Of a stretch of 64,000 nucleotides of DNA, positions 1 through 64,000 are shown piece by piece. Both the position numbers and the translations under genes were made by a program. Position 1 is the first letter of the stretch. The number at the start of each line of letters is the position of its first letter. Source of the DNA: Styela clava (Eukaryota); assembly GCF_964204865.1 (NCBI RefSeq), contig NC_135260.1, positions 6,758,001 through 6,822,000 on the forward strand, read 5' to 3'. A model generated the notes under the pieces. The model had not been told where the DNA came from, did no database searches, and saw only the letters and a program-made list of their open reading frames with translations.

Positions 1-387
1 CATCAAGTTGTGTCAAGGGACTGAAACCTATAAAATCTGAATAAAATCATGGCCAAACCCTAACCTGGTACACACACTACGGGAGTACCCAGAAATTTAT
101 TAAAAACGTAGTAGTATAACAGTGTAATATACTGGTAAAAAACACATTTGACTTTAGCTCCTGTGTTGAACAACTTAATTTAAAGTATTTAATTGAGACA
201 ACTCAGTGTTTTGTCCCTCTAATCATTTGCAAAAATTCGCAACTTGAAATGGCACTATCATCCTTGATAAAAAAAAAACTTCAAGAACGAATCATGTTAG
301 CATGAAATAGAGAAAATGAATTTCTAGATATCCCAAACCTGAAATTACCAAAATATATTGCAAGTGGAAAATGTAATCAAAAAAAGG

Positions 388-587
388 GCGCTTCAGAAGT
401 GTGTGTACCAATATGGAGGTAACTGATTTTGTTTGCCCACTTTACATCAAGTTGTGTAAAGGGACTGAAACCTATGGGCAGGGGGTATATATATTCACTT
501 GGCTAACACAGACAGTTCCCGAGCTCGTAATAGAACTAAAATCAGAATAAAATTACACCCCAACCCTACACATACTACGGAAGTACC
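388..587. mobile_element. Merlin-like MITE family carrying a telomere-like CCCTAACC motif (another partial copy at 1-90)
   Basis: Same sequence as 15143-15346 and 63400-63613; ends GGCGCTTC...GAAGTACC, flanked by AAAAAAAG on both sides. Confidence 0.65.
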
Positions 588-630
588 AAAAAAAAGAAAC
601 AAAATCAAGTGAAATGAACATTTAATATAC

Positions 631-1884
631 CTTGTCTCGAGGAACAGATATGTACTTTGCTATGATTGGTTCTTTTTCAATTATATAATAAGTTTTATCA
701 TCATCACTGGCTTGTTCAAGCTTGTCTGCTTCTTTACCAAAAAGTGCTTTCCATAGTGTTCCCTGGAATTTAGAAAATAAATAGAATCCAATTTTTCATG
801 TTCATATTGTGTAAAGAGAACTTGATAAGACTGGTGGGATGGTGGAGGAGGCCGTAACTGAATAATGATTACATAAAGTATACTGTGACGACAGAGAGGT
901 CAGGAACACTCAATAATTATCCCACAGGAGATTCAAAATTGCAAATCATCAAAGAGTAACCAATGGTATGGAGTAAAAAATGTAACATATTCCTAGCGCT
1001 TAGCATGATGTGTCAATAAATCAGTAACAGACATTTTTTCCACATACTTGTAAGTATGGATAGGCATGTGTCATACAATTGCATGGATTTACACTCAATA
1101 ATATCAATGCTTATTCAATTTAAACCAAAGCAATGATGGAACACAACGACATATATCATGCCAGCCTCCATTGAGACTGTAAATAACACCCACACTCTTT
1201 CCTTATTATCTAAAAGGTGGCCTAGCAGTTAGCTGCCTCAACAGGTGTTTAATAAATTGGTTACGCTATATTATGCCAAAGAGAAAAGTCTAATGAAAAT
1301 ATTGTGGACGGGTTCAATACCAGTAGCTACATGTCAAAGGCAGTAAATTCACACGAAACAAAATTTACATGCAAACCGAGAGGTATTTTAAATACTATTT
1401 ACTAGCATTTATATCATTTTGCCAACTTTCAACATTATTTGAGTAAGTAAAGCGCTACGATTAATATTGATTGTTATTGTTACATCATCAATAAGTCTCA
1501 AAAGAAGCAGTTTTTCAGTATCACCTAGCGAAATTAATTGTACCAACCTTTATAAAAAGTAAAATATTAAGAACTTTCGTTTCTCTTTTACTCGCTTTAT
1601 CTCTAACAACCAGAAGATCAACCATTTGGGAACCGACAACATGTCCAAAATCTGCCAATTTCGTCTAAAAATAAAGCAGTTTCAGCTCTTTAAATTCACG
1701 AGGGAACATCCCACATTACAGCCAAAACCATCACCTGTAGTTCAGCGACAGATTTCACTCGATCTTGAGAATATTGAATCATTTCACTGAATAGTAAAGC
1801 AAATACACTCAAACAAACTTCTTGTCTTCCTTTACTCAGAGGTCTTTCAATAATTTGATTTTTGGATCTTTTGCTATGATCCAT
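631..1884 (-). CDS. TRAPPC5: Trafficking protein particle complex subunit 5 (TRAPPC5/Trs31); 3'-partial, remaining exon(s) probably lie outside the window
   Basis: Exons 1884-1735 (MDHSKRSK...EVCLSVFALLFSEMIQYSQDRVKSVAELQ), 1664-1548 (TKLADFGHVVG...KRETKVLNILLFIK) and 762-631 (GTLWKALFGKEADKLEQASDDDKTYYIIEKEP...YISVPRDK). All introns are GT-AG, phase 0. The motifs match TRAPPC5. Confidence 0.93.
830..935 (-). mobile_element. tRNA-derived SINE fragment
   Basis: GATGGTGGAGGAGGCCGTAAC core is shared with the copies at 25893-26090, 42672-42840 and 46737-46962. Confidence 0.5.
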
Positions 1885-2562
1885 GTTCTGTATTTTAATC
1901 TACTATTATTCATAAAAAAGCTATAATATTAACACAAAACCAGTTGAAAACATTTGACAGCAGGTAATTATAGATTAGAATAAAAGTCAAGCGATGATAA
2001 AATATGAGGGATTTCTAGAGATGAAGGCACACTCTCAATAATATCATCAAGATAAAGATTGCCGATCTTTGTTGTTTATGGGAACTTATATTCCAGTTCA
2101 TTGTTTACAGCCAGTGAGCCCAGCCCGGTGGTCCCTGGATTTTCAGAATTGCGCATCCACGGTATCATTATCTCATATCACCACTTTGTGTTGATAACGT
2201 TCATAAAATACTCTTATTTTCTCAATTTTAATTCAAACCAATCAAATATCTAAGTATATCAAGTAAAGGTCTTTACATCATTACATAAATAACGGACAAG
2301 CAGTTTTCTTCAGGAAGTTTATCATTTTCTTTGCTGAAACACATTAATGTAAAGCTACAGTTCCTCAACATTAACAGATCAAAAAGTTTTGTCATATTTT
2401 CAACATAAAATATAGATTTCAATCTGTACATTTTTACCAAAAAGTGGAACCCACAGAAAAATATTCTACCATGACCAAGTATAGTTCAACAAAAAACGAC
2501 AACAAATTCAATCATTTATTGATCAATCATACTTGATGAATGCACAGATAATATCATAACAT

Positions 2563-3099
2563 TTAAGTTGATCGGCAACCCAACACAATCATAATAGAAA
2601 TAAGCAAACTCAGTCCAACAGTTGCGTAACCAGATTTCCGCAAATCCGACATTTCAAATCCTTTTCCAGTATCCCATGCAAGATGTCTCAGTCCATTAAG
2701 AGTGTGAAAAACTATAGGAAGAACAAGGCAAATTTTAAAGTCCATAATCGCCAAATAACCAATCCAAGTATCTCCCCAACTTTGAAATGATAATATAACT
2801 TCATCAAGATTTTTCGGAAGCAAAGGAGATGCGAATGCGAAGGCAGACACAGCACCAGCAAGAAAAATACCAGTTGCACGATGGGTGAGAGACATAGCTG
2901 ATGTAACATGGTGGAGATTATATACTGTTATATGGGGCGACATAGGACGATTCAACGTTTTATTCTTGTTCCAAAATTCATCGATCTGCTCTTGTGCAGT
3001 CCCTGTTGATTTTGGAGCAACGTATCCAGAAAATGCAAGCGGCCTTGTCAATGCCAATATCCGTCCATGATTTCGTCCAATCTGAGACAGCAAAGCCAT
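2563..3099 (-). CDS. SDHC: Succinate dehydrogenase cytochrome b560 subunit, intronless CDS
   Basis: 178-aa ORF with a mitochondrial-presequence-like N-terminus and the motifs FWNKNKTLNRPMSPHITVY, SLTHRATG and HTLNGLRHLAWD. Confidence 0.96.
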   Translation of the reverse strand: MALLSQIGRNHGRILALTRPLAFSGYVAPKSTGTAQEQIDEFWNKNKTLNRPMSPHITVYNLHHVTSAMSLTHRATGIFLAGAVSAFAFASPLLPKNLDEVILSFQSWGDTWIGYLAIMDFKICLVLPIVFHTLNGLRHLAWDTGKGFEMSDLRKSGYATVGLSLLISIMIVLGCRST

Positions 3100-3229
3100 C
3101 TTAATCTAGGCTATATAACTATATATCAAAAAAACAATCAACTGAAAGAATTCAAGTTTTCATTCTACAACATCTAACAAAATAAAGTGTGTATTTGAGA
3201 AGTTGCAAACCTCACTCAAAAACAGAGTA

Positions 3230-3452
3230 CAGTACTTTACGGACCCTAAGGCGCACCAATAAATTGCTTAGATTTGGGTTTAGTTCATATATAAGGCACA
3301 CGGAACTATGCGGCATGCACTGGTACTGGATTTGAGTGTAGGAAATAAAGCATAGTGCACTATCTGATAATATGCCCACTGACTTATAGGGCGCACAATC
3401 GATTTTTGAGAAAAAGGGGATTCAAAGCGCGCCTTACGGTCCGTAAAATAAC
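3230..3452. mobile_element. pogo/Tc1-mariner-like MITE
   Basis: Inverted termini ...TTTACGGACCCTAAGGCGC / GCGCCTTACGGTCCGTAAAA, with TA at the left flank. Confidence 0.6.
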
Positions 3453-4034
3453 CTAAAGTATATTTTGAGTTATTAATATATTTATAATAATATTACATTC
3501 AATACATGAATATTATGACTATTTGATAAACTTAAATCATCAGCAAAGCATATTTTTACCATACTATTACATAGAGATTTTAAATATAAACAGTTTCTGC
3601 CATTAAGACAAACATTACTATAGCAGCCCACAGTTATTTATCGAACACGAAGCACTTCCAGTGTTGGTTAGACTCAAAAACATAAATAAATTTTATGTTT
3701 CAAATTAGCATGGTATTGATTTAAACTCTGTATTATAATTTTTCACCCTGTGCGATGAAATTTTTTGGGGAAATAAATAAAAATTTTTTAGGTTATGATA
3801 TAACAGAGTTTATAAACACTAATGAATCCTCCTTCCAGTTTGATTGCAAGATCTTATTACCACTAAAAGTTACTAACATAAATAGTATGGAATTGAATTC
3901 TACCACAATAACACTAAGTTTGAAGATAAAGAAGATAATATCTTGATAAACACGACCACCATAGCTAAAAAGATAAAGATAAAAAAACAGTATGAAACAT
4001 GAGTTAACACGGTATAAATAAGAAAATTGCCATA

Positions 4035-4228
4035 CCAAGTTTGGCGATCCTGTAGTTTGTGTACCAGGTTAGGGTTAGGACATATTTTTATTCTAATTTC
4101 CCTATTTTAGTTCTATTATGAGTTCGGTGACTAGCCAAGTGACTCAGGTTTGTACCTGAAATTATGGCCTAACCTGGTGCAGATACTACGTTCCGGTGTC
4201 TGCCATCTTGGTTCGCATACTACATAAG
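4035..4228. mobile_element. Degenerate Merlin-like MITE with TTAGGGTTAG motif
   Basis: Homologous to 19243-19488 (GTGTACCAGGTTAGGGTTAG ... TACTACGTTCCGGTGTC.GCCATCTTGGTTC). Confidence 0.65.
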
Positions 4229-4320
4229 TTTTAACTGATTCTGATATTAATGTTCAACAAACATATGGTAACTATTTTCAAGTTTACTGAAATTATAACT
4301 AAACACAAACCCAAATGAAA

Positions 4321-5958
4321 TCAGATCATTTTGGCTACAGCAGCCTCGAGTTTTCCAATTCCTCTAACAATGCCATGCAAGGTCCAAGTATTATTGTCCA
4401 AATTCATGGTTTCTATGGAAACAGTACCTTTGTCTTGCTGTTCTTCCATTCCTCCAATGGCAAATAACTTATCTTCAAATATAGCCGCACTAAAAATGGA
4501 CCGAGGTAAAACCATTCTTGCTATAATGGTCCAAGTGCCAACAGTGGGTACATAATACTCAACAGAGTTAGTGATTTTTCCTGGTTGAATTTCGCCTCCT
4601 AGAACATAAATTCGGCCACAATGGGAAACAGCCGTTGCATCTGCTCTTGGTCTGTTGAGTGGGCTGTTTTCTGAAAACCAAACTCCCATTGATGGATCAA
4701 ACTTATCCATAGTATCAAGTATAATATTTTCTTTACCACGCCCTCCAATGCAATATAAAAAATCACCACAGCCAACGACAACGTGACCATATCTTGCAGT
4801 GGGCATGTTCCGCATACTAAGCCACACATTCTTAGAAGGATGGTAATATTCAGCAGAAGGGGATACAGTTGCACCATCACATTCAATCTTGCCACCTGTA
4901 ACATAGATATGGTGCTTCAAAACTCCTGCTTCAATTTTAGAAATTCTTGTACAAGACAGATTTGCGATTCTACTCCAAACTCCCATTTTGTGTGTGCAGT
5001 TAAGACGATATGCCTCATCCCCCTTTAAAACGTAGATGAATTCTTCCAAGCATAAAGCAGTACAATTTTCGTACATGTTTTTTTCGGGGCCACGCATTTT
5101 GCACACTCTATGGGTGTTGATGTTATAAGCCTTAGTGGTGCATACTGAGCTATCAAACAAAATAACTGCAGGACACAAATCCCTTTTAGATATTCTTGAA
5201 ACTAATTCATTTTCCAACAAAGATCTTGACTCGTCAAAAATGCTAAACAATGGTTCATTTCGAATTGTCTGCAAAAGAAAAGGGTTTGAAAGTCGACTTA
5301 TATCGATGTACTGAAGAAGCACAGGAAATTCATTCGATCTAGACATGAAATCATGGTGTATCCAGTTGATGATTGCAAAGTAAGCGACAGTCGATGGTAA
5401 ATCTATATTTCTAGGAGCTTTGAGAAAAAACAAAACATCAGTTTTATTCAATTTGAGAAATTCGTTTTCCACACTAATATCTGCAAAATGTTCCAATCCA
5501 AACTCTTCTGCAGCCTTTTTCAATCTTTCGTGTCCATGTTTAATTGCCAACTCTCGAGCAAAAAGGCATCGTTTCCCAGTCATAGCAGCAACAAGGTAAT
5601 TAGCACATCTTTCAGCAATATCAGGTAGCTGCAATTTACTACAAGCTTCCCATAGAGGACAAACATTTTTATCTGTAACGTTTGCAGTTCCCGTATAAAT
5701 AAACTCGATACATTGTTTTACAATATCTGGCTCAGTGTCTTCAATAGTTACTACTTCCTCTTTTTTATCTTCGGAAAAAAGATTCCGGAAATATTCTGAA
5801 GAGACAGCTAACAGATAACGATGTGCAAGATAAGTTTCTTTGCCAACAACAATAGTGACATCACAAAGAAGTCCTTCTTTTCGACTGCGGTTTAAAGATT
5901 TCAAGGTCTCTGCAGCATGTCTGATGACACGTATTTCATTTCCACTTATTTCAGTCAT
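4321..5958 (-). CDS. BTB-BACK-Kelch (kelch-like) protein, intronless CDS; probable CUL3 substrate adaptor
   Basis: 545-aa ORF with BTB (LCDVTIVVG...AHRYLLAVSSEYFRNLF), BACK (AIINWIHHD) and Kelch repeats (IYVTGG, LYCIGG, IYVLGG, LFAIGG). Confidence 0.93.
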   Translation of the reverse strand: MTEISGNEIRVIRHAAETLKSLNRSRKEGLLCDVTIVVGKETYLAHRYLLAVSSEYFRNLFSEDKKEEVVTIEDTEPDIVKQCIEFIYTGTANVTDKNVCPLWEACSKLQLPDIAERCANYLVAAMTGKRCLFARELAIKHGHERLKKAAEEFGLEHFADISVENEFLKLNKTDVLFFLKAPRNIDLPSTVAYFAIINWIHHDFMSRSNEFPVLLQYIDISRLSNPFLLQTIRNEPLFSIFDESRSLLENELVSRISKRDLCPAVILFDSSVCTTKAYNINTHRVCKMRGPEKNMYENCTALCLEEFIYVLKGDEAYRLNCTHKMGVWSRIANLSCTRISKIEAGVLKHHIYVTGGKIECDGATVSPSAEYYHPSKNVWLSMRNMPTARYGHVVVGCGDFLYCIGGRGKENIILDTMDKFDPSMGVWFSENSPLNRPRADATAVSHCGRIYVLGGEIQPGKITNSVEYYVPTVGTWTIIARMVLPRSIFSAAIFEDKLFAIGGMEEQQDKGTVSIETMNLDNNTWTLHGIVRGIGKLEAAVAKMI

Positions 5959-7219
5959 GTTTATTACCTATCTACAAATTACAGATATAATCTGGTAATA
6001 GACAAAAATGCATGATACATTAAAGCAAAAATGAACAAATTATAAAGCATAGAACCTGGCTTATTAATCTAACATCAAACAAATGACACGAAAAAATACA
6101 ACATTTCAATAATGAAATCAGAAACAATCAATGTATTGATAAGATATGCAATCTAGTATCTATCCATGTAAATCTTTTTAGTTGCAAAACATATACATCA
6201 GATATTTTAATAGACCGGCAGCTATTGAAAAGAGTATCAAAAAATTTTGTTGAGTGAAATTCAAGTTATTATTATTCAGAATATCAAAGTTTGATAAATT
6301 AACTCTTCGATAATAATAAAACTATGATTTACATCGAATAGGATTTAGAAAATAATTTCGCTTCAAATGAGTTTGATCAGATTATTATAATTTAAAATAC
6401 ATTGTAATTCTTAAACTTTATATAAATCCACATTGGGACATCCTCAAACTATGGCTTGAATTATGATAGTCTGAAAATGATTAGATGACAATGTATCATA
6501 AAGTCAGCAATATAAGAATCAGGTTTTCATACATAATATTATAAAATTTCAAGACTTCAAGCAGACTGGAACATTCAAATTTCAAATTATTTGCATCTCA
6601 AATACCATTGACCAGAGCAATTAACCTATCATATAAATTTTATAAAAGTCTGCTAATAATCCTCATAAAACACACTCATAGAAGAGACGATTTCAAATGA
6701 TTGAAAAGAAATCAAAAAGAAAAATCAAGTTGATAGCACGAAAAGCACAAAATATTTGTTTAAAAGAATAAGGATATACTTTGATAACAGATTTGAACAT
6801 ACAGACTCAAATTAATATTCACATTTCACAAACTGATAAATATAGAAAAGATATGATATGAAATCTGCATTAATTAAATGGAATCAATGTGAATTGAATA
6901 ACTGTTTTTTAAATAGGTGATTCAGTGATAGGTTATTATTTGATTTTTTTATATCTGGAATATTATTTTTGAATAACAAGAATGGCATCTAATATTTTTG
7001 AAACGCTTGGCAAATATGATTTAACCGCACGAAAACTATCAATATTCAAAATAGTTTAAAATGTCCAAGTTTTTGAAGAACTTGACACATTGCCAGGTAT
7101 TTAAATATAATGATCAAAAGTGTCACAAAACCCTAGATAATGATTATAAAAATAGTCATTTGAAATAGCGAAAAGATATTGCAGATTGAAGGAGACGAAA
7201 GTTTCGAAAGATTTTTTAA

Positions 7220-8155
7220 TCAACCAGTGAAACGCTGCGTTGAATCTTCGATCGCTTTCTGCGGTCTTCGTTGTTGACCCTCCCCCTTTCTCCATAAAGT
7301 GATTTCTTGCTGCTTGAAATATCGACGTTCCTCTTCATCAATGAGGACAAGATTAAGAAGATAGCGAACAGAAAACTTTTTGTATATATCTCTCATTGTT
7401 GGAGTGAGGTTATATCCAGCAAGGAACAAACGAATTGGTATTGATTCCCCTTTGACAGGAGCTCCATCCATGATTTCATATTTTGCTATAGTTTCCTCGT
7501 CATGAAAAACGTTTGGTCCGCTGCCCATTGTTTCACGTTTGATAACATGGATTTCCATATGCTTTATCTTAACTCTCACGAGAAGGTAGTAAATCTTTCC
7601 AATGATTGCATCTTTGAGGTGATACTTCTGCTTATTATACTCAAACTCAATATGTAAACAATCTTCAATCCCGACCTCCATTTTTAGACTATTATTGTGC
7701 TCTGGATATGCACTCAACATGTGAACTACAATTTCAAGCTCTTTTGTTTGGTCAGTTAAACGTTTGCTAATGGTCACTCGTAGGAAATAACGAAGCCTTA
7801 CATTAGGACTAGTGTAGGACTCGTAGGGCTTTTCGACATGAGGAAATTCAAAAGGATACGATTTGTTTTCAGTGAGAATCCCAGCTGGTGCGAGTTGCTT
7901 CACCAAATTGGTGAAATCATGTCGACTCGAACGGTCGTATAAAATCTCTATTTGACCAACCAGTTCCACTTTGATGCCTTTATGTTCTAATTTTCCACTT
8001 TTGATCCCCAAATTAACTGTTCCTGAAACTGTTTCTCCATCATAATAAACAAATAATGGTTCCTTATGATCTCCATGTTGTACTTTTTCACGTTTTTCAA
8101 TCGCATCAAGGTTGATTTTAATATCGGCGCTTTGGCCTAAGCCGAAAAAACTCAT
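7220..8155 (-). CDS. VPS26: Vacuolar protein sorting 26 (retromer subunit), intronless CDS, 311 aa
   Basis: ATG at 8155 (MSFFGLGQSADI); motifs VEKPYESY, MEVGIEDCLHIEFEYNK, EIMDGAPVKGESIPIRLFL and DEEERRYFKQQEITLWRK. Confidence 0.97.
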   Translation of the reverse strand: MSFFGLGQSADIKINLDAIEKREKVQHGDHKEPLFVYYDGETVSGTVNLGIKSGKLEHKGIKVELVGQIEILYDRSSRHDFTNLVKQLAPAGILTENKSYPFEFPHVEKPYESYTSPNVRLRYFLRVTISKRLTDQTKELEIVVHMLSAYPEHNNSLKMEVGIEDCLHIEFEYNKQKYHLKDAIIGKIYYLLVRVKIKHMEIHVIKRETMGSGPNVFHDEETIAKYEIMDGAPVKGESIPIRLFLAGYNLTPTMRDIYKKFSVRYLLNLVLIDEEERRYFKQQEITLWRKGEGQQRRPQKAIEDSTQRFTG

Positions 8156-9639
8156 AGTGATTGAAAATCTGTAAAACAATTAGCAAAAATATGCCTGATC
8201 ACTGAATTACAAAAAAAGTACAACTGATAAATAAAAAACCCTTTAGACATAAATCCTAACGGGAAATTAAGTTAGAAAAAATAAAATTTGTTGAAATGAT
8301 AAATCCAATAACTCAGATATTACAAATTACAATTACAAGCCTTGTGCAACGACACCAAAAGTCGAGCACTCAGATTAAAAAAAAAATCGATCAAACAGTT
8401 ATGCAAATTTTGTAGTAATGAATTTACATCTTTTGACCAGTACAGGGTAGGGAATTGTCAAACTTAGCAAACGCTTGATTTTCCCCAAAAATTTGCCATA
8501 TTCTACGATAAAAATTTTCGTTGTATCTTTCTACAGAGAGTTAAAATCCAGAAATTCTAGGGTTAGCATTGCTAGTTCAGAGTTCTTAGCCCTGCAGCGC
8601 GTAAGTCTGTAAGTTGATCGCAAACTGGTGACTGGGTAGGCCACCAAAAGATTTGAAGATAATGAAAGTTGAAAGAAAAACCTTGCTTGTGCATTAGTCT
8701 GGTATCGGTAGGGTGGCTTACCCACTTTGCGGCCACGACCTATTTGCGGCATCAACTCCATCGATCTAATTAGTGCCATAAAAATTAACGAACCGCGACG
8801 ATATTTCTCACGCGTGATCGTCCATTTGTCCCTCATATCTCTGCAAATTACACTAAAATGCGGCCACAAACAAAAAAGTTACAACCGAAAACCCGACCAA
8901 AGAAAAAAAACGGACCATTTTTTCATGTCGCCAACTACCCATTGTCCCCTTAAAAAAACTTGAAAATCCATACAAATATAAGAGATAAAAAGATGAAACT
9001 TGGCAAGGGGATAGAACTGTGTTTCTTTTAACCATTTTTAAATTTTCGCGTTTCTACATTTAAAGGAGGGGGAATAGGGGTGCGCATTTCCAATACGTCG
9101 ATAATATCTTTGAAGACCGATTTGCGACCACCGTGTTTGTGTCTGTTTGATTGCTGTGATGCGGTGCTTTGTATATAATTTGACAAGTTTTGTTCGAAAT
9201 CACCGTGTTCTTAAAATATAAGACAGTCAGAAATGCAATTAGAAGCCCAATTTTTTCACGCATGGCTGCGTATGCCCTAGTCTTGACGCAGCAGAAAGGA
9301 TGTTCGAGGCTTGAAATCCGTGGTCGCACACTGGTTGTTCGGTCGCAAATACGCCTTCCGAGTGTCATACTTTGGTGGTTTGTATAGCTTCAACCCCTGG
9401 TCGTAGAAAGTTAATTCGAGGTTTAGCGTGTAGAATAAATGCCAATGCACCTACGGTGAAAAAATAATTGTTTTATAGTGGTTTGAATGAAATCGTCTGC
9501 ATACTTGCTACACCACCCTAGTTGTTCAAATAACTAGACTGCGTTACCGATACCATAGGCCGGGTCTCATGTAGTTTCGTACCTAATCCACTTCTAGTGT
9601 GAGTAGCATAACAATTTTTTGAAATATCAATCCAAACCC

Positions 9640-9740
9640 TCACCTGACTACGGTACGCCATCTAAAAATTACCGGTACGTCACAGTGACGTAATAGAGCT
9701 CTTCAGAGCCATAGCGGTACCGGGTACCGGTACTTGCATT
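9640..9740 (-). promoter_or_regulatory. Candidate promoter / first mini-exon for the minus-strand gene cluster
   Basis: On the minus strand, TTTTTAG|ATGGCGTACCGTAGTCAG|GTGAG (YY1-like ATGGCG, donor at 9643). The stretch also has the palindrome TACGTCAC-A-GTGACGTA and clustered TACCGGTA/TACGGTA words. Confidence 0.45.
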
Positions 9741-10744
9741 TTCCTTACACAGTTACATCTACCACTGTACCACCTGACCTTCGGCCACGCTAACCAGCGG
9801 CATGAAAAATTAGCTTTCCCAAATATACTGTAATATATATAATATAACACTGAGGTTTAAACACAGCACAACACAAGTCCGGCTTTTTCTTCGGTAGCGA
9901 TTGCCACAAAGCACGTGACCTGAGTAGCAAATCTGAAAATGCGACACAACTTAGCCAGTGACCTACAAAACTACCGCCCGTGGACTGGCAGAAAAGAAAG
10001 CAAATGCTATTCCACAGTTCTTCATTCCAAAAACGTGCAAAGGAAACGGAAAAAGTAAAGCAAATCTTCGCACGTTAATGTGGCACCGGTATCTAAAACA
10101 CACCAACTATACCCCCGCCCCAATGCCAATGATATTTATGATAAAAGGTGCAAATTTTGCATCGTAATCACTTGCTCGGACACAACCAAAAACAAGTAAA
10201 ACATGAATGATTTATATATATATATATATATATATAAGAAATCGACGATACAATCTCGACAAAAAGATGTCTATCAATGATGCATCCCTTGGAGTTGGAT
10301 GGATAGTCACATTGGTAATACGAACGTGGCAGTGACAGAAGTGGAATGTAAAGACATATTTCCTGGTCATACACCTCACGGAATGCGACGATAAATCAAC
10401 AGGCTTACATAAGAACACCAGCGAATGTTATGGCAAAAGTCTAATATCAAGATACTACAAAGAAAAAATCAATATTAGTCTTCAGCAACATGTGCAGGAG
10501 AGCCTCGACATCTACATTCTACACCAAAATGAGAATGCAATGACCGGAAGAAGAAAAAACAAGAGAGCAATGCTCAAATAAATAAACACGAAAGCCAAAA
10601 CGAAATATTTCACCCACAATTTTCCCCAAAATAATATCGTCGACGAATCTGAAACTAGTACAATTGTACTGGTATAGGTGCTGGGCATGTCTCAGCTTTA
10701 CCGAGTCCTGTGACGATGATACGTCTAGTGCCAACGTGAATTAT

Positions 10745-10880
10745 GATAGGATTTCGCCTACATATTTATCCCGGGGGAGATGAAAGCCGCTAAATCGGCT
10801 TAAGCGTATGGCGATCCACGACCTCTCGTTAGGTTACCAGTCCTTGTCGGGTATGCGATTAGTTAGCCAGTTATATGTTT
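10745..10880 (-). mobile_element. SINE 3' end
   Basis: Reverse complement of the family tail ...CCCGACAAGGACTGGTAACC...GGATAAATATGTAGGCGAAATCCTATC. Confidence 0.6.
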
Positions 10881-11298
10881 CGGTGACCGTACATTTGAAC
10901 CCATACATTTGCACCCGTGTATCCGCGAGTTAAATCTATACGAAGGTGCTGAAATCCATATTAACAGTAGTTTACCCATCGCAAGCGTAAATATAAATTT
11001 TATCTCATATGAGCTTACCCGCGTAACTGCGCGTATGGGATTGTTTACGTCGTTCTACGCGCATTTCCGTCGAAAAAATTTATTTTTTTTGCATTGAGGG
11101 TGGTCTGTGCAGTAATAATGAGAGCTGTGACGTCATCAAAATCGGTAATTGAAGCGTTGAACATGATAATTCTGTAAATAAAATTGTGAATTTCAGAGTA
11201 ATAACCATTTATGCTATAATAGTCGTTTCGGTATTGTTATGTTGGGAAAAACTTGACGAAAACGTTGAAGAAAAAATTAATTAATTTGGAATTAATTA

Positions 11299-11533
11299 TT
11301 AACCCTCTAGTGTACACAGACTTTCTCAAGGTCCAATTTTTTTTTTAGAAATTTTTTTGCATAAATTTTTTTTTTCGGAGGAGTGTGTTTTAAAGATATA
11401 TTGCCGAATAGAACTCTAGCACACGCTTTTAAAAAGCCAAGAGTGAAGCTTCAGGGCTTAATGGTTGACAAAAAAAATAATTTTAAAATTGCCCATGCAA
11501 AATGGCATGGGCTCAGGTCGCTGGGAGGGTGAA
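11299..11533. mobile_element. Possible piggyBac-like non-autonomous remnant (unit A only)
   Basis: Begins TTAACCCT and ends GCTGGGAGGG(TGAA), with a subterminal palindrome GCCCATGC-AAAATG-GCATGGGC. Confidence 0.4.
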
Positions 11534-11702
11534 CTTTGCTATTCGTACAAGATCTGATTGTAATTCACCAGTTGTGTGTTCAAGAGCAACCTTTCCACTT
11601 GTGAATGACTGAACGACCCATATTAGAGAACTAAGATTCTGATATTCAACATCCGGAAAATAGGCTCTGAAGTTGTTTAGTAGTAGCACATCAAGATGCT
11701 TA

Positions 11703-12045
11703 CTGTGTTTCCCCGAAAATAAGACAGGGTCTTATTTCAATTTAAAAATTCTCTAAAATTATCACTAGTACTTATTTTTGGGGATGCCTTTTATTTTCAT
11801 TTGTCAAAAACAAAATTACAAAGTATAAAGTTACGAGATTTTTAAATATACTTACTCACTTTTTATTTGAAATAACTGCTAAATATAGATTATAATCTTT
11901 TTAAACGTGTATATATATGTCTTGCTATCGAATAGTTAAAAAAAAGTTTGTGCTATCGACTAGGACTAGGTCTTATTTTAAGGAGAGGGCCTATATTGAA
12001 ATCATTCAAAAATTCAGGCTAGGTCTTATTTTCGGGGAAACACGG
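11703..12045. mobile_element. pogo/Tigger-like MITE (copy at 29330-29666)
   Basis: TIRs C(T/C)GTGTTTCCCCGAAAATAAGAC / GTCTTATTTTCGGGGAAACACGG, with TA at the left flank. Confidence 0.75.
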
Positions 12046-13530
12046 TGTGTATGATTGATCCCCTCTTGGTTTTCATGTCTGCAGACATGACAAACGCATG
12101 CGTTTCAATTTTCCCAATATTAAGTCTCAATGAAATATTTCAGACATTCAAAATCGGAAAAACACATTTTCCTGCATATTTTTCTGGTACATTATCCTGC
12201 CACAATTACATTTTAAAAGAATCAATCTTGCTACTAGCTTCAAAAATATCACATCCTTTCTCCTAGATAATTTTAACTGATTAATGATTTTAAATATGGT
12301 TGTTAGATGAGACAATTTTGCAAGGCGAAAGATTTCTTTAAAAAACTAGCAGCCACCGAAAGTTTTTCCTGGGTTAGAAGCATATCGTGTCCGTGTGATA
12401 GTGTTACTTTACAACTCTTTGGTAAAATTGTCTTGTATTGAAACGCTTGGTCACTGTGAATAAAATGTTGATCCCATTCAATCAATCAATCAATCAATCT
12501 TTTTTGTTATCGCAGAATTGTCGAATTTGAAAATTGACTTTGTTGTTGTGTGATTGGGATAGTCTTTTTTCCACATCAACTTTCGCCGCTGATACCTTTG
12601 CTATTTGCCAACATGTCGTCACCCGTGTACTGTACTATGTACTCTTATGTATCACAGTATTGACGCGAATATATTTTATGCAATGTTCTAAATATAGATG
12701 TTCTGAACGACCTTTTTACAAAACAATATCAATGGCTTCAAAAAACGTTGATCATTTGAATAACCAGGAAAAATGTCAGATACATTTTAGTTCGTTGTTC
12801 ATTAATATTTGAATTGTGATTAAAGTAAATAATATCTCAATAAACTTAAGAAGACAGCGAATAATGTTTGGCGAAGCATTTTGCTATCTGTTCCGTTCTG
12901 TTGTTTCGAAACGTTTGTCAACGAAGTCATTAACAATGTGTGTTTATGTGGGACTTTCTAAACAACCTCTACTCAATGAGAAATATACTTCGATTCCCCT
13001 TTTTAAAATTCAAATATAATGAATTGCGCCATGTTTTGCTAATATACAGAAGGCGTTCACGAGATATGGCGTAATCTTCAGACAAAGGCGTAAAGAATGT
13101 CACGCGATACGCCTGAATGTTGACGAACAATGATAACAGACCATGTCTGGTTTCACTAGAATGTTGGTGTTTTTGAATCCCAAACAGAGATAAATAATTT
13201 CAGACATTCTAACCTTATTTAAATGTAATTTAGCAACCTATTGTCCTCTATGCACAGTGAGATTTCTTGTCACATAAACCGTACAAGTTTGATTGTCTAC
13301 TTTTATCTTCGAAGATAGAAATTCTGTATAGGGGGTCGACTCATTTATTACTGCGCATATTATGAATTGAACCCAAAAACTTCCCCTGGTAGTTTCACAA
13401 GGTATTCGAAATCACGATATACCTGATCGAACTCGACGTGGTTATAGTGGCAACTATATTAGAGGACGTTTCGAGCCACGGTGTTCTATTTCTTGGTATC
13501 TTCTGAGAAAGCTATATACGTGAAATGATA

Positions 13531-16500
13531 ATGTCAGTAAAACTAATATTGGTGCTGTGTGGCGTCGCTACTGCAATTCAGGATTTGTCAAGTAAGTGAA
13601 AGTTTGAACTGAACGAGACACAAACATTCTTTCAGAGCGGTGGTTTCCACTTTTTTTGGTGGAGTGGAATACTTATGAAACATTCCATAAGTCCGAGGAA
13701 ACCTGTACAATTAATTATCAGTAAATTTGATTTTATTCGTTATTTATTGAATGAAAACCACTGCTTTATGGTATATTATTGGAAGTTTGTTGAAGCATTC
13801 TAGGAACACATCGCCGGATGAGAACAGACGGGGCCTAAGTCACATTTTTGGAAAATTGACTTTTTTCAATATTTTGGGGGTTTAAGCCATGCTCTACAAG
13901 ATGGTGGTCTTGAAATCCTGAATTTCTTAATAATAAAAATTTTAGCTGGACTTAGGACTAAAATATTTAAGAACAGAATGGGCCTAAGTCCAGCTTAAAT
14001 TTTTATTATTGAGAAATTCAGGATTTCAAGACCACCACCTTGTAGAGCATGGCTCAAAACCCCAAAATAGGGAAAAAAGATAGTCCTAAGTTCCAATATG
14101 ATGGGCATGAACATCAGAAATGGAATGTCCGAAACTTACATCCCTGAAAATTTGTTCAGTGCAACTTAGGCCTAAGTCACCTTGTTTTACCTTGCATCCC
14201 ATACAAAAAATTTCAGAAGTTGTTGAGAACAGAATGGGCCAAAATCCCTTATGGGGGTAAAAAAGCAGGAAGGAATTGAAGCTGAAGTGCCAAAAAATAT
14301 TGATTATTGAAAATATTCTCATCCACATTAAAATAACCAGAGCTCAGGACTTTACTAATTGTGAATATCTGGGAATTCAAAAATAAAAAATTGTTTTTTG
14401 CGTTTTTCTCAAAACTCAAAATTGTGACTTAGGCCTATTCCGTTCTCATCCGGCGACATCTATTACCTAAAAATAACTATTGATGTTTTCTTATTGAATA
14501 TAAATTTATATTTTAATGATAAGGTCTTGGAGTTTTGTTTTGAGAGTGAAATATTTGAGTATATATATGATTTGTAAGAGATTCGGAATTACGCATCAAT
14601 ATTTTGTATTTTATGAATGAATATAAATTTTAAGAGTTGACGGCGGCGAAAACTCAACGTGATTCATCGTGCGCCAACTTCTGTTACAGAGAGTTAACAG
14701 ATTATCAAAATGCTTCCCATGCTTCCGAAAAATAAAATAACTTATACCATACCCGACATGGACTGGTAACCGGACGAGAGGCCGTGGTTCGCCATATGGT
14801 TAAGCCGTATTATCGGCTTCCTTTTCCCACCGGGATAAATATGTAAATCTTATCCTGTCTTAATTTTTAGAATTACAATGTACACTACAAGGCGAACGAT
14901 GTGTTTTACCCTTTATGCATCAAGGAATTCAATACATGCACTGTGCTATCTCCGACAGAGTACTGTGGTGTCCATCACGCGCAAAACCAGAAGGGAAATA
15001 TGAACTGGATATTTGCACCTTTTGTGAAGGTGAGAAAGAGTAAATATCCTACTCTACTTTAAAAACAAGTATTTGCTTTGAAATCATTTCAAAACGTCGT
15101 CTATGGCGAATAAAATAGCCAAGGGCGTAACGTTAAAAAAAAGGCACTCCAGAAATGTGTGTACCAATATGAAGGTAACTCATTTTATTCGCTTACTTTA
15201 CATCAAGTTGTATAAAGGAACTGAAACCAATGGATATGGGGTATATTCACTTGGCTAACACAGACAGTCCCTGAACTCGAGATAGAACTAAAATAGGGAA
15301 AGTCGGAATAAAATTACGGCTAACCCTAACCTGGTGCGGGAGTACCAAAGAATTGACCGGCATTTTACAAGTATCACAGACTCAACATCTGAAACCTTCC
15401 GATAAACAACTCACGTCCATTTCCATACTTGAGATGTCACACATTGGCAGCACCCAATAGTCTCTTCCTAGAATAGTTGTATGTAAACATGTCTATAGCA
15501 GAGATATGTGGGTGAATATATAACCATTCTTTATCTTTATTACTCATACTGAAGTACTGGGAGTCACATTTGTGACTGCCGTTTTAAAGTATATATAATT
15601 AATTTCCAACCTATTTTATGGCAACCTTTTCTGGAGCATTAAACACAGAGGCATTTTTTGATGATAGAATTCGTTAGTTTGATTTTTGTTACAGCGCCAT
15701 CTGTCTGCTATATAAGGGCAGACGAATTGCCTCTGCATTCGTGGAAACTAGACTGCCCGGGAGGATGTTTTAACATATCGAAGCGAATGTGGAGTTCGAC
15801 AAACGATAATGATATTGTCAGATACTCCGTGGACTCGTTTGTTTGTGCAGCTGCCATTATGGAAAGAAAAATTAACGGTAAAGTGATTCCCCTTTTCATA
15901 ATCAACGTCCCACTTTATACTTTTCCCCTCCCCTCCTTCGTTTTTTTTTGTGATAGGAAGACAGAGCTTCATATTTTAGATATTTCAAAATATCTCTCTA
16001 TATATCTATATGACAGGTGCGATTGGCGGCACAGTTCTTATTAAGAAGTCGAGTCAGAAGCTGGAGAAAGTCGTGGACGACAACGCAAAATCATGGCTGA
16101 AGCTCGAAGACAAACTGGCGCCTCTTTTTTCTTTTGCAGGTATATTTTCAATCTATCGAGTTTGTATTTTGCTCAAAGTAAATTATAATGTTTGACACCT
16201 ACAACCTGCAAAATATTTTACAAATTTGTCGTTGTTCCTACAGGCTTATACAGGAGACGTATTTTTACGTACCATCCCATGGAAATTATTGCTTGTTCCA
16301 CGTCACCCGTGGGGATGGAAATCCTGTGGCCAGCCATTGATCTGTATGCATTCCTCATTACAATTATCTGTCCCCTTTACCCACTGGGTTCGAATGGTAA
16401 GAACAAATGTATAAAATGCTTTTTATTCCAGACCCTGGAAAACAAACACCGATACCACGACTTCTGTTTTCAAATCAAAAAGACGTCAGAGTTGTGAGCA

Positions 16501-19500
16501 AAGGAAGGTGAGAAATTTTTAGTTTACTTCTTCCGCATGTTGAGAAATGGCCCATTCAAACATGACGTCATACTTTCCATGAATCCGGGAACCCGCGAGT
16601 AGCGGCGCTGAATCGAATTACAATTGTTCTGATATAGTATAGTCTGCCATTTGATATCTTTCAATTTTATATCTGTTTGCTTTGGGTTTGTTTTCGCCAG
16701 CCTGCTTTCGACTGTGGATATCACACCCTATTTATCGAAGGTTATACTGAACAGTTGTTTACTTTCCATTATACTATAGAGAGGTGACCGCCGAGGAGGA
16801 AGTTTTAAATTCTTCTCTTAAATTCGCTTGTTGAAGTAATAAATTAAAAACTTTTTTGAAGTTGACATTTTTAACCATGTTCGATATTTTCCTAGTGTGG
16901 AAGTTCTGGTGAAAAATCAGAAGAACGTTGTTGCTATCGCTTTGGATTCAGCTAGAAATATTCTATATTGGAGCGACGTGGAGGCGATGAAAATATTCAG
17001 GTTAACAATATTTAAAAGCGATAGTTACAAGAAATTGTGTTGTGGTAGTACATATGCATACTGTCTGAAAGCACATAATTGATCATAAAAAGAATAAATC
17101 AGAAAAGACCTTACAGAGATGTTGATAGAATTGATAATAATGGAAGCTCCCATTATAAAACTCGCAAATATAAGAATGGTGACAACGAATAAAAAATAAA
17201 ATTTCCGCGATATTTCGCTTGATTGATTTTTGATCCTATACCAAATATTGAAATACTAATCTCATACGATATTTCTCCCATTTTTGGATCAACTGAAGAA
17301 TCTCTCTCCGGACCCGTCTGGGGAGGAGATTCTTCAGCTGGACTCACCCTTTGGGTCTTAGTTGGGGTGGAGATTTTTCAGTTGATCCCGTTTTCCAACT
17401 AAAGAATATCCCCCTCCCCCAACCCACCTAAGCCGATAATACCAGTTTATTCTTTAATTTACCTGGTAAATACCAGCTGATCCTTCATTTGATCTGGACT
17501 AATTATTTGATAGGGTTATGGGTTAGATGGTTAGTTCGGGTGGAGATTCTACAGTTTTTGAGGGAAATGCAACATTTCAAATATTCGATTCATTTCATTT
17601 AGAGGAAATCTCACCGCATCAGAAGGCGGAAAACAAGTACAAGCAATGTCTTCCCTCATAGTAAAGGTGAAATTACTGTTCTTTCTGTTTATGCTAGAAC
17701 GTTAACTACTACTGACTCATTTAAAACATCTACAGGATATCTTCGTTATCAACGTCTTGCAAATATATTTGGGCGAGATTATATTTCTCCACTTCAAATT
17801 AAGTGGAATTTAATCTGTTTTCATGATCTAAAATCTAAATGACCCGAGGCTGAGGTGCTTCAAGTCTTGGGACAATCTGTATTTACTAACGCACAATTAG
17901 ATCGGTGGTCGGCGGAACTTTGCTCAAATATCACCCAATTTGGTTGGGGATCAGTGAGCGTTTCCTTGTTTTAAGCAAACTTCTTATGGAAAATTATTTT
18001 GTGAACTCCTTCGCAATCTAAGGTTGACGATAATTGTTTCCTAATAACTTGAATTACATGCCACCGTTAATACGAACCCGGAAAAACCTAGGCTACCACC
18101 TTGTTTGAAATCATGTTTGAGCCTAAATTTGTCGTTATCGCCATCAAAATAAGCACTATGCACTGGTTTGCTGACTATGTCTCAGAAACTGAATTTCTTG
18201 ACCCATAATGTTGTCTTTAAATTGGTCGCATCTTTTTCTCTCTCGTTTCATTATAAATCGCACTGGTTTAATTTTAGCGACCCGATGGATTGGCGTATGA
18301 TTGGATCCACAAGTTGCTTTTCTGGTCGGACGCAGATCTACATACAGTTAGTGTTTCGACTGATCTCGGAAATTATCCCAAGACATTGATTAATAGACCT
18401 GCAAGTTATGTGCCGAGAGATATAGCATTGGATCCGAAAAGGGGGTTTGTACAATTGTTGCCAGATATGAAAATGTTTAACCAATAAATGAGAGTAGTCA
18501 AATTACGTTTTCAACTAAGGTAGTTGAAGTAAGCATACAGCCATTTTGACCATTTTCAAACGGCTTCACTTGCATTAGATTCTTGAGTAAATCGCCACAC
18601 ATTTTTATTCACGCATATGGCATTGATATGTACCAACAGCTCATTGTAAATTTGCGTTAGTACATTTGCGTATTGACTATTATAGTATATATATATATAA
18701 CTGAAGAATATACCGTTTGCCAATTATCATATCTCATTCGTGTATATAGTTTATTCGTGCATTAGAATTACGTGAAACTGTTTCTTTAGTTAACATTAGT
18801 TGTGACTGCCGATTTACTTGAGTGGACTAATGACAGAATCACAACATCACAACTAAGATCAGAATTATATAAGCTCGTTTTCACATTAGAGTAGGCATTT
18901 GCGGAGGCTTTGGACAGCTTTTTTGACTTTGACCAAGTTTCTGGTGGCGTCCGTAACAAAAATTCGTAATATAGACCATTCTAGTATTTATTCATTCACT
19001 TGCTTTGGACAAATGGTCAGAACGTACACACGAAAAATCCAACTATAGAATTGACGCGGAAGAATATATAGTGAGGTTGCAGTTTACAAATGAATTATTT
19101 TTCAGGTACATGTACGTTACAGACTGGGGGGACAATGCTAAGATAGAGAAATGTCATATGAGTGGAATAGATACCTGTCTCACTGTTGTCGGTCATGATA
19201 TAAAATGGCCGAACGGAATTGCTTTAGGTATGATGGAAAGTTGGATACTTCCAAAGTATGTGAAGTAAACCAAGATGGCAAGGACTGGAACTTAGTATGT
19301 GTACCAGGTTAGGGTTAGTCCATAACTTCAGGTACAAATACTACGAGAGTCACTTGGCTAGTCTCCGAACTCGTATATTAGAACTGAAATAGGGAAAACT
19401 GGGATAAAGAGATGGCCTAACCCTTTTCCTGGTACACATACTACGTTCCGGTGTCCACCATCTTGGTTCACATACTTCGGGAGTATCAAATAGTTGTTGT

Positions 19501-22053
19501 TAACCACATATTTCCAGTTTGAATAACTTTATAAATAATTCATTCCTAGATATAGAAAATGATTTGATATACTGGGTTGATGCTCATATGAATTCCATAT
19601 CAGTCGCAACATCAGATGGAGACTTCAGACGTGAACTTGTCGCATCAAAGCATGTTGTAAAACATCCGTATTCTGTGATGCTCCATGGTAGTAGATGTAA
19701 GTACTTGCAATTCAAATTGAATATAAAAATAAATAGACATATTCTGTTAAAAGGGATTGGTCAGGCGGGAAAAGCGATGGCTGACCAACAATTCAAGCAG
19801 CGAAGTATTGACTTATTTTTAGAAAACAAAACTCAATTTATTTATTATTTTTTTTTTTTTTTTTTTTTTAAAAAGCACTTCGCAAAATATTTTTCTCAGT
19901 ATATTGGACAGATTGGGATCGAGGCATTTTGAGCGTCGATAAAGAAACAGGAGTTGATGTTCATTTGCATTTCATGGATTTAACAAGGCCAACTGGAATC
20001 GCGTTGTATGACGCTGAGTTGCAACATAATTGTAAGTCAAAATGTCATGTTTATGATATTTAGCGGAAGTGAACATGATTTAATTATTATCTTGCCAATA
20101 TTTCAAGACTCGCATCCAAAACGTGATCTCCCTGATACTAATCCACAGACAGTTTAGATGCCCCACAAGTATCTCGCTAATAAGTTTATTTATTTTCTTA
20201 CTCTACGATACTTTCATTTCATCTATTGCATTTATATTCCAGTGTTTAGGTATAAATTCGAATGTTGTTATGTATCAGTGAGCGTCGCGGTAGAGCCCGA
20301 TACGCCGGTTATGGAGTTCACTCTGCAGACTGACTTTTTGGTTTTTATCTTACTGTTTAAATTCCAATCCGAAATTATTTTCTACTCACTCCAGCTTCCT
20401 TTATTACTAATAATCGTATTTATATTTTGCGTTGTGCATAAAAATATCATTTTCCTTATAACTAGGCGATACCATATATATCTGAAGCTAAAACCAGGAC
20501 AGTGTAGATTTGGCAAGCCAACGTTGGTTTGATTCCGAGGCTTAGTGACAATTTAACATTTTTCAAACCATTCTGGGTAGATTATAGACATCAAAATTAG
20601 CTGTAAATTTTAGCTGTAAAACTTTCGGCATATTAATGATTCAACGACGGTGCAGTTGGGTGTTGAATTGACGTATACTTCGGTTCATACTTCATATCAA
20701 AACTATGATATAACAATTTATCTCGCTCTATCGGAACTGGTAAAGCGAGGTGCGAATCAGTGGTTAATCGACTGCCTCTGTTAAAAAGATGTATTAATAT
20801 CAAATAAAGAAATATGTCTCGGCTAAACGGGGGCGTATGGCAAGCGTATTTATAATAGTAGTAATTAATTTAGATTTGAACCATTGTGAAAGATCGCCAT
20901 GCAAGTACCTGTGTCTCCCAACGCCTATTGGATTTGAATGTGCATGTCCTGACGGATATGAACCTATATCTAGAGATGAATCTGATTGCAAAGTAAAACC
21001 GTCACTCGTGGATGAGAAAAATGTAAGTTGTTTAAATATGATTTTGACAATTCGAAATGTTTCACAATTTGAGAATATTGTAGACTCGTAGACCTTGTCG
21101 CCAAATTGCAAATTGATTAACTTGATTTTACAGGTGCTTGAAAACGTTATCGAGACAACTGAATTCACCTACGACGTGAAATCGGAGTTTGATGAAGAGA
21201 AACAGGTAAAAATCTCATATGATCAACTGCGATAAATTTACCCTGATATAAACTCAGTTCAATATGAGAGAACCTTAATGATCTTTGTGATAAAGTTAGG
21301 CATACCATATATCTGGAACAAAAAACCGGGACAGTGCGGATCGGACTAACTTTGGCTCCATTCTAAAGCTAAGTAATATCTGTAACTTCTATCATATCTT
21401 TGCAGTAGATACCGGGCATTAAATTACCTATAAATTAATTTTACGCGCAGTCGCCAAACATTATTTATAAAAGCAGTCAATTTTTTGAACATTTCAATAA
21501 CCGACATAAGAGAGACACGGAAGGATGTTGAATTCAGTTTTAAGATAAATGGGCCGCAAATCCTATGTCGGTCTCGTAAAGGCTCGTTTCAGTTTTATTT
21601 TTTAGTTTGAAAAAAACATTATTGCCATTCGTCTTTCTACGCGTCCATTTGGCATTTTGATAATTTATTGACAGGCCAGTTAACATTGTGTGTCAAATTA
21701 TCGCAATTAACATAATTATAATACCTATACCACAACAAAACAGCAGTTATCTCTCCCTCTGTTAACTAGTGAATCAGAGATAAATTGGATGCTTCCGTTA
21801 AGAAAATAACTTTGTGATAATATTATATAAAAAAATGCTTTGACTGCCACGCTACATACCGCGACAGCTTATCAAAACCGAGACTGTCCCGGCTAAACCG
21901 GGACGTATGGTAAGCGTAGATATAGTCGATGCACCCAGATAGTTACATCTGCAACGTATATCAATATTTAGGTATTACGTGTATAGTTTGAAATTTCCTC
22001 ATATTAATTTTCAGAGAGATAAGAAGGGAAGAGCGGCTTACGAAGATTTGTAA
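13531..22053 (+). CDS. Secreted or ER-luminal FN2-LCCL-YWTD propeller-EGF protein (LRP-like module, no TM), copy A, ~532 aa
   Basis: 14 exons with consistent phases and GT-AG introns: 13531-13591, 14871-15029, 15695-15877, 16017-16139, 16432-16507, 16896-17000, 17603-17666, 18278-18444, 19106-19227, 19550-19696, 19900-20031, 20874-21022, 21134-21205, 22015-22053 (1599 nt). An alternative ATG lies at 13525. Domains: signal peptide MSVKLILVLCGVATA; FN2 CVLPFMHQGIQYMHC...LWC; LCCL CPGGC...DSFVCAAAI...GGTV; YWSD/FWSD/YVTD/YWVD/YWTD repeats; EGF CERSPCKYLCLPTPIGFECACPDGY. Ends AAYEDL*. Confidence 0.85.
13810..14457. mobile_element. MITE with long TIRs and an internal inverted repeat (copy at ~31778-32425)
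   Basis: Termini TCGCCGGATGAGAAC...GGCCTAAGTCAC / GTGACTTAGGCCTATTCCGTTCTCATCCGGCGAC; internal ~13850-13955 is inverted relative to ~13985-14080. Confidence 0.75.
14716..14858 (+). mobile_element. SINE 3' half (copy at 32686-32827)
   Basis: CCATGCTTCCGAAAA...CCCGACATGGACTGGTAACCGGACGAGAGGCCGTGGTTCGCCATATG...GGATAAATATGTAAATC is shared with 28400-28572 and 46737-46962. Confidence 0.65.
15143..15346. mobile_element. Merlin-like MITE (copy at ~33112-33315)
   Basis: GGCACTCC...GGGAGTACC termini; matches 63400-63613. Confidence 0.7.
17285..17425. repeat. Inverted-repeat-rich element, probable MITE remnant (copy at ~35228-35428)
   Basis: GGATCAACTGAAGAATCTC ... GAGATTCTTCAGCTG and GAGATTTTTCAGTTGATCC inverted pairs. 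Confidence 0.45.
19243..19488. mobile_element. Merlin-like MITE with ~70-bp TIRs containing TTAGGGTTAG (copy at ~37215-37458)
   Basis: Left arm GGATACTTCC...AACCAAGATGGC...GTGTACCAGGTTAGGGTTAG pairs with right arm CCTAACC...CTGGTACAC...CCATCTTGGTT...GGGAGTA(T/C)C. Confidence 0.75.
20463..20848. mobile_element. hAT-like MITE (copy at ~38393-38766)
   Basis: TAGGCGATACCATA...GGACAGTG start and CGTATGGCAAGCGTA end; same family as 21297-21918. Confidence 0.55.
21297..21918. mobile_element. hAT-like MITE present only in unit A
   Basis: TAGGCATACCATA ... TATGGTAAGCGTA, flanked by an 8-bp TSD GATAAAGT/GATATAGT. Unit B has the empty site at ~39207. Confidence 0.75.
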
Positions 22054-22769
22054 TCTAGTATTATGAAGACGCGGATAATCCTTTAGCCACAGCAATTTAC
22101 AATTATTATGTAAAATGATTGGACTCCCTATGCAGTATATTTTGTATTTTTACGTAATAATGGTGTTTACTTGACTTTCCACTTGTCTAGAGATGTTTGG
22201 TCTGACAGACCCGCAAATAATTCATGTATAACATAGTGTTGTAAAGAGTCTGTCTGAACTCATTCATTTTCAAGATATATAAAAATCTGGAGAATATAAA
22301 CGACGAATAGATTGACTTTTACTTAGTTTAAAGTTATTAGGTTACGACTACATTTCTTGTTTAATTCTTTCATCGTCGTATTTCCACAGGCTGGAATATA
22401 CACGATCACATTTCATCAGTTATGTATGTTTCACTTTAGCAATTATGTGTATCCAAGTTCATAGTTATTGGACTATTTTTGATTAATATTTGTTTTTGTT
22501 TTATTGTATTGAACACTTTCAAGCGGTCTCACCTTTTGCATATGTAATGAGTGATAATCAAACTTTTTTTTAAATTGTCGATTGGATGCAGATGGGTGAA
22601 ATGCAACATACAGTTTCTTGATTAAATATGCTCGCCAGTTCTGCAGAACACCCAGAAATTACCGCTTGCTGCAAAGCAATGCATGAGAATATATGAGAGA
22701 CCAATAGTCAGATGACAAGTAGCGAACTTTATTGCAGCAGCAAAAAGCCGGATTGGTCAGATAATTACA

Positions 22770-23100
22770 TCCTGCACCCGCTGCCCTAACTCTCTCTACC
22801 CTCCATCCGAGGCCCTATCTCCCTCAGCCTTCCTATTCTTCACCCGCTGCCCTGCCTCCCTCAACCCACCTATCCTCCACCCGCGGCCCTACCCCCCTCA
22901 ACCTTCCCAATCTCCACCGCTGCCCTCCTAACCTTGACTCACTGTCCTTCCTAACTCAGACAACTTTCCTATCACCGAACCACTGCCCTTTCTCCACCAA
23001 CCTTTCTAGTCTCGACCCACTACCCCATCCCCTAAACTAAACTTACCTATACTACTACATCCTACCTTATCTAACCGTGCTTTACCCACGTTCTAATCGT
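22770..23100 (+). repeat. C/T-rich low-complexity degenerate tandem repeat (copy at ~40070-40380)
   Basis: Recurring CACCCGCTGCCCT / CCCTCAACCTTCC units. Confidence 0.6.
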
Positions 23101-23206
23101 CAAACGCAACCTTGCTCGCTCGTGATTAGGAAACTCTCAGGATTTATACGGCTCGAGTATGCCAATGAGATGATAGAAGCCTACGTCGACGAAACAAGCC
23201 TATAAG

Positions 23207-23800
23207 CAGGGTTGCCATACCGTGCTTATTTCTAAGATTGGTGCTTATTTTCTAGCGTGTGTCTTATAAAGTAACGATGTGCTTATTTCTAAGAAAAGTG
23301 CTTATTTTTGAGTTACGTGCTTATTTTGTCTTAGAAACATGGATGACTTGTTCATGTTTTGCGAACAAAGCTTCCGTAGAAACGAGGGACGATGTATTTT
23401 TATTATACGCAACGCGTTTAATATAAAATTATCATTTTGGGTTAGATGGCTGCGCATCTCATTGAATATGCGCGGACGCCCTTTGGGTTGTTGTTTCCTG
23501 TGCAAGATGTTGAATGCTGGATGTTTATTGTGTGTACCTGCCTATTTTTCTGTATCTTCTTACATTTTAGAAGTTGCGTGTGGCCGTTATTTAATGGTTT
23601 TCCATGGCCTTGCGCGATTTCGGGTCTGCATGCAACCTTGTTCGAAGCGACTTCTAATAGTAAAAGGTTGGAGTGCGGAAGAGACTTGTGTATGATTCCT
23701 TTCACATTTTTAAACCGCCTTTCTGCCGTTGTTAAGTACCCCCCAAAATAAACTTTAGACACCAGTGCTTATTTTTGGCTCTAGACCGATGGCAACCCTG
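23207..23800. mobile_element. hAT MITE present only in unit A
   Basis: TIR CAGGGTTGCCAT / ATGGCAACCCTG with a perfect 8-bp TSD CCTATAAG (23199-23206 and 23801-23808) and subterminal GTGCTTATTT repeats. Unit B has the empty site at ~40481. Confidence 0.9.
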
Positions 23801-24777
23801 CCTATAAGGTTGGCGGCATTCGCGATATATCATTATGGATATATTTGAATATGAAACAAACGTATAGCTTCAGTGAGTGTAAATAATGACAAAAATGATT
23901 CAAATCTTCTAAAGGCATTTATTTACATCACTTGCCAGGCCATTTAAATGTAGGCTTCAGTCCCAAGTGGTAATCAATCGCCATAATTGGTAGCTTAAAC
24001 ATTTGCTACTTGTTAGGCCACTGATGTTCACTCGTGTCGGAGAACGGCTGTTTTGAACATATTGACACCTGTAAACACTGAACGTGCAACCGCTGACTCA
24101 AGCAACAATCAACATCAGTTTCGCCAATGGAATCAGATTAGGGAGAAAATAGGACAATCTGTCGATTACGCTAGTTCACTATTTATGAGATCGCTTTTAC
24201 TTTAGGAGCTGCAAAACATCTAAATGTTAATTAGTTACGATAAAGTAATTAAACGTTTAGTTGATGACCTCTTCACTAATTCAGAAAATTTATAGCACGA
24301 TCCAAAACTCTATCACTGGAGTCACTCCATTTTTCTTCTTATTACGGATCAGGACGACAAGTCGGGAATCCAGCCCAATGCCTCCATGCCCAAACTATGC
24401 CGACGGAAGTTTTATGGATCATTTTCTCTCCAATAGAGATCACCATTGTTCTATACCACGTAATGGGGTTGACTTCCTTTCATCATATCCGCTATATATG
24501 GGGTGGTATTACCAGGTTTGCTGTGCTTTTACGCGCTTAATACGAGGGATTTTAGAGGCCGAATTAAATGTCCAAAGAAACAAGAATCGAAATTTGATTG
24601 TATGGGGGTCCGATTGTATGCAAGAAGTTTCGCTCAGTAGGAACACTGTAATTACTTCGTTACATCGTTCTCGCTATCTAGTTGTAATCTTGTTGACTTT
24701 ATTTGCCCACCTGTAGATTGCAGGAACTTGTCACGGCAGTTTGGGTTGTCGGTTGCCCCAAAGTTAGGACCCATGTC

Positions 24778-24956
24778 CAGTGGTGGGATTCAATTTTTTT
24801 GTCAGCCGGTTCCATCAAAAAAGTCATATTTTTCAGCCGGTTCTGTTACAAAAAGTCATTGACAGTAACCAGTAATGCTAACCGGTTCGCTGATCCCATG
24901 AAATTCCGTCAGACGGTTCTATAGAACCGGTGCTAACCGGCTGAATCCCACCACTG
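24778..24956. mobile_element. hAT MITE (copy at ~41279-41457)
   Basis: TIR CAGTGGTGGGATTCA / TGAATCCCACCACTG with an 8-bp TSD CCCATGTC. Confidence 0.88.
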
Positions 24957-25536
24957 CCCATGTCCCTTTATGGCCCTCGACAGACCCTTGATGTTTCCCC
25001 GAGCATCGACTTCCTTGTTCATTTCGTAACATTTGCCAATCAGCAAGATGCAAAAGGTCACGTAACAATAGACCCGTTGGCATCCACCTGGACACTCTTG
25101 TCACTCGGACAGATTTTCAGTCGTGGTTTCAAACAATACCTCGTTTTTGCGAGTTTAAATGCTATTCGTTAGTTTTTGGTCGTTATTCCGAAATTTAAGT
25201 ATGAATCAAATAAGTCAATCATCATTTTGCCTTCTTAGGAGTTGTAGTTTAATCGTAAATATATACTGTTTAATTGCAGTAATCAAAAATTCTCTAGAAA
25301 TAGCTGTGATAAAATAGGCTAAAATTTTCTACTGGTACGCAACGTTTTCTGCAAAGGATGCACTCGTACACTCGTGGCGCGTGCTTTCGGCGAAACTGTT
25401 GCTGTGTTCGTTTCTCGTGCTAGAATGAACGTCGAACATGGATTTTTCGCTAGTACAATAGTACTGTTATAGGTGCTGGGCATGTCTCAGCTTTACTGAG
25501 TCCTGTGACGATGATTCGTCTAGTGCCAAAGTGAAT

Positions 25537-26090
25537 TAGGATAGGATTTCGCCTACATATTTATCCCGGGGAGATGAAAGCCGCTAAAACGGCTTAAGCA
25601 TATGACGATCCACGACCTCTCGTTAGGTTACCAGTCCTTGTCGGGTATGCGATTAGTTGGCCAGTTATATATTTCGGTGACCGTACATTTGAACCCACGT
25701 ACATTTGAACCCATACATTTGCACCCGTGTATCCGCGAGTTAAATCTATATGAGGGTGCAGAAATCCATAGGTTAGGGTTAGTATGGGTTCAAATATTCG
25801 CAAAACAAAAAAAATTCCATAGGTGAAATAGTATGCAGGTGCAATTGTCGTGGGTTCAAATTACGGGTTCAAATGTTATAGAACCATATGTTTCAGTTGC
25901 ATGGGCTTGATGGTGGAGGAAGCGTGACCGACCAGCGGTTACGTGAAACACCCTACGGCAGTGAGGAGTGCAGGAATCCTCTCGCACATATTTGTCTCCC
26001 ACGGAATTTGAACCGGCGAACACACGCAGGGTAATCAGAGCTGCGGTGGCGAGCGTATTCCCAATGCTTGGCAGTTGACACGATGCTCGT
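25537..26090 (-). mobile_element. tRNA-SINE interrupted by a MITE (~25675-25885)
   Basis: SINE 3' part at 25537-25672 and 5' part with a B-box-like GGTTCAAAT at 25893-26090. Between them is an element with ACATTTGAACCC / GGGTTCAAATGT inverted ends and TTAGGGTTAG. Confidence 0.6.
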
Positions 26091-26414
26091 CTGTGGATCC
26101 GCGTACATAAAATCCTGTAGCAAGAGTAAAGATGGTCATTCTAAAAGATAATAAAGACTTGGTTATAGTAAAGCGTATAGTAAAGTGTGACTTTTGAATC
26201 AGATAAAATAGTAAATAGTAATCTCTATTCTTGTTATAGCATCTTTGTGATCCACGCGATCCACGAGCAGAAAGCATAGAAGAAGGAAATATAGTAAGTG
26301 GGAATCCCGACTGACCTATCCTATCCTAGATTTCCAGCCCGGACGTGCGAGAACCATTACGCAATCGATTAAACCGTCCAATCACACTTCTACAGCATAA
26401 ATATGCTACTAAAC

Positions 26415-26600
26415 TATTAACGACTGATGCCCTTTAACAGTATTGAAGTTACGGCGAAATGCTATTCTACTATTAAAAGGCAACAGTCGTCATGTGTTTA
26501 GGACTAGGTAGCATTTCGCCGTAAGTTCAATACTGTTAAAAAGCGTCAGTCGTTAAATTTTTAAATAGCATTTCACCGTAACCTCAATACTGTCAAAAAA
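26415..26600. repeat. ~45-bp inverted repeat plus a third, direct copy
   Basis: TAACGACTGATG...AACAGTATTGAAGTTACGGCGAAATGCTA pairs with TAGCATTTCGCCGTAAGTTCAATACTGTT...CAGTCGTTA. Confidence 0.7.
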
Positions 26601-26794
26601 CGCAACCAGGATGTGGTTACCAGTTACACATAACTTTGCCATATCACATATAGGATATACTGCCAAATTTAGACACACGAATGTTTCATGCCATACGCGT
26701 TTATTGCGTACAGCAGTTGACTGTATTTACAATAGAGTAATGCTCAAATATATGGACTCGAAAACTAAAACGAAATATTTTACCAACAATGTAC

Positions 26795-27110
26795 CTTTCC
26801 CCGAGCATCGACTTCCTTGTTTACTTCGTGACATTGGCCAATCAGCAAGATGCAAAAAATGACGTAACAATGCTCCCTTTTCGCATCCGCTCAGACACTT
26901 CTCTCAGACAGATTTTCAAGCGTGATCGTAAACATTACCTCGTTTTTGAACTCTATTCGTTAGTTTTCAGTTGTGTTTCGGAAACGTAAATGTAAGTCAG
27001 ATAATTCAATGATCACTCTGTCTTTCTAGGAGTTTTAATTTATTTGCAGTAATAAAAATTAGTGTAAAAATAGCTGTTATGGACTAGGCTAAAATTCTTT
27101 ACCGGTACTT
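26795..27110 (+). repeat. Interspersed repeat homologous to 24995-25340 and 41497-41715
   Basis: Shared CCCCGAGCATCGACTTCCTTGTT...GCCAATCAGCAAGATGCAAAA... Confidence 0.7.
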
Positions 27111-28399
27111 TTAAAAAACAAATTATTGTATGCCATGAATCATAATGATGGTTTGAAACACATACCCCATTTTACAGACGCCAACTCGCAAAAGTACTCT
27201 TAAAATAGCCCGGAAAATTTTGCAATGGTAAAGTATGGGAAGAAAGTCATATCCTGAACAAATATGGCGCTGTGAAACAGCAACTTGTGATACGGTAACT
27301 CACCAGTATCTGTCCTAGATTTTCCAAGTTCTGTGACGATGGTTAAACGTGAATTGAAATACCAAATGATCCGAGTCACTACTGTAATATCAGATCCGGC
27401 TAAGCGCGAGATCCACTTGCGTTCGCGACCGCTCACGTCGACCGTTTGCGCTCGCAACAACAACGAATAACAAAACGATCCATAAGTCCACTTCGTGTCT
27501 AATAAAGTTATCTCAAGCAGAAACAAAAATTGATCATAAAAATGACGCTTACGAGACATACATACTGGGATATTAATATGGCCGGAACAAATAAATTCGA
27601 ACAAAAAGTTACCCATAGTAAAAATGAATCAAATATTGTAACATAGTTTCTTGAAGAGCGATGCTTGGATATGAAGCGTTCCGTTTCTCAAATTTTTTTC
27701 CGTCTGTCCAAGTTTGATCTAAAGACCGAAGAATTCGCATTGGGGTGCAAAGGTATTGTTGGATACCTCAAAATCAGATTTCCTACCCTTCATTATACAA
27801 ATTATATAGATCGCATATAAATGCACATTTCTGGACTAATAAAACAACGAGTCCCTCTGGAATAAATTTTCAATAGAAGGCCCTTACAAGTTATATGTAT
27901 CTTTTTGATCGATTTTTGTTTTCTGTATACACATGAATGTAAGACGAAAGACAAACAAAATAGTACTTCGGAGATTTTTTAACGCGTTCTGCTATCTTAC
28001 TTTGAAAAGTATTCACGTCGTCAATATTTATCAACTGACTGTGAATTGAAAATAATATCTTTCTCACAAACCACTGGATTGTAAAAGGAAGAAAGACTTG
28101 TATATTATTCGAAAATCTGATGTTTACTTTTTATGATTCAAGTGTTGTAGACCGGTTGTAATTTTGTTGACAGAGAACTTATCTGTAAATTCATCATTTG
28201 TAGATAGAAAACTCGTCACGATATCAGATTTTATTGAAATTGGCAGATAGTCAAAATTAAAAAAAAAGAAACAGAACAGGTTATCATAAGCCCGTGACAC
28301 CAAAATTCCAAACGATCTAAAAAAATATGATAGACAAGAGAGAAATTAAACCTAAAGGACAAATTTGAACATGCCTGTTTCATTCATCATTATAAAATA

Positions 28400-28572
28400 A
28401 TTGCTGGACTCCTCGCCGTCGTAGGGTGAAGTACATGCTTCCGAAAACAAATAAATAACTAATCCCATACCCGACATGAACTGGTAACAAGACAAGAGGC
28501 CGTGGTTCGCCACATGATTAGGCCGTGCTATCGATTTTCTTCTTTCAGGGGATAAATATAAAAATCCCATTC
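28400..28572 (+). mobile_element. SINE copy
   Basis: Family body and tail as at 14716-14858 and 46737-46962. Confidence 0.6.
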
Positions 28573-29673
28573 TATATAGCCGTATTAATTATAGTCCGGA
28601 CACAGCGATTCAGTAACTTTATATTATGTATATACCCATCATATTGATAAATTTACGGGTCAAGTCATTTTTATTTGGACAAATCGAATTTATATATATT
28701 TGAAGAAAAATAGTTTATTCAGTACAGAGAAAAATCAGAAGGAGCATAGCTGATATAGCCATTTTTTTTGAAAACATCGGCATTTTTTTGTAATGCTACA
28801 ACCTTTTAATCAATTCTTAAAATCTGGTACACCCCGCCCTTCCTACAGTTTTAATACGTAAAAAACTCAATATTTAGAAGTCATATATATATATATATAT
28901 ATGTTTACGTTGGCGCAATAGTTTATTATTTAGTTAATGGGACCGTTGCTATTGGATTCCATCGGCCAATGGTTATTTTTGGGGATTTAATTTCAATGAG
29001 TGCAGACAACACTTGTTCGGAAAGGTATGTCGTATGGCTCAATGGCTGTAGGCATTCGTACGAGAATGGCGACATCTTTTTGTGAAAGATTGCGATACTC
29101 GGGAACTTCTAATAGTGCTACCTAAAATCAGTTGTAGTTTTTATATGTTTTGAACTTTGCCTTTCGTACAGGATCTAATTTTAATTCACCAGTTATGTGT
29201 TTAAGAGCAACCTTTCCATTTGTGAATGACTGAACGACCCATATTAGAAAACTAAGATTCTGATATTCAACATCCGAAAAAAAAAAATAGGCTCCGAAGT
29301 TGTTTAGTAGTAGCACATCGAGATGCTTACCATGTTTCCCCGAAAATAAGACAGTGTTTTATTTCAATTTACTCTCTAAAATTATCACTAGTACTTATTT
29401 TGGGGGATGCCTTTTATTTTCATTTGTCAAAAACAAAATTACAAAGTATAAAATTACGAGATTTTTAAATATACTTACTCGTTTTTCATTTAAAATAACT
29501 GCTAAATATAGATTATAATCTTTTGAAACGTGTATATGTCTTGCTATCGAATAGGTCAAAAAAAAGTTTGTGCTATCGACTAAGCCTAGGTCTTATTTTA
29601 AGGAGAGGGCCTATATTGAAATCATTTTACAAATCCAGGCTAGGTCTTATTTTCGGGGAAACACGGTGTGTAC

Positions 29674-30135
29674 CAGTGGCGTAGCATCCACCCCCGCGGT
29701 CGCGGGAGGGCCCGCAGCGCAAAGGGGCCCAAGCGGTTAGAATTTAGGAATTTGAGCCGCAAAACCAAACGCTGCATTGCAAAACCAGTAATGCACATCT
29801 TTTAACGCTGATGTTAGTTCTGCTCAAATCGTTTTGTTACGTAACAATGCCAGATAGTTGTGGATTTTCGACGTTTTGTGGTTTGATCGCACCGGCAAAA
29901 TTACGAAAGCTGTCAGAATGATGTCAAAAGCAAAACCTCTCAGTGGCGCACAGAGACGCAGAAAAAGGGCATAAGAGGAAGCTCGTACGAAAAAATTAAA
30001 GTAATCAAGATAAACGGCAAATTTTAGGTTACCATTGTCTTTTAATAGCGACATGTTATGCTTTTTGACAAAAAAAAGCGTTGTTTTAGCTTATGTCCGA
30101 GAGTTTTTAGGGTCACTTCCACGAAATATTTTTGC
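29674..30135 (+). mobile_element. Truncated hAT transposon 5' end with a dead transposase N-terminus (unit B only)
   Basis: Starts CAGTGGCGTAGC with GC-rich GGGCCC subtermini; MSKAKPLSGAQRRRKRA* at ~29921 resembles SGAQKRK-type hAT N-termini. Confidence 0.6.
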
Positions 30136-31488
30136 GTTCATTCAAAATCGGAAAAACACATTTTCCTGCATATTTTCCTGGTACATTATCCTGCCACAAT
30201 TACATTTTAAAAGAATCAATCTTGCTACTAGCTTCAAAAATATCACATCCTTTCTCCTAGATAATTTTAACTGATTAGTGATTTTAAATATGGTTGTTAG
30301 ATGAGACAATTTTGCAAGGCGAAAGATTTCTTTAAAAAACTAGCAGCCACCGAAAGTTTTTCCTGGGTTAGAAGCATATCGTGTGATAGTGTTACTTATA
30401 CAACTCTTTGGTAAAATTGTCTTGTATTGAAACGCTTGGTCACTGTGAATAAAATGTTGATCCCATTTGTTAGCGCAGAATTGTCGAATTTGAAAATTGA
30501 CTTTGTTGTGTGATTGGGATAATCTTTTTTCCACATCAACTTTCGCCGCTGATACCTTTGCTATTTGCCAACATGTCGGCACCCGTGTACTGTACTATGT
30601 ACTCGTATGTATCACAGTATTGACGCGAATATATTTTGCAATGTTCTAAATATAGATGTTCTGAACGACCTTTTTACAAAACAATATCAACGGCTTCAAA
30701 AAACGTTGATCATTTGAATAACCAGAAAAAATGTCAGATACATTTTAGTTCGTTGTCCATTAATATTTGAGTTGTGATTAAAGTAAATAATATCTCAATA
30801 AACTTAAGAAGACAGCGAATAATGTTTGGCGGAGCATTTTGCTATCTGTTCCGTTCTGTTGTATCGAAACGTTTGTCAAAGAAGTCATTAACATTGTGTG
30901 TTTATGTGGGACTTTCTAAACAACCTCTACTCAATGAGAAATATACTTCGATTCCCCTTTTTAAAATTCAAATATAATGAATTGCGCCATGTTTTGCTAA
31001 TATACAGAAGGCGTTCACGAGATATGGCGTAATCTTCAGACAAAGGCGTAAAGAATGTCACGCGATACGCCTGAATGTTGACGAACAATGATAACAGACC
31101 ATGTCTGGTTTCACTAGAATGTTGGTGTTTTTGAATCCCAAACAGAGATAAATAATTTCAGACATTCTAACCTTATTTAAATGTAATTTAGCAACCTATT
31201 GTCCTCTATGCGCAGTGAGATTTCTTGTCACATAAACCGTACAAATTTGATTGTCTACTTTTATCTTCGAAGATAGAAATTCTGTATAGGGAGTCGACTC
31301 ATTTATTACTGCGCATATTATGAATTGAACCCAAAAACTTCCCCTGGTAGTTTCACAAGGTATTCGAAATCACGATATACCTGATCGAACTCGACGTGGT
31401 TATAGTGGCAACTATATTAGAGGACGTTTCGAGCCACGGTGTTCTATTTCTTGGTATCTTCTGAGAAAGCTATATACGTGAAATGATA

Positions 31489-34400
31489 ATGTCAGTAAAA
31501 CTAATATTGGTGCTGTGTGGCGTCGCTACTGCAGTTCAGGATTTGCCAAGTAAGTGAAAGTTTGAACAAGTTTGAAATAAACGAGACACAAACATTCTTT
31601 CAGAGCGGTGGTTTCAACTTTTTTTGGTGGAGTGGAATGCCTATGAAACATCCCATAAGTCCGAGGAAACCTGTACAATTAATTATCAGTAAATTTGATT
31701 TTATTCGTTATTTATTGAATGAAAACCACTGCTTTATGGTATATTATTGGAAGTTTGTTGAAGCATTCTAGGAACACATCGCCGGATGAGACCAGAAGGG
31801 GCCTAAGTCACATTTTTGGAAAATTGACTTTTTTCAATATTTTGGGGGTTTGAGCCATGCTCTACAAGGTGGTGGTCTTGAAATCCTGAATTTCTCAATA
31901 ATAAAAATTTTAGCTGGACTTAGGACTAAAATATTTAAGAACAGAATGGGCCTAAGTCCAGCTTAAATTTTTATTATTGAGAAATTCAGGATTTCAAGAC
32001 CACAACCTTGTAGAGCATGGATCAAAACCCCAAAATAGTGTAAAAAGATAGTCCTATGTTCCAATATGATGGGCATGAACATCAGAAATGAAATGTCCGA
32101 AACTTACATCCCTGAAAATTTGTTCAGTGCAACTTAGGCCTAAGTCACCTTGTTTTACCTTGCATCCCATACAAAAAATTTCAGAAGTTGTTGAGAACAG
32201 AATGGGCCAAAATCCCTTATGGGGGTAAAAAAGCAGGAAATAATTGAAGCTGAAGTGCCAAAAAATATTGATTATTGAAAATATTCTCATCCACATTAAA
32301 ATAACCAGAGCTCAGGACTTTACTAATTGTGAATATCTGGGAATTCAAAAATAAAAAATTGTTTTTTGCGTTTTTCTCAAAACTCAAAATTGTGACTTAG
32401 GCCTATTCCGTTCTCATCCGGCGACATGTATTACCTAAAAATAGCTATTGATGTTTTCTTATTGAATATAAATTAATATTTTAATGATAAGGTCTTGGAG
32501 TTTTGTTTTGAGAGTGAAATATTTGAGTATATATATGATTTGTAAGAGATTCGGAATTACGCATCAATATTTTGTATTTTATGAATGAATATAAATTTTT
32601 AAGAATTGACGGCGGCGAAAACTCAACGTAATTCATCGTGCGCCAACTTCTGTTACAGGAAGTTAACAGATTATCAAAATGCTTCCCATGCTTCCGAAAA
32701 ATAAAATAACTTATACCATACCCGACATGGACTGGTAACCGGACGAGAGGCCGTGGTTCGCCATATGGTTAAGCCGTATTATCGGCTTCCCTTTCCCACC
32801 GGAATAAATATGTAAATCTTATCCTGTCTTAATTTTTAGAATTACAATGTACACTACAAGGCGAACGATGTGTTTTACCCTTTATGCATCAAGGAATTCA
32901 ATACATGCACTGTGCTATCTCCGACAGAGTACTGTGGTGTCCATCACGCGCAAAACCAGAAGGGAAATATGAACTGGATATTTGCACCTTTTGTGAAGGT
33001 GAGAAAGAGTAAATATCCTACTCTACTTTAAAAACAAGTATTTGCTTTGAAATCATTTCAAAACGTCGTCTATGGCGAATAAAATAGCCAAGGGCGTAAC
33101 GTTAAAAAAATGGCACTCCAGAAATGTGTGTACCAATATGAAGGTAACTCATTTTATTCGCCTACTTTACATCAAGTTGTATAAAGGAACTGAAACCAAT
33201 GGATATGGGGTATATTCACTTGGCTAACACAGACAGTCCCTGAACTCGAGATAGAACTAAAATAGGGAAAGTCGGAATAAAATTACGGCCTAACCCTAAC
33301 CTGGTGCGGGAGTACCAAAGAATTGACCGGCATTTTACAAGTATCACAGACTCAACATCTGAAACCTTCCGATAAACAACTCACGTCCATTTCCATACTC
33401 GAGATGTCACACATTGGCAGCACCCAATAGTCCCTTCCTAGAATAGTTGTATGTAAACATGTCTATAGCAGAGATATGTGGGTGAATATATAACCATTCT
33501 TTATCTTTATTACTCATACTGAACGTGTTTTAAAGTATATATAATTAATTTCCAACCTATTTTATGGCAACCTTTTCTGGAGCATTAAACACAGAGGCAT
33601 TTTTTGATGATAGAATTCGTTAGTTTGAATTTTGTTTCAGCGCCATCTGTCTGCTATATAAGGGCAGATGAATTCCCTCTGCATTCGTGGAAACTAGACT
33701 GCCCGGGAGGATGTTTTAACATATCGAAGCGAATGTGGAGTTCGACAAACGATAATGATATTGTCAGATACTCCGTGGATTCCTTTGTTTGTGCAGCTGC
33801 CATTAGAGAAAGAAAAATTAACGGTAAAGTGATTTCCCTTTTCATAATCAACGTCTTACTTTATGCTTTTCCCCTCACCTCCTTCGTTTTTTTTTGATAG
33901 GAAGACAGAGCTTCATATTTTTTAGATATTTCAAAATATCTCTCTATATATATATATGACAGGTGCGATTGGCGGCACAGTTCTTATTAAGAAGTCGAGT
34001 CAGAAGCTGGAGAAAGTCGTGGACGACAACGAAAAATCATGGCTGAAGCTCGAAGACAAACTGGCGCCTCTTTTTTCTTTTGCAGGTATATTTTCAATCT
34101 ATCGAGTTTGTATTTTGCTCAAAGTAAATTATAATGTTTGACACCTACAACCTGCAAAATATTTTACAAATTTGTCGTTGTTCCTACAGGCTTATACAGG
34201 AGACATATTTTTACGTACCATCCCATGGAAATTATTGCTTGTTTCACGTCACCCGTGGGGATGGAAATCCTGTGGCCAGCCATTGATCTGTATGCATTCC
34301 TCATTACAATTATCTGTCCCCTTTACCCACTGGGTTCGAATGGTACGAACAAAAGTATAAAATGCTTTTTATTCCAGACCCTGGAAAACAAATGCCGATA

Positions 34401-37400
34401 CCACGACTTCTGTTTTCAAATCAAAAAGACGTCAGAGTTGTGAGCAAAGGAAGGTGAGTAATTTTTAGTTTATTCTTCCGCATGTTGAGAAATGGTCCAT
34501 TCAAACATGACGTCATACTTTCCATAAATCCGGGAACCCGCGAGTAGCGGCGCTGAATCGAATTACAATTGTTCTGATATAGTATAGTCTGCCATTTGAT
34601 ATCTTTCAATTTTATATCTGTTTGCTTTTGATTTGTTTTCGCCAGCCTGCTTTCGACTGTGGATAGCACACCCTATTTTTCGAAGGTTATACTGAACTGT
34701 TGTTTACTTTCCAATATACTATAGAGAGGTGATCGCCGAGGAAGAAGTTTTAAATTCTTCTCTTAAATTCGCTTGTTGAAGTAATAAATTAAAAACTTTT
34801 TTGAAGTTGACATTTTTAACCATGTTCGATATTTTCCTAGTGTGGAAGTTCTGGTGAAAAATCAGAAGAACGTTGTAGCTATCGCTTTGGATTCAGCTAG
34901 AAATATTCTATATTGGAGCGACGTGGAGGCGATGAAAATATTCAGGTTATATATTTAAAAGCGATAGATACAAGAAATTGTGTTGTGGTAGTACATATGC
35001 ATACTGTCTGAAAGCACATAATTGATCATAAAAAGAATAAATCAGAAAAGACCTTACAGAGTTGTTGATAGAATTGATAATAATGGAAGCTCCCATAATA
35101 AAACTCGCAAATATAAGAATGGTGACAACAAATAAAAAATAAAATTTCCGCGATATTTCGCTTGATTGATTTTTGATCCTATACCAAATATTGAAATACT
35201 AATCTCATACGATATTTCTCCCATTTTTGGATCAACCGAAGAATCTCTCTCGGGACCCGCCTGGGGAGGAGATTTTTCAGCTGGACTCAACCTTTGGGTC
35301 TTAGTTGGGGTGGAGATTTTTCAGTTGATCCCGTTTCCCAACTATAGAATATCCCCCTCCCCCAACCCACAGAAGCCGATAATACCAGTTTATTCTTTAA
35401 TTTACCTGGTGAATACCAGCTGATCCTTCATTTGATCTGGACTAATTATTTGATAGGGTTAGGGGTTAGATGGTTAGTTCGGGTGGAGATTCTACAGTTT
35501 TTGAGGGAAATGCAACATTTCAAATATTCTATTAATTTCTTTTAGAGGAAATCTCACCGCACCAGAAGGCGGAAAACAAGTACAAGCAATGTCTTCCCTC
35601 ATAGTAAAGGTGAAATTACTGTTCTTTCTGTTTATGCTAGAACGTTAACTACTACTGACTCATTCAAGACATCGGCATGGTATCTTCGTTATCAACGTCT
35701 TGCAAATATATTTGGGCGAGAATATATTCCTCCACTTCAAATTAAGTGGAATTAAATCTGTTTTCATGATCTTAATGAACTGAGGCTGAGGTGCTTCAAG
35801 TCTTGGGACAATCTGTATTTACTAACGCGCAATTTCTCTTAAAATTCTTTATAGCATTAGATCATTCGGTGGTCAGCGGAACTTTGCTCAAATATCATCC
35901 AATTTGGTTGGGGATCAGTGAGCGTTTCCTTGCTTTAAGCAAACTTCTCATGGAAAATTATTTTGTGAACTCCTTCACAATCTGAGGTTGACGATAATTG
36001 CTTCATAATAACTTGAATTACATGTCACCGATAATACGAACCCGAAATAACCTAGGCTACCACCTAATTTGAAATCATGTTTGAGCCTAAATTTGTCGTT
36101 ATCGCCATCAAAATAACCACTACGCACTGGTTTGCTGACTATGTCTCAGACGCTGAATTTCTTGGCCCATAATGTTGTCTTTAAATTGGTCGCATCTTTT
36201 TCTCTCTCGTTTCATTATATATCGCACTGGTTTAATTTTAGCGACCCGATGGATTGGCGTATGATTGGATCCACAAGTTGCTTTTCTGGTCGGACGCAGA
36301 TCTACATACAGTTAGTGTTTCGACTGATCTCGGAAATTATCCCAAAACATTGATTAATAGACCTGCAAGTTATGTGCCGAGAGATATCGCATTGGATCCG
36401 AAAAGGGGGTTTGTACAATTGTTGCCAGATATGAAAATGTTTAACCAATAAATGAGAGTACTCAAATTACGTTTTCAACTAAGGTAGTTGAAGTAGGCAT
36501 ACAGCCATTTTGACTATTTTCAAACGGCTTCACTTGCATTAGATTCTTGAGTAAATCGCCACACATTTTTATTCACGCATATGGCATTGATATGTACCAA
36601 CAGCTCATTGTAAATTTGCGTTAGTACATTTGCGTATTGACTATTATAGTATATATATATATAACTGAAGAATATACCGTTTGCCAATTATCATATCTCA
36701 TTCGTGTATATATATAGTTTATTCGTGCATTAGAATTACGTGAAACTGTTTCTTTAGTTAACATTACTTGTGATTTGTGACTGCCGATTAACTTGAGTGG
36801 ACTAATGACAGAATCACAACATCACTAACTAAGATCAGAATTATATAAGCTAATTTTCACATTAGAGTAGGCATTTGCGGAGGCTTTGAACCCTTTTTTG
36901 ACTTTGACCAAGTCTCTGGCGTCCGTAACACAAATTCGTAATATAGAGCATTCTAGTATTTATCCATTCACTTGCTTTGGACAAATGGTCAGAACGTACA
37001 CACGAAAAATCCAACTATAGAATCGACGCGGAAGAATATATAGTGAGGTTGCAGTTTAGGAATGAATTATTTTTCAGGTACATGTACGTTACCGACTGGG
37101 GGGACAATGCTAAGATAGAGAAATGTCATATGAGTGGAATGGATACCTGTCTCACTGTTGTCGGTCATGATATAAAATGGCCGAACGGAATTGCTTTAGG
37201 TATGATGGAAAGTTGGATACTTCCAAAGTATGTGAAGTAAACCAAGATGGCAAGGACTGGAACTTAGTATGTGTACCAGGTTAGGGTTAGTCCATAACTT
37301 CAGGTACAAATACTACGGGAGTCACTTGGCTAGTCTCCGAACTCGTATAATAGAACTGAAATAAGGAAAACTGGAATAAAATAATGGCCTAACCCTAACC

Positions 37401-39341
37401 TGGTACACATACTACATTCCGGTGTCCGCCATCTTGGTTCACATACTTCGGGAGTACCAAATAAATGTTGTTAACCACATATTTCCAGTTTGAATAACTT
37501 TATAAATATTTCATTCCTAGATATAGAAAATGATTTGATATACTGGGTTGATGCTCATATGAATTCCATATCAGTCGCAACATCAGATGGAGACTTCAGA
37601 CGTGAACTTGTCGCATCAAAGCATGTTGTAAAACATCCATATTCTGTGATGCTCCATGGTAATAGATGTAAGTACTTGCAATTCAAATTAAATATAAAAA
37701 TAGACATATTCTGTTAAAAGGGATTGGTCAGGAAAAAGCGAGGAAAAGCGAGGGCTGACCAACAATTCAAGCAGCGAAGTATTGACTTATTTTTAGAAAA
37801 CAAAGCTCAATTTATTTTTATTTTTCTCAGTATATTGGACAGATTGGAATCGAGGCATTTTGAGCGTCGATAAAGAAACAGGAGTTGATGTTCATTTGCA
37901 TTTCATGGATTTAACAAGGCCAACTGGAATCGCGTTGTATGACGCTGAGTTGCAACATAGTTGTAAGTCAAAATGTCATGTTCATGATATTTAGCGGGAG
38001 TGAACATGATTTAATTATTATCTTGCCACATCTCAAGACTTGCATCCAAAACATTATCTCCCTAAAACTAATCCGCAGACAGTTTCGATGCCCCACAAGT
38101 ATCTTGCTAATGAGTTTATTTATTTTCTTACTTTACGATACTTCCATTTCATCTATTGCATTTATATCCCAGTGTTTAGGTATGAATTCGAATGCCGTTA
38201 TATATCAGTGAGCATCGCGGTAGAGCCCGATATGCCGGTTATGGTGTTTATACTGCAGACTGACTTTTTGGTTTTTATCTTATTGTTTAAATTTCAATCC
38301 GAAATAATTTTCTACTCACTCCAGCTTCCTTTATTACTAATAATCGTATTTATTTTTTGCGTTGTGCATACAAATATTATTTTCCTTATAACTAGGCGAT
38401 ACCATATATATCTGAAGCTAAAACCAGGACAGCGCAGATTTGGCAAGCCAACGTTGGTTTGATTCCGAGGCTTGGTGACAATTTAACATTTTTCAAACTA
38501 TTCTGGGTAGATTATAGACATCAAAATTAGCTGTAAAAACTTTCGACATTTTAATGATTCGACGACGGTGCAGTTGGGTGTTAAATTGACGTATACTTCG
38601 GTTCATACTTCATATCAAAACTATGATATAACAATTTATCTCGCTCTATCGGAACTGGTAAAGCGAGGTGCGAATCAGTGATTAATCGACTGCCTCTGTT
38701 AAAAAGATGTATTAATATCAAATAAAGAAATATGTTTCGGCTAAACGGGGGCGTATGGCAAGCGTATTTATAACAGTAGTAATTAATTTAGATTTGAACC
38801 ATTGTGAAAGATCGCCATGCAAGTACCTGTGTCTCCCAACGCCTATTGGATTTGAATGTGCATGTCCTGATGGATATGAACCTATATCTAGGGATGAATC
38901 TGATTGCAAAGTAAAACCGTCACTCGTGGATGAGATCAATGTAAGTTGTTTAAATATGATTTTGACAATCCGAAATGTTTCACAATTTGAGAATATTGTA
39001 GACTCATAGACCTTGTCGCCAAATTGCAAATTGAATAACTTAATTTAGCAGGTGCTTGAAAACGTTATCGAGACAACTGAATTCACCTACGACGTGAAAT
39101 CGGAGTTTGATGAGGAGAAACAGGTGAAAATCTCATATGATCAACTGCGATAAATTTACCCTGATATAAACTCAGCTCAATATGAGAGAACCTTAATGAT
39201 ATTTGTGATATAGACGAGACACCCAGATAGTTACATCTGCAGCCTATATCAATATTCAGGTATTACATGTATAGTTTGAAATTGCCTCATATTAATTTTC
39301 AGAGAGATAAGAAAGGAAGAGCGGCCTACGAAGATTTGTAA
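31489..39341 (+). CDS. FN2-LCCL-YWTD-EGF protein, copy B, ~532 aa
   Basis: Exons 31489-31549, 32840-32998, 33641-33823, 33963-34085, 34378-34453, 34841-34945, 35546-35609, 36242-36408, 37078-37199, 37521-37667, 37831-37962, 38792-38940, 39052-39123 and 39303-39341. Exon lengths are identical to copy A, the frame is open, and it ends AAYEDL*. Confidence 0.85.
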
Positions 39342-42300
39342 TCTAGTATTATAAAGACGCGGATAATCCTTTAGCCGCAGCAATTTGCAATTATTATGTA
39401 AAATGATTGGACTCCCTATGCAGTATATATTTTGTATTTTTACGTAATAATGGTGTTTACTTGACTTTTCACTTGTCTAGAGATGTTTGGTCTGAAAGAC
39501 CCGCGAATAATTCATGTATAACATAGTGTTGTGAAGAGTCTGTCAGAACTCATTCATTTTCAAGATAGATAAAGTCTGGAGAATATAATCGACGAATAGA
39601 TTGACTTTTACTTAGTTTAAAGTTATTAGGTTACGACTATATTTCATGTTTAAGTCTTTCATCGTCGTATTTCCACAGGCTGGAATATATACGATCACAT
39701 TTCATCAGTTATGTATGTTTCACTTTAGCAATTATCTGTATCCAAGTTCATAGGTATTACACTATTTTTGATTAATATTTGTTTTATTGCATTGAAAACT
39801 TTCAAGCGGTCTCCCTTTTTGCATATGTAATGAGTGATAATCAAACTTTTTTTTAAATTGTCGATTGGATACAGATGGGTAAAATGCAACATACAGTTTC
39901 CTAATTAAATATGCTCGCCAGTTTTGCAAAACACCCAGAAAATTACTGCCTGCTGCAAAGCAATGCATGAGAGTATGAGATACCAATAGTCAGATGACAC
40001 AAGTAGCGAACTTTATTGCAGCAGCAAAAAGTCTGATTGGTCAGATAAAATGCGGAGGGTATAGGATTTACATCCTCCACCCGCTGCCCTATATCCCTCC
40101 ATCCGAGGCCCTATCACCCTCAGCCTTCCTATTCTTCACCCGCTGCCTCCCTCAACCCACATATCCTCCACCCGCTGCCCTATCCCCCTCAACCTTCCTA
40201 ACCTCCACACGCGCTGCCCTCCTATCCTTGACTCACTGTCCTAACTCACACAACTTCCCTATCCCGGAACCACTGCCCTTTTTCACCAACCTTCTTAGTC
40301 TCGACTCACTGCCCTCTCCCCTAAACTTACCTATACTACATCATACCTTATCTAACCGTGCTTTACCCACGTTCCAATCGTCAAACGCAACCTTGTTCGC
40401 TCGTGATTAGGCAAACTCTCAGGTTTTATACGGCTCGAGTATGCCAATGAGATGATAGAAGCCTACGTCGACGAAACAAGCCCACAAGGTCGGCGGCATT
40501 CGCGATATATTATTATGGATATATCTGAATATGAAACAAACGTATAGCTTCAGTGAGTGTAAATGATGACAAAAATGTTTGAAATCTTTGAAAGACGTTT
40601 ATTTACATCATTTGCCAAACCATTTAAATGTAGGTTTCAGGCCCAAGTGGTATCCAATCGCCATAATTGGTAGCTTAAACATTTGCTACTTGATTTCTTG
40701 CAAATGATGTTCATTAATGTGTAGACACGTCTGTTTTAAATACACTAACGCCTGCAAACACTGAACGTGTAACCGCTGACTCGATTCAGAAAATTTATAG
40801 CACGATCCAGAAGTCTATCGCAGGAGTCACTCCATTTTTTCTTCTTATTACGGATCAGGACGACAAGTCGGTAATCCAGGCAAATGCCTTCAAACCCATA
40901 TGCCGACGGAAGTTTTATAGATTATTTTCTTTTGAGTTGAGATCACCATTGTCTATTCTATACAACGTAATGGGGTTGACTTCCTTTCACCATATCCGCT
41001 ACATGTGGGGTGGTATTACCAGGTTTGCTGTGTTTTCACGCCATCAACTGGGCGATTAATACGAGGGATTTTAGAGGCCAAATTGAATGTCCAAAGAAAC
41101 GAAAATCGAAATTTGATTGTATGGGGTCCGATTGTATGCAAGGAGCTTCGCTCAGTAGGGACACTGTAATTGCTTATCGACCTCTCTATCTAGCTGTAAT
41201 CTTGTTGACTTTATTTGCCCACCTGTAGATTGCAGGAACTTGTCACGGCAGCTTGCGTTTGGGTTGTGGACCCATGTCCAGTGGTGGGATTCAATTTTTT
41301 TGTCGGCCGGTTCCATCACAAAAGCCATATTTTTCAGCCGTTTCTGTTACAAAAAGTCATTGACAGTAACCAGTAATGCTAACCGATTCGCTGATCTCAT
41401 AAAATTCCGTGAGACGGTTCTATAGAACCTGTGCTAACCGACTAAATCCCATCACTGCCCATGTCCCTTCACGGCCCTCGACAGACCCTTGATGTTTCCC
41501 CGAGCATCGACTTCCTTGTTCATTTTGTAACATTTGCCAATCAGCAAGATGCAAAAGGTGACGTAACAATAGACTCGTTGGCATCCACTCGGACACTCCT
41601 GTCACTCTGACAGATTTTCAGTCGTGGTTTCAAACAATACCTGGTTTTTTCGATTTTGAAAGCTATTCGTCAGTTTTTGGTCGTTATTCCGAAATTTAAG
41701 TATGAATCAAGTCAATCAAACTGTTGCTGTGTACGTTTCTCGTGCTAAAATGAACGTCGAACGTGCATTTTGCGCTAATAGACAAGTCACGTTAACTTTT
41801 GTACTGCTTACATGCGGATATTCATGACAGCCACTGTATTGCTAACAGCTAACCGGTATGTTAGTCGTTGCAGCTAACCTCAGGATAGTTGTCTAGAAAT
41901 CTTGTATATTTTATATTTGTTTTGCTATGATGTTCTTGATATATATTCTGCAATATAGAATTTAATATACAAGACTTCAGAAATGTAGAATTTATATTGT
42001 TGAATAAATTGAATGGATTTCCCAACTTTTGGGAATTTATTGTATTGCATTGACAAAAATATTTGTCCGGCCCGTTTCAACACCGTTTGAGCATATTTAC
42101 GGTTTGAGTCATACCTGGTCCGCGGTCAAAAAAGTTTGGTGACCCCTGTCTGATGTTACAAACACAGTAAAACAACCTAACTGTGACAATATGAGCATGA
42201 CGACGAATTTGGTCAAGTGCGGGAACTTTTAAGGTAAAGATAATGAAAAGAATTCCTGCCTAAAAGAAAACGTGGCTTGCTGCATCGTGTCAAGCGTTGG

Positions 42301-42671
42301 ATATAGTCTAGGGCTCTAGGCTAAGCCTACGTGAGCCATATACCCTTTGATTATCCTGCGCGGGAGCTTACAGACATTTTTGCCTGGCCTAGGATAAAGC
42401 CGAAAAGCTATACATTCTGACATTAAAATTTGAGAAAAAATTATCTGAAATATGTCTGTGTAAAATGCAATGTTCTTATTAATATTTACAATAAACATGA
42501 GAAATGTTATATTGATAATAGGCTTTAAGTTTATAGGGGGAAGTTTCCTGAGTTCAAAGGCCGGGGAAACATTGATCACGCGTAAAGGCCGTACTAATTA
42601 TTTTTCAGTTGCGATGTAGGCTCTGATTTTATGAAAATTAAGGTCGCGAAAAAAAGTTTGGGAACAAATGA

Positions 42672-43110
42672 GGTATGGGATTAGTTAGTGGAGGAAGCCG
42701 TAACCAACCAGCGTTCACGTGAACCACTCGACAGCGACGAGGAGTCCAGCAATCCTCGCGCACATGATTACCCCCCCCCCCTCCCTCCCGCGCGATTCGA
42801 ACCTGCGAACACACGCAGGTATTCAGCGGCTCGAACGCTTAGTCACCATATTTGAAAAAGCAAAATCCCGGACAGTGCATAACTATTTTCATGACCTTGT
42901 AGTAAAAAATATGCGCACGGTACGAAATAACAATGTTCTGTAATAGCAGTGTGCACAGTACGACTGCAGATGCAGTAAAATTTCGGACATTTGAGCATTT
43001 TTTAAATTCTTCTCGGACGCAAAATTTAACTCAAAATTCCGGACAAGTCCACAATTTCTGGACGGTATGGCAACACTAGCTTAGGGCGATGCACCGCCGG
43101 GCGCCGAGCC
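42672..43110 (-). mobile_element. tRNA-derived SINE with a nested hAT-like MITE (~42840-43078)
   Basis: The minus strand has B-box GGTTCGAATC at ~42794-42803 and an A-box-like GC-rich head at ~43080-43110. The insert has TAGTCACCATA / TATGGCAACACTA ends. Confidence 0.6.
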
Positions 43111-43203
43111 TTAAGAAACACAAATTTATCTAAAATGGTGGTTTCCCCCAACAGACTTAGTAGTTCAGAAACATTACTACATTAAGGTTACCTGTGCAAA
43201 GTT

Positions 43204-43281
43204 AGGGTCTGGTATAGTTTAGTACCACATATACTTCTAGTGGGCATGTGGATGATGTGGTACTAAACTATACCAGACCCT
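43204..43281. repeat. Perfect 27-bp inverted repeat with a 24-nt spacer
   Basis: AGGGTCTGGTATAGTTTAGTACCACAT (43204-43230) is the exact reverse complement of 43255-43281. Confidence 0.9.
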
Positions 43282-43879
43282 TCACAAAGTCCCAATTTTA
43301 TATCTCACTATTGATAACAAAAGAATAATTGCATTCAATTCAACAGTATCTAGTCTATATAAAGGATCTTGAAATTAAATAATATGCAAGAATCCTAATT
43401 TATAACAAAATGTATTCTAGTTAATTTTAATATAATACCTAAACAAACAAAATTTTTTGTGTGAATTTCCAAGACATGAAAATATGTGAAACAAACTCTG
43501 GTTCTCCATTATATAATAAACACATTTCATTCCCCAGTTCCCTATTTCATTCACTATTTCTGTCTTCGCACAATCCCTACCTTTGTCAGATTGTGGAAAC
43601 CCATTTCCAGCCCCCAGTACGGTAATTTGTTTGTAATTCCTCTTTTAGTCAGTTCAGTTGTGAGAATATAATTTTACCAACTTCTGATTACCAAATACCA
43701 ACAAAATTCAGAAATTTGTTCCATCCATGTTTTGGGGGTTGGACCCCCATTTTTTTGAAATGTCCTCTAGGATCGAAATCTTATCGTAATACTATAATAT
43801 GGGGTATGCCAAAAAACATTGTAATGCAATTGATTCAGATTACTAAGATCCTACCTAAGGTCAGTAGGTATTACTAATT

Positions 43880-46159
43880 ATGAAGGTTGGCAATGCATTC
43901 ATGCCACTGGGTGAAAAGCATGTGAAATCGAAAGTTAAACTGTTATCATGGTCACCGAGGCTGGATTTATTAGCAGTGGCCACAGCTACTGGCGAACTAC
44001 TATTGTATCGCTTAGTTTCAAAAGAAAGAATTTGGATATTACCTGTTCCTGAGAGCGGTACAAACATACTTTCTTTATCATGGAGACCAGATGGCAAAGT
44101 CATTTCTGTTGCCTATGATTGCACCAAGGATAATATAAAATTTATTTACATGGAAAAAGCAGAAATACTTTGGAAATTTTCATCTCCAAAAACAGAACTT
44201 ATAAAATGGTTTGATATGAATTTTCCTCAATTAAAAGACATTTCACATAAGAATAGGGGCCTAAATAGTGAAGAATATCTTCCCAAAGTACCAGAATTGC
44301 ATATTGAAAATGAAGAAAAGACTGGCAATTTGATGTATGCTGTTAATGATGAAAATTTCTATGTTTTACTATCATGCGACTCCAATTGTAATGTGACTAT
44401 TTTGGTCAATGGAATATTCCCGATAGCTCGAGTTACATGCCATGATCAATCATCACATCCACATTGCATTCTCGGAATGCAAATATCTCCCAATATAGAC
44501 AGTCTCACAGTTGTATACTCAAAACATATCTCCCATTCTACAGAAACATGGGCAACAATTTATAATCTTAAGGTTTTGACTGAAAATATTGAACTTTATT
44601 ATGCTGCAGCACATAAAGCATATAAGGTATTAACACTCGACCAATATTTGAATATTATTTTTGAAAGTATCAGCGAAAAATGTGACACTGTAACCCAGGA
44701 AGTTGATTCACAGTTAACAAGTTATTTGGTAAAAAGTAGCTCATCTGAAAATATTGGTGATGACTTTCTCCAGCTTTTAATTTGGGGAAAACCAACGGAT
44801 TCTTTGAAAAATATATTGACAAGACATTTTACTAAAAAGGATATTAAAAAGTTGGGCATTCTTATTGAATCGTCTTATACAAGCATCCAGCAGCAATTGA
44901 TAGTTAATTTTCAAACTGGTTTGATGTCACTTTACTATCATTTAACTGAGCTTAGAGGAATGGCTGTTGATAACAAAAATGTTCTTCCATTTGAGATTTC
45001 TGATGTTGAACATTTATTATCCACAACTGGTTCATTAATGCTTAAAGTTTCTGAAATGCTCCAAGTCATTGACACAAGTCTAAAAAACTTCAAAGCTTTT
45101 TTCCGTTGGCTGTATTGCTCAATGTTGAAAATGCAGGCCGAGCCAGTCGACGATATGGGCCAATCGTCTGGAAATGATGTTGCACTGGTAGCTGATTTCA
45201 TTTACGAACATCTAGTATCAAGGAGACAGACAGATTTGAAAAAAGGAAAACAATTTCATTTGGAGAAAGTGTATCAGTATCTAAAAGATGAGCCGCTAAC
45301 TCAACTAGCAAAGACTACTCAAAATGAATGGACCAATTTTGTTGCAAGCAGTAGTATATTATCAAACAGTAAGTTGATAATCCATCCTCAGCCAGAGTCA
45401 TCACTGAGACAAATTTTTAATCGAATGACAAATCAGTTGTTAAAACTTGTAAGTTTATCTGGAGAGTCCATAAACTGCAATGTCTCGCATAAAATCCAAC
45501 TTGATAAAACTGTTGGCAATTTCAGACCAAAAGTACAACTTTGGATCAAGGAGAGTACAAATGCTGGTATTACTATGGGAGTCGATGAAAACCCTGAAGG
45601 ACATGGAATATATTTATTGATTTCAAATAAACACTCATCTGAAAAAGCAGATTTATTTTTCCTTGGTTCAAAACAAGTTGATTTGAACTCTATGAGAGCA
45701 ATGAAGATTCACTTCAATAAATTTGAATCTCTGCCGAATGTTGAAAACACAGAAACGACAGAACAAATCCTTGAAATATTCGATTTTGACTGGTATGATG
45801 AAAACACAATGACTTTTATACTTGGTGAAAAGCTACTTGAAAAACGATCTAAAACATTTCTCGTACAGACTGTAATGTCAGACATGATTGTAAAATTAAA
45901 CACAATTGGTGTTGGACCATCCCCATTACCATTTCAAACAGGATCATTCGTAGATCAACATTTTCCTCAATGTAACGCATCTGAATTCAGTAACGACATT
46001 CGAGATTTAGGTAGTAAAGTGAGTGGTATGTATGTAGCGTCATCTGGGGGCCGTAAAGTTTCATGCGTGTTATCACAGGACTCTCATCACATATATCCTT
46101 TCCTCATGGATCACACAGAAGAAGATGAGGATTATTATGAAGATGATGGCGAAGAATAG
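43880..46159 (+). CDS. ANAPC4: Anaphase-promoting complex subunit 4, intronless CDS, 759 aa
   Basis: Motifs WSPRLDLLAVA, LYRL...W, LSWRPDGKVISVAY (ANAPC4 WD40), LYYHLTELRGMA and LQVIDTSLKNFKAFFRWLY, plus an acidic C-terminus. Confidence 0.93.
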   Translation: MKVGNAFMPLGEKHVKSKVKLLSWSPRLDLLAVATATGELLLYRLVSKERIWILPVPESGTNILSLSWRPDGKVISVAYDCTKDNIKFIYMEKAEILWKFSSPKTELIKWFDMNFPQLKDISHKNRGLNSEEYLPKVPELHIENEEKTGNLMYAVNDENFYVLLSCDSNCNVTILVNGIFPIARVTCHDQSSHPHCILGMQISPNIDSLTVVYSKHISHSTETWATIYNLKVLTENIELYYAAAHKAYKVLTLDQYLNIIFESISEKCDTVTQEVDSQLTSYLVKSSSSENIGDDFLQLLIWGKPTDSLKNILTRHFTKKDIKKLGILIESSYTSIQQQLIVNFQTGLMSLYYHLTELRGMAVDNKNVLPFEISDVEHLLSTTGSLMLKVSEMLQVIDTSLKNFKAFFRWLYCSMLKMQAEPVDDMGQSSGNDVALVADFIYEHLVSRRQTDLKKGKQFHLEKVYQYLKDEPLTQLAKTTQNEWTNFVASSSILSNSKLIIHPQPESSLRQIFNRMTNQLLKLVSLSGESINCNVSHKIQLDKTVGNFRPKVQLWIKESTNAGITMGVDENPEGHGIYLLISNKHSSEKADLFFLGSKQVDLNSMRAMKIHFNKFESLPNVENTETTEQILEIFDFDWYDENTMTFILGEKLLEKRSKTFLVQTVMSDMIVKLNTIGVGPSPLPFQTGSFVDQHFPQCNASEFSNDIRDLGSKVSGMYVASSGGRKVSCVLSQDSHHIYPFLMDHTEEDEDYYEDDGEE

Positions 46160-46736
46160 ATGGAAGTTTCCTCCTCACATAATCATCCCCACTGAATTTG
46201 AACCTCTAAAGTCGTATGGACTGTTGAACAAACAGCAGTGTTATGGAAAATGAATTCCTACCTCTTAGCAAGATGACCAAACTGTTTTAGGTAATCGTAT
46301 AGCTACAATTTCATTTCTGTTTAAATTTTTTGTGGGACATCTTTTGATTAAATCTGAATACAAAATTCACTAGACACCTTACTTCAACACTTGTTGAGAT
46401 CTCAGAGGTTGCAATGTTATTTAGGTTTTCAAGCAAGATCTAGGCAAAAAATTAGACTTGAGGTTGATTGCATTGATGTGGTCGTCTAACGAGTGAATTG
46501 AATAGTCCTATTTCATTTAAACAATTTTACTGTTCACTGACCACCAAATGCGTTTCTCACTTCCTATTATAAGTGTCCGTTGCCGCAAAGATGCTTGAAG
46601 TAGTCAGTATGAAAGTGAGATATAAGAATAGCACAACATTTTCTGCGAAATATATTGAAATATTGGTTACGTGGGGCTAACGACCTATCCTTCATCTATG
46701 CTTTTGCACTGGTGGATCAGGTAGTATAATACATTT

Positions 46737-46962
46737 GCGCTAGTTCGAAATTGTGGGATAGTTATTATGAGGATTGCTGTAGGGTGGTTCACGTGACCAC
46801 TGGTCTGTTACGGCTTCCTCCACCATCAAGTCCATGCTTACGAAAACAAATAACTGAAATGCACCCGACAGACTGGTAACCGAACGAGAGGCCATGGTCT
46901 GCCATATGTTAAACCGTCTTATCGACTTTCCTCTCCCACAGGATAAATATGTAAATCCTATC
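46737..46962 (+). mobile_element. tRNA-derived SINE
   Basis: B-box-like AGTTCGAAA, core GTTACGGCTTCCTCCACCATCAAG, and tail GGATAAATATGTAAATCCTATC. Confidence 0.65.
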
Positions 46963-48177
46963 ATTTTCCTAATGCTCCATTCTTAAACACTCAATGGTTA
47001 AGTCAGATCTACCAAAGAAAAATGAGCCAGTTTTATATTTTTGAAAATTCACTTTTATGTGCCTCCAGGCCACAGTCTTAAACAACAATGAATTTAGTAA
47101 CCTATATATGGTTGGATTATGGGGCTCATTTGGGGAGTTTTGTAGCAGGGTAGTATGTATGATAAGCCCTGTAAAACGTTTATGAAATCGTCAACACAAT
47201 TTCAATCAGTGGGATTCAGTAAGTCACAGATTCACTGGTTACTTGTGAACACGTTCTTGTTTTGTTACAACGAACTGCATGGATAGATTAAATAAGCGAA
47301 GTGAGAAACAACATTGCGCACATATATAGCTTGGATGAGTCTTAACAGCAAAGCGAGTCCATGGAGAACTTCTCTTAGATATCAGTGACTGCCTGTACAT
47401 GGTCTTGTTTGGAGCGAAAGGAGCGTCCCACATTAAAATAGGTTTGTTTTACTGATGATGGCAGTTTTAGGGCGTAATGGTTGTTGAATAATAAAATTTT
47501 GAAAATGACCAGCGCGTAATGTCCTAATGAGAAAAGTTTTAACAGAAAAAAAAACAGGACCAAACAATAAAAATACTTGAGGATCTGGTACATTTACAAA
47601 TGAAGTGCATAAATTGTTTACATCCAGTGAGCAATATGCTTAAATGTATAATACAAGGTAAAATACAAAAAGGTCGACAAATGATAAGGTTTTTGACCCC
47701 AGATAAGGAGGAGGTGTTTATATATTGTAGTTTGAAAAGAATTAGAAATATAAAAGATAAAATGTACAGATAGATGACATGATAATTTCAATTTAATAGA
47801 CAGTAAATGATCGTTTGAAAATGATAAAAACAAATAACTCTTTTGAATACTAATACAGTATTTGATACATGGAAAATACAGAGAAATGGGTTTACTGATT
47901 TATATGTATTGTCTATACTTTACATAAATGATTCTATTATTATCAACTTACTCATTTTAAAAAATACAAATTTTTTGATGAATTGTGAAATACACAGTAT
48001 TTACTCTTAGTTGTATTGTGAGATACACATAGAAAAATAAAAGAGAACAAAATAATAGTAAGCACTATCTATAAACACACATAGAAAAAAATTTCAAACT
48101 GTTCCCTGAGTATTCCATTATTATCTTCAGAATGATAGCAGAAGTATCATCGCAAGTTAACCATTACTTGCTGACTT

Positions 48178-51100
48178 TTAATCTCTAGCTACAACTTTCA
48201 ATTTGAATTCTTTGATAGGACGAATACCCAAAGCAAACGACAGTTCCAGCGGTGGTTTCTAAATTTAACGAAGATTAGTGACATCATTGCCTATATTAGC
48301 ATGTTACTAGTCAGTGGTTCAGGCTCCTAAACCTAGGCTTGTGACTTTGTGAGACTCAGATTAGATGAGTCTGGGTTCAAGTCATTTTCATTTAGTTGAC
48401 CTTAGTATTTGATAAATGGTGATCGATGACTTGACCTGTCCCAACACTGTTACTACAAAATAACTATCAGAATCTGATATATTTGTATTGTAGTTACTTA
48501 CTACAAAAGAGGATTTTACACTTGCAGATGTTGCAGTGGGTACCATTAAATTTAGAATTTTACATACCGGTAATTCATCACACTGACCAGATAATTCAGA
48601 ATATCAATTTTACATGGGATCGAAATAAAAAGCAAGAGTCATTCTCATGCCATGTCAATATTTTCTCATTTTATTAATTTTTTTCTGTTCAATGATTGTC
48701 GCAATGTGAAAAACATACTCTTCATTAAATTGCTGATGCACAGAGCATGATGAGACACAAGTCAAGTGAAATGATTTTTGAACTGAAAAAACTAATCTAA
48801 ATGAGCAAATTTCTTTCTGAAAGACGAGACACCACTCATGAAAAACGAAGTCATTTTCATTTTTTAGGTTCAAGCCTCACCATACTGATGTTACAGGACA
48901 AATTCATCCAGATGATAAAAACAAAAGTTTATACTTACAGGTGTGTCTTCAGAGGGCATAATCTTGAATTTATGTAAAATTTGACAAAAAGCCATTTTGA
49001 TTTCCATTTCAGCAAATCTCAATCCAATGCAGTTACGAGGTCCCGCACCAAATGGTTGAAACACCATCGGATCAATTTGTGACATGTCTTCCATTCTAAA
49101 AAACATATTCCGAGTTTTAATTGAGTGAGTGTTGTGATATAATGTCCTAGAATGTAAGACTGTTTTGATTTATTTATTGCAATAATACACAACATGTTTT
49201 TACAGAGTAGCCATTTTTCAATAAAAATAAAATTATTTTGTTCCTCAACCATTTATTGGATGTTCATATTGACTTCAGAGTGAGGGAAGGAGATTTCTAC
49301 GGTCAATAAGACAACCACAGCCTCATTCGATTACCAGTCCATGTATGGAAATAGTCAACTAAAAACTTGTTTCATATGCATTACCTTGATGGTGTAGCAA
49401 GCTATGACAAAATAATGGTTATGTCCTACGGCAGCAAGGAGTTCAACATACCCTTGCGGCACATAAATAACAAATGATACAAACCTGCCAACCCGGGATA
49501 TATAGTCAGAGAGATGTCAAAAAATGTATCAACAATTGAGCCACCTTGCTGCACACATAACACATGATATGTCGCAAGATTTATTGTTTACCTGTCAGGT
49601 ATAAACTCCCATGGTTTGTCCCAAAACTCTGGATCATGAGCAAGACCGAATGTAGGAAATTGCACTGTTACACCTTTAGGAATTGTAAAACCATTCACTG
49701 TGGTTTCTTTTCTGCAGACTCTGGAATTTCTACAAACACAGAACAAAAATTGAGATAAACAACAAGATAAAATAATAAATCAATCCTAAATAACTAGCTC
49801 ATATACTTTTGTCCGAGCAAACTGTCAATTTACTGCTGTCTAAGACATATACCGGTAGTTCAAAAATATTCAAATCCAATTTAGCACTGTTTTGCATTAT
49901 ATTTAAGGCATGAAGATGATAAAAACATTTGATACTGAGAAAAAAGTAAAGTCAAAACTTGTTTGATGGACACAAGACAAAAAAATACTTCTACTATTTA
50001 CTAATGGACAAGATGGATGATTGTCAATAAATATAAAATACTCACACTATAATTGGCATATATAGTCTCAATGATTCATTCAAACACATGCTGAGATATT
50101 TCATATTATTGACACTTTCATAGTCGAATCTTCCCTAAAATACAATAACATTGAAATTAGAAGTTGAAAAAAGATTTCAAAAAAAAAATTTGATTTATAA
50201 AAGCGAGTTGATAAAAAGAATTTCGAATTTACTATCCTGGAACCCTTACCGATATATTTTACAAGAAAATTGTTAAAAATGAGAAAAACACATGAAAGTT
50301 AGTAAACCAATCACCTGCTAACAAAAAAACAGGCAATTATTAATGCAGGTACCAGATAGAGATTAACAATTTAAGGTAGTTAAAATCACCATAGTCAGGA
50401 CGTAGCTCGCTAGCAAAATAATAACAGATAAAATTCACTTCTCTCACACACTCCTGGTGAGCACATAGTTTCAACATACCTTTGCTTGAGAAGCTTCATC
50501 CATTTCTTTTCTAAGTTTATCTTGGACATCTTGATGAATTGCAAGATTATAAGCAAGAAAAGTCATTGTATTTGCTGTATTCTCGAACCCAGCTCCAATC
50601 ATGAGCATTGCATTCCCAATCAACTCTTGTCGGTTCAAACCTGGCACAAGAAAGCTAAAGTCATTAAGCGTTCCAAAAAAGTAGACAGTCTGCTGTTTTT
50701 TAGTATAACCAAATATTAGATCAGGTTTGTAATTGCATTCAGTTTTGTTTATGTTGATAATCTTTTAATCTCGAAAAGTAACTGAAATGTGCAAAAGGTG
50801 ACTCTAGTTCTCATGACCAGTAAAAACTCCACAAAGTCCAAACTCCAACTTGACTGATCAGATTGCAAGACACCGAGAAATGAGTCAAACAAAACAATGC
50901 ACAAAAGTTGAATCACCAAACCACATTAGTCAGAATAAATCAGATCAATTTGTGCTCTACATTTATTTCATTTAAAGGTTCCTACTTATGACTCAATTGT
51001 TAATTTTTTCAATCCTATTTGATTTATTTCACTAAACTGATACTGTTACTAGTCATTTTGAAATTTCCCAAAATTTAAAATATTTCCCGATATTAACTCA

Positions 51101-54100
51101 AATCAGGTCTACATGAAACTTCAAACTTGAGTAAGTCTTAAGTAAAAAAATCTCAAGATTCAAAACTTGTGACTTACTGTGTCCAAATCCTGTTTCAGGT
51201 AAGACAAAACCACAAATACAACACTTTAAATAAAACTTCATCTTTACCTCTTTCTGAATCTTCATTTATTTTATCATCCGCGACTTCAGCATCCAACATA
51301 AGTTGAAGTAAATCTTTGGCAACTTCTTCCTGATGTGAAAAAATATTATTAATGATGAAGATTGTAGATGATTGCCACTTAAGAGTGAGAACAGGGTCAG
51401 TCCTAGCAAATCAAGCTACAACTCCATAACTGGCATAACACATATCTGAGGTTTAGGAAGCGTTGTTGATTATAAAACACTTAATTCTTTTCAATACCTG
51501 AAGTCCTGATTGCCAGGATATAAGGGAATTTCCAATAGGACACAAATTAAAGAAAAATTAAAAGTTTTGTATAATTTATAAATACACACAAATTTTAATT
51601 TATTTGATTTAATTTATTAAATAATGAAAAAGATCTATCTATCGCCATCTTTGTTTAAAAGCATACGATAAACTTCCGAAAACTTACCTGTCCCTTTTTT
51701 CTTTTTTCAATGACTGCATTGGTAAAATTACTGAGATATTGTAACGCTTTGTAATCAAATATACTGATGTCTAATTTATTGCAAATCCATTCAAATGGTG
51801 GACAGATGACTAAAAAAATAATGTAAACTTGTAAAATGTGCATTTTTGATATGACTTTGTGTCCGAATAGTCCAATAATCATAAAAATTTCAAGAACTTA
51901 CAACACATGAATGCAGTAGGACCAGCGAATCCAGTAGCGAACAGTTTTCGAACTTCCAATACCAGTTGGGAATCTTTCCCATCAACAGATTGAATATGTG
52001 CTCTGGTTCCCAATGCAGCAGAAACTATCATATCCAGCGATAAATTTGAAAATAATCTGGATGTAATAATGTATATTAGACTACCAGTATATTTGTTCCA
52101 AAATAGATTTTGATAATTATGTATAATTTTTTATTGTCATTTTTTAAAATTGCACTTCTCAGAAAATCAAGAAGGCGACTTTGGCTATATTAAGCAACAT
52201 AGAAGCAACAATTACAAGGCAAAACTTTTATATATTCAAATTTCAAGGTAGTGTATGTAGTATGCACTTACTTTCTTGCAACAAATTCTCCGCTTTCATT
52301 TTTTAACTTTCCCTCTAACACTGCAACAGTTTGACCTGTACAATTTTCAACAATTGAGAACATCTGTTTCAGCTTTGATATGGAAAATGTAGGACTTAAC
52401 GTCGAGCTGAAATAAGACAAGTTTTTGCAATGAGTAACCATCATAGTCGATTATAGTTATGGTTACGCTGTCTTTTCATTTAGACTCCTCAGTCCTCACC
52501 ATCATAAGGTTATGAATACCTCCACTCACTACGCATCTGAAGCGAATAACTGGTTAGGTAATTCAATACCCTACATCAGGGGTTGGCAACCTAAGAACGC
52601 ACTATAATCCGGCCCGCGACGCTTCACTAAATTATAGTAACAAAACATTCGTTTCCATGAATATATTCTTTAGACAAAAATATATTATGACCTAACAATT
52701 ATATAATTCACAATTACTCGTTTAATGAGCATATAATTTAATTATAATTAAGCAAATGGCAACAAATCGCAGAAAAGTTGATGCTAAGTGCAAAGGGTTC
52801 AATGGCGCTGGAAATATTCAAATGAAATTTTATGAGATGCAATGAGGAAATAAATCTATATTCTATTTGAGAGATGTATCCCTGCTTGATTTTTATTATA
52901 AAAAGTACCATCCATTCGGTTTTTCAACTTTCTAAAAATATGTGCGGCCCGCCAATGACTTGCAACCTTAATTTTCGCCCACGAGCGACATTGCACGAAT
53001 ACTTAAGCAACACATAAACCCCTATTTAAAAATATCAAAATATATTGTACCGGGTTCTTTTCCATTTCTTATTTCTAGCAACTAAAACTCCATGATTCAT
53101 GTCTTTGCCATTCATTGTCGTCAGCACTCTCTAAAAACAAACATAATTTCAGCTTGTAAGATGCTTCCTCTGTTACCAGACTGAAAAATGTATGAAGTGG
53201 TTTGACAGTTTTACCATTTCAAATGCAACACTACGGATGCGAAAAGCCCACCAGTCCCAATACATGTGAATATCTACATATGAAATGCATCTATCCTAAA
53301 AATCTTCAAGGATGACATATTACAAAAATTCCCACTATCCATAGCTGAATGTGCTGAAGTTAAGTAGTTCTTACCATTCTATCAGGAAAATTCTGGAATT
53401 CTTTTGTGTAAATTAGTCGCATAATTTCAAGATCATGTATCGTGATTGCAGGTGTAAGACCAGCATATCCCCTAAAATATAGAAATAATTTATTAAAAAC
53501 AATTGTCAATGTGAATAACCAGCTAACTTGAAGATATTTAATAATTATCAATGTTGATAGAAAACAGGATGAAATCACCAATCTTTTGATACCAATAGGT
53601 TCGAAGGGTATGAAACATATAACACGAATCAGTGCTGTTTCTGAGATGGAATTTGAAGAGAATGTTCCATGAGTTTAATAAATAATTGAGTCAAAGGATG
53701 GTGGAGCTGTCAAACATCTTTCAGTTCATTCTCCTAAGGATTATTCTTAATTTTTAAAGTTTACTTACAAGTTACAACTCCTAATCATTATAATGACTTC
53801 AAAAAATAAAAAAACAAGAATTGTCTATGAGAATTATCAACTCTTTTCACTCACCCATAGATCAGTCCATATTTCTTTTTCTGTTCTAAATTTCTAGTAA
53901 ACATTTCCTGAAAATGTAATAATGAAAAAAGTGAAAATTTAAAAAGAAAGTGTATATCATAAATATCAAATAAACCGTCAATTTAAAAATATTCGGTGTC
54001 AACAAGATTCTAATTTGAAAACTTAAGTAAATCTTGAAAATGCATCAACCAACAGTAGGAATATAATAATTAAAAACATATAAGATCTTGAGACTGTAAG

Positions 54101-55032
54101 TCTCTTAGCATTTTTTATTGAGTATTATTTTAAAGGGTATTGCTTTGCAAAGATTCATCCTATAGGCATGACCAAGCTTATTCAACATTTCAAATAGAAA
54201 AAAATACTTCAGAGGAAACTAGTCCTAGCCAACCCTGTCAACCAATCTACAAATATTCAACCTTTATTACTTACTTTTGAAAATGCACCTGCCATATTTC
54301 CGATATTCAGTATAGTAGGTTTGTCATGAGGTATATTGAGGTTTGCGAGAAACTGCCATTTTCTATGTATGTAGTATCTTGATATAAGCAAGAAATTCCA
54401 TTAAACAAATGATAAAAAGCAAAAAATAGTAATTTGAAATTGATCAAAAAATGTGAATTTAGATATGGTTACTAATTGTAAATTTTGATATCCAACCAAA
54501 AATTAGAGAATTGAACAATGTGTCACTAAATTTTTATTTTACAAAGAAAATTCAACATTTTTTGCTTCAAACAAGGCTATAGGCAAGTGGCCATACATAA
54601 AGAGATACTATTAGCAGAAGCAGACTTGGTGTGAACCAGATTCATAGTTCATTGCAAATTTATTTTATAAATATTTCACAAATATTCACAGCAGCACTAT
54701 AGTTAATAATCAACAGCTCGAAATTAAAATATATTCTGAAAAGATAGCAATCTGAAATACAGAAATAGCTTTTCTATAAAGTCAGAAAGTGCACCACACG
54801 AAACAAGGATGCACAAGAACATGGAGAGTCACTGGGTTTGGCATGTCTTAAATACTTCTAATTCAACATTGCATTCTCAATTTCCTACACCTGTAAATGA
54901 GCTGAAAACCAGAGAAAATTGATCTCTTAGATAAGTAGATATAAAACAGAACAACAATCACCTGATAAGAGCCAGTATTGCAACAACAAGTCCCAAAGAT
55001 TCAAAAGATATCACTGACGACAACCAAGACAT
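48178..55032 (-). CDS. Cytochrome P450, clan 3 (CYP3-like), complete, ~507 aa
   Basis: Exons 55032-54962, 54377-54275, 53907-53855, 53471-53375, 53130-53051, 52406-52272, 52056-51902, 51809-51688, 51329-51248, 50640-50480, 50134-50046, 49729-49592, 49095-48939 and 48258-48178 (1524 nt). Motifs: WKRTRSTLSPTFS, AGFENT, ESLR, FIPDR, and heme loop PFGAGPRNCIG. Several exon sizes (71, 53, 161, 89+138=227) match my recollection of vertebrate CYP3A. Confidence 0.92.
52577..52990. mobile_element. Degenerate hAT MITE in an intron of the minus-strand CYP
   Basis: CAGGGGTTGGCAACC start and GGCCCGC subterminal motifs. Confidence 0.55.
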
Positions 55033-55921
55033 TGTATTTGCTCAATCAAATTATTTTCATATATCTGTATAGAAAATTTTAAGATTTAAGTAATAGCTTA
55101 CCGGTATACCGGTACTCTACAGTATTTTTTGAAATACCAGTACCGGTAGTCTACTACCAAAATTATTCTACTTTTTTACTAAATAAACTTCAACCAATTC
55201 TATGTGAGTAATATAAAAGTCATAAATCAATTTCGACAAAATGGAATATAAATCCATAAAAAAATTGAGTTTGATTGAGAACTGCAAGTTGCAGACATCC
55301 TATCTCACTATCTGCGCCGGATACACTACCGCTGTCTGGCTGTTATTTCAATATTTGGGTTGCGTACAGCTCAATGCAATGAGATGCACCATGCAAAGAT
55401 ACCGGTATATGATATACATTACCAAGTACCGGTATTTATATACCTACATTAGGCCGCTACGTCATTTGTGTTATTGCGATATAAAGTATTGGGAATTTCC
55501 CCAATTGTTTACGTCATGTCAGGACCGGACGATTGCGCCATCATTTATCAGCCGAAAATAGAGCGCTGGCGATTGCGACATCGTTTAAAGCTTACGTCAT
55601 TAATGACGTATTCTGCACTGAGTATATTCCCATAATACAATCTAGCTGTAGCACATATACCAAGTCGCAAACTACCTAAGTAAACATTCGAAAACCAACA
55701 TAATTTCAGCCCTTGTTTTATAAAATTCATAGGGGAATACCCCACAGCCAACACAATACGGCTGCTCGATCAAGGTTGATACGTGATCAAAATTTGGACA
55801 TAACATGAAAAATTAATAATTCGAAAACACTCACAATTTCGAATATTGGAAAAAGTGGCAAAAGTGCATAACGGCATTAAAAAAAATACACGAGTCGAAG
55901 AGTGGGTTCAAAAGTTTATAT

Positions 55922-58818
55922 TAGGCCGTGAGCCGAGGCCATGAAAAACGCCTAGAAAGTGAGTTTCGTAGCGCACATCAGGTAACTACCTGAAAATGAT
56001 TTAAAAATGTTCCTTAAAAATGTAGTAACAAATATTGCCTTGTTCCCACTTCCAAAAGTTGCACGTTTTACGGAAAAGACGCTTTTACTACAATAAATCT
56101 GTGCTACGATCTGTCCTATATTCTCTACATTTTCGACAATGAACAATGACTTCTGCATGACGTAACAATTGAATCGAATCAGCTGTTAGCGAGCGGATGA
56201 ATATTAGTTATTACTGCTCGACCTTGCGTTGAGTTGGGCAGCCTTTCCATAGCCCTGTTTAGTTATTATTAGTTAAGTTATGCTAAGACGTTGTTGAAAA
56301 ATGTATAAGTAAGTTATTAAACTCTTGTAGATCCTTACAACGGATATGGGCCGTGAGACGAAGCCTTGAAAACGCCCAGAAAATGAGTTTCGTAGCGCAC
56401 ATCTGGTAACTAAATAAATCCTTCAGTTTAGTGTGAAAATGAACATACTGAACGCATTACAGCTTGTTCCACAATCCTGATGCGAAATTGAATATAAGAG
56501 GTTCCCGGAAATTCAATAACCATAAGTTCACAACACATACATAAGAACTATGCAATTCGAGAGCCCTACAGCACACTAACACAAATGTATTCCTGTAATG
56601 TTTTGCCTGACCAAAATCGGACTTCCTCAGTCAATCATAATTTATTAGGTAGATTATGAAAAATATGACATATAAATATGAAATACTTTAATTGTGTGAC
56701 AGGAGTGGCGAGTGACCTCGAAAGCAGCGACACCAACAACGCTGATTCACATTAGCGAATAAATTTTATGTAATAACCACAAGCAGTTTACAACAAGAAG
56801 AGCATAAAAAGCTACATCCATTTTATAGAAGCTATCAAACGTATTTATTTTTAAGCAATGAAGTCACAAATTAACATCGTGAGCACGAAAACACAAATAA
56901 ATCAGTTATTTCTCACTTAGAAATTTACCAGAAAAGTCAAGAAAATTGTACAATATGTACATAACATAGTGAACAGAAATATTACAATAAGTCTTTTTTT
57001 AGTTTATGTGGTTATGTATTTGAACAAAGGCAATATTATTTCTAGAAACAGGACTACGACACTAACAAATGTTCGAAAAAAAAAAAAATAAATGATACTA
57101 CTGATAAATGATAAAAATCAACTGCAATATCTAATTCACTTTCTTCTGAATTGTTTTCGAAATCCACTATCTTGAAAATCGACTTTTCCTCTATAAGTGT
57201 ACTGTGATTTTGCAGTCAATACAAAAACAAAAATCTGTGCAATTTAAGTTGATTTTGGCACACTTGCATAAATTATTTTGACTATTTTTTTTACACTTGC
57301 AGTTTGCCAACTCAAGAACTGATTTGAGGGCCACATGCTTCTTCAGTGAATCATTGTTGGGTATAATCCTTATGTTTGCCAGTGTTAAATAGACGTGCCC
57401 TGGTATCATTTACATTCTTCATATCCTCTTCATACAGTGAACAAACAAATTCCTCAGCTTTATTTATTAATGCCTCGTTAACCTCAAAAGATCTTCATAG
57501 TTGAGAAAATATGAATTGAAAACCACAATGAAGTCTCCAACATGAGTTTAATGGGCAGTTCCAATTGCAGAAAAGTGCTAAAGTATTTCAATATGAATAG
57601 CCCATCTAAGCTGTTTGCAACTATTATGATTCTCATATACCTTTACGCTTCAAGACTTCTTGTTTAATCCATTTTATAGCAGCAGGGATTAGAGCCTGCA
57701 TTAGGTCGGATTGGTGGAACATTGCCGTCTTCTTTTGTCGTACAGTATCTAAAATGAGGAAGAAAATCATATTTGGAACAGCATGAGTGTAAAAATACCA
57801 CTAAATACTAACTAATACCTTGAATAAATAATGCATTTTATCTGATGTACTAAATGAGCGTATGTACTACAGTCCAGCAGTGTTTGCATACCATTACTAG
57901 ACTATATCTACACTAAATTTTGATATATCACAGTCTGAAATGCCCTATGACAGTATGAGTATGGACTATAGGCCTAGACTATATTTTAAAACATCAACTG
58001 TCTGTCTACAACTCGATTTCTCACCTCTCAATCGTTTCCAATGCTACTTTCTTTCCACTCCGGCATAACTTACCGTATCATTGCTTCCCAGGTTCTTGTC
58101 GACTCTATGAATTTAGATTTAGACCAACCGACATTAGTAAAATTGATTATTTTCTTCTCTTTCACACAACCGTGCATTACAGAAACAGCCATTAATTTCT
58201 ATTTCCAAATATGCTGTGGCCTATATAGTAGTATAAGTCTGCTGAATAGTCAAGAAGAGTCATTAAATTAATCATAAACAAAATATCGTTGTTTGTGACA
58301 TATTATTCTAAGTCTAGCCTTCCTTGGAATTACCGCACCGTACCTATTCAACAACGTCTTATGAGCTAGTGCTCAACTAAAATTGCTATTTATGGTAAGA
58401 ATATACAAGTGTTTAATATCTTACTTATACTTTTCAACACCTCCTTAGAATAACTGAACTAATAATAACTGAAAAAACTATGGAAAGGCTACTCAACGCA
58501 AAAGCAAGCAGTAGTAGTACATCTGATATTCATCCGACCACTGGGTTTTCACCTACAGCTGACTAATTCGATTGTTACGTCATGCAGATGTCTGCGTTCA
58601 TTGGCCCATGATACCGAATAAGCAGAGAAAGTAGGACAGATGGTAACACATATTTATTGTGGTAAAAGTGTATTTTCTGTAAAACGTGCAACTTTTGTAA
58701 GTGGGAACAAGGCAATATTTGTTACTAAATTTCTAAGGAACATTTTAAAATCATTTTCAGGTAGTTACCTTATGTGCGCTACGAAACTGAAAGATAAATG
58801 GCCTCGGCTCGCGGCCTA
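55922..58818 (-). mobile_element. Decayed Academ-superfamily DNA transposon
   Basis: ~400-bp imperfect TIRs beginning TAGGCCG(T/C)GAGCCGAGGCCA and a 3-bp TSD TAT. Minus-strand transposase remnants are INKAEEFVCSLYEEDMKNVNDTR (~57400-57470) and a Cys-rich tail ELANCKCKK...CKCAKINLNCTDFCFCIDC (57191-57320). Confidence 0.8.
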
Positions 58819-59647
58819 TATGTAATGTTGGGTTTATAGAACTTTTTTGAGTATTATCGCCGGGTCACGATTGGGTTTGACAACCACGGGTTAAAGATAT
58901 TACAGATTTTCATCCGGTATTGTGAGCACCGAACCGAAAGTGTTTTAGGATAAGACAGTTGGGATAAGATAAGGAACTGTGTTTTTACACAAAATGTATT
59001 TGATTATGTTTTTTCAGTTTTATCAAAATAAATGTGTGATGAAAAAAAATTATAAAACTTGCATCTTAATGGACTTAAATGATCAATGTTACTCACATTT
59101 ATCCAATATGGAACAAAATGCCATTATATGTTTATTGTGTACAGCAAGGTATAATATTTGGCTGGAACGGAATGCTACCATTGACGCAATCGTCTGTCAT
59201 GACATGACGTAAACAATTGCAGAAATTCTCAATACTGCAATACTTCGATATATCGCAATAACACAAATGGCCTAGGGGCCCAAGCCTAATGTGGGTATAT
59301 GCATGCTTGATGGTATCGTATATCTTTGCATGGTGCAACTTACGAAGCTGTATACAACCCAAATACTGAAATAACAGTGGTGCAGGTAGGAGAGATGCAG
59401 TTGCAACTGCAGTATTCAATCAAAACTCAATTTTTTTTTTATAAATAACCCATATATTTCATTTTGTTAAAATTGATTTATGAGTTTTATATTACTCACA
59501 TAGAATTGGTTGAAGTTTATTTTGTAAAACAGTGGAATAATCTTCGTAGTATTTCAAAAAATACTGAAGAGTAGACTATAAGCTATTACTCAAATCTTAT
59601 AATTTTCTATACAGATATATGAAAATTGATTGGATTAAGCAAATACA

Positions 59648-62600
59648 ATGTCTTGGTTGTGGTCAGTGATATCTTTTGAATCTTTGGGACTTGTTGCTGC
59701 AATACTGGCTCTTATCAGGTGATTGTGGTCTATTTTATATATTTTATCCAAGAGATCAATTTTCTCCAGTTTTCAGTTCCTTTTACTGGTGTCGAAAATT
59801 GAGTTTGAGGCAAAAAATTTTAAATTTTTTTTGTATGAAAAAAAAATCGTTAACTGATTGTTCAATTCTCTTCAATTTGTTGTTTGATGTCAAAATTAAA
59901 TATTACAATTAGTAACAATATCTAAATTTGCCTTTTTCAATCAATTTCGAATATTTAATTTTTGTTTTTCATCACTTGTTCAATGGAATTTCTTGCTTAT
60001 TTTCAGATACTACATACATAGAAAATGGCAGTTTCTCGCAAACCTCAATATACCCCATGACAAACCTAGTATACTGAATATTGGAAATTTGGCAAGTGTC
60101 TTTTCAAAAGTAAGTAATAAATGTTGAATGTTTGTCACTTGGTTGACAGGGTGGGTCAGAACTACTTGGTTTTGATCAAGCATATTTTCTATTTGAAATG
60201 TTGAATATGATTGGTCATGCACATAGGATGAAGATTTGCAAAGCAATACACTTAAGTTAGAAATAAGAAATTGCTGAGCGACTTACAGTTTCAAGATCTT
60301 AAATGTTTAATTATTATATTCCTACTGTTGGTTGATGCATTTCAAGATTTACTCAAATTAAAATCTTGTTGAAACAAAATATTTTTTAATTGATTGTTGA
60401 TTTGATATTGACCGTATGACTTTCTTTTTAAATTTTTTATTTTTTTATTATGTTTTCAGGGAATGTTTAATAGAAATTTAAAACAAAAAAAGAAATATGG
60501 ACTGATATATGGGTGAGTAAGGAGAGTTGATAATTAATATTGACAATTCTCTGATTTTTCTTTTCATAAAGATTGGGGGTTGTAAGTGAACTTTAAAAAT
60601 AAACCTTTAAAAAATGTACTGAAAGATGTTTGACCAACAGCTCTTGTGAGTTATCACAATCCACACACGCCATCCTTTGACTCAATTCTCTTCATTATTC
60701 AAACTAATAGAACTTATCATCTTCAAATTCTGCCTCAGGAAACTGCACTAATTTGTGTTTTATGTGTCATACCCTTCGAAAAAATATTGGTATCAAAAGA
60801 TTGGTAATTTCAGCCTGTTTTTTTTTATCAAAATTGATAATCATTAAATATCTTTTAGTTAGCTGGATAGGGTTGCTCGATAATATGCACGTATTGACAA
60901 TTTTTCGATAAGTCATGTCTATATTTCAGGGAATATGCCGGTGTTACACCTTTAATCACGATACATGATCTTGAAATTATACGACAGATATACACAAAAG
61001 AATTCCAGAATTTTCCTGATAGAATGGTAAGAACTACTTAACTGCAGCACATTTTCCTACGTGTGTTAAGACTCTTATCTACTTCACCATCAAAGCCATG
61101 CATGATGGGGACATTGAGCAACTAACTGTTCATTGCTGCCAATATTCTAACGGTTATTCACATTATTGCATTCGAAGTTACATTTTCTGCCTTTATTGCA
61201 TTTGCCGATACGACATTAATGTGATGAATTAGTTTGCCTTTCACCGCACAGTTTTTCGATTCTCGGAGCAATTTGTGACAAGCGAACCTATAGACCAGGA
61301 GGCAAGTCTCGACCTGTATTTTTGTCGTCATATATAGGAGTGAAAATGCTGACTCACGAATGTAGGTTGTTGCAAAAGGATTTTAATTGACTTTTCTGAC
61401 AGCAATGGATATTCGTCCGCAAAGCTCAACCGAAAATATGCAATTTTTTTTTGAAATAATCATTAAATATTGAACAGGGGGGTCCGCAGACCCCAGTTTG
61501 AAAAACCCTGGTTTATGGGACTCTTAATGACCCGAATCATTTAAACCAGGGGTGTACAACCTGTGGCCCACGGGCCAAATTTTGGCCCGCAAGAAAAACT
61601 TGTGGGGTCTGCGGAGAAGCATCACTTTTGAATGTTGTGATGAGTGATGAACATGAGTTTTAAATTTAATCAAGTATGTGCGAGTAATTCGAATTCTATT
61701 AAGTTGTAATGCCTATATCTGAGCTCGTGCAAACTGAAGAACGCATGTCACAAGATCTATAACCAGAATTTGTGTGTGCGCAACTGCTAGAAAGACTATG
61801 TTAAGTAAAGGTGCTGCCCGCGGTTTCATTCAGTTATTTATATATGGCCCTTGTGTATAAAAGCCCTTGTGCACATCCCTGATTTAAACTAAATGTCTAA
61901 ACTCTCGAAAAGCCAGCAAGACTTAATTGAAGATTTGAAGATGTTTTGAGCCACACTTTGAAATATTGAAATAATTAATTCTGGTGATATTATTAACCAC
62001 AAATTCAGTAGCTTTTCAAAAGACTATAAAATATGTTTTGATCCATATTTGTCTTTAGATTCAGATTACCATTGAATCATTATTGGAGAGACTCTGGACT
62101 CTAGGTTTTTGTATTCAATGAAGTTGCTGGATTTGATTTTTAAAATATGAAATGTACGATATTGAGACATAAAACTACTGATATTTATAAGAAAAGCGGA
62201 ATTTTGTATCTCTTGGTTTTTTTTTATAGAGTGTGTTGGTGACAATGAACGGTAGAGAGATGAATCAAGGAGTTGTATTCGCTAGAAATAAGGAATGGAA
62301 AAGAATGCGGTGAGATATTTTAATATTTTTATGCAATTATTTTATGCTTTCATATTCATTCATTTTATTCCCAGAATAGATATAAAGCATAGTGTTCTTT
62401 TATCTTCCCAAAACATTTTATTGTGTTCTTCTCAGTAGCCGATTTGTGAGATTGTCCCAAAATAGAAGTAGGAAATGTCCCGTTATTTGAGTGTAACAAA
62501 ATTTCAAATCATAATTATTTGAAAAGTTTTATTCATTCTTGAAAGAGGAAAATTATTGTTTTATGCCCAAATAACACTGAAATCATGATATTAACATTGA

Positions 62601-63824
62601 TAAATTGGTGGAGCTTAATAGTGTACTCATCGCAAAAACCTGTTGTTTCAGCTCGACATTAACTCCTTCATTTACCATGTCAAAGCTGAAACAGATGTTC
62701 TCAATTGTTGAGAATTGTACAGGTCAAACTGTTGCAGTGTTAGAGGGGAAGTTAAAAGATGAAAGCGGAGAATTTATTGCAAGAAAGTAAGTGCAGAAGT
62801 ATCCTATTTCATAAACTACCTTGACATTTGAATATATAAAAGTCTTGCTTTGTAATTGTTTGTTTCTGTTTTTCTTTATATGGCCATGGTTGCCTTGACA
62901 TGTACCGTAATTTTAAAAAATGATCATAGGATATACAAAATTATCAAATTATTGGAAGTGTGATACTTATGGGATTGCAAAAGTTACAAATGTTAAATAA
63001 AAAACGATAGTTTGAATATTCTAAAGTTTTTAAACAGTTTGAATGAATAGCTGTCATTTTTTTTTCTTTGGAGCTTTTAAAAATTTCCACATTTTTAATT
63101 TTTTAGCAACCTCTTCAGAGGTTGGTAATCTGTACTAAAGAATTGAATCAAACCGATATATCATGAATTATCTAATTGGGAACAAATATAGTCTAAATAA
63201 TATTATTACATTCAGGTTATTTTCAAATTTATCGCTGGATATGATAGTTTCTGCTGCATTGGGAACGAGAGCACATATTCAATCTGTTGATGGGAAAGAT
63301 TCCCAACTGGTATTGGAAGTTCGAAAACTGTTCGCTACTGGATTTGCTGGTCCTACTGCATTCATGTGTTGTAAGTTCTAGGAATTTATAGGATTATTGG
63401 GTACTTCTGTAGTGTGTGTACCAGGTTAGGGTTAGGCCATAATTTTATTCCGTTTTTGCTTGTTTTAGTTCTATTACGAGCTCGGGGACTGTCTGTGTTA
63501 GCCAAGTGAATACATCCCTTGCCCATAGGTTCCAGTCCCTTTACACAACTTGATGTAAAATAGGCGAACAAAATTAGTTACCTCCATATTGATACACATA
63601 TTTCTGGAGTGCTGATTATTGGACTATTTAGACACACTGTCATTTCTCCTCAATTAAGAGATCAAAAATGAATATTTTACAAGTTTTACATCATTTTTTC
63701 AGTCATCTGTCCACCATTTGAAAGGATTTGCAATAAATTAGACATCAGTATATTCGATTACAAAGCATTACAATATATCAGTAATTTTACCAATGTCGTC
63801 ATTGAAAGAAGAAAAAGGGGACAG
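59648..63824 (+). CDS. Cytochrome P450 clan 3 paralog, 5' part (exons 1-8); continues beyond the window
   Basis: Exons 59648-59718, 60007-60109, 60460-60512, 60930-61026, 62230-62309, 62652-62786, 63216-63370 and 63703-63824. Exon lengths are identical to the minus-strand CYP and the frame is open. Confidence 0.9.
61200..61510 (-). mobile_element. Internally deleted hAT element with a transposase C-terminal remnant
   Basis: Terminus CAGGGTTTTTCAAACTGGGG at 61510; frameshifted DEYPLLSEKSIK / PFATTYIRESAFS / CLSQIAPRIEKLCGERQTNSSH* (hAT dimerisation domain). Confidence 0.75.
61547..61881. mobile_element. hAT MITE
   Basis: CAGGGGTGTACAA ... TTGTGCACATCCCTG with a perfect 8-bp TSD ATTTAAAC. Confidence 0.88.
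63400..63613. mobile_element. Merlin-like MITE, present only in the plus-strand CYP paralog
   Basis: GGTACTTC...GGAGTGCT termini with a perfect 8-bp TSD GATTATTG. The paralogous intron at ~51870-51885 has one copy of the TSD (empty site). Confidence 0.85.
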
Positions 63825-64000
63825 GTTAGTTTTCGGAAGTTTATCGTATGCTTTTAAACAAAGATGACGCTAAAAAAAATCTTTTTCAAGATCAAATAAA
63901 TTCATTTGGTAAATAAATTAAATTTATGTGTATTTATAAACTGAATATACAAAACTTAAATTTTTAATCTACCGATTTATTTTGCTGTGTTTGCTGTTAA

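What the first reader, a model, noticed from the sequence alone, without database searches (positions are those of the whole stretch)
55095..55440. Stacked TA-anchored micro-insertions at a promoter: probable serial Tc1/mariner excision footprints
Seen by aligning the two CYP 5' regions. Copy A reads gct-TA-ccggTA-TA-ccggTA-ctc where copy B (reverse complement of ~59540-59590) reads gct-TA-TA-gtcTA-ctc. Copy A reads gaaa-TA-ccagTA-ccggTA-gtcTA-ctac where B reads gaaa-TA-ctac. Copy A reads aaga-TA-ccggTA-tat where B reads aaga-TA-tac. These indels are 3-4 nt plus a duplicated TA. Known: Tc1/mariner elements duplicate TA and leave TA-(terminal bases)-TA on excision. A pogo-like MITE family in this window ends in CGG. 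Inference: repeated insert-and-excise events in open germline chromatin, a promoter-targeted mutational process that writes TACCGGTA palindromes (close to Grainyhead-type ACCGGT cores) and adds CpGs. Similar clusters occur at 9648-9735, and TAGACTA/TAGGCCTA-type words at ~42305-42330 and ~57895-57985.
Basis: partly seen in the sequence, partly recalled or inferred. Interest (0 to 1): 0.8.

Follow-up and report, generated by a model that had tools for sequence, protein, structure and literature searches.

The report
Stacked transposon excision scars, TACCGGTA
The small TA-flanked insertions in front of one of two duplicated cytochrome P450 genes are most likely scars left when cut-and-paste jumping genes with CCG...CGG ends left the site. 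The same scar, TACCGGTA, occurs about 30,000 times in this sea-squirt genome, often in stacks right beside such elements.

Summary
The 5' flank of P450 copy A (55099-55434) carries clean TA-anchored extra blocks that copy B lacks. TACCGGTA is the most over-represented 8-mer in the window: 10 found against 0.5 expected. Across the genome it occurs 30,656 times against 4,861 for a reversed control.

The footprint reading is largely supported:
- Three TA-duplicating element families end in CCGT...ACGG, and one of them lies in this window.
- CCGGTA, CCGTA and GGCCTA blocks appear as insertions at bare TA sites inside individual copies of repeat families.
- In a very young family, 7 of 22 left ends abut one to four TACCGG/TACGG units (P about 2e-14).
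- Stacks mix 6-bp and 5-bp units. That fits two repair outcomes of a CCG overhang and does not fit hexamer slippage.

Promoter or open-chromatin targeting is unsupported. TAGACTA/TAGTCTA words are not enriched. The Grainyhead idea has no support. The polarity at the P450 locus itself could not be tested, because the genome holds only these two copies and the public reads showed no variation there. No allele pair with the element in one and the scar in the other was found.

This is a striking new instance of a known kind of event.

The parts
55099..55114 (.). TACCGGTATACCGGTA: two +6 units (CCGGTA) on adjacent TA dinucleotides, 67-82 bp upstream of the ATG of P450 copy A. Copy B reads TATAGTCTA here.
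55135..55153 (.). TACCAGTACCGGTAGTCTA: three stacked TA-bounded units, 17 extra bases in all. Copy B has a single TA at 59550-59551. TACCAG may be a CpG-decayed TACCGG (inference).
55400..55407 (.). TACCGGTA. Copy B aligns with TA only, in a region of poorer alignment.
55427..55434 (.). TACCGGTA, a second unit 27 bp further on.
54963..55032 (-). First coding exon of P450 copy A (MSWLSSVISFESLGLVVAILALIR, then a GT donor). ATG at 55030-55032.
   Evidence: P450 identity of the gene from the exon at 50471-50647, PF00067 E 3.4e-10
59572..59580 (-). Copy B counterpart of the first site: TATAGTCTA, a 5-bp GTCTA block at TA. B's ATG is at 59648-59650 on the plus strand.
55924..58816 (.). 2.9-kb non-autonomous DNA transposon between the two P450 genes: TA|GGCCGTGAGCCGAGGCC...GGCTCGCGGCC|TA, with terminal inverted repeats of about 400 bp. 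It is high-copy and young, and is absent from one public contig.
   Evidence: X1 record 2 joins 55916 to 58817; 967 candidates, a 100% identical copy on C17; 10 of 10 copies flanked by TA
57969..57976 (.). TAGGCCTA inside that transposon. Six bases here are absent from a minority of the family's copies and from the X6 contig.
   Evidence: (table 4)
58071..58077 (.). TACCGTA inside that transposon. Five bases (CCGTA) are absent from 35-100% of the copies seen in four runs, which read TA.
   Evidence: (table 4)
58459..58466 (.). Two bare TA dinucleotides in the transposon that carry a CCGGTA insertion in other copies: L004 position 489, and the loose-end variant TTACCGGTAACTG seen in runs X1, X2 and X5.
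   Evidence: (table 7)
9649..9734 (.). Cluster inside a MITE copy: TACGGTA (9649), TACCGGTA (9670), GGTACCGGGTACCGGTAC (9717-9734). Related copies in L001 read TA or TACCGGTA at the first site and TA at the second.
11703..12045 (.). MITE of the CCGT...ACGG family B (CCGTGTTTCCCCGAAAATAAGAC ends). Its left end is mutated to CTGTG. A duplicate lies at 29330-29666.

Best explanation
The blocks are excision footprints of TA-duplicating cut-and-paste DNA transposons whose ends read 5'-CCGT...ACGG-3'.

Insertion duplicates the target TA. On excision the transposase leaves the first bases of each end on the flanks as 3' overhangs, TA-CCG on both sides. End joining then has two easy outcomes:
- The self-complementary terminal CG of the two overhangs pairs, and the one-base gaps are filled. 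This gives TACCGGTA, a gain of 6 bp.
- All three bases overlap with a central C:C mismatch. This gives TACCGTA or TACGGTA, a gain of 5 bp, as in the Sleeping Beauty 'cag/ctg' footprint.

Each footprint creates a second TA, and re-insertion into one of them followed by another excision adds a further unit. Sites that are visited repeatedly therefore build stacks such as TACCGGTACCGGTACGGTA.

Elements with GGCC ends leave TAGGCCTA in the same way.

Shown here:
- TA-anchored blocks of +6 and +5 bp.
- Their status as insertions in copies of repeat families.
- Resident TA-flanked families with matching ends.
- Stacks that abut such elements.
- Genome-wide excess and clustering of the word.

Inferred: that excision made the blocks, the 3-base stagger, the repair route, and that the long alleles in front of P450 copy A are the derived state.
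For: (1) Specificity.
- The genome has 30,656 TACCGGTA against 4,861 for the reversed control ATGGCCAT.
- In a 264-kb sample the word is 9-fold over an order-3 Markov expectation.
- 22 of 45 ACCGGT sites carry exactly T...A flanks, and no consensus extends beyond them.

(2) Matching elements, all flanked by TA in unrelated contexts.
- Family A: TA|CCGTATTTATTCGATTATAACGCG.
- Family B: TA|CCGTGTTTCCCCG.
- Family D: TA|CCGTAAAACCGGCTAAC...GTTAGCCGGTTTTACGG|TA, 1.88 kb with no ORF. At least 22 copies are 100% identical over the terminal 82 nt.
- Sources.

(3) Stacks against elements.
- 7 of 22 family D left ends abut one to four TACCGG/TACGG units, against a background of 0.002 per TA (P about 2e-14).
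- Several more copies have units within 50 bp.
- One copy has stacks on both sides (L066 and L087).

(4) Polarity from repeat families.
- In the 2.9-kb element, both arms of the window copy read TA where L004 and a subfamily carry CCGGTA, at two different TAs (table 7).
- CCGTA at 58071 and GGCCTA at 57969 are missing from other copies.
- In a MITE, two copies read AAAATTACGTCAC where the window copy reads AAAATTACCGGTACGTCAC.
- L001 position 1442 shows a clean 6-bp indel against its paralogue.

(5) Mixed stacks.
- The first 4.7 Mb of C1 holds 18 TACCGGTACCGGTA and 7 TACCGGTACGGTA (about 0.5 of the latter expected), and 3 TACCGTACGGTA.
- Loci L061-L065 show long mixed arrays.

(6) Clustering. 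Among 100 consecutive sites, 14 gaps are 100 bp or less against 0.76 expected, and 5 gaps are exactly 6 bp.

(7) Not a general indel bias. A 13-kb tandem duplication at 96% identity has 51 indels, and none is of this type.

(8) The chemistry has precedent. The canonical Sleeping Beauty footprints are 'cag' or 'ctg' between the TA duplicates (PMC5224488).
Against: - No site was found with the element in one allele or paralogue and the footprint in the other.
- At the P450 locus the polarity is unknown. Only two copies exist in the genome, and the public contigs that cover 55382-55587 and 54989-55951 match the reference.
- Intact CCGT-ended copies are fairly few. TACCGTRTTT occurs 6,242 times against 3,057 for the control. 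That compares with about 26,000 excess TACCGGTA, so many excision cycles per element or further CC...GG families must be assumed.
- The 5-bp words TACCGTA/TACGGTA are only about 2-fold over the Markov expectation. They are not above the reversed control genome-wide: 52,224 against 54,622.
- The autonomous transposase and its cleavage stagger are unknown.
- GTC-type units have no identified source element.
Confidence: 0.75

Rival explanations
1. TACCGGTA is a selected cis-regulatory palindrome, the site of a dimeric transcription factor, kept in homotypic clusters in promoters. The A/B differences would be site gain and loss.
For: - The word is an exact 8-bp palindrome with strict flanks.
- It clusters within 100 bp.
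- Five copies lie within 400 bp upstream of a gene start.
- ACGTCA half-sites are about 4-fold more frequent within 100 bp on either side of the sites: 0.45 against 0.11 per 200 bp, from 22 sites.
Against: - The sites arise as clean 6-bp insertions at TA inside transposon copies and directly against transposon ends. Selection for binding sites does not explain that.
- Copy B's equivalent promoter has none.
- Sites in the sample show no GC or CpG enrichment.
- Mixed 6+5 stacks break the palindrome spacing.
Confidence: 0.05
2. The blocks are expansions of a self-complementary hexamer microsatellite (TACCGG)n by replication slippage, unrelated to transposons.
For: The 6-bp offset is strongly favoured: 5 of 99 gaps are exactly 6, and there are 18 TACCGGTACCGGTA in 4.7 Mb. 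By contrast the 8-bp offset, TACCGGTATACCGGTA, occurs only 4 times genome-wide.
Against: - Most sites are single units that appear de novo at a bare TA. Slippage cannot start from that.
- Stacks mix 5-bp and 6-bp units.
- Stacks abut CCGT-ended elements far more often than chance allows.
- Slippage may still lengthen arrays that already exist.
Confidence: 0.07
3. At this particular locus the long alleles are ancestral, and copy B lost them by TA...TA microhomology deletions, or gene conversion has blurred the history. The stacking in A would then predate the duplication.
For: - Polarity could not be tested: there is no third paralogue and no informative outgroup contig.
- Every block is bounded by TA on both sides, so exact deletion through 2-bp microhomology is formally possible.
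Against: - It would need three or four independent exact deletions in about 340 bp of B, while other indels between the arms are ordinary.
- Elsewhere the same blocks are insertions by majority or outgroup-like copies.
- B carries its own different block (GTCTA) at the first site.
Confidence: 0.1

Closest known systems
Canonical Sleeping Beauty (Tc1-like) excision footprint, TAC(A/T)GTA
   Same: TA duplicates enclose the terminal three bases of the element ('cag' or 'ctg'; PMC5224488). The 5-bp units TACCGTA/TACGGTA here are the exact analogue for CCG ends.
   Different: Here the dominant product is the 6-bp form TACCGGTA. I attribute it to pairing of the self-complementary terminal CG of the overhangs. 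It was seen in a natural genome in tens of thousands of copies, not in an assay.
Tc1 footprints in C. elegans (Plasterk 1991, cited in PMC4423477) and the 6-bp Minos footprints in Drosophila (recalled from memory, not checked here)
   Same: Terminal bases of a TA-duplicating element are retained between the two TA copies after end joining.
   Different: The terminal bases differ. Stacks of several units beside the resident element have not, to my knowledge, been described for those elements.
Genome-wide survey of DNA-transposon excisions in rice (PMC4423477)
   Same: It infers excisions from sequence comparison and discusses overhangs derived from the terminal repeats and microhomology repair.
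   Different: In rice only 8 of 94 excisions left the simple expected footprint, and most came with deletions or filler DNA. Here one stereotyped word dominates and accumulates.
Self-complementary microsatellites
   Same: (TACCGG)n is its own reverse complement and shows 6-bp periodic arrays.
   Different: Units start at single TA sites, mix with 5-bp units, and lie against transposon ends.

Membership tests
Excision footprint of a TA-duplicating (Tc1/mariner/pogo-type) transposon | The extra bases are bounded on both sides by the duplicated TA. | tested here: met
   All blocks at 55099-55434, 9649-9734, 57969 and 58071 and in L001/L004 are TA-bounded. xACCGGTy is specific to T...A flanks.
Excision footprint of a TA-duplicating (Tc1/mariner/pogo-type) transposon | The retained bases match the termini of an element family resident in the same genome. 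| tested here: met
   Families A, B and D have TA|CCGT...ACGG|TA. The 2.9-kb element has TA|GGCC...GGCC|TA, which matches TAGGCCTA.
Excision footprint of a TA-duplicating (Tc1/mariner/pogo-type) transposon | The short (TA-only) state is ancestral, so the block is an insertion. | tested here: inconclusive
   Met for blocks inside repeat families by comparison with other copies. Not testable at the P450 promoter itself.
Excision footprint of a TA-duplicating (Tc1/mariner/pogo-type) transposon | An allele or paralogue with the element in place at the very TA that carries the footprint elsewhere. | tested here: not met
   None found in the window, the 200-kb sample or the laid contigs. The nearest evidence is stacks that directly abut in-place family D copies. 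The X1 allele without the 2.9-kb element reads GTTTATATGTAATG with no GGCC, which is ambiguous between an empty site and repair through the TATAT repeat.
Tc1/mariner/pogo superfamily (for the source elements) | TA target-site duplication and terminal inverted repeats. | tested here: met
   22 of 22 family D left ends, 4 of 5 right ends read, 10 of 10 copies of the GGCC element, and family A 4 of 4 ends.
Tc1/mariner/pogo superfamily (for the source elements) | A DD(E/D) transposase of that superfamily encoded by an autonomous partner with the same ends. | not tested
   The family D copy read has no ORF of 100 aa or more. The genome has 126 pogo-type DDE_1 matches, 3 mariner and 2 weak Tc1 DDE_3 matches, but none was linked to CCGT ends. 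A PIF/ISL2EU-type origin of the GGCC element cannot be excluded.
   No annotation or chromatin data were available. Indirectly, sites show no GC or CpG enrichment, five of the ten sites in the window are not at a 5' flank, and copy B's promoter has none.

The most novel reading that the evidence does not exclude
CCGT-ended elements in this tunicate transpose in a 'stuttering' way. After excision they tend to re-enter a TA of their own footprint, or they prefer footprint TAs as targets. Each cycle then adds one 5- or 6-bp unit next to the element. The arrays would be a countable record of excision cycles. Where they fall in regulatory DNA, as at this P450 promoter, they would steadily add CpG-containing palindromes and change spacing.
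Probability: 0.3. Interest if true: 0.6.

Novelty: new member of a known kind. Interest (0 to 1): 0.45.

Why it matters
Excision footprints are textbook, but they are usually seen one at a time in assays or as messy, rare events in genome comparisons. Here a single stereotyped scar is one of the most over-represented words in a chordate genome and forms stacks beside young elements.

- That gives a sequence-only read-out of how often cut-and-paste elements leave and return.
- It points to a germline end-joining route that uses a 2-bp CG microhomology.
- It marks a recurrent source of 5-6-bp indels and new CpG palindromes in regulatory and other DNA.
- It is also a practical warning for motif discovery in tunicates: TACCGGTA will score as a strong 'motif' for mutational reasons.

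Tried and rejected
(1) A Minos-like model in which CCAG...CTGG ends give a heteroduplex resolved to CCGG. It predicts strong TACCAGTA and TACTAGTA excess. I found 1.4-fold and 0.8-fold, so I rejected it.

(2) Candidate elements TA|CCAGTCC at 10835-14768 and 25629-28486. Their inverted repeat continues outward past the TA, so these are not termini.

(3) The abundant MITE with CCGTAGTATTTG ('family C'). Across 54 ends the conserved sequence continues outward (GGTACTC|CCGAAG), and only 2 are preceded by TA. It is not a CCGT-terminal family.

(4) Paralogue outgroup for the promoter. Only the two copies exist.

(5) Laying public contigs.
- They gave no variation at 55095-55440.
- X2 is identical to the reference.
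- X5 covers only 55382-55587, with the same alleles.
- X1 contigs stop at about 55152.
- X6 covers only the repeat.

(6) Two segmental duplications (window 12-25 kb against 30-42 kb, and C1 sample 4-21 kb against 34-53 kb) were searched for pairs with the element in one copy and the footprint in the other. None was found.

(7) Full-text searches for the word, and for it together with Ciona, returned only primers and barcodes.

Genome-wide statements therefore rest on pattern counts plus 264 kb of sequence.

Full report
**Setting**

The window is C14:6758001-6822000 of a 377-Mb assembly. Earlier notes of this scan name the species as the sea squirt Styela clava. I did not verify that. The window has 35.6% G+C and a CpG observed/expected ratio of 0.85.

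Two P450 genes lie head to head:
- Copy A starts at ATG 55030-55032 on the minus strand.
- Copy B starts at ATG 59648-59650 on the plus strand.
- An exon of A at 50471-50647 matches PF00067 at E 3.4e-10.
- The arms 51553-55560 and 63965-59190 are 80-87% identical.

In the 5' flank, copy A has TA-bounded extra blocks relative to B:
- 55099-55114 reads TACCGGTATACCGGTA, where B reads TATAGTCTA.
- 55135-55153 reads TACCAGTACCGGTAGTCTA, where B has a single TA. This is a clean 17-bp gap.
- TACCGGTA also occurs at 55400 and 55427.

The other indels between the arms are ordinary.

TACCGGTA occurs 10 times in the window against 0.49 expected, and no shuffle reached 10. It is the most enriched 8-mer in the window.

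Independent public contigs reproduce the region. X2 is identical over 54989-55951, and X5 covers 55382-55587 with one difference. The blocks are therefore not an assembly artefact.

**Genome-wide picture**

- The genome has 30,656 TACCGGTA against 4,861 of the reversed control ATGGCCAT.
- In 264 kb (the window plus C1:1.0-1.2 Mb) the word is 9-fold over an order-3 Markov expectation. It is the top word of the form TA-N4-TA.
- The enrichment belongs to the full 8-mer. 22 of 45 ACCGGT sites have T...A flanks, and every other flank pair has 5 or fewer.
- No longer consensus surrounds the word, so it is not part of a repeat.
- Sites are strongly clustered. Among 100 consecutive sites, 14 gaps are 100 bp or less against 0.76 expected, and 5 gaps are exactly 6 bp against 0.08 expected at 10 bp or less.
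- The 8-bp offset seen at 55099 is not favoured genome-wide, with only 4 sites.

**Source elements**

- Tc1-type DDE_3 transposases are almost absent, with 2 weak matches.
- Mariner is rare, with 3 matches.
- Pogo-type DDE_1 is common, with 126 matches, many of them with intact ORFs.

I found three families flanked by TA whose ends read CCGT...ACGG:
- Family A is 636-708 bp.
- Family B is about 320 bp.
- Family D is 1.88 kb with no ORF of 100 aa or more. At least 22 copies are 100% identical over the terminal 82 nt, out of 154 candidates.
- Sources.

A fourth TA-flanked family has GGCC...GGCC ends. Ten of ten copies are flanked by TA, there are 967 candidates, and one copy on C17 is 100% identical. 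One copy of this family lies at 55924-58816, between the two P450 genes. It is absent from a contig of run X1, which joins 55916 to 58817. What first looked like the inner part of the gene duplication is this element's terminal inverted repeat of about 400 bp.

**Link between elements and blocks**

Of 22 family D left ends, 7 are directly preceded by one to four TACCGG or TACGG units. An eighth is preceded by TACCGTTACG, and several others have such units within 50 bp. The background chance that a TA is preceded by TACCGG or TACGG is 0.002, so P(7 or more of 22) is about 2e-14. One copy has stacks on both sides (L066 and L087).

Because every unit contains its own TA, each unit needs an integration event. 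Repeated cutting and resealing at one end would not create new TAs.

**Polarity from repeat families**

In the GGCC element, both arms of the window copy read ...CTGAACTAATAATAACTG... at this point:
- Copy L004 has CCGGTA after the first TA.
- A subfamily seen in three runs has it after a TA 6 bp further on.
- Sources; table 7.

Relative to other copies, the window copy itself carries two blocks:
- CCGTA at 58071. It is absent from 35%, 66%, 94% and 100% of the depth in X1, X2, X5 and X6.
- GGCCTA at 57969. It is absent from 6.5% and 27% of the depth in X1 and X2, and from the X6 contig.
- Sources.

In a MITE family, two copies read AAAATTACGTCAC where the window copy reads AAAATTACCGGTACGTCAC. 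At another TA of that family the three copies read TA, TACCGGTA and TACGGTA. L001 position 1442 shows a clean 6-bp indel against its paralogue.

So the blocks arise as insertions at TA.

By contrast, a 13-kb tandem duplication in the window (96% identical) has 51 indels, and none is of this type. This is a site-focused process and not a general indel bias.

**Stacks are mixed**

The pattern TACCGN{0,6}CGGTA matches 4,179 sites against 1,666 for its control. In the first 4.7 Mb of C1:
- 18 sites read TACCGGTACCGGTA.
- 7 sites read TACCGGTACGGTA, against about 0.5 expected.
- 3 sites read TACCGTACGGTA.
- Source.

Five hot-spot loci show arrays such as TACGGTACCGGTACCGTACCGGTA. Two of them end exactly at a family D terminus.

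Mixed 6- and 5-bp units argue against simple hexamer slippage. They fit two repair outcomes of the same overhang.

**Mechanism (inferred)**

With a three-base stagger, as in mariner and Sleeping Beauty, both flanks carry 3' overhangs reading TA-CCG.
- Pairing of the self-complementary terminal CG, followed by one-base fill-in, gives TACCGGTA.
- Full overlap with a C:C mismatch gives TACCGTA or TACGGTA. This is the analogue of the 'cag/ctg' canonical footprint of Sleeping Beauty (PMC5224488).
- GGCC ends give TAGGCCTA by the same logic.

TAGGCCTA occurs 9,691 times against 2,702 for its control. That count is inflated by a MITE whose terminus reads TA|GGCCTAAGTC.

TACCAGTA at 55135 could be a CpG-decayed TACCGGTA. 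This is inference only, since the word is just 1.4-fold enriched.

**Weak points**

- I found no allele pair with the element in one and the footprint in the other.
- Polarity at the P450 promoter is untested.
- Intact CCGT ends are only a few thousand: TACCGTRTTT occurs 6,242 times against 3,057 for the control. The excess of TACCGGTA is about 26,000.
- The 5-bp words are about 2-fold over the Markov expectation in the sample but level with the reversed control genome-wide, 52,224 against 54,622. That control is richer in favoured dinucleotides, so this test is inconclusive.
- The autonomous transposase was not found.
- The X1 allele that lacks the 2.9-kb element reads GTTTATATGTAATG. That is 5 bp shorter than a simple empty site. 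It could be a TATAT length polymorphism or repair through the TATAT repeat after excision.

**What is not supported**

- Promoter or open-chromatin targeting.
  - Five of the ten window sites lie in a MITE or in the gene body.
  - Copy B's promoter has none.
  - Sites show no GC or CpG enrichment: 0.358 against 0.362 for GC, and 0.88 against 0.96 for CpG.
  - Other hot spots lie beside transposons and tRNA-derived SINEs.
- TAGACTA/TAGTCTA words are not enriched, at 0.95-fold. Their source is unknown.
- AACCGGTT, the Grainyhead-type core, is not enriched.

**Comparison with what is known**

Excision footprints are well known. In rice, only 8 of 94 inferred excisions left the simple footprint (PMC4423477).

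What is unusual here is the scale, the uniformity of the scar, and the stacks beside young resident elements. I did not search the literature specifically for stacked footprint arrays, and none of the papers I read describes one. The searches I ran were for the word itself, the word with Ciona, excision footprints, and Styela clava transposable elements.

**Verdict**

- The footprint reading is supported at about 0.75.
- The promoter-targeting and regulatory extras are unsupported.
- This is a new member of a known kind, of moderate interest.

Noticed in passing
window 55924-58816: A young, high-copy 2.9-kb non-autonomous transposon (TA|GGCC...GGCC|TA, about 400-bp inverted ends) sits between the two P450 genes and is missing from a public contig. 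The family has 967 candidates and a 100% identical copy at C17:7031234-7034126. The allele without it is 5 bp (TATAT) shorter than a simple empty site.
   Followed up: partly
One copy has extra insertions of 630, 602 and 178 bp.
   Followed up: partly
window 23198-23799: A 602-bp MITE with CAGGGTTGCCAT ends and an apparent 8-9-bp target duplication (GCCTATAAG), hAT-like. It is present in only one of the two duplicated segments, so it inserted after the duplication.
   Followed up: no
L038 1625-5716 and L039 1643-5731 (C6:6.14 Mb, C14:0.38 Mb): A 4.09-kb pogo-type element, 99% identical between two chromosomes, with a 692-697-aa open frame and ends TA|GGGTGGCTTACCC...CACCACCC|TA. It is probably active.
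   Followed up: partly
G000:C6:21824814-21839924: Six identical pogo-type DDE_1 matches (403-aa open frames) spaced exactly 2,937 bp apart: a tandem array of a transposase-bearing unit.
   Followed up: no
L061 about 520-620, L062 about 415-505, L065 about 215-300: Copies of a tRNA-derived SINE (B box GGTTCGAATCC; A-box-like TGGCTCAACGG) lie within a few hundred bases of the densest TACCGGTA stacks. Whether the SINE favours such sites is open.
   Followed up: no
window 9680-9700, 55455-55620, 56160-56175: ACGTCA / TGACGTAA-type (CRE-like) half-sites are frequent near TACCGGTA sites: 0.45 against 0.11 per 200 bp, from only 22 sites, some of them not independent.
   Followed up: partly
window 55331-55338: An 8-bp deletion polymorphism (GCTGTCTG, next to a GCTGT repeat) in the copy A promoter in one public run (X1).
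   Followed up: no
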